DNA of 64,000 bases from an uncultured Pseudomonadales bacterium (lineage in GTDB: Bacteria > Patescibacteriota > Microgenomatia > UBA1400 > PJMF01). The notes under the pieces were generated by a model. The model ran no database searches, was not told the origin of the DNA, and saw nothing but the letters and a program-made list of their open reading frames with translations. The stretch covers positions 117,452-181,451 of the forward strand of contig CAZUHV010000002.1 in assembly GCA_964620965.1 (NCBI GenBank). Reading direction: 5' to 3'. Of the stretch, positions 1 to 64,000 are shown piece by piece; within the stretch, counting starts at the first letter, position 1, and every line of letters starts with the position of its first letter. The position numbers and the translations under genes are program-made.

Positions 1-1495
1 TAATCCAAAAGATATTGAATACTTACATCCAAAACTAAAACCTGTGTTTGAAGAAACTTATGGAGTTATGGTCTACCAAGAGCAAGTTATGGAAATATTT
101 TCCGTTATGGCTGGCTACTCACTTGGGGAAGCTGACATGATTCGCCGCGCTATGGGTAAAAAGAAAATTTCTATCCTAGACGCAAATAAAAAACGCTTTG
201 TGCTTGAATCTGGCAAGCGCGGTTATTCCAAAGAAATAGCAGAAAAAGTTTGGCAATATATTATGGCCTTTGCAAACTATGGTTTTAACAAAGCACACGC
301 CGCAAGTTACGCTATGATTTCCTACCAGACTGCATACCTTAAAGCCAACTATCCAGTAGAATACATGGCCGCTCTAATGAGTGTTGAGGCTGCATCAAGC
401 TCTATGAATGCGGAAGAAAAAATCTCTGCCGCCATCGAAGGAAGCAGGAAAATGGGCATTATTATTCTTCCACCAGACCTTAATAAATCGAGCGATAACT
501 TTACCATCGAGGAAAACAAAAATTCACTAGAAGGCCTAGCAATTCGCTTTGGTTTAAGTGCAATTAAACATGTTGGAAGCAAAGCAATCGAGAATATTTT
601 GGAAACCCGCAAAGAAGTAAAAAAATTCAACTCACTTACTCAGTTTATTCATAAAACAGATAGTAGAAAAGTAAACAAAACAACACTAGAAACCCTCATT
701 AAAGTTGGAGTTATGGATAAGTTCGGTAATAGATCTAGTATGTTAGAAAATCTCGAACAAATTAGAACTACTGCCTCTCAACTACAATCTGATATTGAAG
801 GCCAAGATTCTCTTTTTGCCAATGTTGCAGCTTCAGATGACACTCTAGAAGACTCTTTCCCAGAACTACCAGAATACCCTCAGCAAGAATTGCTCTCATT
901 TGAAAAAGAATTTTTAGGTTTATACCTTACCGAACACCCAATGGCTCAGCAGTTGAAAGCTGTTACAAAAAATGCAGATAAAGAAATTGGCGATTTAGAT
1001 GTCACAATCCATAAAGATAAAACATTTAAGTTTGGCGGAATTCTTTCAAAAGTCAGAACAATTTTAACTAAAACAAAACAACAACCAATGGTATTTGCGA
1101 GATTAGAAGACAATAGTGGAGCAATCGATATCGTAATTTTTCCAAGAACATTTGAAGAAGCAAAAGAGCTCATTCATGATGATGCCGTTGTACTTGTCAA
1201 AGCAAAAGTTGATGAACGAGAAGGGGAAATACAATTATTGGTTGAAAAAGTAAGTGCCCCTTCAGAAACTCAGTTAACACATGAAGGATCTGACCTTCAT
1301 AAAGAAATCTTTGTTCCTAGAAAAACATCTAAAGAAACACTACAAGAATTAGGAAAATTACTCAAAGCACATCCAGGCTCTCAAACGGTTTTAATCTTGA
1401 TTCCGAATGGCTCTAAACCACAAAAAATGTTGCTTCCATATGGAGTCAATTGGAATAAAGAGCTCGAGAAAAAGATTGCAGAGTTACTTAAATAG
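1..1495 (+). CDS. dnaE: DNA polymerase III alpha subunit, C-terminal portion; the 5' end lies before the window
   Basis: The frame is open from the window edge, and the track ORF from 44 reads MFEETYGVMVYQEQVMEIFS...GEADMIRRAMGKKK...FNKAHAASYAMISYQTAYLKANYP, which is typical of the DnaE fingers/OB region. It ends with TAG at 1493-1495. Confidence 0.85.
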   Translation, partial: NPKDIEYLHPKLKPVFEETYGVMVYQEQVMEIFSVMAGYSLGEADMIRRAMGKKKISILDANKKRFVLESGKRGYSKEIAEKVWQYIMAFANYGFNKAHAASYAMISYQTAYLKANYPVEYMAALMSVEAASSSMNAEEKISAAIEGSRKMGIIILPPDLNKSSDNFTIEENKNSLEGLAIRFGLSAIKHVGSKAIENILETRKEVKKFNSLTQFIHKTDSRKVNKTTLETLIKVGVMDKFGNRSSMLENLEQIRTTASQLQSDIEGQDSLFANVAASDDTLEDSFPELPEYPQQELLSFEKEFLGLYLTEHPMAQQLKAVTKNADKEIGDLDVTIHKDKTFKFGGILSKVRTILTKTKQQPMVFARLEDNSGAIDIVIFPRTFEEAKELIHDDAVVLVKAKVDEREGEIQLLVEKVSAPSETQLTHEGSDLHKEIFVPRKTSKETLQELGKLLKAHPGSQTVLILIPNGSKPQKMLLPYGVNWNKELEKKIAELLK

Positions 1496-1542
1496 ATACG
1501 TAAATATAGCGAGGTCGAAAACTAATACACCACGATTGCACT

Positions 1543-1570
1543 TTGCATTAAAAAAATATGTTGGTATAAT
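1543..1570 (+). promoter_or_regulatory. sigma70-like promoter TTGCAT-N16-TATAAT with an extended -10 (TGgTATAAT), upstream of pyrG
   Basis: TTGCAT lies at 1543-1548 and TATAAT at 1565-1570, with a TG at 1562-1563. The pyrG ATG at 1579 sits about 8 nt after the -10, so the transcript is probably leaderless. Confidence 0.45.
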
Positions 1571-1578
1571 ACAATTCC

Positions 1579-3285
1579 ATGAGCATTCATGGTAATTTAA
1601 TCAACAAAATCAAAAAATCCCCTAATACAAAATACATTTTCGTCTCTGGAGGTGTTCTCTCTGGACTTGGAAAAGGCATTACTGCTGCATCTTTAGGCCT
1701 CCTGCTTAAAAATCGTGGTTATAGTGTTACAAATATTAAGTGTGAGAATTACCTTAATATAGATTCAGGAAACATTAATCCTGTAGAACATGGAGACGTT
1801 TTCCTTTGTGAGGATGGCCTAGAGGCAGATCTAGATTTAGGTTCCTACGAAAGATTCTTAGGTGAAGAAGTCGGCCACAAAAACTTTACAACCTTAGGAC
1901 AAATTTATTCTTCTGTTATTGAAAACACAAAAAACCTTGCATATGGTGGAGCAACCGTTGATGCATGGCTCTATATTCCTCAAGAAGCGATCAGAAGAAT
2001 TAAAGCTGCGGGAGAAGGCTTTGATCTTTGTTTAGTTGAACTTGGTGGAACTGCTGGAGAATACCAAAATGTCATTTATTACGAAGCATACCGTATTATG
2101 AACCTCCAATCTCCTCAAGATACCCTTCACATTCATGTGACATACTTCCCAAACCCTTCACACATTAATGAGTTGAAATCAAAACCAACACAACTTTCTG
2201 TTGGAATCTTAAACTCTATGGGAATTCAACCAGATTTTATTGTTGGTAGAGGCGAGCTTCCAATTGATGACAAACGAAAAGAAAAAGTAGCATTCTTTTG
2301 TAACATGAGCAAGGATGACGTTATAAGCAATCCAGATTGCGATAGCATCTATGAACTTCCTCCTATTTTGGCAGAACAAAATTTTGATGCTAAAGTTTTA
2401 CAAAAACTTGGCCTTTCTGAAAGAAAACAAGACTTAAGTGAATGGAACAAGTTCCTTGAAAAACTGAAAAGTGATAAAAAACATTCTGTAAAAATCGCTA
2501 TTATCGCAAAATACCTTTCTACTGGAGACTACGAACTCACAGATTCTTATGTTTCACTTATTGAGTCTCTCAAATTTGCAGCACTCCACACAGACGCAAA
2601 AATGGAATTACTTTTTGTAAAAGCAACAGATGTTGAAAAAAAAGACAAAAAAGCTATAGAAATGATGAAATCTGCAGATGGAATTATTGTCCCAATTGGT
2701 TGGGGAGAGCGTGGAGTTGAAGGGAAAATTTCTGCAATTACCTATGCAAGAGAAAATAAAGTGCCATATCTTGGACTTTGTTATGGAATGCAACTCGCAT
2801 CTGTAGAATATGCTCGAAATGTGGTGGGTCTCACAGGAGCACACACAAAAGAAGTTGATCCAAACACTCCACATCCAGTAATTCATGACATTCCTTTTGA
2901 AGAGAAATATCAAACTATCAAAGGTGAAGGTGCAAGTATGAGACTTGGAGCTTATGATTGTATTCTTAAGCCTGGTACATTAGCATACAAAATTTATAAA
3001 AAACATCATGCATTCAAAGATGAAAGAAAAAATCTCATTTCTGAACGCCACAGACATAGATTCGAATTTAACAACGACTATAGAAAACCTTTAGAAGACG
3101 CAGGTTTTGTTATTTCTGGCACCTCTCCGGATGATTTCTTTGTAGAAATGATAGAACTTCCACAAGAAAAACACCCATTTTTCTTGGCAACTCAAGCGCA
3201 TCCAGAATACAAATCTATGCCTCTAAAACCACATCCAATTTTTGTAGAATATTTAAAGGCTGTGATTGAACAGTCAAATAAGTAA
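1579..3285 (+). CDS. pyrG: CTP synthase
   Basis: N-terminal synthetase motif YIFVSGGVLSGLGKGITAASLG and C-terminal glutamine amidotransferase motif GLCYGMQLA with HRHRFE. Length is 568 aa. Confidence 0.95.
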   Translation: MSIHGNLINKIKKSPNTKYIFVSGGVLSGLGKGITAASLGLLLKNRGYSVTNIKCENYLNIDSGNINPVEHGDVFLCEDGLEADLDLGSYERFLGEEVGHKNFTTLGQIYSSVIENTKNLAYGGATVDAWLYIPQEAIRRIKAAGEGFDLCLVELGGTAGEYQNVIYYEAYRIMNLQSPQDTLHIHVTYFPNPSHINELKSKPTQLSVGILNSMGIQPDFIVGRGELPIDDKRKEKVAFFCNMSKDDVISNPDCDSIYELPPILAEQNFDAKVLQKLGLSERKQDLSEWNKFLEKLKSDKKHSVKIAIIAKYLSTGDYELTDSYVSLIESLKFAALHTDAKMELLFVKATDVEKKDKKAIEMMKSADGIIVPIGWGERGVEGKISAITYARENKVPYLGLCYGMQLASVEYARNVVGLTGAHTKEVDPNTPHPVIHDIPFEEKYQTIKGEGASMRLGAYDCILKPGTLAYKIYKKHHAFKDERKNLISERHRHRFEFNNDYRKPLEDAGFVISGTSPDDFFVEMIELPQEKHPFFLATQAHPEYKSMPLKPHPIFVEYLKAVIEQSNK

Positions 3286-3399
3286 TTTTCTAATTGCAAA
3301 ATCTGGCCTTTTCGAGTAAAATAATAAGCCTTGTAACAGAGCTTGACACACTGTTATAAGAAATCTCGACTTTTGATACAAAAATAAAGGAAAAATAAC

Positions 3400-3753
3400 A
3401 TGGCACAATACTTAAAATATAAAGACACAGATATTGCAGTTGGTGACACAGTTCGTGTACATCAAGAAATTACAGAAGGTGACAAAACTAGAATTCAAAT
3501 TTTTGAAGGATTAGTTATTGCAATCAAGAATACTGGAAATGGTAAATCTTTTACCGTTCGCAAAATTGGTTCAAATGGAATTGGTGTAGAAAAAATCTAT
3601 CCAATTAACATGCCTCAAATCAAAGACGTTGAAGTCAAACGTAAGGGTCATGTCAGAAGAGCTAAGTTATACTTCTTGCGTGAAAGACTTGGTAAAGCCG
3701 CAACCAGAATTAAAGAAAAAGACACTAACAACAAAACAGCTCAAGCTGAATAA
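3400..3753 (+). CDS. rplS: 50S ribosomal protein L19
   Basis: [29 protein letters not shown]...[22 protein letters not shown] is a classic L19. A Shine-Dalgarno AAAGGA precedes the ATG. Confidence 0.95.
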
Positions 3754-4159
3754 TTTTTCTTTAGGCATAAAAGGCGAAAAAATAGCCTGTGATTATTTAC
3801 TTTCTAAAAAATATAAAATAATCGCACAGAACATTAGAGTTAAAAATAACGAAATTGACATCATAGCGCTTGATACATTGCAAAATGAGCTGGTGTTTAT
3901 AGAAGTCAAAACAAGATCTAGTTTTTTGTTTGGAACTCCTGCATTTGCTGTTTCAAACAAAAAACTAAATAGTATGGTATTCGTTGCAAACCACTATTTG
4001 CAACAAAATAATTGCAATCTAGACTATAGATTTGATATTATAGCCATATCATATTTTGGAGAAAACAATTACAAAAATAATTGTGAATATAGTAAAACTG
4101 CGAATCTGCACAACGCTAAACCCAAAATAGAGCACTTTGAAAACATTAGCTGGCCGTAA
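3629..4159 (+). CDS. YraN-family (UPF0102) endonuclease-like protein; the true start is unresolved
   Basis: Core [34 protein letters not shown]...LVFIEVKTR matches the YraN/Holliday-junction-resolvase-like fold. The longest ORF starts at 3629 and overlaps rplS by 125 nt in another frame. There is no ATG, GTG or TTG in frame between 3694 and the conserved core, so the real start is probably non-canonical near 3746-3770. Confidence 0.65.
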
Positions 4160-4200
4160 TCTTATTACTGCCATAAGCCATTTTAGCTTTCGCTAACTAT

Positions 4201-4272
4201 GGCCCCATCGTCTAGCGGTTAGGACATCGGGTTTTCATCCCGGCAACCGGGGTTCGATTCCCCGTGGGGTCA
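4201..4272 (+). tRNA. tRNA-Glu (anticodon TTC)
   Basis: GGCCCCATCGTCTAGCGGTTAGGACATCGGGTTTTCATCCCGGCAACCGGGGTTCGATTCCCCGTGGGGTCA folds as a cloverleaf. The acceptor stem GGCCCCA/TGGGGTC has 7 bp, the anticodon loop is TTTTCAT, a GGTTCGATTCC T-arm is present, and CCA is not encoded. Confidence 0.85.
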
Positions 4273-4336
4273 CACACATTTTTCCTCTGGAATTTTTTAT
4301 ACCCTAAAATGAACATTGAACCATTTTCAAATATCT

Positions 4337-4672
4337 TCAAGATAGCTCTAAATAGGACTTTTTGATCCAGTTGACCAGCTCTTGATCAACTTCTCTTGCT
4401 TCACTTAGGCGAATAGTGTTATGAAATCTATTGGCAGAAACTTGCTCGGTTTTAGTAACTCTTGAAGATTTTATAGCTTCAGTAGTGACAATATTAAGAT
4501 CAAGCCATTTGGTTTTAGGATGCACACCAAGAAAAGCAACTCTGCTTACTATGTGAATTGAAGTTTTTTTATGCTCTATCTTAACTGGTCCAAGCTTTTC
4601 CACACTTTGCATAATTGCCTGGTAGATGGCCATTACTTCTAAGTTTTTACCTTTAAAAAGTTGTTCTTCCAT
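4337..4672 (-). CDS. hypothetical small protein (possibly a DUF1801/DUF5655-like fold)
   Basis: A 111-aa ORF from MEEQLFKGK; the longer 125-aa form would overlap the next gene. No catalytic motif was recognised. Confidence 0.5.
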   Translation of the reverse strand: MEEQLFKGKNLEVMAIYQAIMQSVEKLGPVKIEHKKTSIHIVSRVAFLGVHPKTKWLDLNIVTTEAIKSSRVTKTEQVSANRFHNTIRLSEAREVDQELVNWIKKSYLELS

Positions 4673-4673
4673 A

Positions 4674-4991
4674 TTATCTTTTGTTACTGATCTTACCAAT
4701 AGTAGCGCCACCAATAATTCCCATAATCAGAATTGGGGCATAGGAACCCGTAATCATGGCCGTAGGAAAACTAATAAGCAAGCTGACAATAATGCCTTTG
4801 AGAAATCCTGGAACTGGCAATGAGACAAAGGGGATGAGGAATCCTATGGCGAAACGCTGGAGAAAGGCACTAGAAATCGCAAGTGATTTATTTTCAAATT
4901 CTAGTGGCAGCATGAGAAGTGAATCAACGAGACCAAATGAAATGCCATAGATTGTGGCTAGTAAGTAGTTGTTATTTTGATTGGTTTTCAT
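4674..4991 (-). CDS. hypothetical integral membrane protein (about 3-4 TM segments)
   Basis: A 105-aa ORF with hydrophobic segments (LLATIYGISFGLVDSLLMLPL, FAIGFLIPFVSLPVPGF, IIVSLLISFPTAMITGSYAPILIMGIIGG). Confidence 0.5.
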   Translation of the reverse strand: MKTNQNNNYLLATIYGISFGLVDSLLMLPLEFENKSLAISSAFLQRFAIGFLIPFVSLPVPGFLKGIIVSLLISFPTAMITGSYAPILIMGIIGGATIGKISNKR

Positions 4992-5177
4992 TACAGATTA
5001 ATTATCTCATACTCGTTTTCACCAGTAAACAATTTACGAAACTGTTCAAGTTTAGCTAACAATGGTTCAAACTGTTGAGCCTTAGGGTCACATTTTCACC
5101 TTTTTGCTCATTGATTTTCTTTTCATTTTCTATGTATTATTATCTTAGTCGACAATTAGTATTGTTCGGCTCGTTAT

Positions 5178-6218
5178 ATGAGAAAAAATCTAAATAATAC
5201 TTTTTATCTTTCTTTCTTGGCAATTTTGTTTGTTCTTGTGTTTTTAGCAACTCCTCAAAAAGCCTCTGCTGCCCAACTTACGGAAGGATATCTCAGACTC
5301 AATAGAATGAAAGCTTCAACTGCTACCGGAGGCACAGTCTGTGCAAAGATGGCAACAACAGCTGGAACAGACGCTAAAATAAAGGTTACTTTCCCAACAG
5401 GCTTTACAGTAAACTCTACTGCAAGCAACTGGACTGTTACCACTTCCAATCTTCCAGAAAATGGAAGTGCAATGCCAGGTATAGATACTGCAACTGCAGT
5501 ATCTGGACAAACAGTAACTTTCCCGATCTCAGACATTTCTTCAAACTCAACACTATATTGTTTTAACTTTGCAAGTTCTAGCACATTAACTACAAGTACA
5601 GCAGGAAACGACAAAACGGGTTCTATCTCTGTCACTACAAGTGGTGACTCAGAAATAGATGGTGGTATTTATGCAACCTCAGTTATCTCTGATGACCAAG
5701 TAGTTATTACTGCTACTGTTCCTGCAACATTTAGTTTCGCCTTAGGATCTAACACTCAATCACTCGGAACACTTTCAACTGGAAGTGTAAGCTCAGGATC
5801 TGGTGTGAGTGTCACAATTGGAACTAATGCTGGTAATGGTTGGATTGGTTGGGTACTCAGTGCAAATGCCGCCCTTAATTCTGCTGCAACAAGTGATGCT
5901 ATTTCTACGACTGGCTCTGTAGATAACTCCCCTAGCACTCTCTCTGCTGGAACCGAAGGATATGTTTTAGATGCAGATCTTACTTCCGATTCTGCGACAA
6001 GTGGCACTGGAAGTGTGACAATTGATGCAGAATATAATGGCACAACAACAAGTCAAGGTGGAACCCTTTCGACAACATTTACAGAATTCGCCTCTGCAGA
6101 TGGACCAACAGATAGTGACGTTATCACACTTGTCCCTAGAGTTGCAATTTCTGCCTTAACCCAAGCTGCTACAGATTACACTGACACTCTCACAGTTGTT
6201 GCTGCTGGACACTTCTAG
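5178..6218 (+). CDS. secreted Ser/Thr/Gly-rich cell-surface protein, paralogue A
   Basis: Signal peptide MRKNLNNTFYLSFLAILFVLVFLATPQKASA|AQ, then low-complexity beta-rich sequence ending ...ATDYTDTLTVVAAGHF. The C-terminal roughly 100 aa are paralogous to 8864..9907. Confidence 0.7.
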   Translation: MRKNLNNTFYLSFLAILFVLVFLATPQKASAAQLTEGYLRLNRMKASTATGGTVCAKMATTAGTDAKIKVTFPTGFTVNSTASNWTVTTSNLPENGSAMPGIDTATAVSGQTVTFPISDISSNSTLYCFNFASSSTLTTSTAGNDKTGSISVTTSGDSEIDGGIYATSVISDDQVVITATVPATFSFALGSNTQSLGTLSTGSVSSGSGVSVTIGTNAGNGWIGWVLSANAALNSAATSDAISTTGSVDNSPSTLSAGTEGYVLDADLTSDSATSGTGSVTIDAEYNGTTTSQGGTLSTTFTEFASADGPTDSDVITLVPRVAISALTQAATDYTDTLTVVAAGHF

Positions 6219-6241
6219 TCTTTATGTCATAGTATTCAAGT

Positions 6242-7375
6242 ATGAGGATTCGACTTAAGTACATATTTTTTTTGTTTTTCTTAATAGCACAGTTATTCTT
6301 TGTTAATACAAAAATTGCTTTCGCCCAAACTGAAACTAGTGAACCAGAGGCAACCGAATCTGCTCAAGAATTTATATATATCGAACCAAATTCAGAACCA
6401 CTCAACCTTACAATTTCTCCTGCAACCTTACTATTAGATACAAAACCAGGAAACCCAGTAAATACTTCTTTTCAAGTCTTTAATAATTCTACAGAAACTG
6501 AGTATCTTAAAATTGACTTACTCACATTTGGTGCAAATGCCACTGGAGACGAACCGGTTATCAAGCCCTTCGAACTAGGAGATGATTCCGAATCTTGGCT
6601 CACTTTTGATAATAAAAACATAACAGTTCAACCAAAAACTTGGAAAACTGTTCACGTAACCTTTTCTCCACCAGAATCTGCAGCGCTTTCATACTACTAT
6701 TCAATAGTAATTTCAAGACAAACCTCACAAACCATAAAAGAAGGAGAAACAAACGTTGTTGGAGCTCCTGCTTTGCTATTACTTGCTACTGTTCAATCTC
6801 CATACGCAAAGCAAGAGTTACAGTTGAAAAGCTTCAAAACTACAAAAAAAATATTTGAGTTTCTTCCTGTGGAATTTGAGTTAACAATACAAAATACAGG
6901 AAATGTACATCTTGCTCCAGTTGGTAACATATTTATAGATAGCAGCAGAGAAAAAGATGTTGGATTGATTCAAATAAACAGAACAAATGGTCTCATACTT
7001 CCAGGCTCAACAAGAACATATACACTAAGGTGGGAAGACGGATTTCCAGTTTTTGCCGATAAACAAGTAGATGGCTCTATAGTAACTGACTCAGCCGGAA
7101 ATCCAAAGAAAGAACTCAAATGGGATTTTTCTAAAGCAAACTTTTTTAGGTTTGGAAAATACACTGCACACCTTTTATTTATTTTTGACAACGGAGAAAG
7201 AGACGTCCCAACAGAGGCTAAACTATCATTTTGGGTCCTACCATATAGGATACTTGTTATCTTTGGTTTAGTTGGAGGTACAACTATTCTTGGGATAGCC
7301 ATCCCACTAGTACTTATATTTAAACGTATGCGAAAACAAAATGAAAAAAAACAAACTCCCACTGAAACTAAATAG
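6242..7375 (+). CDS. secreted beta-sandwich protein with a C-terminal transmembrane anchor (CscA-like, DUF916/DUF3324-type architecture)
   Basis: N-terminal signal peptide, a LTISPATLLLDTKPGNP...FQVFNNS segment, a TIQNTGNVHLAPVGNIFID motif, and a C-terminal TM ILVIFGLVGGTTILGIAIPLVLIF followed by a basic tail KRMRKQNEKK. Confidence 0.65.
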   Translation: MRIRLKYIFFLFFLIAQLFFVNTKIAFAQTETSEPEATESAQEFIYIEPNSEPLNLTISPATLLLDTKPGNPVNTSFQVFNNSTETEYLKIDLLTFGANATGDEPVIKPFELGDDSESWLTFDNKNITVQPKTWKTVHVTFSPPESAALSYYYSIVISRQTSQTIKEGETNVVGAPALLLLATVQSPYAKQELQLKSFKTTKKIFEFLPVEFELTIQNTGNVHLAPVGNIFIDSSREKDVGLIQINRTNGLILPGSTRTYTLRWEDGFPVFADKQVDGSIVTDSAGNPKKELKWDFSKANFFRFGKYTAHLLFIFDNGERDVPTEAKLSFWVLPYRILVIFGLVGGTTILGIAIPLVLIFKRMRKQNEKKQTPTETK

Positions 7376-8279
7376 ATACTTTCATATTCTTTTTCTATTT
7401 ATTTTTATATACTTCTTTCCAAAAGCAGTATTTGCACAAGAATCTCTTACTGTTTCGCCTGCATACCAAGAAGTAGTTCTTGAACCTCAAAATGATTCTA
7501 GTGAGTTCAGTATCTCTATCAGAAATGACACAAAAATAGCAGAGTCTTTCGAACTATTTGCTGTTGAGTTTCCTTCTGGTGCACAGTTTGGATCACTTGG
7601 ATTTATTGATTTTGATTCAAGCGATATTAAACAACAGCCGAGCTACATTTCATTTGACACTCAACAGTTTGTTGTTGATCCAAATACTTCAAAAGAAATT
7701 CACGCTACTATCGAAAACCGAGCAAGCTTAAAACCAGGTGGAACGTATCTTTCTGTTATTATTCGATCCTTGAGAGAAAAAAATAGCTCTGGGCAAACAA
7801 TTCTTCCAGCATTCGCTTCTCAACTTCTAATTCGAAAAACTGAAGGTGAGATAAAAAATATTTCACTTAAAACTGTCAGCGATACAGACAAAATTATATC
7901 ATTTACGATCCCAAAAACTGTAAAACTGTTATTTGAAAATAATGGAAATGTACACCTCATTCCTAGAGGAGAAGTGCGAATCGATACAGTATTTGGTGAA
8001 ACAATAAGTCAAGGAATAATTAATGAATCATCTTCTTATGTATATCCAGATAGTCAAAAAGAAATTACTGTACAGCTTTCTCAAGTAAATAAAAAAATAC
8101 CAATCTCGCTCATCACAATTACTGCTTTTGGCTCAGCCAATTCTATAGAATATAGAGCAGAACACTCATATATTTATATCAACCCATACTTTGTGGGCAT
8201 ATCCGCAACACTTTTTTTCTTGTTTATACTCTATGCATTCAAAAAGATAAAAAAACAACCAAAACATGAAACTGAATAA
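7341..8279 (+). CDS. second CscA-like secreted protein with a C-terminal TM anchor; paralogue of 6242..7375
   Basis: Signal peptide, LTVSPAYQEVVLEPQND...FSISIRNDT, ENNGNVHLIPRGEVRID motif, and C-terminal TM YFVGISATLFFLFILYAF plus KKIKKQ. It overlaps the previous gene by 35 nt. Confidence 0.65.
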   Translation: MKKNKLPLKLNRYFHILFLFIFIYFFPKAVFAQESLTVSPAYQEVVLEPQNDSSEFSISIRNDTKIAESFELFAVEFPSGAQFGSLGFIDFDSSDIKQQPSYISFDTQQFVVDPNTSKEIHATIENRASLKPGGTYLSVIIRSLREKNSSGQTILPAFASQLLIRKTEGEIKNISLKTVSDTDKIISFTIPKTVKLLFENNGNVHLIPRGEVRIDTVFGETISQGIINESSSYVYPDSQKEITVQLSQVNKKIPISLITITAFGSANSIEYRAEHSYIYINPYFVGISATLFFLFILYAFKKIKKQPKHETE

Positions 8280-8844
8280 AGTTATTTTAATCTGTACAAC
8301 TGTATTTTTTGTTATACTTTTTAGTATATACCTGTGGGGAAATACACCAAATTCCGGTGAAATCATTAGCACAGCTCAAACCACACAATTAAATGAAGAT
8401 CTAGAAATTAAAACTAATACAGAAGAAAAAAATTCTTGTTTTTCATTTTTTCATGATCAAAACATTACTCAAATCAAAACAGAAGAATTCGATACAACTT
8501 GTATCATTCGAGCAAAAGTCGAAAAACCAATTGGACAACTGAGCATTTCTGTTGTTCAAAATACAGAAAATAAAAACTTTGACTTAGCAGAACAAACCGG
8601 AGTAACCTTACGAAAAAGTTTGCCCGATATCTACACACAAGAAATAAATATCCAAAACAAGCCAAAATTTTTTGAAAACGATAGCAATTTCAACTCAATT
8701 ATTTTTACTAATAAAACAGAAATTACAGGATTTTTTACTCAATCGAACAAACTCCTTACCGTTTCTATCCACGATGTTGCTACAATAAATGAAGAAGTTA
8801 TTTCTATCTTTGAAGAAACTCTTGATGGAGTAACAATTTATTAA
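8266..8844 (+). CDS. hypothetical signal-anchored protein
   Basis: A 192-aa ORF with an N-terminal hydrophobic segment ILICTTVFFVILFSIYLW. It overlaps the upstream gene by 14 nt, which suggests an operon. Confidence 0.5.
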   Translation: MKLNKVILICTTVFFVILFSIYLWGNTPNSGEIISTAQTTQLNEDLEIKTNTEEKNSCFSFFHDQNITQIKTEEFDTTCIIRAKVEKPIGQLSISVVQNTENKNFDLAEQTGVTLRKSLPDIYTQEINIQNKPKFFENDSNFNSIIFTNKTEITGFFTQSNKLLTVSIHDVATINEEVISIFEETLDGVTIY

Positions 8845-8863
8845 GTACCACTAAACAAAAGTA

Positions 8864-9907
8864 ATGAAGCCAAAACTGCTGTTTTTATTATTATTCTTTG
8901 TAATACCAGCTAGTACAAATTATAAACTAGACGCACATGGTATTGGATCGGGTGGGGGAATCACAAATTCATCATCTTATTCATTACTAGGAACAACCGG
9001 AGAACAATCTAGTAAAACAGAGGGATCTTCATACTCTGTTTGGTCTGGGATTCAATTTGCCGAAATGGCAAATACTCCACCTGCACCAACATTTGTTAAT
9101 GAAGATTCATACTATAATAAGCTAAGAATTACACTTGATACTGGAAATAATCCAACAGATACCCTCTACGCAATAGCAATTTCTACAGACAGTTTTACCA
9201 CAACAGAATATGTACAGTCGGACAACACTGTTGGCTCCACACTTGGAAGTGAAGATTGGCAAACATATGCAGATTGGGGAGGAAGTAGTGGTGAATTCGT
9301 TGTAGGGCTTGATGCTGATACAACCTACCAAGTAAAAGTAAAAGCAATTCAAGGAGATTACACAGAAAGCCCATATGGACCAAGTGCTTCTGCAGCAACT
9401 TCCGCTTTAACACTTTCTTTTGATATTGATGTCAGTTCAATTGATGAGGAAACAGCCTCACCTTATGAAGTTTCTTTAGGTTCACTCAATCCCGACACTG
9501 TTATCACGGCAACAGATAAAATATGGCTCGATCTTTCAACAAATGCAAATAATGGAGCAGTCATTTATGTGGCTGGCAGTACCGGAGGTTTATACAGCAA
9601 CTCTACAGCACACACTATCTCTGGTGTCAGTGCAGATTTAACTGGAGTATCAGAAGGATTCGGCTTAAAATCTGCAAGTGTTGCTGAAAGCAGCGGAGGT
9701 CCCTTAACTGCTGTTTCTCCATATAATGGTAGTAGTGATACTGTTGGTACTATAGCAACAACACTTGCATCTTTGTATAATACCTCTACTGCACCAATTA
9801 GTGCTGCAAGAGGGTCAATAGATATCAAAGCAAAGGCACAGTCACTCACACCTTCTGCAACAGACTATGCTGAGACTTTGACGTTCATTGCCGCAGCTAA
9901 TTTTTAA
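8864..9907 (+). CDS. secreted Ser/Thr/Gly-rich cell-surface protein, paralogue B
   Basis: Signal peptide MKPKLLFLLLFFVIPAS. The C-terminal region EGFGLKSA...YNGSSDT...ATDYAETLTFIAAANF aligns with the C-terminus of 5178..6218. Confidence 0.7.
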   Translation: MKPKLLFLLLFFVIPASTNYKLDAHGIGSGGGITNSSSYSLLGTTGEQSSKTEGSSYSVWSGIQFAEMANTPPAPTFVNEDSYYNKLRITLDTGNNPTDTLYAIAISTDSFTTTEYVQSDNTVGSTLGSEDWQTYADWGGSSGEFVVGLDADTTYQVKVKAIQGDYTESPYGPSASAATSALTLSFDIDVSSIDEETASPYEVSLGSLNPDTVITATDKIWLDLSTNANNGAVIYVAGSTGGLYSNSTAHTISGVSADLTGVSEGFGLKSASVAESSGGPLTAVSPYNGSSDTVGTIATTLASLYNTSTAPISAARGSIDIKAKAQSLTPSATDYAETLTFIAAANF

Positions 9908-9982
9908 TCAAAAAATTCCACCGTTTCGGACTTTGTTCTACTAGTTAATAGCGTAGAGAAATTGCTATATTGACAAGGTAAT

Positions 9983-11833
9983 ATGTTTAATAAAAACCAC
10001 TGGTTAGCTGGTCTTGTTTTTGGTAGTGTACTCATGCTCTTTTCAGTGGTATTTTTTAATCCAATTTTTGCTGCAACAGGAATTAATGAAAACATACATT
10101 TTCAAGGCAAAGTAGTAAATACAGACGGCACAAATGTAGCAAATGGAGACTACGATTTTGTCTTCAAACTCTATACTGTAGATTCTGCGGGAACTGCCAT
10201 TTGGACAGAAAATAGAACTTCTGCAAACCAAGTCACAGTCACCGATGGGGTCTTTAGCGTAGACTTGGGATCTGTGACTGCACTACCTGGTTCCGTTGAT
10301 TTTAATACCGATAATATTTACTTGGGTGTTGAATTTAACGGGGATGGAGAGATGAGTCCAAGAATCCAATTTACTGCTGTTCCATATGCTCATAATGCCG
10401 CAAAAGTTGGGGGACTTACTGTTACAGATACAACAAGCACTCTTACAATTCCAAGTGGTATAACTGTTGCTTTTTCTGGCTCAAATGATACAACTTTTAC
10501 AACATCAGGATCTACTAACGTAACACTCCCAACAACCGGTACACTTGCAACTCTTGCAGGGAGTGAAACTTTGACAAACAAAATTATTGGAAACACAGGT
10601 CTTACTTTTTCTGGAGCAACTACAGACATTACAACAGGAACCAACGAACACCTTTCAATTATGCCAAATGGAACTGGAAATGTTGGTATTGGAACTACCA
10701 ATCCATCAGAAAAACTGTATGTTTACAACTCTGTTAATAATCAAACTGGTTTTGTAGTTAGCAATGATAACTCCGGCAGTGCAGCTCAAGCCTTCTTTGC
10801 TATTGGTAGCAATCCTACAGCGAATCCATGGAATGGAGTATTTTTTCAGCACTATGGAGCAAACTTTACACCAAATGGCTTAAGAATGCCTAGTTCAACA
10901 ACAATAATTGGTGGTGGAAGCAATGGCTTAAGTATTGGAACAGATAATAGTTCTTCACTAAACTTTTTTACTAGTGGTGTTGCAAGTGGGGCAGATATGA
11001 CGTTAAATAGTAGCGGAAACTTAGGTATTGGAACAACAAACCCTACAGAACTACTACACGTTAATGGAAATATTAGAGCTAATGGATCAGTGGCTGGAGT
11101 AACAACTCTAGCAAGCTCTGGAGACTGGACTTGGACTGCGACAACACCAAACATTACAATTAACTCTGCTGAAGTTTTTACTATCACTGATGGCACTGAT
11201 ACTTTTACAGTTAATACCTCCGGCTCATTATTCTCATTCTTAGACGGATCTTCAAATGGGTTTACATTTGACGCTGATACAGGCCCTCTATTCGCTGGTA
11301 CAGCAAGACCTGCAAGAAAAGAAAAACTCGTACCAGAATATCCAGGTGCAGTACTTACCGGAGACGGAAGTAATAATACTGGAACTATGACTTCAGACTT
11401 CTGTGAACAAGGTGCACATGCCGATATCCCTGATATAAACACCACAACTTGTAATACGTCTGGAGATATCCACAACTACTACAGCTGGACTACCAATCAA
11501 GGATCTGCTCAAGATTATGACATTTGGGTGCGCTGGAGAATTCCAGATAACTTCGCCGTATGGGATTCAAACCCAATCCAAGTATATGCAAAACGTACAG
11601 ATACAACTAATAATGCAGTTACTGCGTTCGTATACGACACGGCTGGTGCCTTAAACAATGCCGGAGGCACCCAAATCGCTGGAACAACTTGGACGCAAAC
11701 AGCTATCTCTCTTTCTGGAGGCACTTGGACTGCTGGCTCTTATGTAACTATCAGAATAACCGTAGCCGCTGATACTGGAGGGGATAGTGTGCAAGTTGGA
11801 GAAATAAACCTTAACTACCTTACGAATAATTAG
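9983..11833 (+). CDS. secreted fibre-like surface protein with repeated GN[VL]GIGTTNP motifs
   Basis: Signal peptide ...PIFA|ATG. The repeats GNVGIGTTNPSEKLYV and GNLGIGTTNPTELLHVNGNI are of the type seen in tail-fibre-like proteins. The sequence is Thr/Ser/Gly-rich and 616 aa long. Confidence 0.7.
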   Translation: MFNKNHWLAGLVFGSVLMLFSVVFFNPIFAATGINENIHFQGKVVNTDGTNVANGDYDFVFKLYTVDSAGTAIWTENRTSANQVTVTDGVFSVDLGSVTALPGSVDFNTDNIYLGVEFNGDGEMSPRIQFTAVPYAHNAAKVGGLTVTDTTSTLTIPSGITVAFSGSNDTTFTTSGSTNVTLPTTGTLATLAGSETLTNKIIGNTGLTFSGATTDITTGTNEHLSIMPNGTGNVGIGTTNPSEKLYVYNSVNNQTGFVVSNDNSGSAAQAFFAIGSNPTANPWNGVFFQHYGANFTPNGLRMPSSTTIIGGGSNGLSIGTDNSSSLNFFTSGVASGADMTLNSSGNLGIGTTNPTELLHVNGNIRANGSVAGVTTLASSGDWTWTATTPNITINSAEVFTITDGTDTFTVNTSGSLFSFLDGSSNGFTFDADTGPLFAGTARPARKEKLVPEYPGAVLTGDGSNNTGTMTSDFCEQGAHADIPDINTTTCNTSGDIHNYYSWTTNQGSAQDYDIWVRWRIPDNFAVWDSNPIQVYAKRTDTTNNAVTAFVYDTAGALNNAGGTQIAGTTWTQTAISLSGGTWTAGSYVTIRITVAADTGGDSVQVGEINLNYLTNN

Positions 11834-11835
11834 AT

Positions 11836-14800
11836 ATGCATATGCTCTTCCAACAACTCGCAAAAATTAAACTTAAGAAAAAAATACTTGTTAAGTCAAC
11901 AAGATTTGTTTTAGCACTCTGGTTTATTATTTCTAACTTTTTGTTTGGCTTTCCAATTGACTACATTTTAAAAACACCAGTTGTGATTCAACAAGCGAAA
12001 GCAAATTCAAACACCTATGACTTTACTGACTGTGGCAGCACCTGTGATACTGACACCGGGTGGTGGGCATCTGACGATGATGTCGATCAGTTTCCGTTTG
12101 GTGGAGTTACAGCAAATCGAAACACACATGCAGAAGCAGACGATACAAACTATTCTAATATGGCAAACTCAGATGATACTTATGCAGTAGCAACTAATCC
12201 AAGCACTGGAGATGAAGTATTCAGCTGGTTTGAAATGACCATTACTGAAACGCCAAGCACTATTAAACAACTTGACTTTACTTTTGAAGGGTATCCTAAC
12301 ACTACTGCCTCACCATTTCAAATTTATGTCAAAACCGCCGCTGGTGCCTATGAATCTGATGCTTCATGGACTGCGCTTTCTGGACCAACAACAATTGCAG
12401 CTGGTACTGACACAACGATAACTCGTACACTCAAAGATAATATTACTGATTACATCGATGGAAATGGCAAAATAGTTTGGGGTGTCTACCAATCTGTATC
12501 AGCGCTTACCGTTAATATCGACTACGCAAAAATTGACGTTACATACCATCCAGTTGATTTAGAAGGATACAGATGGAGAAATGATGACGGCAACGAAACT
12601 GGCGCTACTTGGCTGGCAGATCAAGACAGCAATATTACTCAGCCAACAGCAACCAATACTAGACTGCGCACACTCATTAACTCAACGGGTACCGCTGATC
12701 CAGATACAAGCCAATATAAACTTGAATATAAACGTTCTACTGACAGTACTTATGTCCCAGTCGAGGTCACAACTCCCACAGATGTCACACCGACAATAGA
12801 ATCATGGTCTTCTGGTGCTTCAACTACAACTAATGCGTCTACTCATGCCATCACAATGCCTTCTGGAATTACTGCTGGTGATTTGCTTATCATAGTTTTT
12901 TCAACAGATGGTGTCGCAGATATTACCATCACAGCTGGTGATTGGATTGAACTAAGTCAAGCTCAAGGAAGTGGCGTTTCTAGTGGTATTTTTTATAAAT
13001 TTGCAACGGGCTCTGACACTGCAACGGTTGCAACTGGTTCAGAACAGACTTCCCATATTGTCTATAGAATTAGTGGTGCTAGTATGCCATATATTGCCCA
13101 AACAACTGGAAATAGTACTAACTCAGATCCACCAAATTTAGATACTGGCACTTCTCGAAACTATTTGTGGCTTGCTACTGCAACACATGATTCTACTGTT
13201 GTTGCATCAGCTGCGCCAACAAACTACTCAAATCTACATACCCAAGCTGCTGCAGGAACTGGTGGAGCATCTACGAGTACTGCAGAACGAGCTGCAACTG
13301 CCTCAAGCGAAAACCCAGGTACTTTTACTAGCAATACAGAGCAATGGGTTTCTTTTACAATTGCAATTCCTTCTTCAAGTATGGGAATACATTGTGCAAC
13401 CGCTCCAACAACCCAAGGTACAACAAGTGTTGTTATAAACTATCCAACGGATATAGCTGTCGGTGATCTCATGGTTCTGGGCATTGCAAATAAACATACT
13501 CCAAATGGTCCAACAACTCCCACTGGCTGGACTGCTGCCTCAAACTACCAAGCCTCAGGGAGTGGAGGTATTGATGGTCTAGACAGTGGAAGTGTGTACT
13601 CGTCAGTTTATTACAGAATTGTTGATGGTACAGAAAAAGGTACTTTTACTGTGAGTGTTCCCTCTGGAAATGCATCTATTGGCAGAATTTTGACGTATCG
13701 AAAGGAAGTCGGCAAAGAATGGGATGTTGCCATGTCAAATGGATCAGACAATACTCCAGATACCTCTTGGTCAATCACTGCTGGTTCTGACCCTGGAATA
13801 ACTGCTGGAGACATGGTCTTAGCGGTCAGTGCAATGAATACTGATCCCTATGGATATAACACACAAACCTTAGCAGCAACTGGCGTAACTTTTGACAGTG
13901 CAGAAAAAGAAGTCGGTGAGACAAATAGTACTGCTGGTAATGACCTTGAAATTGTTTTTTCAAACCATTTTGCGATTTCTGGCACCAGTAGTGCTGCTCC
14001 AACATACACTATGACAGCTAGTGGTTCTACTGCCAGTGGTCCTGCTGGAGCAACTGTTTTTGTGAGAATCCGCCAAAGAACTGCTCCAATCACTTTGTCT
14101 GCAAGTACTCATATTACTGCAAGTGGTGATAATACTACTGCTTTATTAACTCCTCCAGCAGGAAAAACTACTGGTGACTTTCTTACTGGTCGTATGCAAG
14201 ATGATGAAAATCCCGCAGATACTATTAACCTCTCTTCTAGCCAATACACAGAACTAGAATGGAATATTATTGCAACAAGTACGGCTGTGAATGATGAAAT
14301 TTACCAATTTAGAGTAACTGTAGGAGGTGTGCCAATTACTACTTACTCTGTAACACCACAGTGGACAATCGGTACTGCTGGAACGGCAGACCTTAATCAA
14401 ATTCATTACCGCTGGAGAAATGATGATGGCACAGAAGGATCATCTGGCTGGTACGATTCAAACTGGGTGTATAGAAAAAAGCTCACAATTGATAATACAG
14501 ATGTGGCAGGTAGTTCTAACCTCACCAACTTTCCTGTCTTGATTAACTATACACACGCTGATTTAAAAGATACAACCAACTCTGGTCACGTAGCACAATC
14601 AGATGCTGGTGATATTCTGTTTACTAACTCTGCGGGTACTAAACTTGACCATGAAATTACCAAATATGTGCCATCAACAGGTCAAGTAATTGCTTGGGTA
14701 GAAGTTGATGTTTTAGACTATGACGATGACACAGAAATTTATATGTACTATGGTTACGGTGCGGCTAGTGACCAATGGAATATAAGCGGAACTTGGAGCA

Positions 14801-16584
14801 ATGGCTATGTTATGGTGCAACATTTTAACGAAACTTCAGGAACTCACTTTGACTCTACTTCCAATAATAATGATTCAACCTCTGTGACTGTCACAACACA
14901 AGGTACTGCCACAGCCCAAATTGATGGAGCTGATGATTTTAATGGTTCTAATAACTATGTTGCCGTTGGTGATTCCAATTCACTAGATGTTACAAATTTT
15001 ACTATTTCTGGATGGTTTTCTATTGATACATTTCCTGGAACAGATCAATACAATAATATTCTTGATAAACAAGCCTATTTCCTTGAAGTAACAGATAACG
15101 ACGAATTTGACTGTGGAGTATACGATGGAAGTTTTTCTGAACATAACTCTGGTACCGCAAATCTCTCAACCGGAACTTACTACTATCTTGCCTGTGCATA
15201 TGATGATACGGGGGATACTGTTAGATTATATAAAAATAGTACTGAAGTATTAAATGAAGCTGCAACCAAAACACCAGCAACAAATAATATCGATATTGGT
15301 ATATACGCTCTTAGCGGAAATTTAGGCCAACAGCTCGACGGTCAAGCTGATGAGCTGGTTCTATCTAATGTCGCCCGTTCTGCGGATTGGCTCAACACCG
15401 AATACAACAACCAAAGTAATCCTGGAGTTGGAGGCTTTCTCACCAGTATAGGCACTGAAGAAACCGAAGGAACGGGCGCAACCTGGTTAGCGAATGAAGA
15501 CACGGCAGTTACAGATATTGCTAAAGAAACAAACGTAAGAATAAGATTTATGGTTTCTAATGAAGGTGGTGCTACATCAGATGCTACAGCATACCAATTA
15601 GAAGTTGCAGAAACTGGTACTTGTAGTGGTGGAACATATGCTGCTGTCCCAACTGACACGAGTGGAGACTGGCAAGTTTCGGCCTCAGCACATTTTACAG
15701 ACGGAGATCCCACAACAAATATTGCAAGTGGTCTAGCAGATGAAAACACAACTTTTGTTGCTGGACAAATTAAAGACACTGGCAACACTACAGGAAATAT
15801 CACATTAGCAGATACAGAATTTACAGAAATAGAGTTTTCCATTCAAGCTACAACCAATGCTACTGACGGTGGCTCGTACTGCTTTAGATTAAATGGTGCA
15901 GATACGTTCACTGAATACGCACAAGCCACACTCGAGGGAGGGGCAAGCCCCGTTTTTTCACTGAGTGCCTATCGATTTTATGATCAAACAGCTTCAGAAA
16001 ATGTCACAAACCCTTGGGGAAATCCTACTATTGCTGAAAATACACTACTTGCTCTTCTGCCAGCAACTAACACTCCTCCAGGAAATAGAGAAGATATAAG
16101 ACTAAGAGTTGGCATATCAGTTAGTACTGGGGCACTCTCCGCAACGAGTCAACAATTTAAATTACAATACAAGTCAGGCACTGATGCAAACTGTACTACA
16201 GGGTCATGGACTGACGTTGGAACGTCTATTAGTAGTGAAACATGGAGATACTCTACAACAGGTATCACTGACGGTACAACGCTGACAGCTCTTAAATTAT
16301 CTGGAAGTGATGTATTAGGCGTGTATGTAAAATCAAATCCAAGCGCAACAAACCCAAATGCTGTAGCTGTTGGAGAAACAGTTGAATATGATTTCAACTT
16401 TAAAGGCTTTAGTGCTGCATCAGCAACCACATATAGCTTTAGAGTTGTCGAAAGTGATGGAACTCCTTTAACAACATACACCTACTGTCCGACTCTTACA
16501 ACAAAAGCCGCTACAGAACAAGAATTACGGCACGGAAACGTGTTTTCTAATGAGACAGAACAAGGATTTACCCGTGCAAATTAG
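11836..16584 (+). CDS. giant (1582 aa) surface protein with Ig-like repeats and DUF2341 and LamG/concanavalin-like modules
   Basis: N-terminal TM FVLALWFIISNFLFGF. Repeated domain-start motifs appear: EGYRWRNDDGNETGATW, IHYRWRNDDGTEGSSGW and GTGATWLANEDTAV. A DUF2341-like segment reads WVYRKKLTIDNTDVAGSSNLTNFPVLINY...GDILFTNSAGTKLDHEI...IYMYYGYG. A LamG-like segment follows: FNGSNNYVAVGDSNSLD...FTISGWFSID...YYLACAYDDTGDTVRLYKNS. Confidence 0.8.
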   Translation: MHMLFQQLAKIKLKKKILVKSTRFVLALWFIISNFLFGFPIDYILKTPVVIQQAKANSNTYDFTDCGSTCDTDTGWWASDDDVDQFPFGGVTANRNTHAEADDTNYSNMANSDDTYAVATNPSTGDEVFSWFEMTITETPSTIKQLDFTFEGYPNTTASPFQIYVKTAAGAYESDASWTALSGPTTIAAGTDTTITRTLKDNITDYIDGNGKIVWGVYQSVSALTVNIDYAKIDVTYHPVDLEGYRWRNDDGNETGATWLADQDSNITQPTATNTRLRTLINSTGTADPDTSQYKLEYKRSTDSTYVPVEVTTPTDVTPTIESWSSGASTTTNASTHAITMPSGITAGDLLIIVFSTDGVADITITAGDWIELSQAQGSGVSSGIFYKFATGSDTATVATGSEQTSHIVYRISGASMPYIAQTTGNSTNSDPPNLDTGTSRNYLWLATATHDSTVVASAAPTNYSNLHTQAAAGTGGASTSTAERAATASSENPGTFTSNTEQWVSFTIAIPSSSMGIHCATAPTTQGTTSVVINYPTDIAVGDLMVLGIANKHTPNGPTTPTGWTAASNYQASGSGGIDGLDSGSVYSSVYYRIVDGTEKGTFTVSVPSGNASIGRILTYRKEVGKEWDVAMSNGSDNTPDTSWSITAGSDPGITAGDMVLAVSAMNTDPYGYNTQTLAATGVTFDSAEKEVGETNSTAGNDLEIVFSNHFAISGTSSAAPTYTMTASGSTASGPAGATVFVRIRQRTAPITLSASTHITASGDNTTALLTPPAGKTTGDFLTGRMQDDENPADTINLSSSQYTELEWNIIATSTAVNDEIYQFRVTVGGVPITTYSVTPQWTIGTAGTADLNQIHYRWRNDDGTEGSSGWYDSNWVYRKKLTIDNTDVAGSSNLTNFPVLINYTHADLKDTTNSGHVAQSDAGDILFTNSAGTKLDHEITKYVPSTGQVIAWVEVDVLDYDDDTEIYMYYGYGAASDQWNISGTWSNGYVMVQHFNETSGTHFDSTSNNNDSTSVTVTTQGTATAQIDGADDFNGSNNYVAVGDSNSLDVTNFTISGWFSIDTFPGTDQYNNILDKQAYFLEVTDNDEFDCGVYDGSFSEHNSGTANLSTGTYYYLACAYDDTGDTVRLYKNSTEVLNEAATKTPATNNIDIGIYALSGNLGQQLDGQADELVLSNVARSADWLNTEYNNQSNPGVGGFLTSIGTEETEGTGATWLANEDTAVTDIAKETNVRIRFMVSNEGGATSDATAYQLEVAETGTCSGGTYAAVPTDTSGDWQVSASAHFTDGDPTTNIASGLADENTTFVAGQIKDTGNTTGNITLADTEFTEIEFSIQATTNATDGGSYCFRLNGADTFTEYAQATLEGGASPVFSLSAYRFYDQTASENVTNPWGNPTIAENTLLALLPATNTPPGNREDIRLRVGISVSTGALSATSQQFKLQYKSGTDANCTTGSWTDVGTSISSETWRYSTTGITDGTTLTALKLSGSDVLGVYVKSNPSATNPNAVAVGETVEYDFNFKGFSAASATTYSFRVVESDGTPLTTYTYCPTLTTKAATEQELRHGNVFSNETEQGFTRAN

Positions 16585-17191
16585 AATAATTACTTTTGCA
16601 ATATTTTTTCTTTTTTTAGTGTTTATAACATACAACTTGTTTTTTGTTCCAGATGATCATTCAAAATCAGAAGGGTCAACTCTCGCTCTTTCAAGTGATG
16701 GTTCAAAAACAGATATATTTATTCAAGATAGTGAGACTCTCATACCTATCTCTACAGCAAGTGCAAATCATAATGAAGCATTCTCCAGAGGAGACTTTAT
16801 AGTCTGGATAGAAGAATCTCAATATAAAAGTGAAAAAGTTGTCGTTCGGTATCATGTTCCTACACAAACTACTATCTACATAACTTCACTTGGAAGTTCA
16901 CAGAAACCTAAAGTTAGTACAGAAGGTTATGTTGTATGGCAAGAATGGATAGATGAAACCTGGCAGATTTTTTACTTTGATGGTTTGACCAGCAAACAAA
17001 TAACTCACAGTAGTTCGAGCTCTCTTAATCCAGATATTTCTGGAAATACAGTTGTGTATGCTAGAAAAAATGAATCTAACACATGGGAAACTATTGAATT
17101 TTCCCTTAAAAATAACACTGAAAAAGTGGTTAAATCTGGAATTGAAGCTAAAAATCCCTATTTTTATGGCACAAAATTATTTTTTCGCTGA
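16550..17191 (+). CDS. hypothetical signal-anchored protein (beta-propeller-like fragments)
   Basis: A 213-aa ORF with N-terminal TM IITFAIFFLFLVFITYNLFF. It overlaps the end of the giant gene by 35 nt and ends with TGA. Confidence 0.5.
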   Translation: MRQNKDLPVQIRIITFAIFFLFLVFITYNLFFVPDDHSKSEGSTLALSSDGSKTDIFIQDSETLIPISTASANHNEAFSRGDFIVWIEESQYKSEKVVVRYHVPTQTTIYITSLGSSQKPKVSTEGYVVWQEWIDETWQIFYFDGLTSKQITHSSSSSLNPDISGNTVVYARKNESNTWETIEFSLKNNTEKVVKSGIEAKNPYFYGTKLFFR

Positions 17192-19897
17192 AAAATGAAT
17201 TTCATGTAAATATACACTGATTTCGGTATTTAGATAAAGTAAAAAATTTCCCAAAGAAAGCACTAAAAATGGAATTGCATAGTGTTTTTCATATACAAAA
17301 ACAAATAGTATTGCAGTTACTAATGACAAAAGTAAATTAATTTCCAATGCGCTGTCTAAAAAGTGCTTTAACAAAGATATTACTAACGAAAAATAGGATT
17401 TCTGAGCACTCTCTTTTTCAAGTTTTAATAGAGTACTTTCTTCAACTTCTGGCTTAAGATCAATCGACTGTGGAGCATAACCAGGAGCTACAACAGAAGC
17501 TGTAAGTGCTTCATCTAAGCTTTTTGGTACAAAAACCAATCCGTTTCTATGAACCTGTATCAGACTCTTTATCTGACCAGCAGAATCTTGAACTGTCACA
17601 ACTGCATTTCTCACCAACCGCTCAGTCTGAGTATCAACAAGCTTAATTTTATAATACTGACTTCCACCAACAACTAAGGTCTTCTTTTTACTAAAAATAA
17701 ATCTATGGTGGTGCAAAACAGAATGCAGTAATGTTCTTACCGAAAAATGAGATCGGGTTAAAAATCCAAACAAAGTAAGCGGGGTAGTAATACATAAAGT
17801 TAGCAGTGTAATCAATGTCAGCGTTGCATGAGACTCAGATTCCTTTTTCAAAAAGGTAACAAATAACTCAGTCTTTATTTTTGCTGTTTCAACATGATAT
17901 TCCACAGTTTTAAAGTATGGAAAGTATTCTTTTTCTAAATACAGTTGTGGGTAAAAAGTTGCGTTTGTAGTGTCAAATTCTAGAGATTGAGGGACATACC
18001 CAGTACTTTCAACCTCAATAAAATACTTGCCTTTAGGAAAAATAATGTCAATGCTACCTGCTGAGTTTGTAACATATTTTTCAAAAAAATCATATAATTT
18101 TGTAGTCTCATTATATTTTTTTATGTTCACTTTAGCTCGTTCAATCGGAAGTTTTGAGGCAGAATCATATACAGAAAAAGGTTGTACTACTAACAACTTT
18201 CCTAGACTAATATTTTTTTTGCTTCCAGCAAATGATTCTAAAGTTAGATACACCTGATATTTTCCAGGAATGTGTGGAATGGTCAAAGACCCAGACCAAA
18301 TCCCGTTTTGGATTTGGCTTATCTGAGATCCATACTGTGATTCTCCAAGTACTAAGCCTAAATCAATATCTGTTATTGTTTGTAGATATAAAGTTACCGA
18401 CTTTGTATCAAAACCTTCTAACAGTGGCAAAATAACTTCAAGCTCACTTCCTGCAGGAATGAGTAAATATTCCGGATCACCTAAGGAAGGAGAAAAAATA
18501 GGTTTTCCTTTCGAACTAACTGTAAAAGAAGTAAGTGTTACTGGATATGAGTCACTTGCTGTTAAAAATGCTAGTCGTTCAGAGCTACTTTGAACTCCAT
18601 TTTGAATTGAACTCAATAAGACATGGTATTCTTTATCTGGAAACAAATTATCTAAAACCAAGCTGTGGACCTTCTGTATTTGTAGTGACTCAAACACCTC
18701 TAACTTGGTCCCATCAACTGAGTAAACCGTCGCAGTTAGAGTACCAGGAGTATTCAAAATAACCTGCAACTCAGCAGATGTGCTCTCTACCGCAACTATT
18801 TTGTATGATACATACCCCGAAGATGCAGTTGTAGTAACTGCTGTTTGGCTTGTTGTACTTGCAGCCGGCGAAGAAGTTGGGGTAGGTGTACTCCCAGTAT
18901 TTGAAGTCGAAGATCCAGAAGAGCTTGAAACATACTTATAACTCACTTCACTTGTACTGTCTGTTGTGGTAACTGGATTTGTAATACGACTATTCACTTG
19001 AGCTGTTACTTCAGAGGACCCTGTATATTGAGCTGTAGTTTTTAGTATAAATGAGACTGTTTGGTTTTGAGTATTACCAGGAATTGCTGAAATCGTCCAA
19101 GTAATTGTTCTGTTGGTTAAGTTGATAACCGGCTCTGTATTATTATAAGCATCAGTGGCACTCCCAGCTACGTACTCAAAAAGGTCTACTGATGGAGAAC
19201 CAGCTCCAAAAATCGTCCCTTGTTCCCATTCTGCGACAATCGTTAGAGGTGTTGAAAAATCGTACTCAGTTCCATAAGTGATCACATACTCAATCTGCGT
19301 ATTCTGAGGAATTTGAGTTACTGAATCCTGCGTACTAATAACTGCAGAAAAATCAGAAATAGGAGGCAAAACTTGACCTGTAACAACTATTTGATCGTTT
19401 GAAACTACTGGAACAACTATGTCGACTAGATCAACTTGAGAACCACCTTGCCTTGTTTCTAACTGCCAAATATATTCACTAGAACTTCCTTGAGTACTTG
19501 GGTTGTTAGTTATTCCTCCAGTGATATAAAAACCATACGTTATTCCAACAGATAGATCCCCACTTGGAAACACTACTGTCTGCCCAGATTTTTGAACTGC
19601 TGTTCCAATACCTGGCCATGCAGTAATACCACTTGGTAGACCTGAAGTTGAAACTGTATATGAGCTCGCTACACTTGATATTGTCCATAAATTTGAAATC
19701 GTAACAGCTACTTGATCTTCAGTAACTCCTACACTTGAAACTGTTGCTGTAATCAAAACTGGAAGAGGAACACTTGAAACCTTATTTCTCTCTGGTCGAA
19801 CTGTTGCATTAGAAAAATCTGCCAAAACAGACTGGGGAATAAACAAAAAAAAGACCAACAAAAAGAAAGCTGTGACTCGACAGATAAGTTGTTTCAT
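17177..19897 (-). CDS. large (906 aa) secreted/anchored surface protein with carboxypeptidase-regulatory-like (Cna-B-like) domains and C-terminal TM helices
   Basis: Signal peptide MKQLICRVTAFFLLVFFLFIPQSVLA, long Ser/Thr-rich tracts, and a KYFIEVESTGYVPQ-type beta-sandwich. C-terminal hydrophobic segments flank a His-rich loop (LHSVLHHHRF). It is convergent with the plus-strand cluster. Confidence 0.75.
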   Translation of the reverse strand: MKQLICRVTAFFLLVFFLFIPQSVLADFSNATVRPERNKVSSVPLPVLITATVSSVGVTEDQVAVTISNLWTISSVASSYTVSTSGLPSGITAWPGIGTAVQKSGQTVVFPSGDLSVGITYGFYITGGITNNPSTQGSSSEYIWQLETRQGGSQVDLVDIVVPVVSNDQIVVTGQVLPPISDFSAVISTQDSVTQIPQNTQIEYVITYGTEYDFSTPLTIVAEWEQGTIFGAGSPSVDLFEYVAGSATDAYNNTEPVINLTNRTITWTISAIPGNTQNQTVSFILKTTAQYTGSSEVTAQVNSRITNPVTTTDSTSEVSYKYVSSSSGSSTSNTGSTPTPTSSPAASTTSQTAVTTTASSGYVSYKIVAVESTSAELQVILNTPGTLTATVYSVDGTKLEVFESLQIQKVHSLVLDNLFPDKEYHVLLSSIQNGVQSSSERLAFLTASDSYPVTLTSFTVSSKGKPIFSPSLGDPEYLLIPAGSELEVILPLLEGFDTKSVTLYLQTITDIDLGLVLGESQYGSQISQIQNGIWSGSLTIPHIPGKYQVYLTLESFAGSKKNISLGKLLVVQPFSVYDSASKLPIERAKVNIKKYNETTKLYDFFEKYVTNSAGSIDIIFPKGKYFIEVESTGYVPQSLEFDTTNATFYPQLYLEKEYFPYFKTVEYHVETAKIKTELFVTFLKKESESHATLTLITLLTLCITTPLTLFGFLTRSHFSVRTLLHSVLHHHRFIFSKKKTLVVGGSQYYKIKLVDTQTERLVRNAVVTVQDSAGQIKSLIQVHRNGLVFVPKSLDEALTASVVAPGYAPQSIDLKPEVEESTLLKLEKESAQKSYFSLVISLLKHFLDSALEINLLLSLVTAILFVFVYEKHYAIPFLVLSLGNFLLYLNTEISVYLHEIHFSAKK

Positions 19898-19973
19898 ACT
19901 ATATATAATAATGACATATACTTTACTTGCTTGTCATGAGGAAACTATAGTATGATCAGCGATACAGGAATTT

Positions 19974-20684
19974 ATGACTAAAAAGAAACTTTTTGGAACA
20001 GCTGTACTCATTGTTTTATTTGTTGCTATTACTGCAACAGCAGCATATTTTTACTGGCAATATTCTCAAGTAGTAAAAAAGAACTCTACAACAGAAGTCA
20101 CACAATTAGTAACAGAAATTGGGGAAATTATGCTATTACCTAATTCTTTACCAACAGTTGCAACAGTAACAGAAAAAGAAAAACTTGAACCCCAAAGCTT
20201 TTTCAAGAATGCAGAAAATGGAGACAAAGTTCTCCTCTATATTGAAGAAAAAAAGGCCATATTGTACAGGCCGTCTATAAAAAAGATTATTGAAGTCTCA
20301 CCAATTCAATCTGACACTACTGCTCAAAATCAACTTGAACAAACTATTAGTAACACCACAACCGACAGTGCTGCAGAAACAGAGCAAGAAGCTGAACCTG
20401 TGCCAACTATTGTGTTATATAACGGCACAGAAACGCCTGGAATTACTAGTAGTGTCGAAAAATCATTATCCTCACTTCCATTTGAGTTCGAGGTCCTAGA
20501 AAAAGAAAATGCTCAAGAAAATACATATGAAGAAACTAGAGTATTTGATATCAGTGGGAAATACTCTGATAAAGCGGAAGAAATTGCAAAAACATTAAAT
20601 GTAACTGTAGAAACAGAACTGCCAAGTAGTGAAAAAGAACCAAAATCTGATATTCTTATTATTGTTGGAAAAGATAGGTTATAA
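19974..20684 (+). CDS. membrane-anchored LytR_C-domain protein
   Basis: N-terminal TM LFGTAVLIVLFVAITATAAYFYW. The C-terminal region PTIVLYNGTETPGITSSVEKSL...ILIIVGKD resembles the LytR cell-envelope-related C-terminal domain. Confidence 0.6.
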   Translation: MTKKKLFGTAVLIVLFVAITATAAYFYWQYSQVVKKNSTTEVTQLVTEIGEIMLLPNSLPTVATVTEKEKLEPQSFFKNAENGDKVLLYIEEKKAILYRPSIKKIIEVSPIQSDTTAQNQLEQTISNTTTDSAAETEQEAEPVPTIVLYNGTETPGITSSVEKSLSSLPFEFEVLEKENAQENTYEETRVFDISGKYSDKAEEIAKTLNVTVETELPSSEKEPKSDILIIVGKDRL

Positions 20685-20686
20685 AA

Positions 20687-20715
20687 TTGACTTTTGAGCA
20701 GTTTTGTTGTATAAT
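20687..20715 (+). promoter_or_regulatory. sigma70-like promoter TTGACT-N17-TATAAT
   Basis: TTGACT lies at 20687-20692 and TATAAT at 20710-20715, about 75 nt upstream of the 20790 ATG. Confidence 0.45.
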
Positions 20716-20789
20716 AATGCTGTTTGATGTCACTAAAATAATACAACTATTTATCACATCAAAGACAAAAAATCCTCCCAAAAAAAATT

Positions 20790-21359
20790 ATGAAACAAAA
20801 CTTTATGTCTGGAATGATGATTGCGGTGCTTCCTTTAGGACTTGCAACACATCAAAATCAAACACTCAGTTCTCAATTACAAATACAGAATCAACAACAA
20901 GTTCGCTGTGAAGCAATCTCTAGTATTGAGTTTCCACAATCCAAAACCCTGTCTATAAGTGAAAAAAAAATTGATTTGGAACTATTTGTAGAGAAACAAG
21001 ATCCAGTAACTCCTCAACCCGTTGTGAAAAAAGCACCTGTAGCAGCTCCAGAGGAGCTAGAACAGTTATTCACTAAATACTCCGCTGAGTATGGTATTTC
21101 AAGTGATGCTTTAAAAGTTATCGCAAACTGTGAATCTCACTATAATCCAAATGCACTTTCTAAAAATGGTTTATATGGTGGTATGTTTCAGTTCTCTGCA
21201 AGTACCTGGAGATCAACTAGAAAAGCGATGGGCTTAGATGAAAATCCTGACCTTCGTTTTAATGCAGAAGAAGCTATTAGAACTACTGCATATACAATCT
21301 CAAAAAACGGAGTTGGGGCTTGGCCTCATTGTGGAAAAAAAGTTGCTATAACAGAGTAA
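20790..21359 (+). CDS. transglycosylase-like domain protein (Rpf/transglycosylase-like family), secreted
   Basis: The ANCESHYNPNALSKNGLYGGMFQFSASTWRS motif matches the transglycosylase-like (CES..G..QF...TW) domain. The N-terminus has a hydrophobic signal. Confidence 0.7.
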   Translation: MKQNFMSGMMIAVLPLGLATHQNQTLSSQLQIQNQQQVRCEAISSIEFPQSKTLSISEKKIDLELFVEKQDPVTPQPVVKKAPVAAPEELEQLFTKYSAEYGISSDALKVIANCESHYNPNALSKNGLYGGMFQFSASTWRSTRKAMGLDENPDLRFNAEEAIRTTAYTISKNGVGAWPHCGKKVAITE

Positions 21360-21403
21360 ACATTTTATACTTTACAATTTCTAAACTGTGATACAATCGC
21401 AGT

Positions 21404-21967
21404 ATGAAAACACATAATCCAGAAGTAGAGATCAACCTAGAAAATTTCGAAGAACAATACAGAACTATTACTGCAAGGATTCGACCGTTACTAACCGTTA
21501 GAAATCCACAAAATCTCATAAATGGCATTACTCCTCAGGAACTTGGTCAGTTACACAATATTGCACAATTTGATGCAAAAACTCAGGACTTATTCAATCA
21601 GTTAGTTTCTGGAAAAATAACTAATGAATGGAAAGCGTTTGCTATTTTTACTCGTTTTAAAGATATAAGTCTTAAAAGCTTTCAACAAATGACAGAATCC
21701 CAAAAAATGAAACTTGCCCTAGAAGCTTTAGCTCTAGCTACTGCTGCTAAATATTACCTTGCAAGGTTATATCTTTCAGACAAGAAAAAATACTTTATTA
21801 TGGTTGAATATATGGGTGATATTGTTCCTTCATATTGGACGGAACTTGGTGATGCAGGGGCAAGCTCTCTCCATACCTGCCTCACTACTCCCGCTCAAAG
21901 CAGAACTTCCAAAGATGAATGGATTGTCTCAGCTTTATCTGGAAATAACGTGCGACTGCATATTTAG
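21404..21967 (+). CDS. hypothetical protein
   Basis: A 187-aa ORF. A TGaTACAAT extended -10-like element at 21389-21397 lies 6 nt before the ATG. No motif was recognised. Confidence 0.5.
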   Translation: MKTHNPEVEINLENFEEQYRTITARIRPLLTVRNPQNLINGITPQELGQLHNIAQFDAKTQDLFNQLVSGKITNEWKAFAIFTRFKDISLKSFQQMTESQKMKLALEALALATAAKYYLARLYLSDKKKYFIMVEYMGDIVPSYWTELGDAGASSLHTCLTTPAQSRTSKDEWIVSALSGNNVRLHI

Positions 21968-23187
21968 GCTAGCTGCTTGTTATTTTTATAAGATTCGGCA
22001 ATTTTGGTATACAACTGAATAATCTCATCCTTTGTTGGATTTGAAGAACAACTTTTAAGTATTCTTCTTGCTAATGGACCTTTTTCTAAAATGGTTTGCA
22101 AAATCTGAGCAAACTCTGAATGTTGCAACCGTAACTGTTTCATAAAAGGGGAGAGTATTATTTGTAATAATTCTTGAGCTCTAACTGGTTGTGTAATACC
22201 AAACTGTTCTAAATACTTTTCATTTGAAATAATCGCAAGTTCACCATCTTTAATAGTAGCAGTAAGTATTTCATACAATTCATCTGTAGGAACAGTTTTT
22301 TGTGCTTCAAATGACATCCATCTTTCCAAAACTAACTCATTTAAAATAAATACTACTGCTGATGAAACCGCGATATCTACATCAGGAGATTCCTGTGCAT
22401 CGATAAGTCTAATCTCTAGTGTATTTCTATCAAATCTTGCTATACAACCTCTAGAATTGAGCTGCTCTGTTTGTAAAATTTTCTCTTTGTCATAAGGAGC
22501 TATATCTGTATACATGCCTTTTAGCATTGCTTGATAAGAAGCAAAATCATAGATTTGTTCAGGAATAATTTTTCCTGTTATAGAAGCAACCTTTTTTTGA
22601 TTTGTTCTATACACTTCTAAACGACTATCTATAAAACCTGTATTTTTTCCTTCCAAAAAAGGAGATGATGCAGCCAACGCAGGAATAAGTGGCAAAACTA
22701 ACCTAATTCCAGCTAATAATCTTGCGAATTCTGCTTCAGTGTTAAAAGGAATGTTTATGTGTACACTTTGCAAGTTTGCAAAACCATGAGTATAACAGTT
22801 AAAAACAGTATGGTATGCAAGATAGTGCTCATGGTATTTTCCTGGCCAAAGTTGGGTTTGTGTTTTTGGATCCATAAATGGATGAGCTCCTGTTGGCAAT
22901 AGCAAGGCTGAAAATCTATCAGCAATTACATTACATTTTTGCATTGCAGTATGAAACTGATCTGCCATTTCTTTTGAAAGCACGCCTGGTTTTGATACCT
23001 TGAATTCAATTACATGATTGACCAATTCATTGGACCAAGTTATTGGTCCATCTACAAACTCAACGCTTGGCTCACCATTTATAGCTTCAAGAATTTTGTC
23101 TGCAACAGAACTTATCTCAAAAGAGTTTTTTGAAACAACTGCTGTTTCTATTTCAATACCAAGTGGAGTTTCGAGCAAATTTTTCAT
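21964..23187 (-). CDS. carboxylate-amine ligase of the glutamate-cysteine ligase family 2 (GCS2/YbdK-like)
   Basis: LQSVHINIPFNTEAEFARLLAGIRLVLPLIPALAASSPF and NLQSVH...P are characteristic of GCS2. Length is 407 aa. Confidence 0.7.
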   Translation of the reverse strand: MKNLLETPLGIEIETAVVSKNSFEISSVADKILEAINGEPSVEFVDGPITWSNELVNHVIEFKVSKPGVLSKEMADQFHTAMQKCNVIADRFSALLLPTGAHPFMDPKTQTQLWPGKYHEHYLAYHTVFNCYTHGFANLQSVHINIPFNTEAEFARLLAGIRLVLPLIPALAASSPFLEGKNTGFIDSRLEVYRTNQKKVASITGKIIPEQIYDFASYQAMLKGMYTDIAPYDKEKILQTEQLNSRGCIARFDRNTLEIRLIDAQESPDVDIAVSSAVVFILNELVLERWMSFEAQKTVPTDELYEILTATIKDGELAIISNEKYLEQFGITQPVRAQELLQIILSPFMKQLRLQHSEFAQILQTILEKGPLARRILKSCSSNPTKDEIIQLYTKIAESYKNNKQLA

Positions 23188-23217
23188 AATTCGAGCCTAA
23201 ATTACCCATAAAAAAAT

Positions 23218-24693
23218 TTAAATAATAACACTCTTAATTTGAGTTATTTTATTATATCGTTGTACAAAACTTTCCAAAACAGTTGTATATAGCTCATCTT
23301 TTAAAACCCTATCTTCGGAATTAGAATCTAGATTTGGATTGTCGTTTATTTCGATTACATATACCATGTCATCAACAACTTTTAGATCAACTCCGTACAG
23401 CCCATCTCCAATAAATTTTGTAGCTTTTAATGCCGTTTCAACAACTTTTTTTGGAACCATATATATCGGAAGAGTTTCATACTTTCCCCAATTATTATCT
23501 TCATTTGTCCAGTCGTAAATTTGCCAATGGTCTTTAGCCATATAGTATTTACATGCAAATAATGGCTTACCATCTAAAACTCCAATGCGCCAATCATACT
23601 CTGTTGGCATAAACTTCTGTGCAATCACAACATCTGAATCTTTCAATAATTCAGAAGCTTTAACTAAAAATTCTTCTTTTGAATTAGCCTTTGTGACTCC
23701 CATTGAAAAAGATCCATCGGGCTGTTTTAAAACACAAGGATACTGTATTTCTTGAGATACCTTTTTTAAGTTTTTCTTGTAAATAATATGAGTTTCTGGA
23801 GTTAAAATTTTTTCTTGAGTAAGTATTTCATTAAGATATACCTTATTTGTACACTTCAATATTGAGATTGGATCATCAATAACTACCATACCTTCTGTTT
23901 GTGCAAACCGGGCAAATTTGTAAGTATAGTGATTTACCGCAGTTGTTGCACGAATAAACAAAGCATCATAACTCGAAAGATCTTCATAATCATCTTTCGT
24001 AATAAGCTCTGCCCTAATATTCATCGTATCTGCAATTTTAATAAATTTATCCAAAGCTGCTTGGTCTGAAGGAGGCTCTTTTTCTTGAGGATCAACTAAA
24101 ATTGCAAGATCAATATATGGACGTACAATTTGTCTTTTTGAATGAGCTTTTTTAGAAAAATAGTCTTTTGCAAAATCAATTAAATATTCCATGTGAGACT
24201 CAGGAATTGAGCTAATACTAATCGGAGATAAATTTTGAATTTCCCAAACACCATCATGCTTCACAAAACTCGCTTTTAGTAGTGGAGCCTGAAATAAATC
24301 ATAGAGCTCTTTGCTGAGTTTGTCGTACTGTTTACTTATATTTCTGCTAAAGTAAATACTTAACTCAAACTTATTTGACTTAATATGCTTGAGCGACTGC
24401 TGAAACAAAAGTTCAAGTTCTTCCGATATAGATCTAATAATTGTTTGCGATTTAAAGTCCTGAATCGCAGAGACACTTGGAAACACTTTATGGCCTCTTG
24501 CGTCTGCAAGTAAGGATACGTAATATCCCCATGATTGGTATTTGTACGAAGAACACAAGTTATACACTGTAGCCTTTTGTTGCCCAGAATATTCAGAAGA
24601 AGTTAAGTAATCTCTAGAAGATACAATCTTAATTTTTTCTAAGGAAAGCGGAAATGTCTTTGGATTATCAACAACAATAATAGTTGTGTGCAT
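23218..24693 (-). CDS. RimK-type ATP-grasp amidoligase with an approximately 230-aa N-terminal domain of unknown function
   Basis: The C-terminal half (YPCVLKQPDGSFSMGVTKA...VVIAQKFMPTEYDWRIGVLDGKPLFACKYYMAKDHWQI...YVIEINDNP) fits the RimK/GshB ATP-grasp fold. It lies 30 nt upstream of the GCS2 gene on the same strand. Confidence 0.75.
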   Translation of the reverse strand: MHTTIIVVDNPKTFPLSLEKIKIVSSRDYLTSSEYSGQQKATVYNLCSSYKYQSWGYYVSLLADARGHKVFPSVSAIQDFKSQTIIRSISEELELLFQQSLKHIKSNKFELSIYFSRNISKQYDKLSKELYDLFQAPLLKASFVKHDGVWEIQNLSPISISSIPESHMEYLIDFAKDYFSKKAHSKRQIVRPYIDLAILVDPQEKEPPSDQAALDKFIKIADTMNIRAELITKDDYEDLSSYDALFIRATTAVNHYTYKFARFAQTEGMVVIDDPISILKCTNKVYLNEILTQEKILTPETHIIYKKNLKKVSQEIQYPCVLKQPDGSFSMGVTKANSKEEFLVKASELLKDSDVVIAQKFMPTEYDWRIGVLDGKPLFACKYYMAKDHWQIYDWTNEDNNWGKYETLPIYMVPKKVVETALKATKFIGDGLYGVDLKVVDDMVYVIEINDNPNLDSNSEDRVLKDELYTTVLESFVQRYNKITQIKSVII

Positions 24694-24770
24694 ACTTTTG
24701 TGATATTAGAAATAGATCATAACATAATTTAAACACAATACTATAGCTAAACTATGCTATCCTTAAAGTT

Positions 24771-25499
24771 GTGAAGAAAATCACTTTTTTTATTTTATCG
24801 GCGGTATTTTTTTTACTTGGTTTTGCTTCTGTTTTTCTTCCTAAAAAACAGTACTGTGCAAACTCAATTTCTTGTATTAAAAACCTTGAAACAGAAGTTG
24901 ATAATACTCAAACAGCAACTTTTTTGGGTCAAGAAATTTCCCCACCAAAAATATACCTCTCAAATGAAGATGCAATGATTCCAAACCAGGTACTTGGCGT
25001 TGAGTCACAAGCAGAACTTGAAACAAATGATATTAAAAAACATATTTATGTAGACCTTAAAAACCAAACACTCTATGCATATGAAGGCAACGAGCTTTAT
25101 TTTCAAACTTTAGTTTCTACGGGAAAGTGGGGAAGAACTCCAACTGGAACTTTCAAAATTTGGATAAAAATTCGTGCACAAAAAATGTCTGGAGGTAGTG
25201 GAAATGATTATTACTATCTACCAAATGTGCCATATATCATGTTCTTCTACAATTCTGAAGTCTCTAAAGATCGCGGATTTAGTCTGCATGGAACATACTG
25301 GCATAATAATTTTGGTCATGCTATGAGTCATGGATGTGTGAACTTAAGAACCATAGATGCAAAAGTTCTCTATGACTGGACAACACCCGCTACTACTGCA
25401 ACAACGACTCGTGCAACTTCAGAAAATCCTGGAACTGAAATTACAATTTGCGATGAATTAGAAATAATTCAAGGGGAAACACCAAAATGCCTAGAATAA
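24771..25499 (+). CDS. L,D-transpeptidase (YkuD family), membrane-anchored
   Basis: N-terminal TM ITFFILSAVFFLLGFASVFL. The catalytic motif HGT...SHGCVNL is present. Confidence 0.8.
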   Translation: MKKITFFILSAVFFLLGFASVFLPKKQYCANSISCIKNLETEVDNTQTATFLGQEISPPKIYLSNEDAMIPNQVLGVESQAELETNDIKKHIYVDLKNQTLYAYEGNELYFQTLVSTGKWGRTPTGTFKIWIKIRAQKMSGGSGNDYYYLPNVPYIMFFYNSEVSKDRGFSLHGTYWHNNFGHAMSHGCVNLRTIDAKVLYDWTTPATTATTTRATSENPGTEITICDELEIIQGETPKCLE

Positions 25500-26182
25500 A
25501 AACAGTTTTTCTTTTTTTATTTTTCTTTGTTCTTGTGTTTCTAGGATCGTTTTTTGGAGCAAAGTATCTGCTGAACAAAGAACAAAGCACTCAGATAAGT
25601 GCCTCAGAAACAATGATTCTTGATACTCTAGAGTATGAAACTAACCAAAATACTCAACCAGTCCAAACTCCTCAAATTAGAATCGAATCTCAAACAACTT
25701 CTGCAACTCAAATCGCACCTCAGGGAGAATTTTTACTAACCTTAGATGTAAAAAATCAGAACTATACCGTTTACAAAACAGAAGTTAATCAACTACAGAT
25801 TGTGGATGAAAAAAATTCTGAAATTAAGCCAAAAGAATTTTTATTTTCTGAAAAACTACAAAGTGGGGAAACAATTAGTATCCCATTTAATACTTGGTCT
25901 CCAGATAATAAATACTTCTTTTTGAAAAAATCATCTCTTAACACAACAGACTTTCTTGTATTTAAAGCTACAGGAGAAAGTTTTTCAGAAACACCATACC
26001 TCAATATCACGGAACTTTTTTTGAAAAGAGAATTTCCATATAAAATTAAAGATGTAACAGGCTGGGCATCAAATGCATATGCAGTTGTTCAAACAATAAA
26101 TCCAGAAACAATGCAAAACGGGCCATCTTATTGGTTCAATGTTTATAACGGAGGATTTATTCAACTCTCATCTAGTTTTTAA
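25487..26182 (+). CDS. hypothetical signal-anchored protein
   Basis: A 231-aa ORF with N-terminal TM VFLFLFFFVLVFLGSFFGA. It overlaps the ldt gene by 13 nt. Confidence 0.5.
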   Translation: MPRIKTVFLFLFFFVLVFLGSFFGAKYLLNKEQSTQISASETMILDTLEYETNQNTQPVQTPQIRIESQTTSATQIAPQGEFLLTLDVKNQNYTVYKTEVNQLQIVDEKNSEIKPKEFLFSEKLQSGETISIPFNTWSPDNKYFFLKKSSLNTTDFLVFKATGESFSETPYLNITELFLKREFPYKIKDVTGWASNAYAVVQTINPETMQNGPSYWFNVYNGGFIQLSSSF

Positions 26183-26198
26183 AAACACTCACTATTCA

Positions 26199-27719
26199 CT
26201 AGTGTGTATTCTGTTGCCACGTTCCTTGTGGGGTATTTCTTCTAATTGGAGATGGATCTAAAGCCTGAAATTGTTCAATATCTTCAACACTTCTAAAAAC
26301 TAGCGATAAAATTATGTCTTCTGTTAGGTTATGTACATGAAATGGAACCGTTGGAACTCCGTATGGCAAATGATTTTTATACGCTTTTTTGATCTCGCCT
26401 TCAACAAATGATGGCATTTGAAATGGAAGCATTTTGTTATCTAAATATTTTGTTCGAGCTGAGGCCTCACCTCCATATGGTTTGAAATACTCACCGCCTT
26501 CATCAACGTAATACAACATCCCACCAGGAGACTCAACTGTGCCTCCAGCAACTGCGCGAGAAACTCCAATTCCAGAAGCTCCGAGCGCAAGAGTAGTTGC
26601 AATGTGATCACTCGCTCCACCTTCTACAATTACTGGTATCGAGATCTCACCACGAAGTTCCCAAAGCAAAATTGGCCAATCAATAACACTGCCACTTCTT
26701 ACCCCAGTTATGCACCTTCCACCGCCTCCAATACCAATGTATAGACCATCAGCACCAGCTTCTTCTATTTGTTTTGCTTGTAAAACATCTACTACCTGAC
26801 CAGCAAAAATTTCAACTTCTTGGCCAAACTCTTTCCTTAAAGCCTGGACTGTTCTAACTACAGACAAACCAGGTTCTGGTGAATACACTCTAAAAGTTCT
26901 AATACCAATTTTATATAAAGCTTTTCCTCGTATAATTGCTTTTGCTGGATCAGCATCAAGTACTCCCATAACATTGTGCTTCCAGTGATCAAGTAAAAAT
27001 TGTTTTTCATAATAACTACGACCAATCAACACTTCGCTTTCTTCTAATGCTGTAAAAACTTGCTTTGCTAAATCTACCTGACGAGAAATTTCATTAAATG
27101 GACCATTTCTTGGAACTCCAATAAGAGAAAGGCACTGTGCCATTGTTGAAATCGCATACACACTTCCCCAAGCATCGGGCATTGCAGAACCAACCAGTAT
27201 CGAGCGTGCATATTTTCCTAATTTAACAAAAGGACCATTATTTAGTCTAAACTTTCGAGACACTCTCTCACGCTGAGAACCTACAACTCTTATACCTAAA
27301 TCAGAAATAGAAAGTGCCAATTCTTCTGCAATTGTTTGTTCCATTACCTTGCTTTTAATTTTGGGAGGAGCAACAAATGGTTTCTTTTGAATTTTTTTTA
27401 AAGCTGAAATTCTTTCTGGATGATTAAAAATCTCGAGAAAATATTGACGAACTCTTAAAATCGTAATCATTTCTTTTACAGGGAGCATGCCACGCTGTTT
27501 ATATTCCAAGAAATCAAACGGGGTTTTCAGCAACCCTTGACTTGGGTATGCATTACTGTTTTCTTGACTTTCTGTATACCAATACTTCAGGTATTCTGTA
27601 AGATTTTTTTCAAAAGGTTCTAACTTTTCCAAAATAAATTTTTCCCAAAGTTTCGAATCTCGAAAAGAATTAAAAGGTAAATCTTTAATATTCATGCCAG
27701 AGTACATAGTAACAACCAA
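26199..27719 (-). CDS. IMP dehydrogenase/GMP reductase-family TIM-barrel protein with an approximately 170-aa N-terminal extension
   Basis: GSAMPDAWGSVYAISTMAQ (compare the IMPDH SAAMDTVTE motif), a Cys loop GIGGGGRCITGVRSG, and PVIVEGGASDHIATTLALGASG. Length is 506 aa. Confidence 0.6.
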   Translation of the reverse strand: MVVTMYSGMNIKDLPFNSFRDSKLWEKFILEKLEPFEKNLTEYLKYWYTESQENSNAYPSQGLLKTPFDFLEYKQRGMLPVKEMITILRVRQYFLEIFNHPERISALKKIQKKPFVAPPKIKSKVMEQTIAEELALSISDLGIRVVGSQRERVSRKFRLNNGPFVKLGKYARSILVGSAMPDAWGSVYAISTMAQCLSLIGVPRNGPFNEISRQVDLAKQVFTALEESEVLIGRSYYEKQFLLDHWKHNVMGVLDADPAKAIIRGKALYKIGIRTFRVYSPEPGLSVVRTVQALRKEFGQEVEIFAGQVVDVLQAKQIEEAGADGLYIGIGGGGRCITGVRSGSVIDWPILLWELRGEISIPVIVEGGASDHIATTLALGASGIGVSRAVAGGTVESPGGMLYYVDEGGEYFKPYGGEASARTKYLDNKMLPFQMPSFVEGEIKKAYKNHLPYGVPTVPFHVHNLTEDIILSLVFRSVEDIEQFQALDPSPIRRNTPQGTWQQNTH

Positions 27720-27742
27720 AAGTACCTTTAGGCAATAAGTAT

Positions 27743-28930
27743 TTACTGAAGCTTCGCTACAACTTTTTCTACCAGCGTATCAACCAAATTTGGATAGAAT
27801 GGTGAAACTATAACATTTTCCCTGCTTGGTTCTTCTATCAGCGAAGCAAGAGCCTGTACCAAAGCTATCTTAACTTCCATTGTAATTCTTTTAAGTTGTA
27901 GTGTATGAGCAATCTTAAAAATTGCAGGAAAAGCCAAAATATTATTTATTTGGTTTGGAAAATCACTTCTTCCAGTTGCAATAACGTATGCACCTGCTTC
28001 TTTTGCTAAATCAGGCATAATCTCGGGATCTGGATTTGCCATTGCAAATACTATAGATTTTTCAGCCAAATTTTTTACTAACTCTTGAGAGATAGAACCT
28101 GGTCCAGATACTCCCACAACGACATCAAATCCCTTAAGTACTTCTTCTGGACTTCCCTGTAACTGCGTTTTATTACTGATACCAGCGACTGCCTGTTTGT
28201 ATACATTTAAATCAGATCTTCCAGAAAAAATTGCTCCTTTACTATCAAATACAACCAAATCTTTTACTCTTGGTAGACCAGCAACGTAAGAACAACTACC
28301 AGCTCTACAATTAACTCCAAGTAGCATCTTTGAAACAGCCAATCCTGCTGCACCAGCACCAATTACACCAACTCGTAAATCTTCATAGTTTTTTCCAACA
28401 ACTTTTGCAGCATTCATCAATGCTGCTGCAACAACAATTGCAGTTCCATGCTGATCGTCATGAAAAACGGGAATTCCTAAATCTTGCAAAGATTCTTCTA
28501 TCTCAAAACAGTTTGGAGCTTTAATATCCTCTAAATTTATGGCACAAAAAGTTGGCGCAACTTGTCGAACAAACTCAATAACTTCCTCACTCTTTTTTGT
28601 ACGAATCACAAGAGGAAATGAATCTAATCCAGAAAACTGTTTAATCAACAATGATTTTCCTTCCATGACAGGCAAAGCTGCCTCTGGGCCGATATCGCCT
28701 AAACCAAGTACAGCGGTTCCGTTAGAAATTACTGCAACAGTTCTTCCGTTTAAAGTAAGCTCACGAGAAAGCTCTGGATTTTCTGCAACAACTCTAGAAA
28801 CTGCTCCCACACCTGGTGTGTAGGCTAATGAAAGCTCAGCTGAGTTAGTAATAGAAACCCTCGAAGTAACTTCTAGTTTTCCTTGATTTTTTTTATGCAG
28901 TTCTACTGCAGCTTGAGAAACATCTGCCAT
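27743..28930 (-). CDS. NAD(P)-dependent malic enzyme (short MaeB-type)
   Basis: LSLAYTPGVGAVSRVV, VAVISNGTAVLGLGDIGPEAALPVMEGKSLL and the Rossmann motif VIGAGAAG. It lies 23 nt upstream of the IMPDH-like gene. Confidence 0.85.
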   Translation of the reverse strand: MADVSQAAVELHKKNQGKLEVTSRVSITNSAELSLAYTPGVGAVSRVVAENPELSRELTLNGRTVAVISNGTAVLGLGDIGPEAALPVMEGKSLLIKQFSGLDSFPLVIRTKKSEEVIEFVRQVAPTFCAINLEDIKAPNCFEIEESLQDLGIPVFHDDQHGTAIVVAAALMNAAKVVGKNYEDLRVGVIGAGAAGLAVSKMLLGVNCRAGSCSYVAGLPRVKDLVVFDSKGAIFSGRSDLNVYKQAVAGISNKTQLQGSPEEVLKGFDVVVGVSGPGSISQELVKNLAEKSIVFAMANPDPEIMPDLAKEAGAYVIATGRSDFPNQINNILAFPAIFKIAHTLQLKRITMEVKIALVQALASLIEEPSRENVIVSPFYPNLVDTLVEKVVAKLQ

Positions 28931-28972
28931 ATTTTCCTTTTGTTATCTATTCCCAAAGTATCAGTATACCAG

Positions 28973-29719
28973 CTATTTATACATTTCTCTTAACAAAGCT
29001 CTCACTAGAGGATGGCCAAAAATACCAATGTTTTGCACAGTTTCCCAATATAATTTTTGTTCATCCCCAGAACCAAAACTATCAATTACTATTGTCTGTT
29101 TATCGGCGATTGGTAATTTATATGCTTGCACTAATCCTGAATCAAGCTCGTTTACTCTATAAATTATTTTTGGCAAACCATTGATTTCTTGTCTTGTTGA
29201 GAATTGAAACTCTTGACCAACTTTATTATACAAAAGTTTGGCTCGTAAACGGGCAATCGTAGCTCCAAGCACTGCTGCCCATTCAAATGCTGCATCACTA
29301 GAATAACCTTTACCAAGAATTGTTTCTTCTAATCTCTTTCTTTTAGAGTAATTTAACTTATGTAGCAACCTAATGCCTTTCCAAATTTGCTCTCCAATTT
29401 CGAGTAACTCAGTTGCTAACTTTTCAGGAGATTCTACAGATCCCACAAAATATCCCTCTAAACCCGTTCTACAAGTAACTCTTGTTTCATTTTTTTTGCC
29501 ATTAAGTGGAACTCCCGCTAATCGAATGGCTTGCCAGCGAAAATATGCTTCATCCATTCCGTGAGATTTTTGTTCAGCAAGAGGAAGCTTGCCAGCAGAC
29601 AATCCAGTTTTAACTAACTTACTTAAGGGAACATCTTTATTTGCTATCAAGATTTCATTTGATCTCAAACCTAATTGAGACTCTGCAAAAAGGTGTGATT
29701 CAATACTATGCAGGGACAT
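28973..29719 (-). CDS. hypothetical protein
   Basis: A 248-aa ORF with no recognisable motif. Confidence 0.5.
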   Translation of the reverse strand: MSLHSIESHLFAESQLGLRSNEILIANKDVPLSKLVKTGLSAGKLPLAEQKSHGMDEAYFRWQAIRLAGVPLNGKKNETRVTCRTGLEGYFVGSVESPEKLATELLEIGEQIWKGIRLLHKLNYSKRKRLEETILGKGYSSDAAFEWAAVLGATIARLRAKLLYNKVGQEFQFSTRQEINGLPKIIYRVNELDSGLVQAYKLPIADKQTIVIDSFGSGDEQKLYWETVQNIGIFGHPLVRALLREMYK

Positions 29720-29806
29720 ATTACCTTTCTAAGGATTACCCACTACTATGTATCTTCAATATGTAATCTACACCTAAAAAAAATTTTTGATATTATTGAA
29801 TTTAAG

Positions 29807-30286
29807 TTATGATATATTTATAATAATAAATTTGGTCTCTCCAGTTGGAGTTTGAACAATAACTTGATCGCCAACTTTTTTACGCAATAATGCTTTTCCA
29901 ATTGGGCTTGTATAAGAAATTTTTCCTTTCGATGGATCTGATTCATGTTCACTCACAATTAAAAACGTTTTTTGCTTTTTAGTTTCGTCTAACTTCTCAA
30001 CCGTTACCGTACTCCCAAAATCAATCAAACCTTTAGGAGTAGCCTGTTTGGGAGCTGGAAAACCTTGTAGTAAAAGTTGTTTGTATCTTCGAAGTTCCCT
30101 TGAAACATTTCCAAGCTCAAACTTAGCATATTTGTACGCACCATTTTCTGAAAGATCTCCCATTGCACGAGCTTCTACTAAACGTTGCATCACTTGTTCT
30201 CGTTCTTCAGAAAGTTCTGTAACTTTTTGTTGCATCTCCTTATATTTTTTAGGAGTAAATGGAATTGTCTTTAATACTTTTTGCAT
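29807..30286 (-). CDS. greA: transcription elongation factor GreA (copy 1)
   Basis: GDLSENGAYKYAKFELGNVSRELRRYKQLL (coiled-coil tip) and a C-terminal FKBP-like domain ...GDQVIVQTPTGETKFIIINI. Confidence 0.85.
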   Translation of the reverse strand: MQKVLKTIPFTPKKYKEMQQKVTELSEEREQVMQRLVEARAMGDLSENGAYKYAKFELGNVSRELRRYKQLLLQGFPAPKQATPKGLIDFGSTVTVEKLDETKKQKTFLIVSEHESDPSKGKISYTSPIGKALLRKKVGDQVIVQTPTGETKFIIINIS

Positions 30287-30292
30287 AGATTG

Positions 30293-31090
30293 CTATGCAA
30301 GTGTAGCACTGGTCGCCCTTTTTAACTGGACAAATTTAAAGATGCTAAACAGAACATTCAGAATAAGTAAGTTCATAAGATATGGTAATGGTAATTTAAA
30401 CGCGGACCAAACTGCAAGAGTTCCTCCAAGAATTACCCCATATACCCATTCTTGGGCGTCTATAAGTGGAGTTGTTTTTGGTTCGGTTGCCATAAGTAAC
30501 AGGAAAAAAGCAAATGTACCTTCTAAAATTGTTGTAATTGGAAAACTTCCTTGAAGCAGATATCCAAGAAATAAAAAACTTGCTGTGGTTGCGACTAATG
30601 TTGGAATCTTTTGATATCTTTTAATAATATATAAACCAACTGGAAGAGTGATCAACATTGCAGCACTAATACCAAACTCAGTGAATCGGGGAGAAAAACT
30701 AACTCCCCACCAAGTAGTAGTTAATCCAAACAGATACAATAAACTCAAGCTCACTGCAGCAGGATTAAAAATCGGGTGATGTTGCACACGAATAAAAATT
30801 TTAAATAAAAATGTTAGCAAACCCAGCGCAACTACAAGCAGAGTAGGAGCAGAGGGGTCAGCAAGAAGTAACAAAATTAAAAGGGTAATTGCAATATTAT
30901 CCCACTGAACTTTAATATCCCTCAACTTCATAAATAAAAAAGTAGGAATAACAAAGCTTGCCCCTAATATGAAAAATCTTGTTAACTCTGCAGAATAAAA
31001 ACTAGAACCCTTTAATAACACTGCTAAAGCATATAAAAAGCCTAAAAACAATGTTGTAATCTCAGATGGTTTAAGAAATCTCATACTCAT
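30293..31090 (-). CDS. hypothetical polytopic membrane protein (about 8 TM segments)
   Basis: A 265-aa, highly hydrophobic ORF containing an MATEPKTTP segment. Confidence 0.55.
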   Translation of the reverse strand: MSMRFLKPSEITTLFLGFLYALAVLLKGSSFYSAELTRFFILGASFVIPTFLFMKLRDIKVQWDNIAITLLILLLLADPSAPTLLVVALGLLTFLFKIFIRVQHHPIFNPAAVSLSLLYLFGLTTTWWGVSFSPRFTEFGISAAMLITLPVGLYIIKRYQKIPTLVATTASFLFLGYLLQGSFPITTILEGTFAFFLLLMATEPKTTPLIDAQEWVYGVILGGTLAVWSAFKLPLPYLMNLLILNVLFSIFKFVQLKRATSATLA

Positions 31091-31130
31091 ACTATAATGA
31101 AATTAGAAACTAAAAAAAAGGAGTAAAGAT

Positions 31131-31565
31131 ATGACAAAAAAAGTCTGGTTAATCGGTGCAGTTTTTGCTGTTGCAGGAGGAGTATATCTAGGCACAATCC
31201 TCAGTAATTCTTCTATGCTCTCATTTTTAGAAACTCCTGGAAAAACAGAAACAGAACAAGTGGCAGTTGCAGAAAGCCCATGGACAAAAGCTGAAAATAA
31301 ATTGAGCACCAAACTTGAGTATGAAAGCCCTGCAGGACAAGAAATTAATACTATTACTATCGCAGTAGAAAACGATACTATTACAAGTTTTGAGATGACT
31401 ATTGAAACAAAAAATGATGTCAGTATCGCTTATCAAAAAAAGTTTGTTGCAGAAGTTGAAAAAACAATAATCGGTAAAAAAGTTTCAGAAATTTCTCAAC
31501 TCGATACAGTTGCTGGAGCAAGCCTTACAACTAAAGCATTTACTGCAGCATTTATGCAGATATAA
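31131..31565 (+). CDS. membrane-anchored FMN-binding (FMN_bind) domain protein
   Basis: N-terminal TM LIGAVFAVAGGVYLGTIL. The C-terminal QLDTVAGASLTTKAFTAAF resembles the D.VSGAT.S flavinylation motif of NqrC/RnfG-type FMN-binding domains. Confidence 0.55.
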   Translation: MTKKVWLIGAVFAVAGGVYLGTILSNSSMLSFLETPGKTETEQVAVAESPWTKAENKLSTKLEYESPAGQEINTITIAVENDTITSFEMTIETKNDVSIAYQKKFVAEVEKTIIGKKVSEISQLDTVAGASLTTKAFTAAFMQI

Positions 31566-31623
31566 ATAAAATATCCTTTTACTGGTACTTTATTCTAATG
31601 TATATACGGTACAATGGTGCTTC

Positions 31624-33171
31624 ATGCCAAAACCAGTCATCGACACCACTGCACAAAAAGCACTTGATCTTTTAGAAAATAGCAAAAAACATATTTTTAT
31701 AACTGGAAATGCTGGAACAGGAAAATCCACTCTACTAGAGTACTGGCGTTCAAAAACAAAACAAAATATTGCAGTACTGGCCCCAACCGGAGTTGCTGCA
31801 CTAACAATTAAAGGACAAACAATACACTCATTCTTTGGATTTAGACCAGATATAACTGTTCAAAAAATTTATAAATTTTATAGAAAAAAAGATAAAAAAG
31901 GACTCTACAAAAAACTAGACACTATTGTGATTGACGAAATTTCTATGGTTAGAGCCGATCTTCTTGATTGTATTGATCAGTTTTTAAGAATGCATGGAAA
32001 AAACGAAAACGAGCCATTTGGAGGAATTCGAATGGTTTTTATAGGAGATTTGCATCAACTTCCTCCCGTTGTTACTACAAAAGAGCAAGATATTTTTACA
32101 AACTACTATAAAACTCCATACTTTTTTTCCTCAAATGTTTTTGAAGAGCTTGAACTAACATTTATAGAACTAAAAAAAATATATCGTCAAAGTGATCAAG
32201 AATTTATAGAAATACTTGCAGCAATGCGAGAAAATGCAGTATCAGAACCGCAACTTGAAAAACTCAATTCTAGATTTGATCCACAGTTTGAAACCCCAAG
32301 TAATAAATTCTTCATAACACTAACAACAACAAACAAAACTGCACAGAAAATTAATGAATACCATTTGGCAAAAATTTTTAATGAGCGCTATACCTATTCT
32401 GGTAAAGCAGATGGGAAATTTGATGCAAAATATTTACCAACATCCGCAACTTTAGAGCTAAAAACTGGGGCTCAAATTATGATGGTTGCCAATGATAAAA
32501 AGGGCAGATGGGTAAATGGCTCATTGGGAAAAATTACTGCTATTCAGGCAGATACAAAAGGTGGTTCGGATTTCATTACTGTAGAACTAGAAGACGGCCA
32601 TGAGGTTCAAGTTGAGCCATATACTTGGGAAATGTTTAACATGCAATACAACCCCGCAACCGACAAATTGCAAACCGAAGTTGTAGGAACATATACCCAA
32701 TATCCACTCACACTAGCTTGGGCAATCACAATTCATAAAAGTCAGGGAAAAACATTTGATAATGTTATTATCGACTTTGGTTGGGGAACATTTGCACATG
32801 GACAAGCCTATGTTGCACTTTCAAGATGTACAAGCCTAAAGGGGATTGTATTAACCAAGCCATTTGCACAGAACTTCATTATTATTGATCCACACGTACA
32901 CGCTTTCTTAACAACCTTCAAATACCTTACAAATACTCAACAAGATAAAAACCTTGAGCAACAAGCAATTTTTTCCATTATCTTAAAAGCAATCAATGAT
33001 GGCAACCTGTTAACATTTAAAGATGAACAACAAAATACCAGAACTGTAAAACCATACGAACTTGACCAAGAAAAAAAACTGCTCATTGGGCATTGCTTTA
33101 CACAAAATGAAATACTTGAATTTGATCTCAACAAAATCACAGAAATCAAAGAGCTATTAGGGGTTTCGTAA
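31624..33171 (+). CDS. PIF1/RecD-family ATP-dependent DNA helicase
   Basis: Walker A FITGNAGTGKSTLL, motif II TIVIDEISMV, and C-terminal IHKSQGKTFDNVII / AYVALSRCTS, which are typical of the PIF1/RecD2 superfamily 1 clade. Confidence 0.8.
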   Translation: MPKPVIDTTAQKALDLLENSKKHIFITGNAGTGKSTLLEYWRSKTKQNIAVLAPTGVAALTIKGQTIHSFFGFRPDITVQKIYKFYRKKDKKGLYKKLDTIVIDEISMVRADLLDCIDQFLRMHGKNENEPFGGIRMVFIGDLHQLPPVVTTKEQDIFTNYYKTPYFFSSNVFEELELTFIELKKIYRQSDQEFIEILAAMRENAVSEPQLEKLNSRFDPQFETPSNKFFITLTTTNKTAQKINEYHLAKIFNERYTYSGKADGKFDAKYLPTSATLELKTGAQIMMVANDKKGRWVNGSLGKITAIQADTKGGSDFITVELEDGHEVQVEPYTWEMFNMQYNPATDKLQTEVVGTYTQYPLTLAWAITIHKSQGKTFDNVIIDFGWGTFAHGQAYVALSRCTSLKGIVLTKPFAQNFIIIDPHVHAFLTTFKYLTNTQQDKNLEQQAIFSIILKAINDGNLLTFKDEQQNTRTVKPYELDQEKKLLIGHCFTQNEILEFDLNKITEIKELLGVS

Positions 33172-33261
33172 TCTTATTAACTTCTCACTTGCACAGTAGC
33201 GCCATCTTCGATATAAATTAGTAATCTTATATTTTGAAAATCACTTTTAGAAGGGTTACTA

Positions 33262-33570
33262 ATGTCAAAACAGAAAACACCAAAGTATCTTGATGAGGCA
33301 TTCGAACAAGTTGCAGCAGAACTACTGGCAACTTTCTTAAAAAAACATAAGGACTATGGTAAGGGCAACATAATCTCCATAAAAGAACTTGGAATAACTT
33401 TCAGAATTAGCGAAAAAGCAGAACGTCTTAAAAATCTCCTTATGAGCCCAAACCAACCAGAAAATGAGTCAATCGACGACAGCTGGACAGACATTGGCGT
33501 GTATGCAATTATTGGGATATTATTCCGACGCGGGTGGTTCGAAAAACTCGAAGTGAGACAAGAAAAATAA
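33262..33570 (+). CDS. hypothetical small helical protein
   Basis: A 102-aa ORF lying between the convergent helicase and kinase genes. It shows weak MazG-like all-alpha character (EAFEQVAAELL...KDYG). Confidence 0.4.
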   Translation: MSKQKTPKYLDEAFEQVAAELLATFLKKHKDYGKGNIISIKELGITFRISEKAERLKNLLMSPNQPENESIDDSWTDIGVYAIIGILFRRGWFEKLEVRQEK

Positions 33571-33585
33571 TTTTTTTCTGAAAAA

Positions 33586-34512
33586 CTAGTTTTTTTCAGC
33601 AATAGCCATTTTTAATGCTCCAAAAACAGGTGCAGTATCTGGAACAATAATCTTGATTTGTGGATATACTGCCTTTAGTTGTTCAGAAACTTGAGTATAA
33701 ATATAGTCTACACTCAGGACAGCTCCAGAAAGCACTAAATCAAATTTTTGTAATTCTAATTTTGTTGCAACAGTCTGAATCATTGTAATAATATCCTGCA
33801 CTGTCCAATCAAAAATATCTTTTGCAATTGCATCTCCTTGTTCAAAAGCTTTTGAGCAAAGCAGAGCTAACTCAGCAACCTCGATTTTAGTTAATGGAGG
33901 ATGGTAAACTGAAGTCTTTAAATCTGCAATAGATGCTATTCTAAAATGTTCGCACACTAAGTCTTCCAACATACTTTTCGAGCGTCTTCCATCAAAACTT
34001 TTTACAGCTTCTCTTAAAACATGTCTTCCAATATCATAGCCCGAACCTTGATCTGCAAGCAAGTAATCCATACCAGAAACTTTTGCATATCCACCAGCTT
34101 GGTTAACGCCATAACAAATGCTTCCCGTACCAGCAACCATAATCACAGCATCAGCACTGTCTGTACCATTCTTTAATGCAATGATACTATCATTCATTAA
34201 TTGGAATTTTTTGATTTTATAGTGTGCAATTGCCCTGTTAAAAACTTCATAAGACTGTTCATATTCACTTTGAGAATCAATGCCAGCCAGACCCATCACT
34301 AAAACTTCAAAACCTGTTTGTTCAGACTCTGGAAGCATCTCTATTGCCTGTCTAATTGCTTCAATCAAGTTGAAACTTGCTGCCCCAACAGAAGTAGAAG
34401 TTAGGTTTGTAGGACCTGCTAAACCTCTTCCTACAACAGCTCCATTCTCATCTGCACAGACTGCATCTGTTTTAGTTCCACCTCCATCAACTGCTAAAAA
34501 GTATTTTGCCAT
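33586..34512 (-). CDS. BadF/BadG/BcrA/BcrD-type ATPase (N-acetylglucosamine-kinase-like sugar kinase)
   Basis: N-terminal FLAVDGGGTKTDAVCADENGAVVGRGLAGPTN matches the ASKHA kinase fold. Confidence 0.7.
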   Translation of the reverse strand: MAKYFLAVDGGGTKTDAVCADENGAVVGRGLAGPTNLTSTSVGAASFNLIEAIRQAIEMLPESEQTGFEVLVMGLAGIDSQSEYEQSYEVFNRAIAHYKIKKFQLMNDSIIALKNGTDSADAVIMVAGTGSICYGVNQAGGYAKVSGMDYLLADQGSGYDIGRHVLREAVKSFDGRRSKSMLEDLVCEHFRIASIADLKTSVYHPPLTKIEVAELALLCSKAFEQGDAIAKDIFDWTVQDIITMIQTVATKLELQKFDLVLSGAVLSVDYIYTQVSEQLKAVYPQIKIIVPDTAPVFGALKMAIAEKN

Positions 34513-34514
34513 AA

Positions 34515-36524
34515 TTATAATTCATGAACTGGTAGAGCAATTCCAGCTGCTTCAAGTTCTAAATCTTTCTTTTTTTGCAGATACAAAAGAACAGTTTTTA
34601 TATAAACCGCATGACTCCACACGAGTGGAGTAGCAGACTCTGATGAGCCTGTATATGGATTCATTTGCTCTGCTAATATTCCTGATGGGTATTTATGACC
34701 GCAAACCCAATCAAATGTTTGCAAAGCAAAATCTAAGTCTTCTTGAGTTACCTGTTTTTTTGATAATCTTCTTTGAGCTTCCCACAAAGTAGTAATAAAC
34801 CAAGGATTTGATTTATCTGTAGATTTAAAGTAATTATCATGTTCGTAGCGAATAATGCCTCCAACAGTTGCTGGATTTGAAAGTCGCTCCATAACCTGTT
34901 TATGTGTGTCTTTAAACAATCCATGATCTTGGTCTAGCATGCCAAAATACCATAAGCCAAACAAAGTGCTTGCATCAACAATCTCCGTTAAAACAACTTT
35001 ACCCTCAACATAATTTGCATTTCTCACAAAAGACTTCAGTTTTGTACTATACAAGTGTTCTAGTGCAGCGTTTTTAATTTTTTTTGCTGCTTCTTTGTAT
35101 TCGCGCATATGGTTTCGCTTATCAAGCAATTCAGAAAAATGAGCTGCCGCCATCAACCCACCATACACACAAGCACAGGTATATGTTGAAACTCCAATTT
35201 TTTCTTCCCAGAGATCATAAGAGGGGAGTGGAAGACCGGTTTCTTCATCAACAAAATGAATCAAAAATTGAGCAATCTTTTCTATGAGTGGTTTATATAA
35301 AGATTCTATAAATTCTAAATCTTTGGTTACTTCATAGTGCTTCCAAAGTGCATGTATTACAGCTGCACTTTCATCTTCTTGAATTGGGAGCTGCAAAATT
35401 TTATCTTTCAGCCATTCACTTTGGGACGTTGTTGAATGCCAAGTAGAACCTAATGCCTTATCTGGCCTAAACCTATGGTGCAGATATCCATCTGGATGTA
35501 AGACATCTTTACAAAAAAGAAAAAATTCCTTTGTGATCTCGTGATACCCAGCTGCATCAAGTGATTCCACGATAAATGCGGCATCTCTTGGCCACATATA
35601 GGAATAGTCATCTTTTCCGAACTCAATCATCTCGCTATCTGCAGATGCAATAACACTACCACCAGTATCAAAATGAGATCTCAACACAAATAGAGAAGTG
35701 TCATACATGCGTTTGTGTTCTTTACTTAAAAGCTTTGTATCTTCGTTTTTAGTACCCAACCAAGCAATCCAGTAACTTTCTGTAGAATGCAACATACCTT
35801 CTGGAGTTTTTCGTAAAACCATATCATTAAGTTCGTATGCTTCTTCTAGTGTCTTTGCTGCAGTAATCCAATAAAATACACGTGATTTTTTCTTTTGTTC
35901 ACAAGACGTACAAAATCGAACAACAGAGTCTACACTCCCATGCTCTACAGCATTTTTTGTGAGATGACCATCTTCAGCATCTTTATACGAACCTTCTTTG
36001 CCTTCATATTGATACGCCCCAACAGTGTAATCATCAATTGCAGTCCCTTGCTCTGTACGCCCATTCACAATGAATACACGCCTGCCTTTATAGTGCACAA
36101 CTGCGTTATGAGTTGGATCGTAAAATGCGGTATTTCTTTTTTTTGTTTCACTAATATGAAAAATTTGATGAAAAAATAGTTTCACATCTATAAATTCATC
36201 TCCATGATTATAAATGTCTACTTGTCTTAAAAAGACATTACTTTCATTGTATACACTGTCTTCCATCACAAGAGAAACATTGAGCTTTTGATTTTTACAA
36301 ACTAAATATCCGACCATTGTTTCTGGTTTATACCCTAGTGATATTTCCCAAGAGCCATCGTCAAGCCAAGAAAAAGTATCGTTAACACTAATGCCTATTT
36401 TATGTTTGTGACCAGCAACATGATTCTCAAGACCTACATAAGGATAATAAAAATCCCTTACAAAACCATACTGGTCTAAACAAACTAATAACGAACCGTT
36501 TCCTAGCGTTAATGCACGTGCCAT
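34515..36524 (-). CDS. glycoside hydrolase family 15-like (glucoamylase/glucodextranase-related)
   Basis: A 669-aa ORF with an N-terminal beta-sandwich and an (alpha/alpha)6-type region. The motifs YMWPRDAAF and GYLHHRFRPD were read as GH15-like. Confidence 0.65.
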   Translation of the reverse strand: MARALTLGNGSLLVCLDQYGFVRDFYYPYVGLENHVAGHKHKIGISVNDTFSWLDDGSWEISLGYKPETMVGYLVCKNQKLNVSLVMEDSVYNESNVFLRQVDIYNHGDEFIDVKLFFHQIFHISETKKRNTAFYDPTHNAVVHYKGRRVFIVNGRTEQGTAIDDYTVGAYQYEGKEGSYKDAEDGHLTKNAVEHGSVDSVVRFCTSCEQKKKSRVFYWITAAKTLEEAYELNDMVLRKTPEGMLHSTESYWIAWLGTKNEDTKLLSKEHKRMYDTSLFVLRSHFDTGGSVIASADSEMIEFGKDDYSYMWPRDAAFIVESLDAAGYHEITKEFFLFCKDVLHPDGYLHHRFRPDKALGSTWHSTTSQSEWLKDKILQLPIQEDESAAVIHALWKHYEVTKDLEFIESLYKPLIEKIAQFLIHFVDEETGLPLPSYDLWEEKIGVSTYTCACVYGGLMAAAHFSELLDKRNHMREYKEAAKKIKNAALEHLYSTKLKSFVRNANYVEGKVVLTEIVDASTLFGLWYFGMLDQDHGLFKDTHKQVMERLSNPATVGGIIRYEHDNYFKSTDKSNPWFITTLWEAQRRLSKKQVTQEDLDFALQTFDWVCGHKYPSGILAEQMNPYTGSSESATPLVWSHAVYIKTVLLYLQKKKDLELEAAGIALPVHEL

Positions 36525-36533
36525 ATATTTAGT

Positions 36534-37721
36534 TTAAATCATTCTTTCTTGTAAGTCAGCTAATACTATTGAAAATCGCCTGTATGCCTCATAAGGAGAG
36601 TCATACGGGCTAAAATATGCATGAACGTCTCCATCTGCAGCCCACTTTGTACACATGTAGTAAAAGTGATCGCTTGTCTGTAGTTTGCGCCAATCTGCAA
36701 CTAATTGTTTGTTTTTTTGTAAATGAATCTTTTTTTCAATCTCATACATTTTCTTGAGACTATCTTTTTGTAAGTCATTTGCAATCCACGCAGTTAAATC
36801 TCTATCAACATCTGCCCAAGAAATTGGCTCTGGAACGTCATAGAGAGGTAATTCTTGCTTTGATTGCAAGCTCTCGATTACCATTGTTGGTGTTACAAAC
36901 ACATTCCTTTTTTGTCGTATCGATTGCACTACAAATTCCTTGAAAAATTCGAAGATCCCAGTATCTTCCCACTGGTGTTCTCCAAATGTTTCAAAGTCCA
37001 TAAAGAGATTTATTAAATCAGACCCTTGATACGTCCCGAGCCAATCAAGATAAGTTTCTGAGGTTAGAGGATATGAAATCCAAGATTTTTCTGAAAACCT
37101 AAATGCTATATCATCTGACAACTGGGCATGCTTAAGCAGTAATGGAAGTTTATTTTTTGTTTTTCCAACAAACACTTGAGTTCTCGTTTTACCGTTCAAA
37201 TATCTATCAACAGCTTCTGTAAGACAAGCAATATACCCAAGATCCTCAACTGCTTGTCCAATAGCATTTGAATATATCAACTCAGTATTTCGAAAAACCT
37301 TCGGCGTAACAGAAAATAATTTTTTTACTAATTTGTCATGCTGTTTTACTTGATACTCAAATTCTTCAGGGGAATACAAACTTGCAAGAGAGTGATGGTA
37401 TGTTTCTGCTAATACTTCAACCTGCCCAGTATTTACAAGTTTTTGTAATAATGTAACTACTTTAGGAGCAAATTCTAAAGCTTGTTCTAAAAATACCCCT
37501 GTGGCAGAAAAACTAAAATAAAAATCTTTATTTTTTCTTGCTAAATCAAGCAACAAAGTTAACATTGGAATATATGATTTATGAGCAACTTTTTGGAATA
37601 TTTTTCTATTCAGCTCTTCTTGGCGAGTAAAATACTCTTTTTTCAAACCAATATCAAAAACTGAAACGTCCGCAAGTCTATATGGTTGATGTAACTCTAA
37701 ATAAATACATACATTTGCCAT
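36534..37721 (-). CDS. glycoside hydrolase family 57-like alpha-glucan enzyme
   Basis: The start was chosen at MANVCIYLELHQPYR, which fits the GH57 N-terminal HQP motif. The longer ORF form would overlap the upstream gene. Confidence 0.6.
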   Translation of the reverse strand: MANVCIYLELHQPYRLADVSVFDIGLKKEYFTRQEELNRKIFQKVAHKSYIPMLTLLLDLARKNKDFYFSFSATGVFLEQALEFAPKVVTLLQKLVNTGQVEVLAETYHHSLASLYSPEEFEYQVKQHDKLVKKLFSVTPKVFRNTELIYSNAIGQAVEDLGYIACLTEAVDRYLNGKTRTQVFVGKTKNKLPLLLKHAQLSDDIAFRFSEKSWISYPLTSETYLDWLGTYQGSDLINLFMDFETFGEHQWEDTGIFEFFKEFVVQSIRQKRNVFVTPTMVIESLQSKQELPLYDVPEPISWADVDRDLTAWIANDLQKDSLKKMYEIEKKIHLQKNKQLVADWRKLQTSDHFYYMCTKWAADGDVHAYFSPYDSPYEAYRRFSIVLADLQERMI

Positions 37722-37722
37722 A

Positions 37723-39033
37723 TTACTTTTGACCCAAAAATGCTTTTTTATACACCTCTTGAACTTTTTGAGCACTAGATTTCCAGGTTTGCTTTGCAAG
37801 ATCACTCAGTTGACCTTGTACTTGCCGTTCAGCTAACTCCTTTTGTGAAACTAAATCAACGATAGATTCCGCCATCTTCTTGATATCCCAAAAATCTAAA
37901 GAAATTGCGTGAGGCAAAACTTCGCTTACACCAGCATTTTTAGAAACAATAACTGGGGTATGCCTTTGCGCTGCTTCTAAAGCAACCAATCCGAATGGCT
38001 CAGAAATCGATGGCATCACAAATACATCGGCCCTATTCAGTAATTTTCTTCGTTGCTCATCTCGCACAAAACCACTAAATACTACAGAGGCACTCAAACC
38101 ACCTTCAGCAGTTTTTGATAAAAGCTCATGGTACATATCTCCATTACCAGCAACAACAAATAAAGCATCTGGTATTTTCTTCAAAACTTCATATGCAAGG
38201 TCTAAGAAATAAGAAACCCCCTTTTGAATTGTTAATCTGCCCATAAAAGCAATCACTGGTCGTTTTGGCGCAAAATGATGCACTCCTTTTTCTACGGGAT
38301 ATTGAAGGTCAGAAATACCGTTATGAACAACTGTAATCTTCTTTGGATCAACTCCATATTTTTGCTCAAGCAACTTTTTTGTGTAGTGGCTCACTGCAAT
38401 AACATGATCTGCTTGATTCATACCCATGTATTCGATATTAGCAATGTACTGATTTCCGTCAGAAAGACCCGATCTATCAAACTCTGTTGAGTGAACATGA
38501 GCAATAAGTGGTTTCCCTGTTTCTTTCTTGAGTTGCTGACCTGCAGGAAACGACATCCAATCATGAGCATGAATTACTTCAAAATTTTTGTTTGGGTCTG
38601 AACCAACTTTCCCAACAACTTCTGCATATTCTGTAACCTGTTTTTCAAGCTGATTAGTGGATAGTTTTCTTAACTTATTTAAATCAAAAGAATAGCCTGA
38701 ATTGTCTTGAACTTCTGTTTGCTGACACATTTCAGGAACAATAAAGTCAGAAGAGTAAGCTAAAAATGGAGGCCCTTCCCAATGAGTATGAACACAAAAC
38801 TGGCCTTTTTTTTGACAATTACAGTGAGAATTCTTCCAGTTATCATGAACACAATAATGCATATCCATATGTCCAACAGCGTGTTTTGATTCATATGGCA
38901 ATGAAAAATGAACCTTTGTTTCTTCTTGTGCAAGGGCATGGGTAAGTCCTTCACAAGCGACTCCAAGACCTCCACTATTATGTGGAGGATATTCCCAACC
39001 AATCATGAATACACTCTTTTTATGTTTAGACAT
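37723..39033 (-). CDS. GT-B glycosyltransferase (glycogen/alpha-glucan synthase-like) with a Cys/His-rich insertion
   Basis: N-terminal MIGWEYPPHNSGGLGVA is glycogen-synthase-like. The insert reads HMDMHYCVHDNWKNSHCNCQKKGQFCVHTHW. The start at 39033 (MSKHKK) was chosen because an RBS-like AAAGGT precedes it. Confidence 0.7.
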   Translation of the reverse strand: MSKHKKSVFMIGWEYPPHNSGGLGVACEGLTHALAQEETKVHFSLPYESKHAVGHMDMHYCVHDNWKNSHCNCQKKGQFCVHTHWEGPPFLAYSSDFIVPEMCQQTEVQDNSGYSFDLNKLRKLSTNQLEKQVTEYAEVVGKVGSDPNKNFEVIHAHDWMSFPAGQQLKKETGKPLIAHVHSTEFDRSGLSDGNQYIANIEYMGMNQADHVIAVSHYTKKLLEQKYGVDPKKITVVHNGISDLQYPVEKGVHHFAPKRPVIAFMGRLTIQKGVSYFLDLAYEVLKKIPDALFVVAGNGDMYHELLSKTAEGGLSASVVFSGFVRDEQRRKLLNRADVFVMPSISEPFGLVALEAAQRHTPVIVSKNAGVSEVLPHAISLDFWDIKKMAESIVDLVSQKELAERQVQGQLSDLAKQTWKSSAQKVQEVYKKAFLGQK

Positions 39034-39191
39034 ACCTTTACCGTACTTTTGCCTCACAGCAAAATAAAACACCACTCACGTGCTTTATTTAATAGTACCT
39101 TTTTTTCATAGCTTTTTTCAAGCCCAATTTCAGAGGTATATAGAAATTTTTATAACTAATACTAACCTATTGATTTCTGTTTTTTTTAATA

Positions 39192-39230
39192 TATTATTCA
39201 ATTGATATTATTTGATATATTATTGATATA
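39192..39230. repeat. four phased direct repeats TTGATAT(A/T)T spaced 9-11 bp apart in the divergent promoter region
   Basis: Copies lie at 39192, 39202, 39213 and 39222, with a degenerate fifth copy near 39160. They sit about 80 nt upstream of the 39314 gene. Confidence 0.6.
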
Positions 39231-39313
39231 TTTGATATATTAATATATAATTATGGGACATTAAATGTGCTACCCAGTTAAAACAGCACATAGAAAGAAA
39301 AAAAGAGTAACCT

Positions 39314-40333
39314 ATGAATAAAACAAAACTTTTGTCTTTACTCATGATTGCAACCGGAATCGGTTTAGTCTTAAGTAAACCAATTGGAAACGCAAATGCT
39401 GAAACTGTTTGGCCAACTTCCCTAGCAGATTGTCAAGCAAGATTCCCTGAAGGAATTAGTTTTTGCCACGCAACCCATGCAGAAAACAATCCATATAATT
39501 TCCATTATAGCCAACCTTGTACTGCTGCTTTTGGCAGTGGACATGGTAACAGTGGTCATTTTGAAGAGGATGGTACTCCTGCAGCCGGGCATGAATTTCC
39601 AGAAATAGGAACAGCAGATTACTTTACTGACGACAGATCTTGTGGCCAAGATGAACCAGTTTGTGAAGAAACAGTAACCTGTTCCGATGCTTGTAGAGTA
39701 GAAGATGAAACCATTAGAGGCAACTGTGGACCAATTGTTTGTGAAGCAAATGCTCCAGAGGTTGAAACTTGTCCTTCTGAGTGCGGATATCAAGGTGGTT
39801 TAGTATCAGATGGTGAATGCGGATATATCGAATGCTCAGCTACAGAAAATTGTGAAGAAGAGCCTACTCCTACTCCAACCCCTACACCAGTAAATAATAC
39901 TAAAAATTCATTTTCTACAATTGACCCAAGCTGTGACTCAAATGCAGTAACTGCAATCGAAAAAATTACAGAAAATGGTCAGAATAAAGCAAATGTAAGA
40001 GTTGTGTTTAAATACAACGGTGTTGAAAAAATTGCGTTTACAGACACAAACGGTGAAGCAAAAGTCTCCTTTGACTACACAGGTGATAACTTCGTAGACG
40101 TTATGCCTGATGGCTTTGCTTCCGATGCACACTACATAACCAAAGAAACAAATTGTTCCGAAACTCCAAGTGAAAACGGACAAGTTCTTGGTGCTTCAAC
40201 AGAAGGTCAAGTTTTAGGTGCAACAACCTATGCTGAGACAGGTGTCGCTGAAGATGTTATGATGTCTATACTAGGATTAGCTGGAGCAGGTATGTTCTCT
40301 ACTGGCTTAGTGTTGAATGTCAAAAAGAAGTAA
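39314..40333 (+). CDS. Cys/His-rich secreted surface protein with a C-terminal sortase sorting signal
   Basis: Signal peptide LLSLLMIATGIGLVLS. A Cys-rich N-terminal domain of about 20 Cys is followed by a PTPTPTPTP linker and a beta-sandwich. The C-terminus has YAETG, then the hydrophobic stretch MMSILGLAGAGMFSTGLVL and a KKK tail. Confidence 0.7.
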   Translation: MNKTKLLSLLMIATGIGLVLSKPIGNANAETVWPTSLADCQARFPEGISFCHATHAENNPYNFHYSQPCTAAFGSGHGNSGHFEEDGTPAAGHEFPEIGTADYFTDDRSCGQDEPVCEETVTCSDACRVEDETIRGNCGPIVCEANAPEVETCPSECGYQGGLVSDGECGYIECSATENCEEEPTPTPTPTPVNNTKNSFSTIDPSCDSNAVTAIEKITENGQNKANVRVVFKYNGVEKIAFTDTNGEAKVSFDYTGDNFVDVMPDGFASDAHYITKETNCSETPSENGQVLGASTEGQVLGATTYAETGVAEDVMMSILGLAGAGMFSTGLVLNVKKK

Positions 40334-40937
40334 AAAAATCAAAGACAAGAAAATAAATAAAGACGCCCCAACACTACTTTTGCTAGTGGGGGCGTTTTTT
40401 ATGCTTATTTCTGCTGCGCATTGGCATTTGAAATATCAAGCTCTTTCTTTAGATAAACAATTGCTTGAACAATATTCTGAAGCAAAACAGAGTGACACAT
40501 CTGGAATGATACCAACTCATATATTCATTCAATGGTTTATTGACACCTCCATAACTGAACAACTTTTTAATAACGAAAACTGGACAATCTCCGATACGGA
40601 GGCTTCTTACCTTTCTCAGTCAGCAAAGCCTGGAGAAAAAGGAAATATTATCATCTACGGACACAATAAACGATCGATTATGGGAAACATTAGAGCCTTA
40701 AAAGGTAACGAAATCATTATACTAACAACTAAGGATGGATCTGTTCATCAGTACAAAATTGAAAAACTCATCGAAGTAAATCCAAACCAAACTGAATATC
40801 TAGAGCCAACCCAAGAAGAAACCTTAACTTTGTACACATGTTCTGGATTTTTAGATAGCAAAAGATTTATTGTGCAAGCAAAACCAATTGTTACGCCCGT
40901 CGAAAAAACAGAGGACACATCTCAACTTGATCAATAG
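40317..40937 (+). CDS. sortase (transpeptidase)
   Basis: N-terminal TM LLLLVGAFFMLISAA. It carries a catalytic His (IIYGHN) and the TLTLYTCSGF Cys motif. It overlaps the substrate gene by 17 nt. Confidence 0.8.
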   Translation: MSKRSKKIKDKKINKDAPTLLLLVGAFFMLISAAHWHLKYQALSLDKQLLEQYSEAKQSDTSGMIPTHIFIQWFIDTSITEQLFNNENWTISDTEASYLSQSAKPGEKGNIIIYGHNKRSIMGNIRALKGNEIIILTTKDGSVHQYKIEKLIEVNPNQTEYLEPTQEETLTLYTCSGFLDSKRFIVQAKPIVTPVEKTEDTSQLDQ

Positions 40938-41616
40938 AAGTTTCCCCAATTTTTGTTCTTCGCAAAGAAACAACAGTAGCCCCAACTCCAAGTTCAGTCC
41001 CAATATCATGTGCCAAAGAGCGGATATATGTCCCAGAGCTACATGAAACTTTAAAGCTAAAAGTTAGTTTCTTTTGAGCCTCATTTTTTTCAAAATCTGT
41101 TAATTGCAAATTATAAATTTGTACGGTTCTTTTAGGTAAGTTTTCTAGTATCTCATTTGCCATTTTTTGAGCAGCTTCATTTTTTTTAGCTTCTCTAGCA
41201 ATTTCATAGAGTTTTTTTCCTTGTTTTTTAACAGCAGAGTAAATTGGAACGGCTTGCTGAATTTCTCCAGTAAATTTTAAAAGTGTTTTCTCAAGCTGGT
41301 CTTTTGTTATCTGAACAATATCACTCCAATCTGCAGTTTTAAGAACTGTCCCGTCAATATCATAAGAATCTGTCGTTATACCAAGTTGGGCTGTGCACTC
41401 ATATTCTTTATCTTGTTTAAGATACTGATTTTGAAGTCGTGTATACTTTCGGCCAATCAACAAAATAAGTAATCCTGTCGCCAACGGATCAAGTGTACCT
41501 GTATGTCCAACTTTTTTTATTCCAGATAATTTTCTGGCCCAATTAACAACTCTATGGCTACTAACACCAGTGGGCTTATCAACAAACAGTATTCCTTCTT
41601 GTAAAATCTTTTCCAT
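40891..41616 (-). CDS. truB: tRNA pseudouridine(55) synthase TruB
   Basis: GILFVDKPTGVSSHRVVNW...GHTGTLDPLATGLLILLIG. The start was chosen at MEKILQEG; the longer ORF form would run almost up to the divergent tkt gene. Confidence 0.8.
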   Translation of the reverse strand: MEKILQEGILFVDKPTGVSSHRVVNWARKLSGIKKVGHTGTLDPLATGLLILLIGRKYTRLQNQYLKQDKEYECTAQLGITTDSYDIDGTVLKTADWSDIVQITKDQLEKTLLKFTGEIQQAVPIYSAVKKQGKKLYEIAREAKKNEAAQKMANEILENLPKRTVQIYNLQLTDFEKNEAQKKLTFSFKVSCSSGTYIRSLAHDIGTELGVGATVVSLRRTKIGETSIDQVEMCPLFFRRA

Positions 41617-41657
41617 CTTGAGCTGCATTATACAGATAGAGTAGACTGACATATAGC

Positions 41658-42635
41658 ATGGATAAGCTTGCCCAAGCACTTACCGGTTCAAAACATAATT
41701 CTGATTCTCCAAGAACAGTTGGAAATCTTGTACATGTTCATAAAAAACACTTAGATACACAACACACAATCCAAGAAATAGCAGCTCTTGCAACTTTAAT
41801 TCGTAAACAAATTATTTTAATGCTTTTAGAAGCAGAAAGTGGTCATAGTGCAGGAGCACTGGGAATGACAGATGTTTTTGCTGCATTATATTTTGGAGTT
41901 CTCAAACATAATCCTTTGAAACCTGACTGGGAAGAACGAGATCGAGTCATCCTTTCTAATGGGCACATCTGTCCTGTTTTGTATGCAACACTCGCTGAAT
42001 GTGGCTACTTTCCAAAATCTGAGTTAAAAACATTAAGAAAATTGGGCTCAAGATTACAAGGCCACCCTCATTTTATGGCAAATCAAAACAACTCTGAGAT
42101 TGAACATCCAGAGAATATTCCTGGATTAGAAAACACTTCAGGACCATTAGGACAAGGATTATCTCAAGCAATTGGCATAGCTACGGCATTAAAACTCAGC
42201 CAAAAACCTAACTACGTCTACTGTTTCATGAGCGATGGAGAATTACAAGAAGGCCAGAACTGGGAAGCCTTTTTGTATGCTGCAAATAAAAAACTTAATA
42301 ACTTAACAGTCCTGATAGATAGAAATGGTATCCAAATTGATGGATATACAGAACAAATACTTCCACTCGAATCTATAATTGAAAAATTTAAAAGCTTTAA
42401 CTGGAATGTCCAAAGCATCAATGGACATAACATTGAAAACATTATTGAAGCTTTACAAACAACAAAAAATTATAGACTTGGACCAAGCATTATCATTTGC
42501 CAGACGATACCTGGAAAAGACGTAGATTTTATGGAGAACCTTCCAGAATGGCATGGAAAACCTCCAAACAAAAAACAATCGAAAGATGCACTGGATGATT
42601 TAAGGAGTCTTAAAGGAAGAATTTGGTGGGAATAA
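41658..42635 (+). CDS. transketolase, N-terminal (TPP-binding) subunit
   Basis: SGHSAGALGMTDVFAALYF and NGHICPVLYA..G, ending at the junction where full-length Tkt would continue. Length is 325 aa. Confidence 0.85.
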   Translation: MDKLAQALTGSKHNSDSPRTVGNLVHVHKKHLDTQHTIQEIAALATLIRKQIILMLLEAESGHSAGALGMTDVFAALYFGVLKHNPLKPDWEERDRVILSNGHICPVLYATLAECGYFPKSELKTLRKLGSRLQGHPHFMANQNNSEIEHPENIPGLENTSGPLGQGLSQAIGIATALKLSQKPNYVYCFMSDGELQEGQNWEAFLYAANKKLNNLTVLIDRNGIQIDGYTEQILPLESIIEKFKSFNWNVQSINGHNIENIIEALQTTKNYRLGPSIIICQTIPGKDVDFMENLPEWHGKPPNKKQSKDALDDLRSLKGRIWWE

Positions 42636-42651
42636 ATAACCAAAAAAAAGT

Positions 42652-43644
42652 ATGGAAAAAAAACTCGGCACTACTAGAGATGGATTCGGAAAAGCACTTG
42701 TTGAAATAGGTACTCAAAATGTGCAAGCCGTTGTGTTGTGTGCTGATCTAACTGAATCAATGAGAGCTCATTGGTTTAAAAAAGAATTCCCAGATAGATT
42801 TTTAGAAATGGGAGTACAAGAAGAAAACATGGTTGGAGTGGCTACTGGGCTCTCACTTGAAAATAAGATTCCTTTTGCTTGTAGTTACTCTGTTTTTTTA
42901 GTAAATAATGCACTTGGCCCTATTAGGGCAAGTGTTTGCTATACAAATGCAAATGTCAAACTAATTGGTGGACACGCTGGTATCACCACCGGAGAAGATG
43001 GCGCGACTCATCAAGCTCTTGAAGATATTGCCACGATGCGTGTTCTGCCCAACATGACAGTTATAGTCCCCGCAGATCAAGAGGAGTCGCGCCAAGCTAC
43101 ACATGCAATCTTAAAACATGTTGGACCGTGTTATTTACGAGTTGGAAAATTTAAAACTCCAATCATTACCTCAAATCACGAAGAGCCGTTCAAAATCGGG
43201 AAGGCAAGAGTACTTCGTGAAGGAAGCGACATCACAATTATTACTTGTGGAAACTTGGTTCATATTGCACTTGAAGTTGCTGAAATACTTTGTCAAGGAA
43301 AAAATGGAGAGCCAGACATTTGCGTTGAAGTGATTAACATGCATACAATTAAACCAATTGATACAAAAGCTATCTTAAGCTCTCTTGAAAAAACACATGC
43401 TCTTATAACCTTTGAAGAGCACCAAGTACATGGCGGATTAGGTTCAGCAGTTCTGGAAGTAGTCGCTACTGAAAATCCAAACTTATTAGTAACTCCTGCA
43501 ATCGCAATGGGTATCAAAGATACGTTTGGCCAATCTGGAAAAGATCAAGAACTCCTCAAACACTACGACCTAAACCACGACTCACTTGAAAAGGCTATCA
43601 AAAAAGTAGTAAGCTTAAAACAGAAAAAAAACTATGAAAGATAA
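42652..43644 (+). CDS. transketolase, C-terminal (pyrimidine-binding/C-terminal domain) subunit
   Basis: FGKALVEIGTQNVQAVVLCADLTES...FLEMGVQEENMVGVATGLS matches the Tkt middle and C-terminal domains. Length is 330 aa. Confidence 0.85.
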   Translation: MEKKLGTTRDGFGKALVEIGTQNVQAVVLCADLTESMRAHWFKKEFPDRFLEMGVQEENMVGVATGLSLENKIPFACSYSVFLVNNALGPIRASVCYTNANVKLIGGHAGITTGEDGATHQALEDIATMRVLPNMTVIVPADQEESRQATHAILKHVGPCYLRVGKFKTPIITSNHEEPFKIGKARVLREGSDITIITCGNLVHIALEVAEILCQGKNGEPDICVEVINMHTIKPIDTKAILSSLEKTHALITFEEHQVHGGLGSAVLEVVATENPNLLVTPAIAMGIKDTFGQSGKDQELLKHYDLNHDSLEKAIKKVVSLKQKKNYER

Positions 43645-44554
43645 CGGATATAAAGTTTCAATTATTGGCTGTGGTAAGGTTGGTATGACAACTGCATACT
43701 CACTGCTTCATGACGGCGTCATTAATGAATTACTCCTAGTTGGCAGATCTAAAGAAAAAATCATTGGTGAGCAACTCGACCTCGAACATGGTTTGAGCTT
43801 TATGCATCACGTAAAAGTTGATTCTACTGATGACTACAAAGACCTTAAAAATAGCGACATTGTCATTTTTACTGCCGGAGCTGCACAAAAACCAGGAGAC
43901 ACAAGACTAGATCTAACCCAAAAAAATCTAGCAATTATCGAAGACGTTATTCCAAAAATTGTTGCGAACGCTCCAGACGCAGTGATTTTGATCGTAACAA
44001 ATCCTGTTGATATCCTTACGTACCGTGCATATCAGATTGCAGGACTTCCAAAAGGAAGAATTTTTGGTTCCGGAACAACTCTAGATACGGCACGTTTTAG
44101 ATTTCATTTATCTGAATTCTTAAAACTTAACCCAAAAAGCATTCATGCATATGTACTTGGAGAACATGGAGACCATTCATTCCCAGCCATATCTAGTGCC
44201 TCAGTCGGTGGACAACCACTTTCTACACTACCGGGATTTTCTGAAGAAAGAGTAGAGCGCGCGTATCTTGCTGCAAGGAATGCAGCATATAAAATTATTG
44301 CCTCAAAAGGAGCCACTTATTATGCAATTGGTGCTGTTGTCGCCCATATTGTTAGAAAAATTTTAACTGATGCAAAATCTATCCTACCAGTTTCAGTTCC
44401 ACTACATCAGTATCATGACATTAGTGGAATCGCTTTAAGTGTGCCTTGTGTAGTTGGAAGAAATGGAGTAGAAAAAACTCTAGAAATCAAGCTCTCTTGG
44501 GATGAAAAACAGAAGCTTCACCAGGCAGCAGAAACTCTTAAAAAATTTCTATAG
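43634..44554 (+). CDS. L-lactate/malate dehydrogenase (LDH/MDH family)
   Basis: VSIIGCGKVGMTTAYSL is the Rossmann motif, with IFTAGAAQKPGDTRLDL and GEHGDHSFPA nearby. Confidence 0.8.
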   Translation: MKDNGYKVSIIGCGKVGMTTAYSLLHDGVINELLLVGRSKEKIIGEQLDLEHGLSFMHHVKVDSTDDYKDLKNSDIVIFTAGAAQKPGDTRLDLTQKNLAIIEDVIPKIVANAPDAVILIVTNPVDILTYRAYQIAGLPKGRIFGSGTTLDTARFRFHLSEFLKLNPKSIHAYVLGEHGDHSFPAISSASVGGQPLSTLPGFSEERVERAYLAARNAAYKIIASKGATYYAIGAVVAHIVRKILTDAKSILPVSVPLHQYHDISGIALSVPCVVGRNGVEKTLEIKLSWDEKQKLHQAAETLKKFL

Positions 44555-44599
44555 GATTGGCAATTACTTAAATTGTCTGCTAAAAGTTATAAAAAATAA

Positions 44600-45460
44600 T
44601 TATAATTGACATACCGGGCAAAAATATGTGCCCCTACCACCAATTTTGATTTTTTGAATCTTTTTTGAGCAATTTTGACAGGGTTCGCCTTCTTTTCCAT
44701 ATACTCTGACTTTTTCTTGATATTTCCCAGCAAAACCATCAACCGTTCTATAATTATCTATTGTCGCACCACCAAGCTCTATCCCTAAAGAAATTACTTC
44801 TTTGAGTGAATCTAAAAGTATCTCTATTTCAGATTTGGATAAACTGTTTGCACTTCTTCTTGGGTCAATCTTTGCTAAATGCAACCCATCACATGCATAA
44901 ATATTACCAACTCCGGAAATTATTGAGTTATCCATAATAACTTGTTTAATATTTCTATTTGTCTTTTTGAGTTTCTCTGCAAAATATTCTAAAGTTGCAG
45001 CTTGTGTATGAACGTCTGGTCCATACTTTTCAAACTCTTTTTGGACCTCTAAATCTGTTGCAACTTTTACCCAACCAAAGATCCTCATATCATTAAAAAA
45101 AAGTTTACTCTGCTCCTGATTTTCTTCACTCAAAGAAAACTGAATTCTTGAGTGTTTACTTGGTAACTCAGAAACCCAATCTGCTGTTGGATGCCCACCT
45201 CCAAGTCGTGCTCCATCTGCCCCAATAAAAATAAACTGGCCAGTCATTTTTAAATGAGCTAAAAGATTACTATTATCTGTTAACTGAATCCTAATTAACT
45301 TAGCTCTTCTGGAAACTGAACAAACTTGCTTGCCTACTACAAACTCTAGTGCTCCTTGAAAACTTTTAGGATGCAAAACAGTAACTTCGTCAATGTATTT
45401 TCCAGGCAAAACTTGACTTAGTCTCCTCACAATCGTCTCAACTTCTGGAAGTTCTGGCAT
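44600..45460 (-). CDS. mutM: formamidopyrimidine-DNA glycosylase
   Basis: N-terminal MPELPEVETI and a C-terminal zinc finger CQNCSKKIQKIKIGGRGTYFCPVCQ. Confidence 0.9.
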   Translation of the reverse strand: MPELPEVETIVRRLSQVLPGKYIDEVTVLHPKSFQGALEFVVGKQVCSVSRRAKLIRIQLTDNSNLLAHLKMTGQFIFIGADGARLGGGHPTADWVSELPSKHSRIQFSLSEENQEQSKLFFNDMRIFGWVKVATDLEVQKEFEKYGPDVHTQAATLEYFAEKLKKTNRNIKQVIMDNSIISGVGNIYACDGLHLAKIDPRRSANSLSKSEIEILLDSLKEVISLGIELGGATIDNYRTVDGFAGKYQEKVRVYGKEGEPCQNCSKKIQKIKIGGRGTYFCPVCQL

Positions 45461-45837
45461 TATCTTTTTCTTTTATCAATCTTATCTAACCTTTTTGAGA
45501 TATTAATTGGTCTTAAACCAAGTTGAGTTCTCATTGTTGTTGCAATATATACAATCCAATCTCGTAGTGAATGTTTTTCTTCTCCCAAAGCTTCTTCATA
45601 CAAACTGAGTAAGCGTTTTTCTAGTTGAAACATTCTTTGCTTTAATTTACGTTGTTTGTGTTTTTTAGTATTTTCTTGAGAGAAATCTACAACATCAGTT
45701 TGCAGTTCTTGAAACTTTAATTTAGCCTGCTGCAGTCTTTCTGTAAGAGGGGTAGGTTCAACAACTTGCCAATCTTCAAAGAAATAGCCTGGAACAGAAC
45801 AACCTGCTTCTAACATACCTGTACGACCAGTAATCAT
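45460..45837 (-). CDS. hypothetical protein (basic, coiled-coil-rich C-terminus)
   Basis: A 125-aa ORF whose stop overlaps the mutM start (ATGA). Confidence 0.45.
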   Translation of the reverse strand: MITGRTGMLEAGCSVPGYFFEDWQVVEPTPLTERLQQAKLKFQELQTDVVDFSQENTKKHKQRKLKQRMFQLEKRLLSLYEEALGEEKHSLRDWIVYIATTMRTQLGLRPINISKRLDKIDKRKR

Positions 45838-45949
45838 AGCGACCTTTCTTCTAGCTTAATTACCCAAATTATACACAGCATCCTATTTTTTTGTTGCTTT
45901 GTTTTTCTTACGACCTTATTGTCAAGGTTAAAGGTAAAGAAATTATATT

Positions 45950-45987
45950 GTGGAATAAAAAATAGCCCCAAAGGGGCTAAAAACATT
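45950..45987 (-). terminator. rho-independent terminator downstream of tRNA-Lys
   Basis: On the minus strand, AGCCCC-TTT-GGGGCT forms a hairpin followed by ATTTTTTATT. Confidence 0.45.
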
Positions 45988-46064
45988 TGGTGAGTCCGCT
46001 GGGACTCGAACCCAGGACGCACAGCTTAAAAGGCTGTCGCTCTAACCGACTGAGCTACGGACCC
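45988..46064 (-). tRNA. tRNA-Lys (anticodon TTT), CCA encoded
   Basis: The reverse complement GGGTCCGTAGCTCAGTCGGTTAGAGCGACAGCCTTTTAAGCTGTGCGTCCTGGGTTCGAGTCCCAGCGGACTCACCA folds as a cloverleaf with anticodon loop CTTTTAA. Confidence 0.85.
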
Positions 46065-46200
46065 TCACAAATAATGTTAATCAAGAAGGGTATTATAGCA
46101 AAGAATACCTTAAAAGAGAACAATTAAAAACAATATAAATAATAAGTCTTGCAAAATCTCGAGTTTTTTAAGATACTAGATACATACCATCTAAAATCTT

Positions 46201-48138
46201 ATGCTTAATACAAAAAAATTACTCTACATATTGCCAGATCTAGCTTATATCGCAGAACTACTCCCTGCGAAGAAGGAGTATACTTTTTCTATTCAGGCGT
46301 TTAAACAAATAAATGGTGAATTCATTACCGAAAATGAGCTTATCCCAACAAGCATTGAAAAATTATTCTCAAAACTAGAAAAAGAAGAATATCACCTGGT
46401 ACTCCCAGATTTTCTATTTACAAATACCATCGTCAATGTCGAAGGAACTTCTAAAACAGCTGTTCTTGAACATGTTGAAACAAATTTGCTTCCAGACTTA
46501 GAACTTTCCAAAGATACGCATGAAATTGAGACAACTGTTCTTACAAGCTTCAAAGGCAATTCAAAGGTTCAAATTTCAGCAATAGAGAAAAGTGTTCTTG
46601 CTCCATTAAGAGCAATGGTCAAAAAATCAGAAGTGAAAATTTCAGCTGTTTCTCCACTTTCTTGGATAATCAAAGCCATAGTTTCACTCGAACCATCTAT
46701 CACAGTTTTACAAATGGGTTCACACCTCTATGCGGCTCAACACTACATAGGAGTTGATCAAGCAAGTAGCTTTCCGTTAGAAGAGTACGACGCAATCGTA
46801 GAAACAATTAAAACACTCAAAGGGGCAGAGCCGTCTATCCAGTCTGTCTATTTAGCATCAAGTGCTCTAGTTGAAGAAGATATTAAAGATAAACTTTCTG
46901 ATACATTACCTATACAACAGCTAGCTACTTTTAAAGAAGATGACTCTAAAATGCCTTCTTATGTTAAATTCATCATAGAATCATCAATGAGAACTTTGTC
47001 GATTCCTGATTTTCCTGTTCCTCAGTTTGAGTTAGGTAAACCAAGTGAGGAAGACCTCAATTCTCTGACAACCCCTATCCCTGTCACAAAAACCGAAGAT
47101 TCAGAAGAAATAACAGATAATTCTGAAGACACATTACCAGAACCTTCTGTTCCAGAAAAAGTAAAAGAAACTGAACTTTTAGGAAAAACTGAAACAAGTA
47201 GTAAAACAGTTGAACCTGCCTCAACGGATCTACCAGCTCCTTCTATGGTGCCTCCAGTAGTACCTCCAGAGTCAGAAGATTCAGAGAAAGAGACTATGCC
47301 TGAAGATACAAAAAAAGCTACCAAACCTGAGGTAACGGAAACAGAAAGTAAAGAAGAGGCTGAACTCCCATCAATCCCAGAAATAGAAACTACACCTGAA
47401 GTAGAAGCAGATACCGATCAAACAGAAAGTGCTGAAACTAAATCTGATGAAGTCAAACCAATTGCAACAGATAGTTCTGAAACCAAATCACAAGAAAAGA
47501 GCGAAATTGACCTTTCACAGTTCGCAAATAAAGAATCAGATGATGACAATGGTCTTGCTGTAGAAAGTACGACTCCAAGTAAAACTTCAGAAACGCCTGA
47601 GGCTACCCCTATTAAAAATCTTGACAAACCACAAAAAAAGGTTATAAAGAACTCATCAGGAGTAAATAATATGCTCAAAATGGTTTTCATAACAGTCGCT
47701 GTTTTCTTTATTACAATCGCAATCGGTGTAGGCGTTGGACTTGGGTTATTGAAAATGTCTGATAAACAACCTAAAGAGACTGCATCCACAGTTGTTGAAA
47801 CTACCCCAGAACCTACCGCAACTCCTACTCCAACCCCAGAACCCGTTGAGATCAAAAAAGATGAGCTTTCTATACTTGTTGTTAACGCAACAACAAAAGC
47901 TGGATACGCAGGTAAAATAAAGACGCTTTTAGTTGCTGCAGAAATCGAAGATATCTCTGCGGGTAATGCCAAAGGAGAGTATGAAGAAGGCACTGATTAT
48001 GTTCTTATGAAAGAAGAAAATCCATCTTTACAAAAACTTCTTGAAGAATCAACAGAGCTTACTTTTGAGTATTCAGCAGATATCGAAACAGAAGACGCAG
48101 CTGGCAAATATGATGCGGTCATAGTTCTGGCAAAGTAA
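46201..48138 (+). CDS. membrane protein with a cytoplasmic N-terminal domain, a long acidic Pro/Glu/Thr-rich linker, one TM, and an extracytoplasmic LytR_C-like domain
   Basis: TM FITVAVFFITIAIGVGVGLGLL. The C-terminal ILVVNATTKAGYAGKIKTLL...YDAVIVLAK is LytR_C-like. The linker is rich in PE/TE/TPTPTPEP. Confidence 0.6.
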   Translation: MLNTKKLLYILPDLAYIAELLPAKKEYTFSIQAFKQINGEFITENELIPTSIEKLFSKLEKEEYHLVLPDFLFTNTIVNVEGTSKTAVLEHVETNLLPDLELSKDTHEIETTVLTSFKGNSKVQISAIEKSVLAPLRAMVKKSEVKISAVSPLSWIIKAIVSLEPSITVLQMGSHLYAAQHYIGVDQASSFPLEEYDAIVETIKTLKGAEPSIQSVYLASSALVEEDIKDKLSDTLPIQQLATFKEDDSKMPSYVKFIIESSMRTLSIPDFPVPQFELGKPSEEDLNSLTTPIPVTKTEDSEEITDNSEDTLPEPSVPEKVKETELLGKTETSSKTVEPASTDLPAPSMVPPVVPPESEDSEKETMPEDTKKATKPEVTETESKEEAELPSIPEIETTPEVEADTDQTESAETKSDEVKPIATDSSETKSQEKSEIDLSQFANKESDDDNGLAVESTTPSKTSETPEATPIKNLDKPQKKVIKNSSGVNNMLKMVFITVAVFFITIAIGVGVGLGLLKMSDKQPKETASTVVETTPEPTATPTPTPEPVEIKKDELSILVVNATTKAGYAGKIKTLLVAAEIEDISAGNAKGEYEEGTDYVLMKEENPSLQKLLEESTELTFEYSADIETEDAAGKYDAVIVLAK

Positions 48139-48271
48139 CAAATTGTCTCTTGCCCTTAAAAAAAAGCACGATATAATTCTTTTTGTGTATGCATATCTAG
48201 TATGCATTCACGTTGTTGGTTAAATAAGAAACTTAAAGTAGTAGATAATATTTAATAAAAAGAAAAACAAC

Positions 48272-49216
48272 ATGTCAGCAAGTGGTTTACACATCTCAAT
48301 TTCAGCTGAAAAGCTGTTCTCAGTAGGTAACTTGGTTATTACCAATTCAATGTTTACAAGTATGGTTGTCAGTGCAATTCTCATTGCCTTTGCATTCGCA
48401 GTAAACATGCAACTTAAGAAGACAGATAGACCAAGAGGGCTTCAAAACTTCGCAGAATTCATTATTGAAGCACTTCACGGGTTAGTAAACGGAGTAACGG
48501 GTGACTTGAAAAAGACCCGTCTTTTTTTTCCTGTTATTGCGAGCTTCTTCCTTTGGATTTTACTTAATAACTGGCTTGGACTCGTTCCTGGTGTAGGCAC
48601 TATCAGAATTGTCGAAAAATCTGAAGAAACTACAGAAGAATACATGGAAATTCAAGAAACAGAACAAGAAGAAACAGTAAAAGAAATCGAAGAACATTCC
48701 GGACTCATTGAAACAGTGCACGCTTCAGAACCCGTTGTTGAAGAAATAAGTTCTGAAGTAGTTGAATTAGAAGAATCTGTTGAACATACAGAAGAAACCG
48801 TTGCGCATGGTCCAAAATATGTTCCTGTCTTTAGACCTGGAACAGCCGACCTCAACACAACCTTAGCATTAGCAATAGTTTCCATCTTCATTACTCAAGT
48901 CTTTGGTATCAAATACTTAAGTCTTGGATACTTCAAAAAATTTATCAACTTCTCGAACCCAATTATGTTTTTTGTTGGAATTCTTGAATTAATTTCAGAG
49001 TTCGCAAAAATTATTTCATTTGCGTTTCGTCTATTTGGAAACATTTTTGCAGGAGAAGTCTTACTTGTTGTTCTTGCTTTCTTAGTTCCAGTAGTTGTCC
49101 CAATGCCATTTTATGGTCTTGAGCTCTTTGTCGGATTTATCCAAGCATTGGTCTTTTCAATGCTTTCATTAGTATTCTTCAACATGGCAACCCACAGCCA
49201 CGAAGGAGAACATTAA
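48272..49216 (+). CDS. atpB: F0F1 ATP synthase subunit a, with an acidic insertion of about 80 aa
   Basis: C-terminal FRLFGNIFAGEVLLVVLAF...FVGFIQALVFSMLSLVF contains the conserved Arg helix. The insert EETTEEYMEIQETEQEETVKEIEEHSG... lies in a loop. Confidence 0.85.
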   Translation: MSASGLHISISAEKLFSVGNLVITNSMFTSMVVSAILIAFAFAVNMQLKKTDRPRGLQNFAEFIIEALHGLVNGVTGDLKKTRLFFPVIASFFLWILLNNWLGLVPGVGTIRIVEKSEETTEEYMEIQETEQEETVKEIEEHSGLIETVHASEPVVEEISSEVVELEESVEHTEETVAHGPKYVPVFRPGTADLNTTLALAIVSIFITQVFGIKYLSLGYFKKFINFSNPIMFFVGILELISEFAKIISFAFRLFGNIFAGEVLLVVLAFLVPVVVPMPFYGLELFVGFIQALVFSMLSLVFFNMATHSHEGEH

Positions 49217-49278
49217 AGATAAATAGTAGTAGTAAATTAGTAAAAAGTAAAAAATATTAATAGTAGGAGAAAAAAATT

Positions 49279-49494
49279 ATGACAACCGAATTTGCAGTCG
49301 CATTCGTTATGGGTCTTGGTTCTATTGGTCCAGCTTTCGCAATTGGTATGCTTGTTTCAAAAGGTCTTGAAGCAATTGGAAGAAATCCAGAAGCTGCAAG
49401 CAAAATCCAAACAAACATGATTCTTGGTATCGCATTTGCTGAAGCTATCGCTATCTACGCACTTGTTGTTGCTTTGATTTTAAAATTTGTTTAA
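49279..49494 (+). CDS. atpE: F0F1 ATP synthase subunit c
   Basis: GLGSIGPAFAIGMLVSKGLEAIGRNPEA...LGIAFAEAIAIYALVVALIL, with SD AGGAG upstream. Confidence 0.9.
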   Translation: MTTEFAVAFVMGLGSIGPAFAIGMLVSKGLEAIGRNPEAASKIQTNMILGIAFAEAIAIYALVVALILKFV

Positions 49495-49525
49495 TAGTTA
49501 TAAGGTCAAACAGTAAAGGAAATAT

Positions 49526-50011
49526 ATGGACATTCAATTAACACAAATACTGTTTCAAGCTATTAACTTTTCTGTAGTTTTAGGTGCATTAACATTTTTA
49601 CTATACAAACCAGTGTTAAAAATGTTTGATGAAAGATCACAAAAAATTGCTGAAGGTCAAAAAGCAGCTGAAACAGCTATAAAAGAAAAAGATGAACTTG
49701 AATCATCTAGAAAAAAGATGGAGTCAGATCTTAAAAAAGAAAGAGCACAAGTACTTAAAGAAGCTCAAGAAGAAGCTAAAGCTAAAGCACAAGACATTGT
49801 AGCTAACGCAAGAAAAGAAGCAAAAGAAGAAAAATCAAAATTGATTGATTCTTGGGAAACAGAAAAAGCTGCATTACTTAAATCAGCAAAACAAGACATG
49901 GCAGATGCTGTTGTCGCGGTTTCAGCTAAAGTAATTGGTAAAGCGCTTGATGCAAAAGCACAATCAAAATTGATTGATTCTGAATTAGAAACAATCTTAA
50001 AGAGTTTGTAA
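49526..50011 (+). CDS. atpF: F0F1 ATP synthase subunit b
   Basis: N-terminal TM followed by a long charged coiled coil; this is position 3 in the operon. Confidence 0.8.
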   Translation: MDIQLTQILFQAINFSVVLGALTFLLYKPVLKMFDERSQKIAEGQKAAETAIKEKDELESSRKKMESDLKKERAQVLKEAQEEAKAKAQDIVANARKEAKEEKSKLIDSWETEKAALLKSAKQDMADAVVAVSAKVIGKALDAKAQSKLIDSELETILKSL

Positions 50012-50013
50012 TT

Positions 50014-50250
50014 ATGAAATCAATATTAAAAGTCACTGTCACATCAGCAGTTTCATTAACAAGTTCACAAGTTAAAAAAATTACTGATGCAGTGGAAAAA
50101 AAACACAAAGAAAGTACAGTCGAGTTAAAACAAGTTGTTGATCCTTCTGTTATTGCAGGATTAAAGATTACTGTTGGATCAGAAGAAATTGATGCAACAG
50201 CATATTCAAAACTTGAAAAACTCCACTTACAAATTAAACAAAGTTTGTAG
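50014..50250 (+). CDS. atpH: F0F1 ATP synthase subunit delta, truncated (78 aa, C-terminal-domain-like only)
   Basis: It sits between atpF and atpA. VVDPSVIAGLKITVGSEEIDATAYSKLEKL resembles the delta C-terminal region. The approximately 100-aa N-terminal helical-bundle domain is absent. Confidence 0.6.
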   Translation: MKSILKVTVTSAVSLTSSQVKKITDAVEKKHKESTVELKQVVDPSVIAGLKITVGSEEIDATAYSKLEKLHLQIKQSL

Positions 50251-50261
50251 TAGAGGCATAC

Positions 50262-51791
50262 ATGAAAAAAAATTCAAAACAAAGTTTTAACCTTTCTATT
50301 GCCGACTTGGTAAGTCAATCAACAGTTACAATCGAAAAGCAAACTGTTGGTACGGTCAAGGCATATGGTGATGGAGTTGTAAAAGTTACCGGTTTAGATG
50401 ATGTTCGAGCTGGAGAGTTAATTGATTTGGGAAATAATCAATTTGGTTTGGCATTGAACTTAGAAAAAGAGGAGACAGGTATCGTTGTTTTGGGTGATGC
50501 TTCTCACTTGAAAGCAGGAGCTACTGTTAAAAAGACTGGAAGAATTCTATCTATTGGTGTTGGCGACGACATTTTGGGAAGAACAGTTGACGTTTTAGGA
50601 AGAGTACTTGACGGTGGAACAGCTATCTCAATTGAAAAAAACATGCTTTTAGAAAAAAAAGCTCCTGGAATTATGCCTCGCCAATCAGTTTCTGTTCCTA
50701 TGCACACCGGTCTTAAAGCAGTAGACGCTTTAGTCCCAATTGGTAGAGGACAACGTGAACTTATTATTGGTGACAGATCCACAGGTAAAACTGCAGTTGC
50801 TTTAGGAGCGATCCTAAACCAAAAAGGAGAAGACTTAATTTGTGTTTATGTTTGTATCGGTCAAAAAAGATCATCTTTGGCTCAAACCATTGAAGTCTTA
50901 GACAAAGCCGGCGCAATGGAGTACACAACCGTTGTTTCTGCAACTGCTTCAGTTTCTGCAGCAGAACAATTCTTAGCTCCATACGCAGGTCAAGCTGTTG
51001 CTGAATACTTCCTAGACAAAGGAAAAGACGTTTTAATTATTTTTGATGATCTCACCAAACATGCACAAGCATATCGTGAAATTTCACTTTTGCTCAAACG
51101 TCCTTCTGGTCGTGAGGCATATCCTGGTGACGTTTTTTATCTTCACTCAAGATTACTAGAAAGAGCATGTAGACTAAACAAAGACAATGGTGGTGGTTCT
51201 ATTACAGCATTACCTATCATTGAAACACAAGGTAATGACGTTTCTGCATTTATTCCAACAAACGTTATTTCTATCACAGATGGTCAAATTTATCTTGAAT
51301 CAGACCTATTTAACGCAGGTATGAAACCAGCTATTAACGTTGGTCTTTCAGTTTCTCGTGTTGGTGGTGCTGCTCAGGTTAAAGCAACCAAACAAGTTGC
51401 TGGTACTATGAAGCTCGACCTTGCTCAATTTAGAGAACTCCAAGCTTTTGCACAATTTAGTTCAGACTTAGACGACAAAACAAAAGCCCAACTTGATAGA
51501 GGTGAAAGAGTTAATGCGATCCTTAAACAAGGATGGGATAAACCACTTAAAATGGAAGAACAGGTTGTTGTTATATACGCAGCTGTCAAAGGTTATTTAG
51601 ATAAAGTAGCAGTTGATGACATTCAAAAATGGGAAGCAGCATATCTTGAAACAATCAAAGGTTCTTACCAAGTAATATTAGAAAGTATTGTCAAAGAACA
51701 AAAACTTACTGAAGAAACCGAAGCTCAGCTCGTGGATGCAATACAAACTTTCAATAACATGCATTCTGAACTAGTTTCTCAAGAAGAGTAA
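50262..51791 (+). CDS. atpA: F0F1 ATP synthase subunit alpha
   Basis: P-loop GDRSTGKTAVALGAILNQ, with a beta-barrel N-terminus and a helical C-terminus. Confidence 0.95.
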   Translation: MKKNSKQSFNLSIADLVSQSTVTIEKQTVGTVKAYGDGVVKVTGLDDVRAGELIDLGNNQFGLALNLEKEETGIVVLGDASHLKAGATVKKTGRILSIGVGDDILGRTVDVLGRVLDGGTAISIEKNMLLEKKAPGIMPRQSVSVPMHTGLKAVDALVPIGRGQRELIIGDRSTGKTAVALGAILNQKGEDLICVYVCIGQKRSSLAQTIEVLDKAGAMEYTTVVSATASVSAAEQFLAPYAGQAVAEYFLDKGKDVLIIFDDLTKHAQAYREISLLLKRPSGREAYPGDVFYLHSRLLERACRLNKDNGGGSITALPIIETQGNDVSAFIPTNVISITDGQIYLESDLFNAGMKPAINVGLSVSRVGGAAQVKATKQVAGTMKLDLAQFRELQAFAQFSSDLDDKTKAQLDRGERVNAILKQGWDKPLKMEEQVVVIYAAVKGYLDKVAVDDIQKWEAAYLETIKGSYQVILESIVKEQKLTEETEAQLVDAIQTFNNMHSELVSQEE

Positions 51792-51792
51792 T

Positions 51793-54077
<2,285 letters not shown>

Positions 54078-54079
54078 TT

Positions 54080-54502
54080 ATGAAACATATTTTGTTAACT
54101 GTTGTCTCACAAGAAAAACAGTTACTCAAAACACAAGTCGAACAAATCACAGCTCCTACAGTAACTGGTGAAATCACTGTTTTGCCTGAGCACATTGGCT
54201 TATTTAGTAAACTCGAAACCGGGGAGCTCAAATACATTGTTGATGGTAAAGAAGAATCTCTCGTTATTTCTGATGGATTTATTACTGTATCTCCAGACAG
54301 TACTGTAACAATAATGGTAGACACTGCAAAATTCGCACGAGATATTTCCCTTGCTAAAGCTGAAGAAGCTGTTCAAGCTGCAAAAGAGACTATCAAAGCA
54401 TCTCCAGAAGACCGAAGAGAACTATTAATGGCGGAAGCATCATTAAAGCGTGCATTACTAGAAATCAGAGTTGCTCAAAAAACACGAAAAACTTCAATTT
54501 AA
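54080..54502 (+). CDS. atpC: F0F1 ATP synthase subunit epsilon
   Basis: 140 aa at position 8 in the operon. The N-terminal beta-sandwich (VVSQEKQLLKTQVEQITAPTVTGEITVLPEH) is followed by a helical hairpin. Confidence 0.85.
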   Translation: MKHILLTVVSQEKQLLKTQVEQITAPTVTGEITVLPEHIGLFSKLETGELKYIVDGKEESLVISDGFITVSPDSTVTIMVDTAKFARDISLAKAEEAVQAAKETIKASPEDRRELLMAEASLKRALLEIRVAQKTRKTSI

Positions 54503-54546
54503 CTAAAAAAAATAAACCAATTTCCAGAGTAAACTATAAAAAAAAC

Positions 54547-54574
54547 TTGCTGAATAAAAAAACTACTATATACT
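54547..54574 (+). promoter_or_regulatory. putative promoter TTGCTG-N16-TATACT for greA copy 2, giving a near-leaderless transcript
   Basis: The hexamers lie at 54547-54552 and 54569-54574. The ATG at 54585 is about 3-4 nt from the predicted transcription start. Confidence 0.3.
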
Positions 54575-54584
54575 ATTCACTGTT

Positions 54585-55073
54585 ATGACAAATACAAAAA
54601 TAGCCATAAATAACCAAATCGAAATAACAAAAGAGGGTTTAGAAGAAATTAAAGCTGAACTCCAAGAGCTTGCTGACGTCAAGTTACCAGCAATTATTAA
54701 GCGTGTAGCAAAAGCCCGTGAACATGGAGATCTCTCAGAAAATGCAGAGTACCATTCTGCTCGAGATGACCAACAGCTTATGCAAGCACGTATCGATGAA
54801 CTACAAAACATTGTTGACAATGCTGTCGTAGTTAAAAACACCAGAAGCCAAAACAAAGTTGGCATGGGCTCTGTTGTAACAATTCAAAAAGTTGGTACTA
54901 AAAAAGATAAAACTGTTTCTATCGTTGGCGAATTCGAAGCTGACCCAGCAGCAAATAAAATTTCTAGTGGATCTCCATTAGGGGCTGCTTTAATCGGTAA
55001 GAAGAAGGGTGACCGTATTTTAGTGAAAGCTCCAGCGGGGGAAATAGAGTACGAAATTATAAAAATTCAATAA
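54585..55073 (+). CDS. greA: transcription elongation factor GreA (copy 2)
   Basis: REHGDLSENAEYHSARDDQQLMQARIDELQN and a C-terminal FKBP-like domain. Confidence 0.8.
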   Translation: MTNTKIAINNQIEITKEGLEEIKAELQELADVKLPAIIKRVAKAREHGDLSENAEYHSARDDQQLMQARIDELQNIVDNAVVVKNTRSQNKVGMGSVVTIQKVGTKKDKTVSIVGEFEADPAANKISSGSPLGAALIGKKKGDRILVKAPAGEIEYEIIKIQ

Positions 55074-55086
55074 AAAGAAAAAAGAT

Positions 55087-55118
55087 AAGCCCCGCACCAA
55101 GCGGGGCTTTTTATTATT
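55087..55118 (+). terminator. rho-independent terminator
   Basis: AAGCCCCGC-ACCAA-GCGGGGCTT forms a hairpin followed by TTTTATTATT. Confidence 0.6.
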
Positions 55119-56186
55119 ATGCTAGATGTAACAAAATTATTTATGAAAATTGTCCAGATTGATAGTGTTTCTGGTGAAGAAGAAAAAATGGCACACTACC
55201 TCCTTGATTTCTTCAAAAATGATTGCAAACTCCATCCGACAATTGACTCAAGTAATAACGTGTTTATTCAAACACAAGGAGTTGGAGAACCAATCTTTTT
55301 CAACTGTCATTTAGACACTGTAGAACCTGGCAGAAACATTGTTCCAGTACTCAATAACGGCATCATTACAAGTAAAGGAAATACTATACTTGGGGCAGAT
55401 GATAAAGGGGGAGTAGCAGCTTTAATGTCTGCCATTCAGTATATTTCCCAAAACAAAAATACTTCTTGGAGACCACTCGACATTTTGTTTACAACTTCAG
55501 AAGAAACAGACTCTTATGGTGCAAAAAATTTTGATAAATCAAAAATTAGAGCAAAAATTGGCTATATTTTTGATGGTACTGGGCCAGTTGGGGACATCAT
55601 GTCTGCAGCACCATATTACGCAACATTTGACATTAAAGTGCGTGGTAAAGCTGCTCACGCTGGATACCCTGAAAAAGCTATCCCAGCTCTTCCAGAAACA
55701 CTCAACTTAATTCAGTTACTCAGGGCACTTCGAACAAAAAATGCTCTCGTTAACATTGGAGAAGTGTATGGGGGAACAGCAAGAAACACCGTCATTGGAA
55801 CAATGCATATAAAAGGAGAAATTAGAAGTTTTTATAAAACTACATTTGAAAAAACTGTGAGAGAGGTTAAAAAAATTGTAGGTCAAAAATACAACTGTGA
55901 ACTCTACTCTGAACTCATTATTGTTAATCCAGGATATATTTTTGATAAAAAAATTCTAAACCCAGTTAAGAAACAACTTGAGACCTTTTTAAACAGAAAA
56001 GTATCTGTAAAAAAATCTTTTGGAATTTCTGATGCAAACATATTCAATGAAGATCTTAAAAAACTCACTGTCATTAACTTGGGTGACGGAAGCTCTCACG
56101 CACACACAACAAGAGAGTCAGTTACTGTAGAAGCACTCGAAACAATGCGTGATTTAATCCTAAAACTAGCCAAAAATCAGGAGTAA
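55119..56186 (+). CDS. M20/M42-family metallopeptidase (deacylase/aminopeptidase-like)
   Basis: FNCHLDTVEPG, GADDKGGVAALMSA and SEETDSYGA are the metal-ligand motifs of the M20 family. Confidence 0.7.
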   Translation: MLDVTKLFMKIVQIDSVSGEEEKMAHYLLDFFKNDCKLHPTIDSSNNVFIQTQGVGEPIFFNCHLDTVEPGRNIVPVLNNGIITSKGNTILGADDKGGVAALMSAIQYISQNKNTSWRPLDILFTTSEETDSYGAKNFDKSKIRAKIGYIFDGTGPVGDIMSAAPYYATFDIKVRGKAAHAGYPEKAIPALPETLNLIQLLRALRTKNALVNIGEVYGGTARNTVIGTMHIKGEIRSFYKTTFEKTVREVKKIVGQKYNCELYSELIIVNPGYIFDKKILNPVKKQLETFLNRKVSVKKSFGISDANIFNEDLKKLTVINLGDGSSHAHTTRESVTVEALETMRDLILKLAKNQE

Positions 56187-56190
56187 AATA

Positions 56191-58323
56191 ATGTATAATC
56201 AAAACACAGAAAATCAAAAAAATAATCAAGCAAATCAAACAAAAAGGACTGCCGGTATGTCAAGAATGGATGAAACAATTCAAGCTAAAACTGAAAAACG
56301 CGAGCAACTTGAATCTTTAGGAATTAACGTACACCCATATTTATATAATAAACAACAAACTATTGCTCAAGCGAGAGATATGATGGATGAATCAGTACAA
56401 ACTGCTGGTCGCATAATGTCTATTCGTGCGCATGGAAAAGTTATTTTTGCTGACCTTCAAGATTCTACTGGAAATATTCAAATCATGGTCCGAAATACCG
56501 AAGTCTCAGAAACTGATTTTAATTGGCTTAAAACTTTGGTTGATAGAGGAGATTATCTTGGTGTTGAAGGTACTGTCACAACTACAAAAACTGGTGAAGT
56601 AACTATTTTAGCCTCAAAATATGAACTGTTAAGCAAAGCACTCCGCCCAATTCCAACAGAATGGAATGCTGCAGACAACAAAGAAGCTCGTTTTAGAAAA
56701 CGATATGTCGATATGCTCATTAACTCTGATACAAAACGAGTTTTAGACGCACGTTGGCTGATCACAAAAGAAGTAAGAAGATTCTTACAAGATCAACATG
56801 ACTTTGTTGAAGTCGAAACTCCAATTTTACAACCTTTATATGGTGGAACCAACGCAACTCCTTTCACTACTCATATGAATGCATTAGATTGCGATTTTTA
56901 CCTCCGCATTGCTCCAGAACTATACCTAAAAAGACTCATTGTTGGAGGATATGACAGAATCTTTGAAATTGCTCGTAACTTTAGAAATGAAGGAATTGAC
57001 CAAACACATCAACCAGAATTTAGCATGATTGAATGGTATGAAACCTATGCTGACTACCACAGAATGATGAATGTTGCCGAAGATTTAGTCCGCCACCTGG
57101 TGTTTCAGCTCTATGGTAACTACACAATTACTGTGGGTGATGTTAAAGTAGACGTTGAAGCTCCATGGCCAAGAGTTCGTATGGATGAAGCTCTTATACA
57201 ACATGCAAACATTGATTTTGCAAATCTTTCTGATGAAGAAGTGCAAAAATTGATGGAAAAACATTCAATTAAATTGAAAAGCGCTTATACTAGAGGTAAA
57301 GCTTTATTTGCGTTATTTGATGAGTTAGTCACCCCACACTTAATTGCTCCAATTTGGATTATCGACTATCCAAGAGATATTAGTCCACTTTCAAAACAAC
57401 ATCGAAAAAATCCAGAACTCGCTGAAAGATATGAAGCATATATTGGTGGTAAAGAACTCGCTGATGGTTGGAGCGAGATTGTTGACCCAATTGACCAAAG
57501 AAATATCTGGGAAAACGAACAAGCGAATATGCGACATGGCGACACCGAAGCTCATCCACTTGATGAAGATTTCCTTGAGGCTATGGAACATGGTATGCCT
57601 CCACTTGGTGGCATTGGAATGGGCATAGACCGCTTAGTGATGTTCCTAACAAACACTTGGAGTATTAAGGAAGTAATAGCATTTCCAACATTACGGCCTT
57701 TAAACCCACTCACTTCACAAAATGCATCTGGAAACTCAACTAACCATACACAAACTACTCAAAATGGGGCAAGCTCAATAAATGATTCTAATATTACTTT
57801 ACCTCCAAGAGAAGAAGCAGAAAGACTTGTTGAAAAGTATATTACAGACGAGGCACTCAGAAACCATTGCAGAATGGTTGCTCAAGCCATGCAGGCATAT
57901 GCAAAAAAGCTAGGTGTAAACGAAGAGCTATGGTATCAAACAGGATTGTTGCATGACCTTGATTGGGAAATGTACCCAGATGAACATCCAAACAAAGCAA
58001 TCTCTGATATTCTTACCAATTATCCACAAGAATTATTAGATGCAATCGCAGCCCATGCTCCAGACAGAACTGGAAAAGAACCACAAACACAATTAGAACG
58101 CTATCTATTTGCTTGTGACGAAATTTGTGGCTTTATAAATGCTGTCTCACTAATGCGTCCAGAAGGTTTTGAAGGAATGAAACCAAAATCAATAAAAAAG
58201 AAACTTAAAACTAGACAATTTGCTGCCAACGTAAGTAGAGAAGACATTGCGGAAGGGTTAACATTGATTGGTAAATCAGAAGATGAGCATTTTTCCTTCT
58301 TGATTAATGTATTTAATAAATAA
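56191..58323 (+). CDS. lysS: lysyl-tRNA synthetase (class II) fused to a C-terminal HD-domain hydrolase
   Basis: Residues 1-540 are LysRS (OB fold, motif 2 FRNEGIDQTHQPEFSMIEWY, motif 3 GGIGMGIDRLVMF). Residues of about 560-710 carry H...HD (NHCRMVAQAM...GLLHDLDWE) and a second His cluster. Confidence 0.85.
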   Translation: MYNQNTENQKNNQANQTKRTAGMSRMDETIQAKTEKREQLESLGINVHPYLYNKQQTIAQARDMMDESVQTAGRIMSIRAHGKVIFADLQDSTGNIQIMVRNTEVSETDFNWLKTLVDRGDYLGVEGTVTTTKTGEVTILASKYELLSKALRPIPTEWNAADNKEARFRKRYVDMLINSDTKRVLDARWLITKEVRRFLQDQHDFVEVETPILQPLYGGTNATPFTTHMNALDCDFYLRIAPELYLKRLIVGGYDRIFEIARNFRNEGIDQTHQPEFSMIEWYETYADYHRMMNVAEDLVRHLVFQLYGNYTITVGDVKVDVEAPWPRVRMDEALIQHANIDFANLSDEEVQKLMEKHSIKLKSAYTRGKALFALFDELVTPHLIAPIWIIDYPRDISPLSKQHRKNPELAERYEAYIGGKELADGWSEIVDPIDQRNIWENEQANMRHGDTEAHPLDEDFLEAMEHGMPPLGGIGMGIDRLVMFLTNTWSIKEVIAFPTLRPLNPLTSQNASGNSTNHTQTTQNGASSINDSNITLPPREEAERLVEKYITDEALRNHCRMVAQAMQAYAKKLGVNEELWYQTGLLHDLDWEMYPDEHPNKAISDILTNYPQELLDAIAAHAPDRTGKEPQTQLERYLFACDEICGFINAVSLMRPEGFEGMKPKSIKKKLKTRQFAANVSREDIAEGLTLIGKSEDEHFSFLINVFNK

Positions 58324-58700
58324 AAGTCGGGCCTCGTAGCTCAAAGAGTAGAGCAGTGCGATTTATCGCGAAGATACAAGTGCAATTCTTGTTGGGTCCA
58401 CAAAAATCAAGATGGCTAAACCAAAACTAACATCTCATTTGCCGTCATGATATAATTATCGAACAAAAGCATTTGAAACAGTTAGCAACTGTTGATGGTT
58501 CGCACCAATGCTGCTTGGGGTAAAAAACCAAGCCGGGTAAGCCCGTAACCGCAGGAAAAAGCTAATTTAGAGGTGGCACCGTCTGCGCTTTTGTGAGAAA
58601 TCACAAAACAGACCCTCTCAAGTATCAAGTATATTGGTACTGGGAAGTGTTTATTCCTTTAAAAAATATTCCCATACCAATACAACAAGAGGAGGTCACA
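58324..58700 (+). promoter_or_regulatory. T-box-like riboswitch leader of serS
   Basis: A stem-I-like helix GGGCC...GGGTCC lies at 58328-58398 and carries AGAGTAGAG (a GA/AGTA-like element) and an AGU in a loop. AATTTAGAGGTGGCACCGTC at 58564-58583 resembles the T-box consensus AATTAGGGTGGNACCGCG. A strong SD AAGAGGAGG lies at 58686-58694. Confidence 0.5.
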
Positions 58701-59972
58701 ATGTTGGATATTCAATACATTCGTGATAACAAAGACGTAGTAAAAAAAGGTTGTGAAAACAAACAGCTTGATTCTAGTGTAATAGATGAGTTGCTTTCTG
58801 TAGATAAAAAAAGGAGAGAATTGCAGGTTCAGGTCGATGAGCTGAGAAGACAAAGCAATGAACATGCAAGAATTATTAAAGAGGCAGTTCATAGCGGTAA
58901 CAAACCAACTCCTGAGCAAATTGAAAAAGGCAAAGAAATTAAAGTAAAAATTCAAGAAATTGAACCAGAACTTAAAATTGCAGAAGAAGAATTTGAAAAA
59001 CTTATGTATCAGATTCCTAATGTTCCTGCAGAAGATGTCCCAGTTGGGTCAGATGAATCTGGAAATGTTGTTGAACGTGAAGTTGGTGATAAACCAAACT
59101 TTGATTTCGAACCAAAACAGCACCACGAGCTTATGGAAAACCTTGATATGTTGGATACAACTAGAGCAGTAAGAGTTGGTGGTTTCAGAGCTTACTTCCT
59201 TAAAAATGACGCACTTTTGCTTGAACAAGCCGTTTTAAACTATGCGTTAAAACTATTAGTAACCGAAGGCTTTACTCCAATGTCTGCTCCAATTTTAGTA
59301 AATGATGAAGCAATGTGGGGTACAGGGTACTTCCCATGGGGGAGTGAAGATCATTACAAAACCCAAGATGGACAAATCTTAGCCGGAACTGCAGAAGTGG
59401 CACTCACTGCATACAGAATGGGAGAAACACTCACAGAAAAAGAACTTCCAGTTAAAATGTGTGGACTCTCTCCTTGTTTTAGAAGAGAAGTAGGAACTTA
59501 TGGCAAAGATACACAAGGAATTATCCGTGTCCATCAATTTAATAAAGTTGAACAAGTTGTTTATACTGTTGCAGACGAAGCAGAAACAAGAAATTGGCAT
59601 GAAAAAATGACAAACTTTTCAGAGACTCTTTTACAAAATCTTGAGTTGCCATATCAAGTTTTGCGAATGTGTACAGGTGATATGGGGGCAGGACAAAGAA
59701 AAAAGTATGACGTTGAAACATGGTTCCCAGGACAAGGAAAATACCGAGAAACCCACTCTGCAAGTTATTTTAATGACTTCCAAGCAAGAAGACTTAATAT
59801 TAAGTATCAAGCAAAAGACGGTACTACCAAATACGTCTATACATTAAATAATACTATGGCTGCAACTCCTAGACTACTTGGAGCAATTATTGAGAATTAT
59901 CAACAGAAAGACGGTAGTATCAAAGTACCAAAGGTTTTGGTACCATTTATGGGTAAAGAAGTAATAAAATAG
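58701..59972 (+). CDS. serS: seryl-tRNA synthetase
   Basis: MLDIQYIRDNKD is followed by an N-terminal coiled coil and class II motifs (FRREVGTYGKDTQGIIRVHQFNKVE, GQGKYRETHSASYFNDFQARR). The start at 58701 was chosen because of the SD. Confidence 0.9.
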   Translation: MLDIQYIRDNKDVVKKGCENKQLDSSVIDELLSVDKKRRELQVQVDELRRQSNEHARIIKEAVHSGNKPTPEQIEKGKEIKVKIQEIEPELKIAEEEFEKLMYQIPNVPAEDVPVGSDESGNVVEREVGDKPNFDFEPKQHHELMENLDMLDTTRAVRVGGFRAYFLKNDALLLEQAVLNYALKLLVTEGFTPMSAPILVNDEAMWGTGYFPWGSEDHYKTQDGQILAGTAEVALTAYRMGETLTEKELPVKMCGLSPCFRREVGTYGKDTQGIIRVHQFNKVEQVVYTVADEAETRNWHEKMTNFSETLLQNLELPYQVLRMCTGDMGAGQRKKYDVETWFPGQGKYRETHSASYFNDFQARRLNIKYQAKDGTTKYVYTLNNTMAATPRLLGAIIENYQQKDGSIKVPKVLVPFMGKEVIK

Positions 59973-60041
59973 CCTAGCTTGTTGGCAGTAAATTTGCTAC
60001 AATGCCAGCTCAATACAAATCTATAACTAGATAGGTACCGT

Positions 60042-63002
60042 ATGTTTAAATTTATTAAAAACCTCTTTGATGAAGATAAAAAGACCCTTGATAAGTATCA
60101 AGTTATCGTTGATCAAATCAACGAACTTGAACCAAATATCAAGAAACTTTCTGATGCAAAGCTTGCCGCACAAACTAAAAAATTAAGAAAAATTATTGCA
60201 GAAAGCTTAGAAGCTGGAAAATCAGAGGCAGAAACCCTTGATGAAATCCTCCCAGAAGCATTCGCAACTGTTCGTGAAACATCCAGAAGAGTTTTAGGTA
60301 TGCGCCACTTTGATGTGCAAATCATTGCTGGAATTGCATTACATAAAGGAAGTGTTACTGAACAAAAAACCGGTGAAGGTAAAACCTTAACTGTTACCGC
60401 ACCTCTCTACCTCAATGCATTGCTTGGAAAAGGAGCACACCTTATTACAGTTAATGACTACTTAGCAGAATTAGGCTGTGGTTGGATGGGGCAAATTTAT
60501 CACTTTTTAGGCTTAACAACTTCTGTTATTGTTCATGACCATTCTAGAAAATATAATCCAGAAATTGATAGCGAAAACAGAGGAGATGAAAGACTCGAGC
60601 ACTTTGAAGAAATTTCCAGAAAAGATGCATACCTTTGTGATATCACCTATGGAACAAACAATGAGTTTGGCTTTGACTATCTTCGAGATAACATGGTCCA
60701 AACCCTCGAGAGAATGGTTCAAAGAGTCGATACCCCACATCACTATACAATTGTTGACGAAGCAGACTCTATTTTAATTGATGAAGCTCGTACTCCACTC
60801 ATTATTTCTGCACCAGATGCTGCTCCAACAAGAATGTACACAGAGTATGCAAAGATGGTTAATACTCTTACAAATGAAGTTGATTATGTTGTTGATGAAA
60901 AAGCAAGAACTGCAACGCTTACCGATCTTGGTGTCAAACGTATTGAACAAAAAATTGGTGTAAAAAATCTCTATGAAGAAAGCTTTGACACCATTCACCA
61001 CATTGAATCTGCATTAAAAGCAAAAGCACTTTTTGAGAGAGATAAACATTACATTGTTCGTGAAGGTGAAGTTGTTATTGTTGATGAACATACTGGAAGA
61101 TTAATGTTCGGCCGCAGATATTCAGAAAGTCTACATCAAGCAATCGAAGCAAAAGAAGGCGTGCAAATTCAACAAGAATCTAAAACACTTGCAACTATTT
61201 CTATTCAAAACTACTTTAGACTCTATGAAAAACTCAGTGGTATGACTGGTACAGCTGTAACTGAAGCAGAAGAGTTTGAAAAAATTTATTCCCTGACTGT
61301 GCTTCCAATTCCTACAAATGTTGCGGTAGTTCGTGATGATAAAACTGACGTTGTCTATAAAAATACAGCAGGAAAATACTCTGCAATAGTTTCTGAGGTA
61401 CAGCGTATTCATGAAGCTGGTCAGCCAATAATGATTGGTACAAAATCTATTGAACATAACCAAATCATTTCCAACTTCTTAAAACGTAAAAAAATAGAAC
61501 ATCAAGTTTTAAATGCTAAGAACCACGAAAAAGAAGCTTTCATCATTGCTGATGCAGGTAAAAAAGGAGCAATAACTGTTGCTACAAATATTGCTGGTCG
61601 TGGTGTTGACATCGTTTTAGGTGGAGCAAAACCAGAACTCAAAGATTATAGAAAGACTACTACTACCAAGTCGGAACCTACAAAAGAAGACTGGAAAAAA
61701 GCAGAAGATCTTGGAATTTCACTTCCTCCTTCTGTAAATCCTAAAAACTACAAACTCAAAGAGTATGCTGCTGCATTAGCAAAGTGGCAAAAGGAGCATG
61801 ACGAAGTTGTTGCACTTGGTGGTTTATATATTCTTGGTACAGAACGCCATGAATCAAGACGTATTGATAACCAGCTCAGAGGTCGTGCTGGACGTCAGGG
61901 AGATCCTGGTACTTCACAATTTTTTGTTTCATTAGAAGACGAAATTATGCGTATCTTTGGTGGCGAACAAATTGCCAAAGTTATGGAAATGCTTAAGATT
62001 GAAGAAAACCAACCGATCGAACACGCAATGGTGAGTAAATCAATTGAATCAGCGCAAGTGAAAGTTGAAGGATTTTTCTTTGATCAAAGAAAACGTTTAG
62101 TTGAGTTCGATGACGTTATTAATAAACAAAGAGACATCATCTATAAAAGAAGAAAGCGTTTACTTACCCAAGCTGAGCAAGATATGGATCCAGAATCTGA
62201 AGGTGTTCAGACACTACATGATCAAATCATGAGCTATATAGAGAGCGAAATTACTCATATTGTAAGCGTCTTTGCTCCTCAAGGGTTTACAGAAGAAGAA
62301 TATAGAGCACTTATTAAAGAGTTTAGTAAAATTATTCCATTTAACAATGAATCTCAAGAACAACTTGTAAAAAATATTTCTGCTGAAACAGAGACTGATG
62401 CAATTATAGAAAAACTCAAAAAAGTTGCACACGACACCTACAAAGCAAAAGAACGAGCTACTGGAGAGCAAGAAACAAGAGACCTAGAAAGAATTGTTAC
62501 ACTTTCTACTCTAGATGAAAAATGGATGGAACACATAGATGCAATGGATTCATTACGACAAGGAATTTGGCTTCGAGGTGACAAACGCACTGTACTTTCT
62601 GAATACAAAAAAGAGAGTTTTGCTATGTTTGAAAGCTTGATAGCAAACATCGAATCAACCATTGTTAATAAAATCTACAGAGTTCAATTTACTAATAGAA
62701 TGCCAGTACAACCAAGAGTTGATCTCTCAAAAGCCGTAGAACAAAAACAAGATGTGGGAGAAAGTTTGTCTCAAGAAGTAGCTGCTGTTTCATCAAAAGA
62801 ACAACCAAATAAATCAATGGCAACTACTACTAAGGGTTCAACAAGTGACTTAGCGGCTGTTCTTGCCAAAGCAAAAACAACTTCAAAGGTTAATACCGCA
62901 ACTGCAAAAGAAAAAATTAAGCGCAACGACCCATGTCCTTGTGGAAGTGGTAAAAAATACAAAAAATGTGGTTTAATCAATGCTCCTGAGCATAGAGGAT
63001 AA
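60042..63002 (+). CDS. secA: preprotein translocase ATPase SecA
   Basis: Walker A TGEGKTL, DEADSILIDEARTPLIIS and a C-terminal zinc-binding CPCGSGKKYKKCG. A TGCTACAAT extended -10-like element lies at 59995-60003. Confidence 0.95.
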   Translation: MFKFIKNLFDEDKKTLDKYQVIVDQINELEPNIKKLSDAKLAAQTKKLRKIIAESLEAGKSEAETLDEILPEAFATVRETSRRVLGMRHFDVQIIAGIALHKGSVTEQKTGEGKTLTVTAPLYLNALLGKGAHLITVNDYLAELGCGWMGQIYHFLGLTTSVIVHDHSRKYNPEIDSENRGDERLEHFEEISRKDAYLCDITYGTNNEFGFDYLRDNMVQTLERMVQRVDTPHHYTIVDEADSILIDEARTPLIISAPDAAPTRMYTEYAKMVNTLTNEVDYVVDEKARTATLTDLGVKRIEQKIGVKNLYEESFDTIHHIESALKAKALFERDKHYIVREGEVVIVDEHTGRLMFGRRYSESLHQAIEAKEGVQIQQESKTLATISIQNYFRLYEKLSGMTGTAVTEAEEFEKIYSLTVLPIPTNVAVVRDDKTDVVYKNTAGKYSAIVSEVQRIHEAGQPIMIGTKSIEHNQIISNFLKRKKIEHQVLNAKNHEKEAFIIADAGKKGAITVATNIAGRGVDIVLGGAKPELKDYRKTTTTKSEPTKEDWKKAEDLGISLPPSVNPKNYKLKEYAAALAKWQKEHDEVVALGGLYILGTERHESRRIDNQLRGRAGRQGDPGTSQFFVSLEDEIMRIFGGEQIAKVMEMLKIEENQPIEHAMVSKSIESAQVKVEGFFFDQRKRLVEFDDVINKQRDIIYKRRKRLLTQAEQDMDPESEGVQTLHDQIMSYIESEITHIVSVFAPQGFTEEEYRALIKEFSKIIPFNNESQEQLVKNISAETETDAIIEKLKKVAHDTYKAKERATGEQETRDLERIVTLSTLDEKWMEHIDAMDSLRQGIWLRGDKRTVLSEYKKESFAMFESLIANIESTIVNKIYRVQFTNRMPVQPRVDLSKAVEQKQDVGESLSQEVAAVSSKEQPNKSMATTTKGSTSDLAAVLAKAKTTSKVNTATAKEKIKRNDPCPCGSGKKYKKCGLINAPEHRG

Positions 63003-63022
63003 ACAACTTTTGCCGCAATTAG

Positions 63023-63031
63023 TGCTACAAT
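63023..63031 (+). promoter_or_regulatory. extended -10-like element TGCTACAAT 7 nt upstream of the prs ATG (leaderless start)
   Basis: The motif also lies upstream of secA (59995-60003) and, as TGaTACAAT, at 21389-21397. Confidence 0.3.
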
Positions 63032-63037
63032 GAATGC

Positions 63038-63934
63038 ATGAAGATAATTTCTGGAACCTCTAATCGTGCCTTAGCTCAAAACATTGCGAAGCGACTTAAT
63101 CTCAAGTTAGTCGATGCTGAGATCAGTAAATTTAAGAATGGTGAAAAACGGGTTTGGATCAAAGAAGACTTAAATGGTGAAAATGTCGTGGTTGTTCAAT
63201 CCTTTTCAAACCCAGTTGATGAATATATTCTCGAATTTCTACTCATTGCGGATGCACTCGAAAGAGCAGGAGCAAGACATGTAAACTTGATACTTCCTTG
63301 GATGGGATATTCTTTACAAGACAAACTCTTTAGACACGGTGAACCAATAGCAGCAAAAGTTGTTGCTGATTTAATCTCTAATGCTTATGTTAAAAGAGTA
63401 CATTTGCTTGATCTTCATAACACTAGCATTCCAGGTTTTTTTGCTATTCCAACACATCATCACTCTCCAATTGAGCTATTTAAAGAATATATTAAAAAGA
63501 ATTTAGATCTTAAAAATGCAATTGTTGTTAGTCCAGATTTTGGAGGACTCAAACGAGCAAGGGTCCTTGCAGATGAACTTAATTTAGATCTAGTAAATGT
63601 AGACAAACACAGAAACTTACATACAGGCAAAGTCACTCCTATGGGAATTTCTGGAGACGTTGCTAACAAAATCTGTCTTATTTATGATGACATCATTAAT
63701 ACTGGCAGCACAGTTGTCGAAGTTTCTAAATTCCTAAAACAACATAAAGCAAAAGAAGTACACTTTTTGGTTACACATGGTGTGTTTGCAGGAAATGGTT
63801 TAACCCTTATGACAGATGAAAGCATTAATTCAATAGTGATTTCAGATTCAATCTTTCACCAAGAACTTCCCGAAAAAATCAAAGTACTAGATACTTCAGA
63901 ACTTTTTGCAAAAGCTTTAAAAACTTGGATTTAA
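63038..63934 (+). CDS. prs: ribose-phosphate pyrophosphokinase
   Basis: KFKNGEKRVWIKEDLNGENVVVVQS and a PRPP-binding loop VSPDFGGLKRA...DDIINTGST. Confidence 0.9.
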   Translation: MKIISGTSNRALAQNIAKRLNLKLVDAEISKFKNGEKRVWIKEDLNGENVVVVQSFSNPVDEYILEFLLIADALERAGARHVNLILPWMGYSLQDKLFRHGEPIAAKVVADLISNAYVKRVHLLDLHNTSIPGFFAIPTHHHSPIELFKEYIKKNLDLKNAIVVSPDFGGLKRARVLADELNLDLVNVDKHRNLHTGKVTPMGISGDVANKICLIYDDIINTGSTVVEVSKFLKQHKAKEVHFLVTHGVFAGNGLTLMTDESINSIVISDSIFHQELPEKIKVLDTSELFAKALKTWI

Positions 63935-64000
63935 TAGCTTTTTCTTAAAGAATTTGCTTTCTCATTGTCAGTAGCATATAATTCCTAATTACTAAAGATC

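Follow-up and report, generated by a model that had tools for sequence, protein, structure and literature searches.

Sortases are a known and common feature of CPR bacteria, and the proteins that they anchor have so far gone undescribed. A complete Microgenomates genome has been reported to encode "a sortase," and peptidoglycan pathways are complete in CPR bacteria (PMC7143001). The CPR sortase family fam000526 has members in over half of CPR genomes and is near-ubiquitous in Microgenomates, a record that gives presence or absence only (Meheust et al. 2019, PMC6744442). This is very probably the same protein family as the 206-amino-acid sortase described below. A search of the literature found no published description of a cognate signal, of an overlap with an upstream substrate gene, or of one-to-one pairing.

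Among the described sortases, those of class E (SrtE1 and SrtE2 of Streptomyces coelicolor, SrtF of Corynebacterium diphtheriae, and SrtA of Actinomyces oris) resemble the system studied here in having Ala at P3 followed by x-T-G, a tripartite signal, an N-terminal membrane anchor, and a His-Cys-Arg triad. A tyrosine in the β3/β4 loop of class E enzymes (Y229 of SrtE1) has been proposed to read the Ala at P3 (PMC5148588). Class GN ("marine") sortases, defined by TIGR03784, are dedicated enzymes encoded beside a single adjacent target (Haft and Varghese 2011, PMC3237569); the likeness to our locus, a dedicated sortase next to the sole signal protein that it serves, is an analogy of organization and not homology. 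Class D (SrtD of Clostridium perfringens, 4d70; SrtC/SrtD of Bacillus anthracis) is similar in size and in its compact catalytic domain, and the C. perfringens enzyme (CpSrtD) has a preference for LPQTGS and leaves LAETG unprocessed (PMC5148588). In the pilin clusters of class C, the sortase gene likewise lies beside that of its substrate, which contains an Ig-like domain.

Here we describe a gene pair within a 64-kb stretch of DNA (the window, to which all positions refer). We read it, with a probability of roughly two in three, as a two-gene cassette of a Microgenomates-type CPR bacterium, consisting of a membrane-anchored sortase and its cognate and probably only substrate, which would be displayed on the wall.

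Gene structure of the locus

The upstream gene (positions 39314 to 40333, plus strand) encodes a predicted secreted, modular surface protein of 339 amino acids with a C-terminal cell wall sorting signal, and the downstream gene (40317 to 40937, plus strand) encodes a sortase of 206 amino acids. The overlap of 17 nucleotides reported in the first-pass annotation is exact, because the sortase starts within the last codons of the substrate (AATGTCAAAAAGAAGTAA). This A-rich segment (40317 to 40333, plus strand) encodes the KKK tail and stop of the substrate and, in another frame, M-S-K-R-S-K. All 23 of the 23 relatives with at least 46% sortase identity have an overlap of 14 to 35 nucleotides (mode, 20), and the overlap length is 2 modulo 3 in 41 of 50 overlapping pairs. 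Given this overlap, translation of the two genes may be coupled. About 60 nucleotides before the substrate ATG is a promoter-like site, TTGATA-17-TATAAT (39223 to 39251, plus strand), which is an 11/12 consensus match only and has three TTGATATATT direct repeats around it (39212 to 39241). Between the substrate and sortase genes there is neither a comparable promoter-like site nor a terminator-like site, an arrangement that fits a two-gene operon. The pair is flanked by genes on the opposite strand, and nothing relevant emerged when the window was scanned for Rfam families and tRNAs.

The downstream gene product matches the sortase family PF04203 (peptidase C60) with 74.3 bits (cutoff, 26.6; E value, 9.4e-21). 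It has a basic N terminus and transmembrane anchor (residues 1 to 38; 40317 to 40430, plus strand) and a catalytic domain (residues 65 to 190; 40509 to 40886, plus strand), in which the sortase alignment places catalytic H116 (YGHN; 40662 to 40664), C175 (LTLYTCSG; 40839 to 40841), and R183 (KRFIV; 40863 to 40865), all on the plus strand. These three residues are invariant among 31 aligned clade members; absence of the triad had been put forward as grounds for rejecting the annotation, and the triad is present. The AF2 model (pLDDT, 77.6) consists of a helix at residues 7 to 44 and an eight-strand barrel, and Foldseek matched it to solved sortases of classes C, D, A, and E with E values of 1e-8 to 1e-10 (best, 2e-10). 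Judged by family match and triad, the gene is a true sortase, as was first proposed, with a predicted transpeptidase function.

The sorting signal

The sorting pentapeptide YAETG (residues 306 to 310; 40229 to 40243, plus strand) has a predicted cleavage site between T309 and G310. A duplicated GQVLGAST/GQVLGATT (residues 289 to 305; 40178 to 40228, plus strand) is directly N-terminal of it, and the rest of the signal (40244 to 40330, plus strand) comprises an acidic VAED, a hydrophobic helix, VMMSILGLAGAGMFSTGLVL, and the basic tail NVKKK. The hydrophobic stretch after VAED is 20 residues long, and residues 312 to 337 are helical in the AF2 prediction. The C terminus has the tripartite layout of motif, transmembrane helix, and extreme C-terminal basic tail, and it is accompanied at the other end of the protein by a signal peptide (residues 1 to 29; 39314 to 39400, plus strand), read from the sequence as MNKTK..., a hydrophobic core, and an ANA cleavage site; residues 3 to 19 are a predicted helix (AF2).

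Over 84 distinct tails, the consensus is GQVLGA[ST]T-[YLFM]-A-x-T-G. P4 is Leu in 33, Tyr in 30, Phe in 9, and Met in 9 of these tails, and it follows sortase similarity, being Tyr, Phe, or Met in close relatives and Leu in distant ones. At P3, 67 tails have Ala, 9 have Gly, 8 have Ser, and none has Pro; P1 is Thr in 82, and P1' is Gly in 73 and Ser in 11. The V, L, G, and A of VLGA are invariant in both alignments of the region (A5 and A3), and VLGA and the flanking ED residues are kept across proteins that otherwise have no common domains. By these comparisons, the sorting signal has a conserved extension, GQVLGA[ST]T. The view of YAETG as a noncanonical signal is thus upheld, with Ala and not Pro at P3.

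Relationship to described sortase classes

The NCBIfam class models scored all 31 clade members at 28 to 41 bits, against cutoffs of 140 to 166. At the sequence level, class D gives the best matches in PDB and NCBIfam (4d70, E value of 2e-8; NF058671, 40.9 bits versus 140; NF033746, 34.4 bits versus 165), with scores far below the 140- to 165-bit cutoffs of that class. Class GN scored 34.7 bits (TIGR03784; cutoff, 158.25), class E 29.5 bits (NF033747; cutoff, 160; best E value of 9.5e-10 among the 30 matching members), and class C 27.9 bits (NF033745; cutoff, 160). The clade is far below every curated class cutoff (A to F and GN) and therefore belongs neither to class E nor to class C, the two affiliations that the first-pass annotation had suggested.

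Unlike class E signals, CPR tails have Tyr, Phe, or Met at P4 as often as Leu, and the GQVLGA[ST]T extension lies upstream of the CPR pentapeptide. The class E enzymes are housekeeping sortases of Actinobacteria with a one-to-many relation to their substrates, whereas the CPR cassette seemingly has one adjacent substrate, as far as the flanks of the sortase genes are concerned. No counterpart of the class E tyrosine is evident in the predicted β3/β4 loop: in the AF2 model, β3 is formed by residues 96 to 99 (ASYL) and the loop by residues 100 to 109 (SQSAKPGEKG), which include no aromatic residue, and the conserved Y98 lies in the predicted β3 strand and not in the loop. HMMER comparisons with CpSrtD and with TfSrtE give conflicting answers for the class E Tyr position, placing other residues there, with ambiguous chain numbering. 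From class GN, the CPR pair differs in its overlapping genes with the substrate first, in its monoderm-type rather than Proteobacterial envelope, and in its targets, which are mosaic Cys-rich/Ig-like proteins with [YLFM]AxTG instead of vault/VWA-type proteins with LPXTG.

Domains of the surface protein

A homology search found 34 homologues of the substrate, all of them from Patescibacteria or metagenomic sources, and a Pfam search with the substrate matched no family. The protein contains 16 Cys and 7 His, and its N-terminal part (residues 30 to 183) is Cys/His containing as described earlier, including the strings CGYQGG and ECGYIEC; the earlier count of roughly 20 Cys and many His was too high, as residues 30 to 185 hold 14 Cys and 6 His. 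The head domain (residues 30 to 112; 39401 to 39649, plus strand) has the pattern ISFCHATHAENNPY...GHFEEDGTPAAGHE...C with 4 Cys, and the alignment of its relatives (A4) identifies C51, H52, H82, G87, G92, H93, E94, D102, and C110 as invariant. It was predicted by AF2 with a pLDDT of about 70 to 90. Foldseek found no structural neighbor for it in the PDB, and a profile search found 1,003 clusters at an E value of ≤1e-3. Neither the head nor its relatives matched a Pfam or NCBIfam model, and the source names of the relatives gave no annotation. We consider residues 30 to 112 a candidate metal- or ligand-binding module. A reading of the ICHAT motif as a heme site (single-Cys "xxxCH") was dropped, its sole support being a nonsignificant Cytochrome_C554 match for P0157.

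The adjoining Cys-rich region (residues 113 to 183; 39650 to 39862, plus strand; 10 Cys) comprises, from sequence and homologue comparison, two copies of the four-Cys unit C-x3-C-x10/11-[DG][GN]-x-C-G-x3-C, of which homologue P0016 carries three. No Pfam or NCBIfam model matched this region, and AF2 confidence is low over residues 115 to 193, with a pLDDT of <50 in the Cys-rich region. The even numbers of Cys per module and the invariant His, Glu, and Asp hint at disulfides or metal binding and are only suggestive. The pairs predicted for the head are C51-C110 and C40-C69.

The remaining features of the first-pass description, a (PT)n linker and a β-sandwich, were recovered as well. The linker PTPTPTPTP, or (PT)4 (residues 184 to 192; 39863 to 39889, plus strand), has PT or PS counterparts in most members of the substrate family. 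The Ig-like β-sandwich (residues 198 to 283; 39905 to 40162, plus strand) is predicted with seven strands at a pLDDT of >90. Its best PDB matches (Foldseek) are weak ones to intimin Big_1 domains (E value, 5e-3), and relatives gave subthreshold Big_1/CarboxypepD_reg matches. C207 and C281 are near-invariant in the homologue alignment and probably form a disulfide that staples the Ig-like domain. Relatives share over 50 to 60% identity with the C-terminal half of the 339-amino-acid substrate and have different N-terminal domains, the substrate heads being swapped from one relative to another.

Conservation of the pair and alternative explanations

Of 83 related sortase genes, from about 80 GTDB species, 69 are immediately preceded by a signal-bearing open reading frame (ORF); none was found before the other 14, which are mostly distant ones. 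Since the same arrangement is kept in dozens of independent genomes, the layout is not due to chance, and sequence comparison shows that Microgenomates-type CPR bacteria conserve the pair as a cassette. Ten substrate homologues are on the same contigs as sortase homologues, BroJett025 has the same pair at a syntenic locus, and a metagenome scan with a narrow signal alignment yielded one locus, where a substrate gene was once more paired with a sortase gene.

The same enzyme could nevertheless be a housekeeping sortase with many substrates across the genome, the adjacent gene encoding just a single member of that set, which might be its most abundant. The sortase-to-substrate relation in Firmicutes and Actinobacteria is usually one-to-many (PMC3237569), multiple surface proteins with "sortase motifs" have been claimed per CPR genome (PMC5220378), and most CPR genomes seemingly have a single sortase, which must then serve all substrates. 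A few loci do have additional candidates close to the sortase gene: a 1,135-amino-acid LPSTG protein (L048), a 587-amino-acid FAAAG protein (L016), and proteins ending in [PE]TAG[KN]K (L070, L077, and L078). However, when a signal hidden Markov model (HMM) was run on all ORFs of 0.94 Mb, made up of the 6-kb flanks on either side of 82 sortase genes and equal to roughly one genome equivalent, it matched 47 adjacent upstream ORFs and 1 other, an exact 822-nucleotide duplicate. There was no independent second substrate in these flanks, the reach of the search being to nearby and recognizable signals, as opposed to far-off or diverged ones; if extra substrates are randomly placed, their number is bounded at about three or fewer per genome. 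The HMM replaced a loose regular expression (xxxT[GSA] plus a transmembrane segment and basic C terminus), whose 98 "nonadjacent" matches were nearly all spurious ORFs. The window likewise contains one signal-bearing ORF. Strict adjacency and gene overlap are moreover kept down to about 46% sortase identity, and where two sortases occur (L032), each has its own upstream substrate. We therefore favor a dedicated enzyme/substrate pair, as originally suggested, and consider the one-to-many alternative unlikely. A lack of other YAETG or LAxTG substrates had been named as a refutation of that suggestion; it is what a dedicated system would lead one to expect and hence does not refute it.

Two further alternatives concern what the sortase does with the adjacent protein. 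Head-to-tail polymerization into a pilus or fiber, as class C sortases perform with pilins, would be in keeping with the sortase-next-to-substrate gene clusters typical of pilus islands, with the Ig-like domain and its Lys239 (present in 24 of 31 homologues), and with the pilin-specific sortases 6bwe, 2xwg, and 3tbe among the top Foldseek matches. Yet Foldseek against the PDB does not discriminate the sortase classes, its scores being equally good for A, D, and E, and the class C HMM score is far below its cutoff. The DP[WFY] lid motif is absent from the entire 206-amino-acid sortase, and the substrate has neither an invariant pilin-type Lys nor a WxxxVxVYPK-like pilin motif. The β-sandwich is missing altogether from the paired substrates L002, L003, P0017, P0030, and P0031, the pair has a single substrate gene, and no second, housekeeping sortase was seen that would anchor a polymer. 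Pilus assembly is accordingly improbable. It is more improbable still that the C terminus is a membrane anchor only, YAETG being fortuitous and the sortase acting on another target. Cleavage at YAETG is a prediction, and the substrate scored below threshold with the LPXTG_anchor model TIGR01167 (11.5 bits; E value, 0.37; cutoff, 15.9), but such a reading sits poorly with Thr at P1 in 82, Gly or Ser at P1' in all 84, and Ala at P3 in 67 of the 84 tails, with the conserved VLGA and ED flanks in proteins of unrelated domain content, and with the co-occurrence of signal and sortase at 69 of 83 loci.

Proposed function and implications

In the dedicated-pair reading, the substrate would be exported via Sec by its signal peptide, its 16 Cys would form intramodule disulfides, and its C-terminal hydrophobic helix and KKK tail would retain it in the membrane. 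From knowledge of the family, the sortase is expected to have an N-in transmembrane anchor and an extracytoplasmic catalytic domain with Cys175 as the nucleophile, assisted by His116 and Arg183, and to read the extended signal GQVLGATT-YAETG of its neighbor, cutting between Thr309 and Gly310. If the signal is cognate, the catalytic domain should cut GQVLGATTYAETGVAED peptides at T|G. The enzyme would then pass the substrate to an amine of a peptidoglycan precursor, resulting in covalent display on the wall. The displayed protein would have a stalk formed by the PT linker and the disulfide-stapled Ig-like domain and an exchangeable head, represented in the source genome by the His/Cys domain and two four-Cys repeats. 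The head is most plausibly an adhesin or a ligand or metal binder at the episymbiont cell surface, and the most likely function of the pair is to display a variable, adhesin-like protein covalently on the wall.

The underlying sortase system is already well known, and the pairing and the YAETG-type signal recur over a whole branch of CPR bacteria. If the cassette reading is true, each of these minimal cells reserves a dedicated sortase for a single surface protein that is linked covalently to its wall. Because its head is exchanged between close relatives, this protein would stand out as a candidate for recognizing hosts or attaching to them in these yet-unculturable organisms. The same reading would define an LAxTG-like signal, with an aromatic residue at P4 and eight conserved residues as an upstream extension, together with a sortase clade outside classes A to F, which would be useful for work on sortase specificity and for protein-ligation engineering.

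Bolder, and in our estimate somewhat short of even odds, is the proposal that Microgenomates-type CPR bacteria carry a distinct, unclassified sortase class. This would be a self-contained, overlapping substrate-then-sortase cassette with its own code, GQVLGA[ST]T-[YLFM]AxTG, in which Ala at P3 is read without the class E tyrosine, and with one head-swappable adhesin that may mediate host attachment. The enzyme/signal pair would then also be a candidate orthogonal sortase-ligation tool.

The pairing is underannotated, since gene callers often overlook the substrates, calling antisense ORFs within their PS/PT linkers, and shorten the sortase at its start. The His/Cys head domain, with its about 1,000 clusters, and the four-Cys repeat could both receive family models.

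Identity of the sortase and its substrate

The two overlapping plus-strand ORFs were found at the coordinates reported in the first-pass annotation, with a 339-aa substrate encoded at 39314 to 40333 and a 206-aa sortase at 40317 to 40937, the latter starting within the last substrate codons. The core reading of a sortase with a cognate substrate and a non-canonical sorting signal is right. The sortase is well above the cut-off of Pfam PF04203 (74.3 bits; cut-off, 26.6), and H116, C175, and R183 are invariant across 31 aligned relatives, which bears out both its identity and the catalytic His/Cys/Arg. Its AF2 model (pLDDT, 77.6) consists of an N-terminal helix (residues 7 to 44) and an eight-stranded barrel; the helix, which follows a Lys/Arg-rich N terminus, is a predicted membrane anchor. 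The C-terminal tail of the sortase (VTPVEKTEDTSQLDQ) is conserved in the closest relatives only.

The substrate begins with a signal peptide (residues 1 to 29, with ANA at its end), followed by an N-terminal part containing Cys and His (residues 30 to 183), a PTPTPTPTP linker (residues 184 to 192), a β-sandwich (residues 198 to 283), the duplicated motif GQVLGAST/GQVLGATT (residues 289 to 305), and the pentapeptide YAETG (residues 306 to 310), after which come VAED (acidic), a hydrophobic stretch of 20 residues, and NVKKK at the C terminus. About 20 Cys had been claimed; our count is 16 Cys and 7 His in the whole substrate and 14 Cys and 6 His in residues 30 to 185. The number of Cys per module is even (head, 4; Cys-rich region, 10; β-sandwich, 2), which is compatible with putative intramodule disulfides.

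Pairing and gene overlap

The 17-nt overlap between the genes was confirmed from both reading frames, AATGTCAAAAAGAAGTAA encoding N-V-K-K-K-stop in one and M-S-K-R-S-K in the other. Scanning the sortase alignment against one genome per GTDB species yielded 80 loci, and in these and further loci 69 of 83 sortase genes have a signal-ending ORF directly upstream on the same strand. All 23 distinct relatives with a sortase at least 46% identical to that of the window overlap their substrate gene by 14 to 35 nt (mode, 20), and 41/50 overlapping pairs have an overlap length of 2 mod 3. Because the genes overlap in these genomes, the sorting signal's basic tail and the sortase's basic cytoplasmic N terminus share a single A-rich coding tract. 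From the substrate side, 10 of 34 homologues share contigs with sortase homologues.

The closest named relative, the Patescibacteria MAG BroJett025, carries the pair at the syntenic place on a 1.17-Mb contig, between glycogen-metabolism genes and split transketolase, LDH, and Fpg genes. Hosts of the sortase clade are Microgenomates-type CPR (Woese-, Pace-, Levy-, Ames-, Davies-, Gottesman-, Beckwith-, Curtiss-, and Cerribacteria), and the cassette is lineage-wide in CPR.

Public gene calls miss or shorten cassette genes. The BroJett025 sortase (L001, 9917 to 10498) is annotated with 165 aa, and an upstream ATG extends it to 193 aa and restores the conserved overlap; at L003 (9148 to 10035), a 295-aa substrate is uncalled, its PS-rich linker having been assigned two spurious antisense ORFs. 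GTDB "binchicken" MAG records with this CPR sortase (L006 to L081) often bear the title uncultured Pseudomonadales, Gammaproteobacteria, Alphaproteobacteria, or Bathyarchaeia, and such titles look unreliable as a guide to taxonomy.

A probable dedicated system

The pairing had been proposed to be dedicated, a view supported by the 69/83 upstream pairs and by a search with a signal HMM. The search covered all ORFs of at least 50 aa in the 64-kb window and 81 loci (0.94 Mb without redundancy); 47 of its matches are immediately adjacent to a sortase gene on the upstream side, and one lies elsewhere. That sole non-adjacent match is an exact 822-nt duplicate at L006 (5199 to 6020 and 6762 to 7583), comprising the substrate gene and the first sortase bases and lying downstream of the sortase gene, and represents a recent tandem duplication or else an artefact of the assembly. 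An independent second substrate was thus matched zero times in the 0.94 Mb, in which the flanks are sortase neighbourhoods. If substrates were random in genomes of about 1 Mb, zero independent matches in about one genome-equivalent would correspond to roughly three or fewer extra substrates per genome.

These counts from gene neighbourhoods support a one-enzyme, one-substrate reading. Haft and Varghese described dedicated systems as a sorting enzyme with a single adjacent target, with class GN (TIGR03784) as the sortase example (PMC3237569), and the cassette resembles class GN in this organisation. We infer that the mechanism is that of an ordinary sortase system. What sets the cassette apart from known systems is its unclassified sortase clade and extended [YLFM]AxTG signal, together with an obligatory overlapping one-to-one organisation and swappable heads.

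Further candidate substrates were found near the sortase at a few loci, including a 587-aa protein ending in FAAAG (L016). Tandem cassettes occur at L032 (5818 to 8675), where two sortases are each paired with a separate substrate upstream (FAATG and LAATG), and at L048 (2 to 6519), where two sortases are accompanied by another candidate substrate, a protein ≥1135 aa long with the C terminus EVLGASTELPSTG. Proteins of about 750 to 810 aa at L070 (2155 to 4596), L077 (2460 to 4709), and L078 (2311 to 4647) end in [PE]TAG[KN]K, a hydrophobic helix, and RKRRK, which may be a diverged sorting signal; the sortases of these three loci are distant and have no adjacent substrate.

The sorting signal

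Position counts were made on 84 distinct C-terminal tails. P4 is L in 33, Y in 30, F in 9, and M in 9; P3 is A in 67, G in 9, and S in 8; P1 is T in 82; and P1' is G in 73 and S in 11. The signal is non-canonical, as had been proposed from YAETG: Ala predominates at P3, where Pro occurs in none of the 84 tails. A conserved G-Q-V-L-G-A-[ST]-T, in many cases duplicated, immediately precedes the pentapeptide, which is followed by [IV]-x-E-D, a helix, and a K/R tail. The generic LPXTG_anchor model gave the window substrate 11.5 bits, below its threshold of 15.9. In the subclade of the window's sortase, P4 is typically Tyr: sortases at least 50% identical to it pair with YA[EAK]TG, at times with M or F at P4, and the partners of distant sortases carry LAxTG or LSxTG. 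P4 therefore tracks sortase similarity, the pattern expected under co-evolution of the enzyme and the adjacent signal. Our literature search found no paper with "YAETG" or describing CPR sorting signals.

Sortase class

Membership in class E or in the pilin-type class C, as first suggested, did not hold. The window sortase scored far below the cut-offs of all curated class models: SrtD, 40.9 bits (cut-off, 140); class GN, 34.7 (158); class D, 34.4 (165); class F, 31.3 (166); class E, 29.5 (160); and class C, 27.9 (160). All 31 clade sortases are likewise far under these cut-offs (best E values, 1e-10 to 1e-13), and the clade is therefore, by these profile scores, an unclassified branch of the sortase superfamily. 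The fold assigns no class either, because in Foldseek searches the model matched solved sortases at E values of about 1e-10, with classes C, D, A, and E scoring nearly equally.

Class E enzymes read LAxTG, for which use of a conserved Tyr in the β3/β4 loop has been proposed (PMC5148588). In our AF2 model, β3 is ASYL (residues 96 to 99), and the β3/β4 loop, SQSAKPGEKG (residues 100 to 109), has no aromatic residue; Y98, which ≥90% of clade sortases share, sits in the predicted β3, and pairwise alignments to CpSrtD and TfSrtE give conflicting positions for the class E Tyr equivalent. In contrast to class C (pilin) systems, the window sortase has no DP[WFY] lid motif, the substrate has no invariant pilin-type Lys (K239 occurs in 24/31 homologues), and the β-sandwich is wholly absent from several sortase-paired substrates. 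The cassette sortase belongs to neither class.

Mosaic substrates and the head domain

The family-conserved part of the substrate is its C-terminal module, composed of the PT linker, β-sandwich, VLGA motif, and signal. C207 and C281 are near-invariant in the β-sandwich, which AF2 models with a pLDDT of >90 (head, 70 to 90; Cys-rich region, <50); PDB matches of the substrate model are weak and Ig-like (intimin Big_1, E value 5e-3). Heads vary even among close relatives. The syntenic BroJett025 substrate has an unrelated domain in place of the window head and keeps the Cys-rich repeats, and further variants are CPEGxGW, RFSNYTPWFFSADYRVD, and a long WGDIIPP. The Cys-rich region (39650 to 39862; residues 113 to 183) contains two copies of a four-Cys unit, C-x3-C-x10/11-[DG][GN]-x-C-G-x3-C, present in three copies in the homologue P0016; no family model was found for this unit.

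The head domain (39401 to 39649; residues 30 to 112; ISFCHATHAENNPY...GHFEEDGTPAAGHE...C) follows the pattern ICHAT..NPY...GHF.E.GT..AGHE...C. It belongs to a large family without a model: none of the Pfam and NCBIfam models match, and its profile matches 1003 clusters at E values of ≤1e-3 and 454 at ≤1e-10 among 1.84 billion 50%-identity representatives. Most of the matches are small secreted proteins; some have tandem arrays of the domain and some have LPxTG anchors, and the domain occurs outside CPR, e.g., in one Chloroflexi. C51, H52, H82, G87, G92, H93, E94, D102, and C110 are invariant in the alignment; the three invariant His, together with the Glu and Asp and a probable disulfide that frames them, point to a candidate metal- or ligand-binding site. 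By analogy only, the head may be compared with known Corynebacterium proteins that bind Zn, carry sortase signals, and are anchored to the wall (PMC12445094).

Promoter and neighbouring genes

A strong promoter-like site upstream of the cassette, TTGATA-17-TATAAT (39223 to 39251; 11/12 consensus match), lies within three TTGATATATT direct repeats (39212 to 39241; spaced 11 and 9 nt) that overlap it and may represent an operator or no more than AT-rich repetition. Between the substrate and sortase genes, no comparable promoter-like site and no terminator-like site were found. The cassette is flanked by opposite-strand genes, a glycosyltransferase gene upstream and truB downstream; truB (-) is convergent with the sortase gene (+), and the two share 47 nt at their 3' ends (40891 to 40937). 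SecA is encoded within the same window. Nine large ORFs, the longest of 1582 aa, form a run at 5178 to 19897, in which Pfam returned nothing except one DUF2341 segment, as is typical of unannotated CPR surface or large proteins.

Follow-up and report, generated by a model that had tools for sequence, protein, structure and literature searches.

Why should a lysyl-tRNA synthetase (LysRS) carry a domain of the HD superfamily behind its catalytic core? This question is raised by one gene in the window, the whole 64,000-nucleotide stretch of DNA analyzed here. Positions 56191-58323 of the forward strand constitute a single unbroken ORF of 710 aa, just as it had been listed, with the layout LysRS-linker-HD (Table 1). 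The class II LysRS part is complete (residues 24-503). The C-terminal extension beyond it, ~207 aa in length, consists of a linker of ~35 aa followed by the HD domain of ~175 aa. The original prediction correctly placed an additional HD region here, but its estimate of ~150 aa was too short. Many homologues begin at the residue equivalent to M23 (MSRMDE...).

The N-terminal part belongs to class II LysRS. It scores above the cut-offs of the lysine--tRNA ligase model NF001756 of NCBIfam (598.6 bits versus 468, residues 28-503) and of TIGR00499 (531 bits versus 427.6), and both the OB domain and the class II core are detected. From this family membership, and with no second LysRS found within the 64-kb window, the gene product probably lysylates tRNA(Lys). 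The AF2 model of the full-length protein has a mean pLDDT of 85.7 and a pTM of 0.62. The HD domain alone is predicted to be all-helical, with a pLDDT of 94.9. The pTM value and the linker pLDDT below 50 suggest that the linker is a disordered tether, with no rigid interface between LysRS and HD. Across 64 fusion proteins, the linker varies in frame from 18 to 82 aa, and the mean column identity is 0.744 in HD, 0.755 in LysRS, and 0.21 in the linker.

Could the fused ORF be an artifact, in which lysS and the HD gene were merged through a stop codon lost in sequencing or assembly? In sister lineages, HD is indeed a separate ORF starting exactly at the domain boundary. This separate-gene state, however, is seen only with class I LysRS. 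At the LysRS/HD junction one frame is open and both other frames contain stops, and the length variation of the linker keeps the frame. NCBI and Logan both contain the identical 710-aa protein, encoded on contigs as long as 351 kb. The fused ORF recurs in at least 120 clusters of LysRS+HD proteins of 670-735 aa with 62-96% identity, drawn from the independent assemblies of four sources (NCBI, JGI, ENA, and Logan). Where class II LysRS occupies the locus in GTDB species representatives, it is always a single continuous fused ORF (13/13). The merger by error is refuted by these observations and retains practically no probability. The proposed single-gene fusion of a complete class II LysRS and an HD-superfamily domain, seen with both Pfam and NCBIfam, is genuine. 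LysRS-HD is a real, conserved gene of tiny-genome Patescibacteria.

Table 1. Features of the LysRS-HD gene and its surroundings, in positions of the window.
Feature	Positions	Strand	Basis or remark
PepT-like M20 peptidase gene	55119..56186	+	Context; 4 nt upstream of LysRS-HD start
LysRS-linker-HD gene, whole	56191..58323	+	710 codons and stop; ORF list
N-terminal low-complexity extension, residues 1-23	56191..56259	+	pLDDT <50; low confidence
OB-fold anticodon-binding domain of class II LysRS, residues 69-147	56395..56631	+	PF01336, E 5.7e-18
Class II catalytic core tRNA-synt_2, residues 164-501	56680..57693	+	PF00152, E 8e-87
Flexible S/T/N/Q-rich linker, residues 504-537	57700..57801	+	pLDDT <50 at residues 500-529
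HD (HDIG-type) putative metal-dependent phosphohydrolase domain, residues 538-710	57802..58320	+	PF01966, TIGR00277
H559, first His of H...HD...D motif	57865..57867	+	Invariant; alignment
Signature HDLDWE, H588-D589-L-D591-W592-E593	57952..57969	+	H588/D589/D591 invariant; W592/E593 in at least 90%
H599, candidate second-metal ligand	57985..57987	+	Invariant; ligand role by inference
H622-A-P-D-R626-T627	58054..58071	+	H622 invariant; R626/T627 in at least 90%
D643-E644, last Asp of HD motif	58117..58122	+	Invariant; alignment
Conserved basic patch R656-P657 ... K670-K671	58156..58203	+	Alignment
tRNA-like element	58330..58400	+	6 nt past LysRS-HD stop; Rfam tRNA 37.1 bits versus gathering score 29
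serS, conserved downstream neighbor	58698..59972	+	Context; ORF list

How tightly is the HD domain coupled to LysRS? In sister Patescibacteria, the syntenic slot is the same but HD is a gene of its own, downstream of a class I LysRS (22/22 loci). It lies 0-26 nt 3' of the LysRS gene at 20 of these loci, and a NIF3 gene intervenes at L020 and L056. The rule that HD is fused to class II LysRS and is a separate gene with class I LysRS has no exception at the surveyed loci. As judged by nearest-neighbor identities alone, the class of LysRS differs between close relatives while the HD gene stays in place, once between L036 and both L014 (HD 87% identical) and L013 (SerRS 85% identical), and a second time between L021 and L012. 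In Bacteroidota, ~16 clusters, including cultured Arcicella, carry HD at the N-terminus of class II LysRS. The domain order is opposite and the genomic context is different; this fusion is independent of the C-terminal one in Patescibacteria. LysRS is the sole aaRS partner among the best 150 HD-family representatives. The HD subfamily is coupled to LysRS specifically, and the coupling has arisen more than once. There are also homologues unlinked to LysRS, 45 of the 80 from representative species, mostly Balneolaceae. The neighbors of these 45, in Balneolaceae and others, were only membrane and outer-membrane proteins and gave no functional clue. Neither the LysRS-HD fusion nor this HD subfamily was found described in the literature.

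The immediate surroundings contain several other elements. The M20 peptidase gene is confined at this locus to the sub-lineage of the window (L005 and L089). Its assignment to the lysine pathway as DapE or LysK was rejected; PepT-like proteins match it best, below every cut-off, and it is lineage-restricted. A T-box riboswitch was suspected in the serS leader from the motif GGUGGCACCG, but no Rfam T-box match was obtained even at E<=10. The tRNA-like element was not called by ARAGORN. It is kept in L089 with pair-preserving changes.

In some other lineages, B3_4, DUF2000, or NUDIX is inserted where the linker lies. B3_4, the fold of PheRS editing, was matched with an E-value of 1e-24, and class I LysRS-B3_4 fusions stand ahead of the HD gene. 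LysRS-DUF2000-HD is found in a third, unrelated genomic context. We take DUF2000 to be PTH2-like; the PDB sequence search with DUF2000 found no relative. NUDIX is present in one variant, a LysRS-NUDIX-HD protein. A MazG-HD fusion exists as well, and MazG-like or NUDIX genes flank the locus in L089, L056, and L031.

What kind of HD domain is it? The predicted H-x28-HD motif corresponds to H559 and H588-D589, with exactly 28 residues between them, and the HAPDRTGKE string to residues 622-630. H559, H588-D589, H599, H622, and D643 show no variation among the homologues, 53 stand-alone and 64 fused. The ordered H..HD..H..H..D is a published sequence diagnostic of the dinuclear HD site (PMC8177086). 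This extended motif, the ligand set on which the original prediction depended, is complete and in order in the window protein. K670, R683, and H700 are also invariant, and R626, R656, and K671 are kept in at least 90% of homologues. The basic patch R656-P657 ... K670-K671 may bind a polyanionic substrate. The Arg near the first His, conserved in HD phosphatases, is not conserved in the alignment of this subfamily. The enzyme signatures of the domain are intact and under purifying selection; its binding of metal, its activity as a hydrolase, and its substrate are inferred.

PF01966 matches the HD domain with 30.8 bits in the full protein (residues 558-644) and 33 bits in the domain alone, versus a cut-off of 22. 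The match to the HDIG model TIGR00277 is marginal (28.3 to 31.4 bits versus 27.6). It is shared by 53/53 relatives, and the local motif is HDLD, not HDIG. The domain has 1391 homologues, mostly stand-alone proteins of ~176 aa. Clustered at 50% identity, the subfamily comprises 169 clusters at E<=1e-30 and 1656 at E<=1e-10. No significant relative was found in PDB sequence searches with the domain and the 53-sequence profile. Neither of the two families named in the original prediction, YqeK and HD-GYP, accommodates it. The YqeK model TIGR00488 does not match the window protein even at E<=1, and 20 of the 53 relatives match it with a best E-value of 1e-3. The Foldseek matches to YqeK structures (8jk9, 8wmy, 2ogi, 3ccg, and 2o08) are weak (TM 0.42-0.50, E 0.008-0.34), no better than those to the GlyRS-beta HD domain or PgpH. 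The alignment has neither the HH doublet nor the GYP triad of HD-GYP, and the sole HD-GYP fold match, 9rbz, is weak (E 0.48). The top PDB fold match, also marginal, comes from GlyRS beta of E. coli (its HD domain, 7eiv_C, E 7e-3, TM 0.50), and others are small alarmone hydrolases, PgpH, YpgQ, and dNTPases. Such weak matches of a predicted structure do not discriminate between YqeK, GlyRS-beta HD, PgpH, and small alarmone hydrolases. By sequence comparison, the nearest families join HD to a nucleotidyltransferase. NadD-YqeK (PRK07152) is matched by 53/53 members with a best E-value of 7e-7, and the DVU_1551 NTP transferase by 48/53 with 1.6e-8. The HD domain represents an uncharacterized HDIG subfamily with no solved relative, which is neither YqeK nor HD-GYP.

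Several known systems are comparable. YqeK (COG1713, TIGR00488), the symmetrical Ap4A/Ap4N hydrolase of Gram-positive bacteria, is likewise an all-helical domain of the HD superfamily, ~180-190 aa long. It shows the same ordered H..HD..H..H..D, the first His is separated from the His of the HD doublet by 29 positions in both, and YqeK is known to act on the main side product of LysRS. The ligands of YqeK are H21, H50-D51, H83, H109, and D127, which places the middle His residues at HD+33 and HD+59 (PMC8177086), versus HD+11 and HD+34 in the LysRS-linked subfamily. The signature is HDIGK in YqeK but HDLDWE here, and YqeK is linked to nadD, not to lysS. Sequence and fold matches between them are weak (TM ~0.5), with the window protein unmatched by the family model. 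In NadD-YqeK, an adenylyl-transferring enzyme is joined or operonically linked to a HD "proofreading" diphosphatase (PMC9426524). It is the best-populated weak match of the HD subfamily, confined to the H...HD region. The partner is NadD there and LysRS here, and the removal of a transferase's unwanted dinucleotides would be parallel by analogy.

The beta subunit of heterotetrameric bacterial GlyRS (7eiv, 7yse) has, like LysRS-HD, a HD-fold module within an aaRS. Its HD domain has lost the doublet (Ser393-Lys394) and binds the acceptor arm, whereas the catalytic residues of LysRS-HD, the doublet and the other ligands, are all invariant; LysRS-HD is not of this non-catalytic type. Hydrolases of LysRS-made substrates acting in trans are Hint for lysyl-AMP and ApaH and Nudix for Ap4A. 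Their folds (HIT, metallophosphatase, and Nudix) are unrelated to HD, and one LysRS-HD variant contains NUDIX. In the literature searched, no covalent fusion of Hint, ApaH, or Nudix to LysRS is known. LysX of mycobacteria (MprF-LysRS) is a class II LysRS with an extra enzymatic domain which uses or handles a product of LysRS. This extra domain, a membrane Lys-PG synthase, precedes LysRS, unlike the C-terminal HD. With the NCBIfam LysX model the window protein reaches 533.9 bits, short of the cut-off of 742, and only the LysRS part is matched.

What, then, may the HD domain do on LysRS? The best available reading, which we hold tentatively and at somewhat less than even chance, is close to the original proposal: a tethered phosphohydrolase which would remove Ap4A-type or adenylate by-products of LysRS. 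A working class II LysRS would be tied by a disordered linker of ~35 residues to a catalytically competent, probably two-metal, HD phosphohydrolase. The substrates would most likely be phosphoanhydride nucleotides, the side products of the lysyl-adenylate chemistry of LysRS. Ap4A, Ap4N, and Ap3A are candidates, and possibly also the released aminoacyl-adenylate. With the hydrolase held near their source, the by-products would be destroyed locally, parallel to the YqeK HD domain which, fused or clustered with the adenylyltransferase NadD, clears wrong dinucleotides. LysRS is a principal producer of Ap4A/Ap4N (PMC13627108), YqeK cleaves Ap4A (PMC8177086), NadD-fused YqeK removes erroneous products of NadD (PMC9426524), and Hint hydrolyzes lysyl-AMP made by LysU (PMC3130732). 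The presence of the HD domain beside or inside LysRS of both classes in several lineages suggests the clearance of nucleotide by-products of LysRS. The independent N- and C-terminal fusions, with LysRS as the sole aaRS partner in the best 150 representatives, favor the same function. So do the NUDIX and MazG partners, which point to nucleotide pyrophosphates, and the nearest families, in which HD is fused to nucleotidyltransferases. The disordered tether, in place of a rigid interface, is consistent with a scavenger that acts locally. Against the removal of by-products, the subfamily falls outside YqeK, is matched only weakly at the level of fold, places its middle His residues at other distances, and does not conserve the Arg near the first His. 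The equally tight linkage to class I LysRS is awkward. Class I LysRS requires tRNA for adenylate formation, and we know of no documentation of class I LysRS as an Ap4A source. B3_4, a fold of the aminoacyl-tRNA hydrolase type, hints at a tRNA-centered theme, as would DUF2000 if PTH2-like, and the 45 of 80 homologues unlinked to LysRS have uninformative neighbors.

The main rival is that HD works on or with tRNA(Lys). It may heal the acceptor end as a 3'-end phosphoesterase or 2',3'-cyclic phosphodiesterase, in the way of the HD domain in class II CCA-adding enzymes, or bind the acceptor arm in the way of GlyRS beta; in either case it would belong to a LysRS quality-control set with B3_4 and DUF2000. 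The location of B3_4 and DUF2000 in the linker of some lineages, the class I LysRS-B3_4 fusions preceding the HD gene, the conserved basic patch, and the conserved tRNA-like element directly 3' of the gene are all consistent with it. Both LysRS classes are linked to HD, and tRNA(Lys) is common to them, while the fold and the adenylate kinetics are not. The best PDB fold match is the HD domain of GlyRS beta, which contacts the tRNA acceptor arm (PMC8464048). This match is, however, no stronger than those to nucleotide hydrolases, and the doublet is lost in GlyRS beta while every ligand is invariant in the HD subfamily, which makes a purely binding role unlikely. The NUDIX and MazG partners and the many stand-alone members with no aaRS link suit small-molecule substrates better, and the PDB sequence search with DUF2000, presumed to be PTH2-like, gave no relative. 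Action on tRNA(Lys) is rather unlikely on balance. It is also unlikely that HD is a generic house-cleaning enzyme of the nucleotide pool or a second-messenger hydrolase, acting on dNTP/NTP, (p)ppGpp, or cyclic dinucleotide and mechanistically unconnected with LysRS. Its adjacency to LysRS would then be synteny inherited within streamlined genomes, and the fusion a neutral loss of the stop codon that was kept afterward. The whole order atpC-greA-LysRS-HD-serS-secA is conserved as a block, so the adjacency within Patescibacteria is not independent evidence. Over half of the homologues surveyed have no link to LysRS, the fold matches extend to small alarmone hydrolases, PgpH, YpgQ, and dNTPases, and MazG and NUDIX are classic house-cleaning enzymes. 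These points are countered by the independent, opposite-order fusion in another phylum and context, by LysRS-DUF2000-HD in a third one, by the restriction to LysRS among aaRS partners of the best 150 representatives, and by the HD gene remaining fixed while the LysRS class changes (L036 versus L014/L013; L021 versus L012).

A non-hydrolytic function is improbable. The dimetal HD domain would be a nucleotide- or metal-binding sensor or regulator of LysRS or else, in the manner of MIOX, PhnZ, or TmpB, a mixed-valent diiron oxygenase with a lysine-related substrate. HD oxygenases use the same H..HD..H..H..D motif (PMC8177086), and the conserved D591, W592, E593, and H700 are unusual and lie outside the phosphatase model. 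The top sequence and fold matches, however, include neither MIOX nor PhnZ, and the partner domains are hydrolases. Most Patescibacteria live by anaerobic fermentation, which speaks against the O2 chemistry of an oxygenase.

Beyond the removal of by-products by the HD domain, a broader proposal may be made, which is speculative and rather doubtful at present. The HD subfamily would be a dedicated LysRS partner, retained beside or within LysRS while class I and class II enzymes replaced each other repeatedly and two independent fusions took place. With the optional B3_4, DUF2000, and NUDIX, it would form a previously unrecognized apparatus for product quality control at LysRS, combining the removal of nucleotide by-products with aminoacyl-tRNA editing. 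To our knowledge, LysRS is generally held to be without a separate editing domain.

Whatever the substrate, a large uncharacterized HD subfamily is defined with a strong functional lead. Unusual LysRS architectures were brought to light (class I LysRS-B3_4, LysRS-DUF2000-HD, and LysRS-NUDIX-HD), and the repeated switching between class I and class II LysRS at one locus of Patescibacteria bears on the non-orthologous displacement of an essential enzyme. It has long been debated whether Ap4A acts as a genuine alarmone or is chiefly a damage by-product of aaRSs. If by-product removal is the function, both activities reside in one polypeptide and would be separable by point mutation, which would make a clean test system; the N-terminal version in cultured Bacteroidota (Arcicella) makes genetics feasible. 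A synthetase carrying its own hydrolase would argue that Ap4A is destroyed at its source, at least in these organisms.

The ORF list of the window contains the gene given in the original prediction, a lysyl-tRNA synthetase (LysRS) with a C-terminal HD domain, and a single open frame crosses the LysRS/HD junction. The protein exceeds the NCBIfam cut-offs of NF001756 lysine--tRNA ligase (598.6 bits against 468) and TIGR00499 (531 bits against 427.6), and the HDIG domain model also matches its C-terminal tail. Both motifs predicted for this tail are found: H559 is followed by 28 residues and then H588-D589, and the HAPDRTGKE cluster corresponds to residues 622-630. AlphaFold2 modelled the full-length protein as two confident modules. 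The low pLDDT (<50) of residues 500-529 between them and the pTM of 0.62 indicate that the modules are joined by a flexible tether, not a fixed interface. The HD domain alone is modelled as an all-helical bundle (pLDDT 94.9).

A whole-protein search found at least 120 clusters with the LysRS and HD architecture (670-735 aa, 62-96% identity). They come from NCBI, JGI, ENA, and Logan assemblies of Patescibacteria (Woesebacteria, Pacebacteria, Microgenomates) and are named, where at all, plainly 'lysine--tRNA ligase'. A survey covered 80 GTDB species representatives that encode an HD-domain relative; where a class II LysRS is upstream, the ORF is single and uninterrupted in 13 of 13 loci. Mean column identity across 64 aligned fusions is 0.755 in the LysRS part, 0.744 in the HD part, and 0.21 in the linker, whose length ranges from 18 to 82 residues. 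Because the HD domain is as conserved as LysRS while the linker is variable, the domain is under purifying selection, and there is virtually no chance that the fusion is an artefact.

Coordinates of the LysRS-HD gene, its neighbours, and related fusions
Feature	Locus or protein	Position	Length	Remark
LysRS-HD gene	window	56191-58323 (+)	710 aa	ATG start; stop of M20 peptidase gene 4 nt upstream
OB anticodon-binding domain	window LysRS-HD	residues 69-147		Pfam
Class II catalytic core, tRNA-synt_2	window LysRS-HD	residues 164-501		Pfam
HD domain	window LysRS-HD	residues 558-644		Pfam
PepT-like M20 peptidase gene	window	55119-56186 (+)
tRNA-like element	window; L089	58330-58400 (+); 5119-5189		6 nt past LysRS-HD stop
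Apparent start of MazG-like gene	window	~58405-58450	~12 codons	'atggctaaaccaaaac...'
Canonical tRNA, then MazG-like gene	L089	5202-5665	138 aa (MazG-like)	PF12643; between tRNA-like element and serS
serS leader	window; L089	~58440-58600; ~5670-5800	~160 nt	T-box-like motif 'AGAGGUGGCACCG'
Second GreA-like gene	window	29813-30265 (-)		35% identical to GreA at 54585-55073
Very long ORF	window	11836-16584 (+)	1582 aa
NIF3/DUF34 gene	L020; L056	4195-4974; 3826-4608	259-260 aa	between class I LysRS and HD
MazG-like gene	L056	4628-4948	106 aa	between class I LysRS and HD
Class I LysRS-B3_4	L001	3598-5991	797 aa	PF01921 + PF03483, E 2e-23
Bacteroidota HD-LysRS	P0307/P0389 (L085), P0409, P0415	5001-7148 (L085)	~715 aa	HD residues 2-171, then OB + class II core
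LysRS-B3_4-HD	P0150/P0158/P0400		917-923 aa	e.g. MBU0974812.1
LysRS-DUF2000-HD	P0396 (L087/L088)	5001-7502	833 aa	at least 16 contigs; third genomic context
LysRS-NUDIX-HD	P0337		935 aa	single contig
MazG nucleotide pyrophosphohydrolase-HD	P0272		310 aa

The HD tail alone has 1391 homologues, nearly all of which are stand-alone Patescibacteria proteins of ~176 aa, annotated in general terms, for example as 'HDIG domain-containing protein'. When 1.84 billion representatives were searched with a profile, 169 clusters matched at E<=1e-30, and the threshold E<=1e-10 gave 1656. Ordered H..HD..H..H..D is the sequence diagnostic of a dinuclear HD site (PMC8177086). The alignment contains this pattern completely: H559, H588, D589, H599, H622, and D643 are invariant in the family, as are D591, E644, K670, and R683. 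W592, E593, R626, T627, R656, P657, K671, and H700 are kept in at least 90% of members, and the family does not conserve the Arg that HD phosphatases usually have close to their first His.

The relation to YqeK suggested in the original prediction does not extend to family membership. A PDB sequence search with the HD domain found no relative, and Foldseek against PDB gave weak matches at best (E at least 7e-3, TM 0.4-0.56), none of them prominent. These were the HD domain of GlyRS-beta, the YqeK family (SP1746, 8wmy, 2ogi, 3ccg, 2o08), PgpH, small alarmone hydrolases, YpgQ, and dNTPases. In NCBIfam, YqeK proper matched 20 of the 53 stand-alone members compared, at E of 1e-3 or above. The most consistent weak matches were the HD parts of two nucleotidyltransferase fusions, NadD-YqeK (PRK07152; 53 of 53) and the DVU_1551 NTP transferase (48 of 53). 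The YqeK ligands are H21, H50-D51, H83, H109, and D127. The first spacing is identical in the window domain, but the middle histidines lie at HD+11 and HD+34, against +33 and +59 in YqeK. The domain is outside every characterised family.

The coupling of this HD family to LysRS is the principal new finding. In Patescibacteria the fusion occupies a conserved slot, in the order atpC, greA, LysRS, HD, serS, secA. Stand-alone HD homologues 60-71% identical to the window domain occupy the same slot, downstream of a class I LysRS (PF01921). The gap between the two genes is 0-26 nt in 20 of 22 such GTDB loci, and a NIF3 gene lies between them in the other two. The LysRS class tracks the fusion state with zero exceptions in the sample: class II is fused in 13/13 loci and class I is separate in 22/22. 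L036, a locus with a fused class II LysRS, is 87% identical in HD and 85% in SerRS to the class I loci L014/L013; L021 and L012, which also differ in LysRS class, are 83% and 79% identical. Since HD and SerRS are orthologous between close relatives that differ in LysRS class, LysRS was swapped more than once while its HD partner stayed in the slot. The two classes in relatives with SerRS 79-85% identical imply repeated in-situ non-orthologous displacement. In fusions the HD domain opens with an 'LP.R' motif, and the separate HD ORF of L014 starts precisely there. Some Patescibacteria-type loci are in MAGs labelled 'uncultured Pseudomonadales', 'Vitreimonas sp.', and 'Saprospiraceae'; because their synteny is of the CPR type, these MAGs appear to be mislabelled or contaminated. 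The M20 gene upstream of LysRS-HD is present only in the sub-lineage of the window (L005, L089), overlaps LysRS-HD by 8 nt in L089, and has TIGR01883 as its best NCBIfam match, below cut-off.

About 16 Bacteroidota clusters have the opposite domain order, including cultured Arcicella sp. DC2W / A. gelida (P0409) and a Mucilaginibacter MAG (P0415). All family-invariant HD residues are kept. The genomic context, which includes a Por_Secre_tail gene, is unrelated to the Patescibacteria slot. LysRS and HD were fused independently in Bacteroidota. Wherever a synthetase is fused to the HD family among the 150 best representatives, its top NCBIfam family is LysRS. Two points caution against reading too much into the coupling. 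No LysRS lies near 45 of the 80 homologues in the survey, and the neighbours of these 45, mostly from Balneolaceae, are uninformative. The LysRS-HD adjacency within Patescibacteria is also partly inherited synteny.

In some fusions, the linker between LysRS and HD accommodates an additional module: B3_4, DUF2000, or NUDIX. B3_4, the PheRS-beta editing fold of aminoacyl-tRNA hydrolase type, is found at the C-terminus of five class I LysRS genes preceding an HD gene in the GTDB set (L001, L010, L011, L018, L080); no published description of such a class I LysRS was found. The locus has MazG-like or NUDIX genes as neighbours in L089, L056, and L031.

The tRNA-like element downstream of LysRS-HD scores 37.1 bits with the Rfam tRNA model (gathering 29), and ARAGORN called no tRNA in it. 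Its cloverleaf has an 'anticodon arm' of 5 bp capped with a UUUA tetraloop, an unusual T loop (UGCAAUU), a C3.U70 mismatch, and a discriminator A without CCA. The element is kept in L089, an 81%-identical relative, with pair-preserving substitutions. Possible identities are a degenerate tRNA, a signal for mRNA 3'-end processing, and a mimic of tRNA(Lys). The remnant of the MazG-like gene in the window suggests that the canonical tRNA and MazG-like gene of L089 were deleted here. The serS leader is conserved, and a search against Rfam at E<=10 found no T-box and no other family.

As the best supported of the readings, we tentatively propose that the HD domain may be a tethered metal-dependent phosphohydrolase, with nucleotide side products of LysRS as its putative substrates, which it would remove. 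This reading draws on an HD catalytic signature that is intact and under selection, on a link to LysRS that is specific and has arisen repeatedly, and on accessory and partner domains, two of which belong to classical families of nucleotide pyrophosphatases. LysRS ranks among the principal sources of Ap4A and Ap4N (PMC13627108), and Ap4A is cleaved by YqeK, an HD enzyme (PMC8177086). The wrong dinucleotide products of the adenylyltransferase NadD are destroyed by its fused YqeK domain (PMC9426524), and lysyl-AMP made by LysU is hydrolysed by Hint (PMC3130732). The ordered ligand pattern is common to YqeK, HD phosphodiesterases, and HD oxygenases (PMC8177086); a sensor or oxygenase role of the window domain is very improbable.

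The main rival, a tRNA-centred role of the HD domain, is fairly unlikely. The top fold match, the GlyRS-beta HD domain, contacts the acceptor arm, and the partner B3_4 has an aminoacyl-tRNA hydrolase-type fold. DUF2000 presumably has such a fold as well, although searching PDB by sequence gave no confirmation. The link to LysRS also holds for class I enzymes, in which adenylate formation needs tRNA and which are not known as a source of Ap4A. However, the HD doublet is lost in GlyRS beta but invariant in the window family, which speaks against a role in binding alone. It is unlikely that the domain is a generic house-cleaning enzyme mechanistically unconnected to LysRS, as this explanation is weakened by the fusions having arisen independently and by LysRS being the exclusive synthetase partner.

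The proposed phosphohydrolase tethered to LysRS would work like YqeK, yet lies outside its family, and the NadD-YqeK arrangement is conceptually closest. Two known kinds lie behind it: aminoacyl-tRNA synthetases that carry an added hydrolase, and enzymes that transfer nucleotidyl groups and have an HD hydrolase as partner. Neither the LysRS-HD fusion nor this HD subfamily turned up in full-text literature searches. The class-independent, repeatedly evolved coupling, with its B3_4, DUF2000, and NUDIX variants, would be unexpected for specialists. The system allows a direct test, within a single polypeptide and also in a cultured organism, of whether Ap4A is a signal or a by-product.
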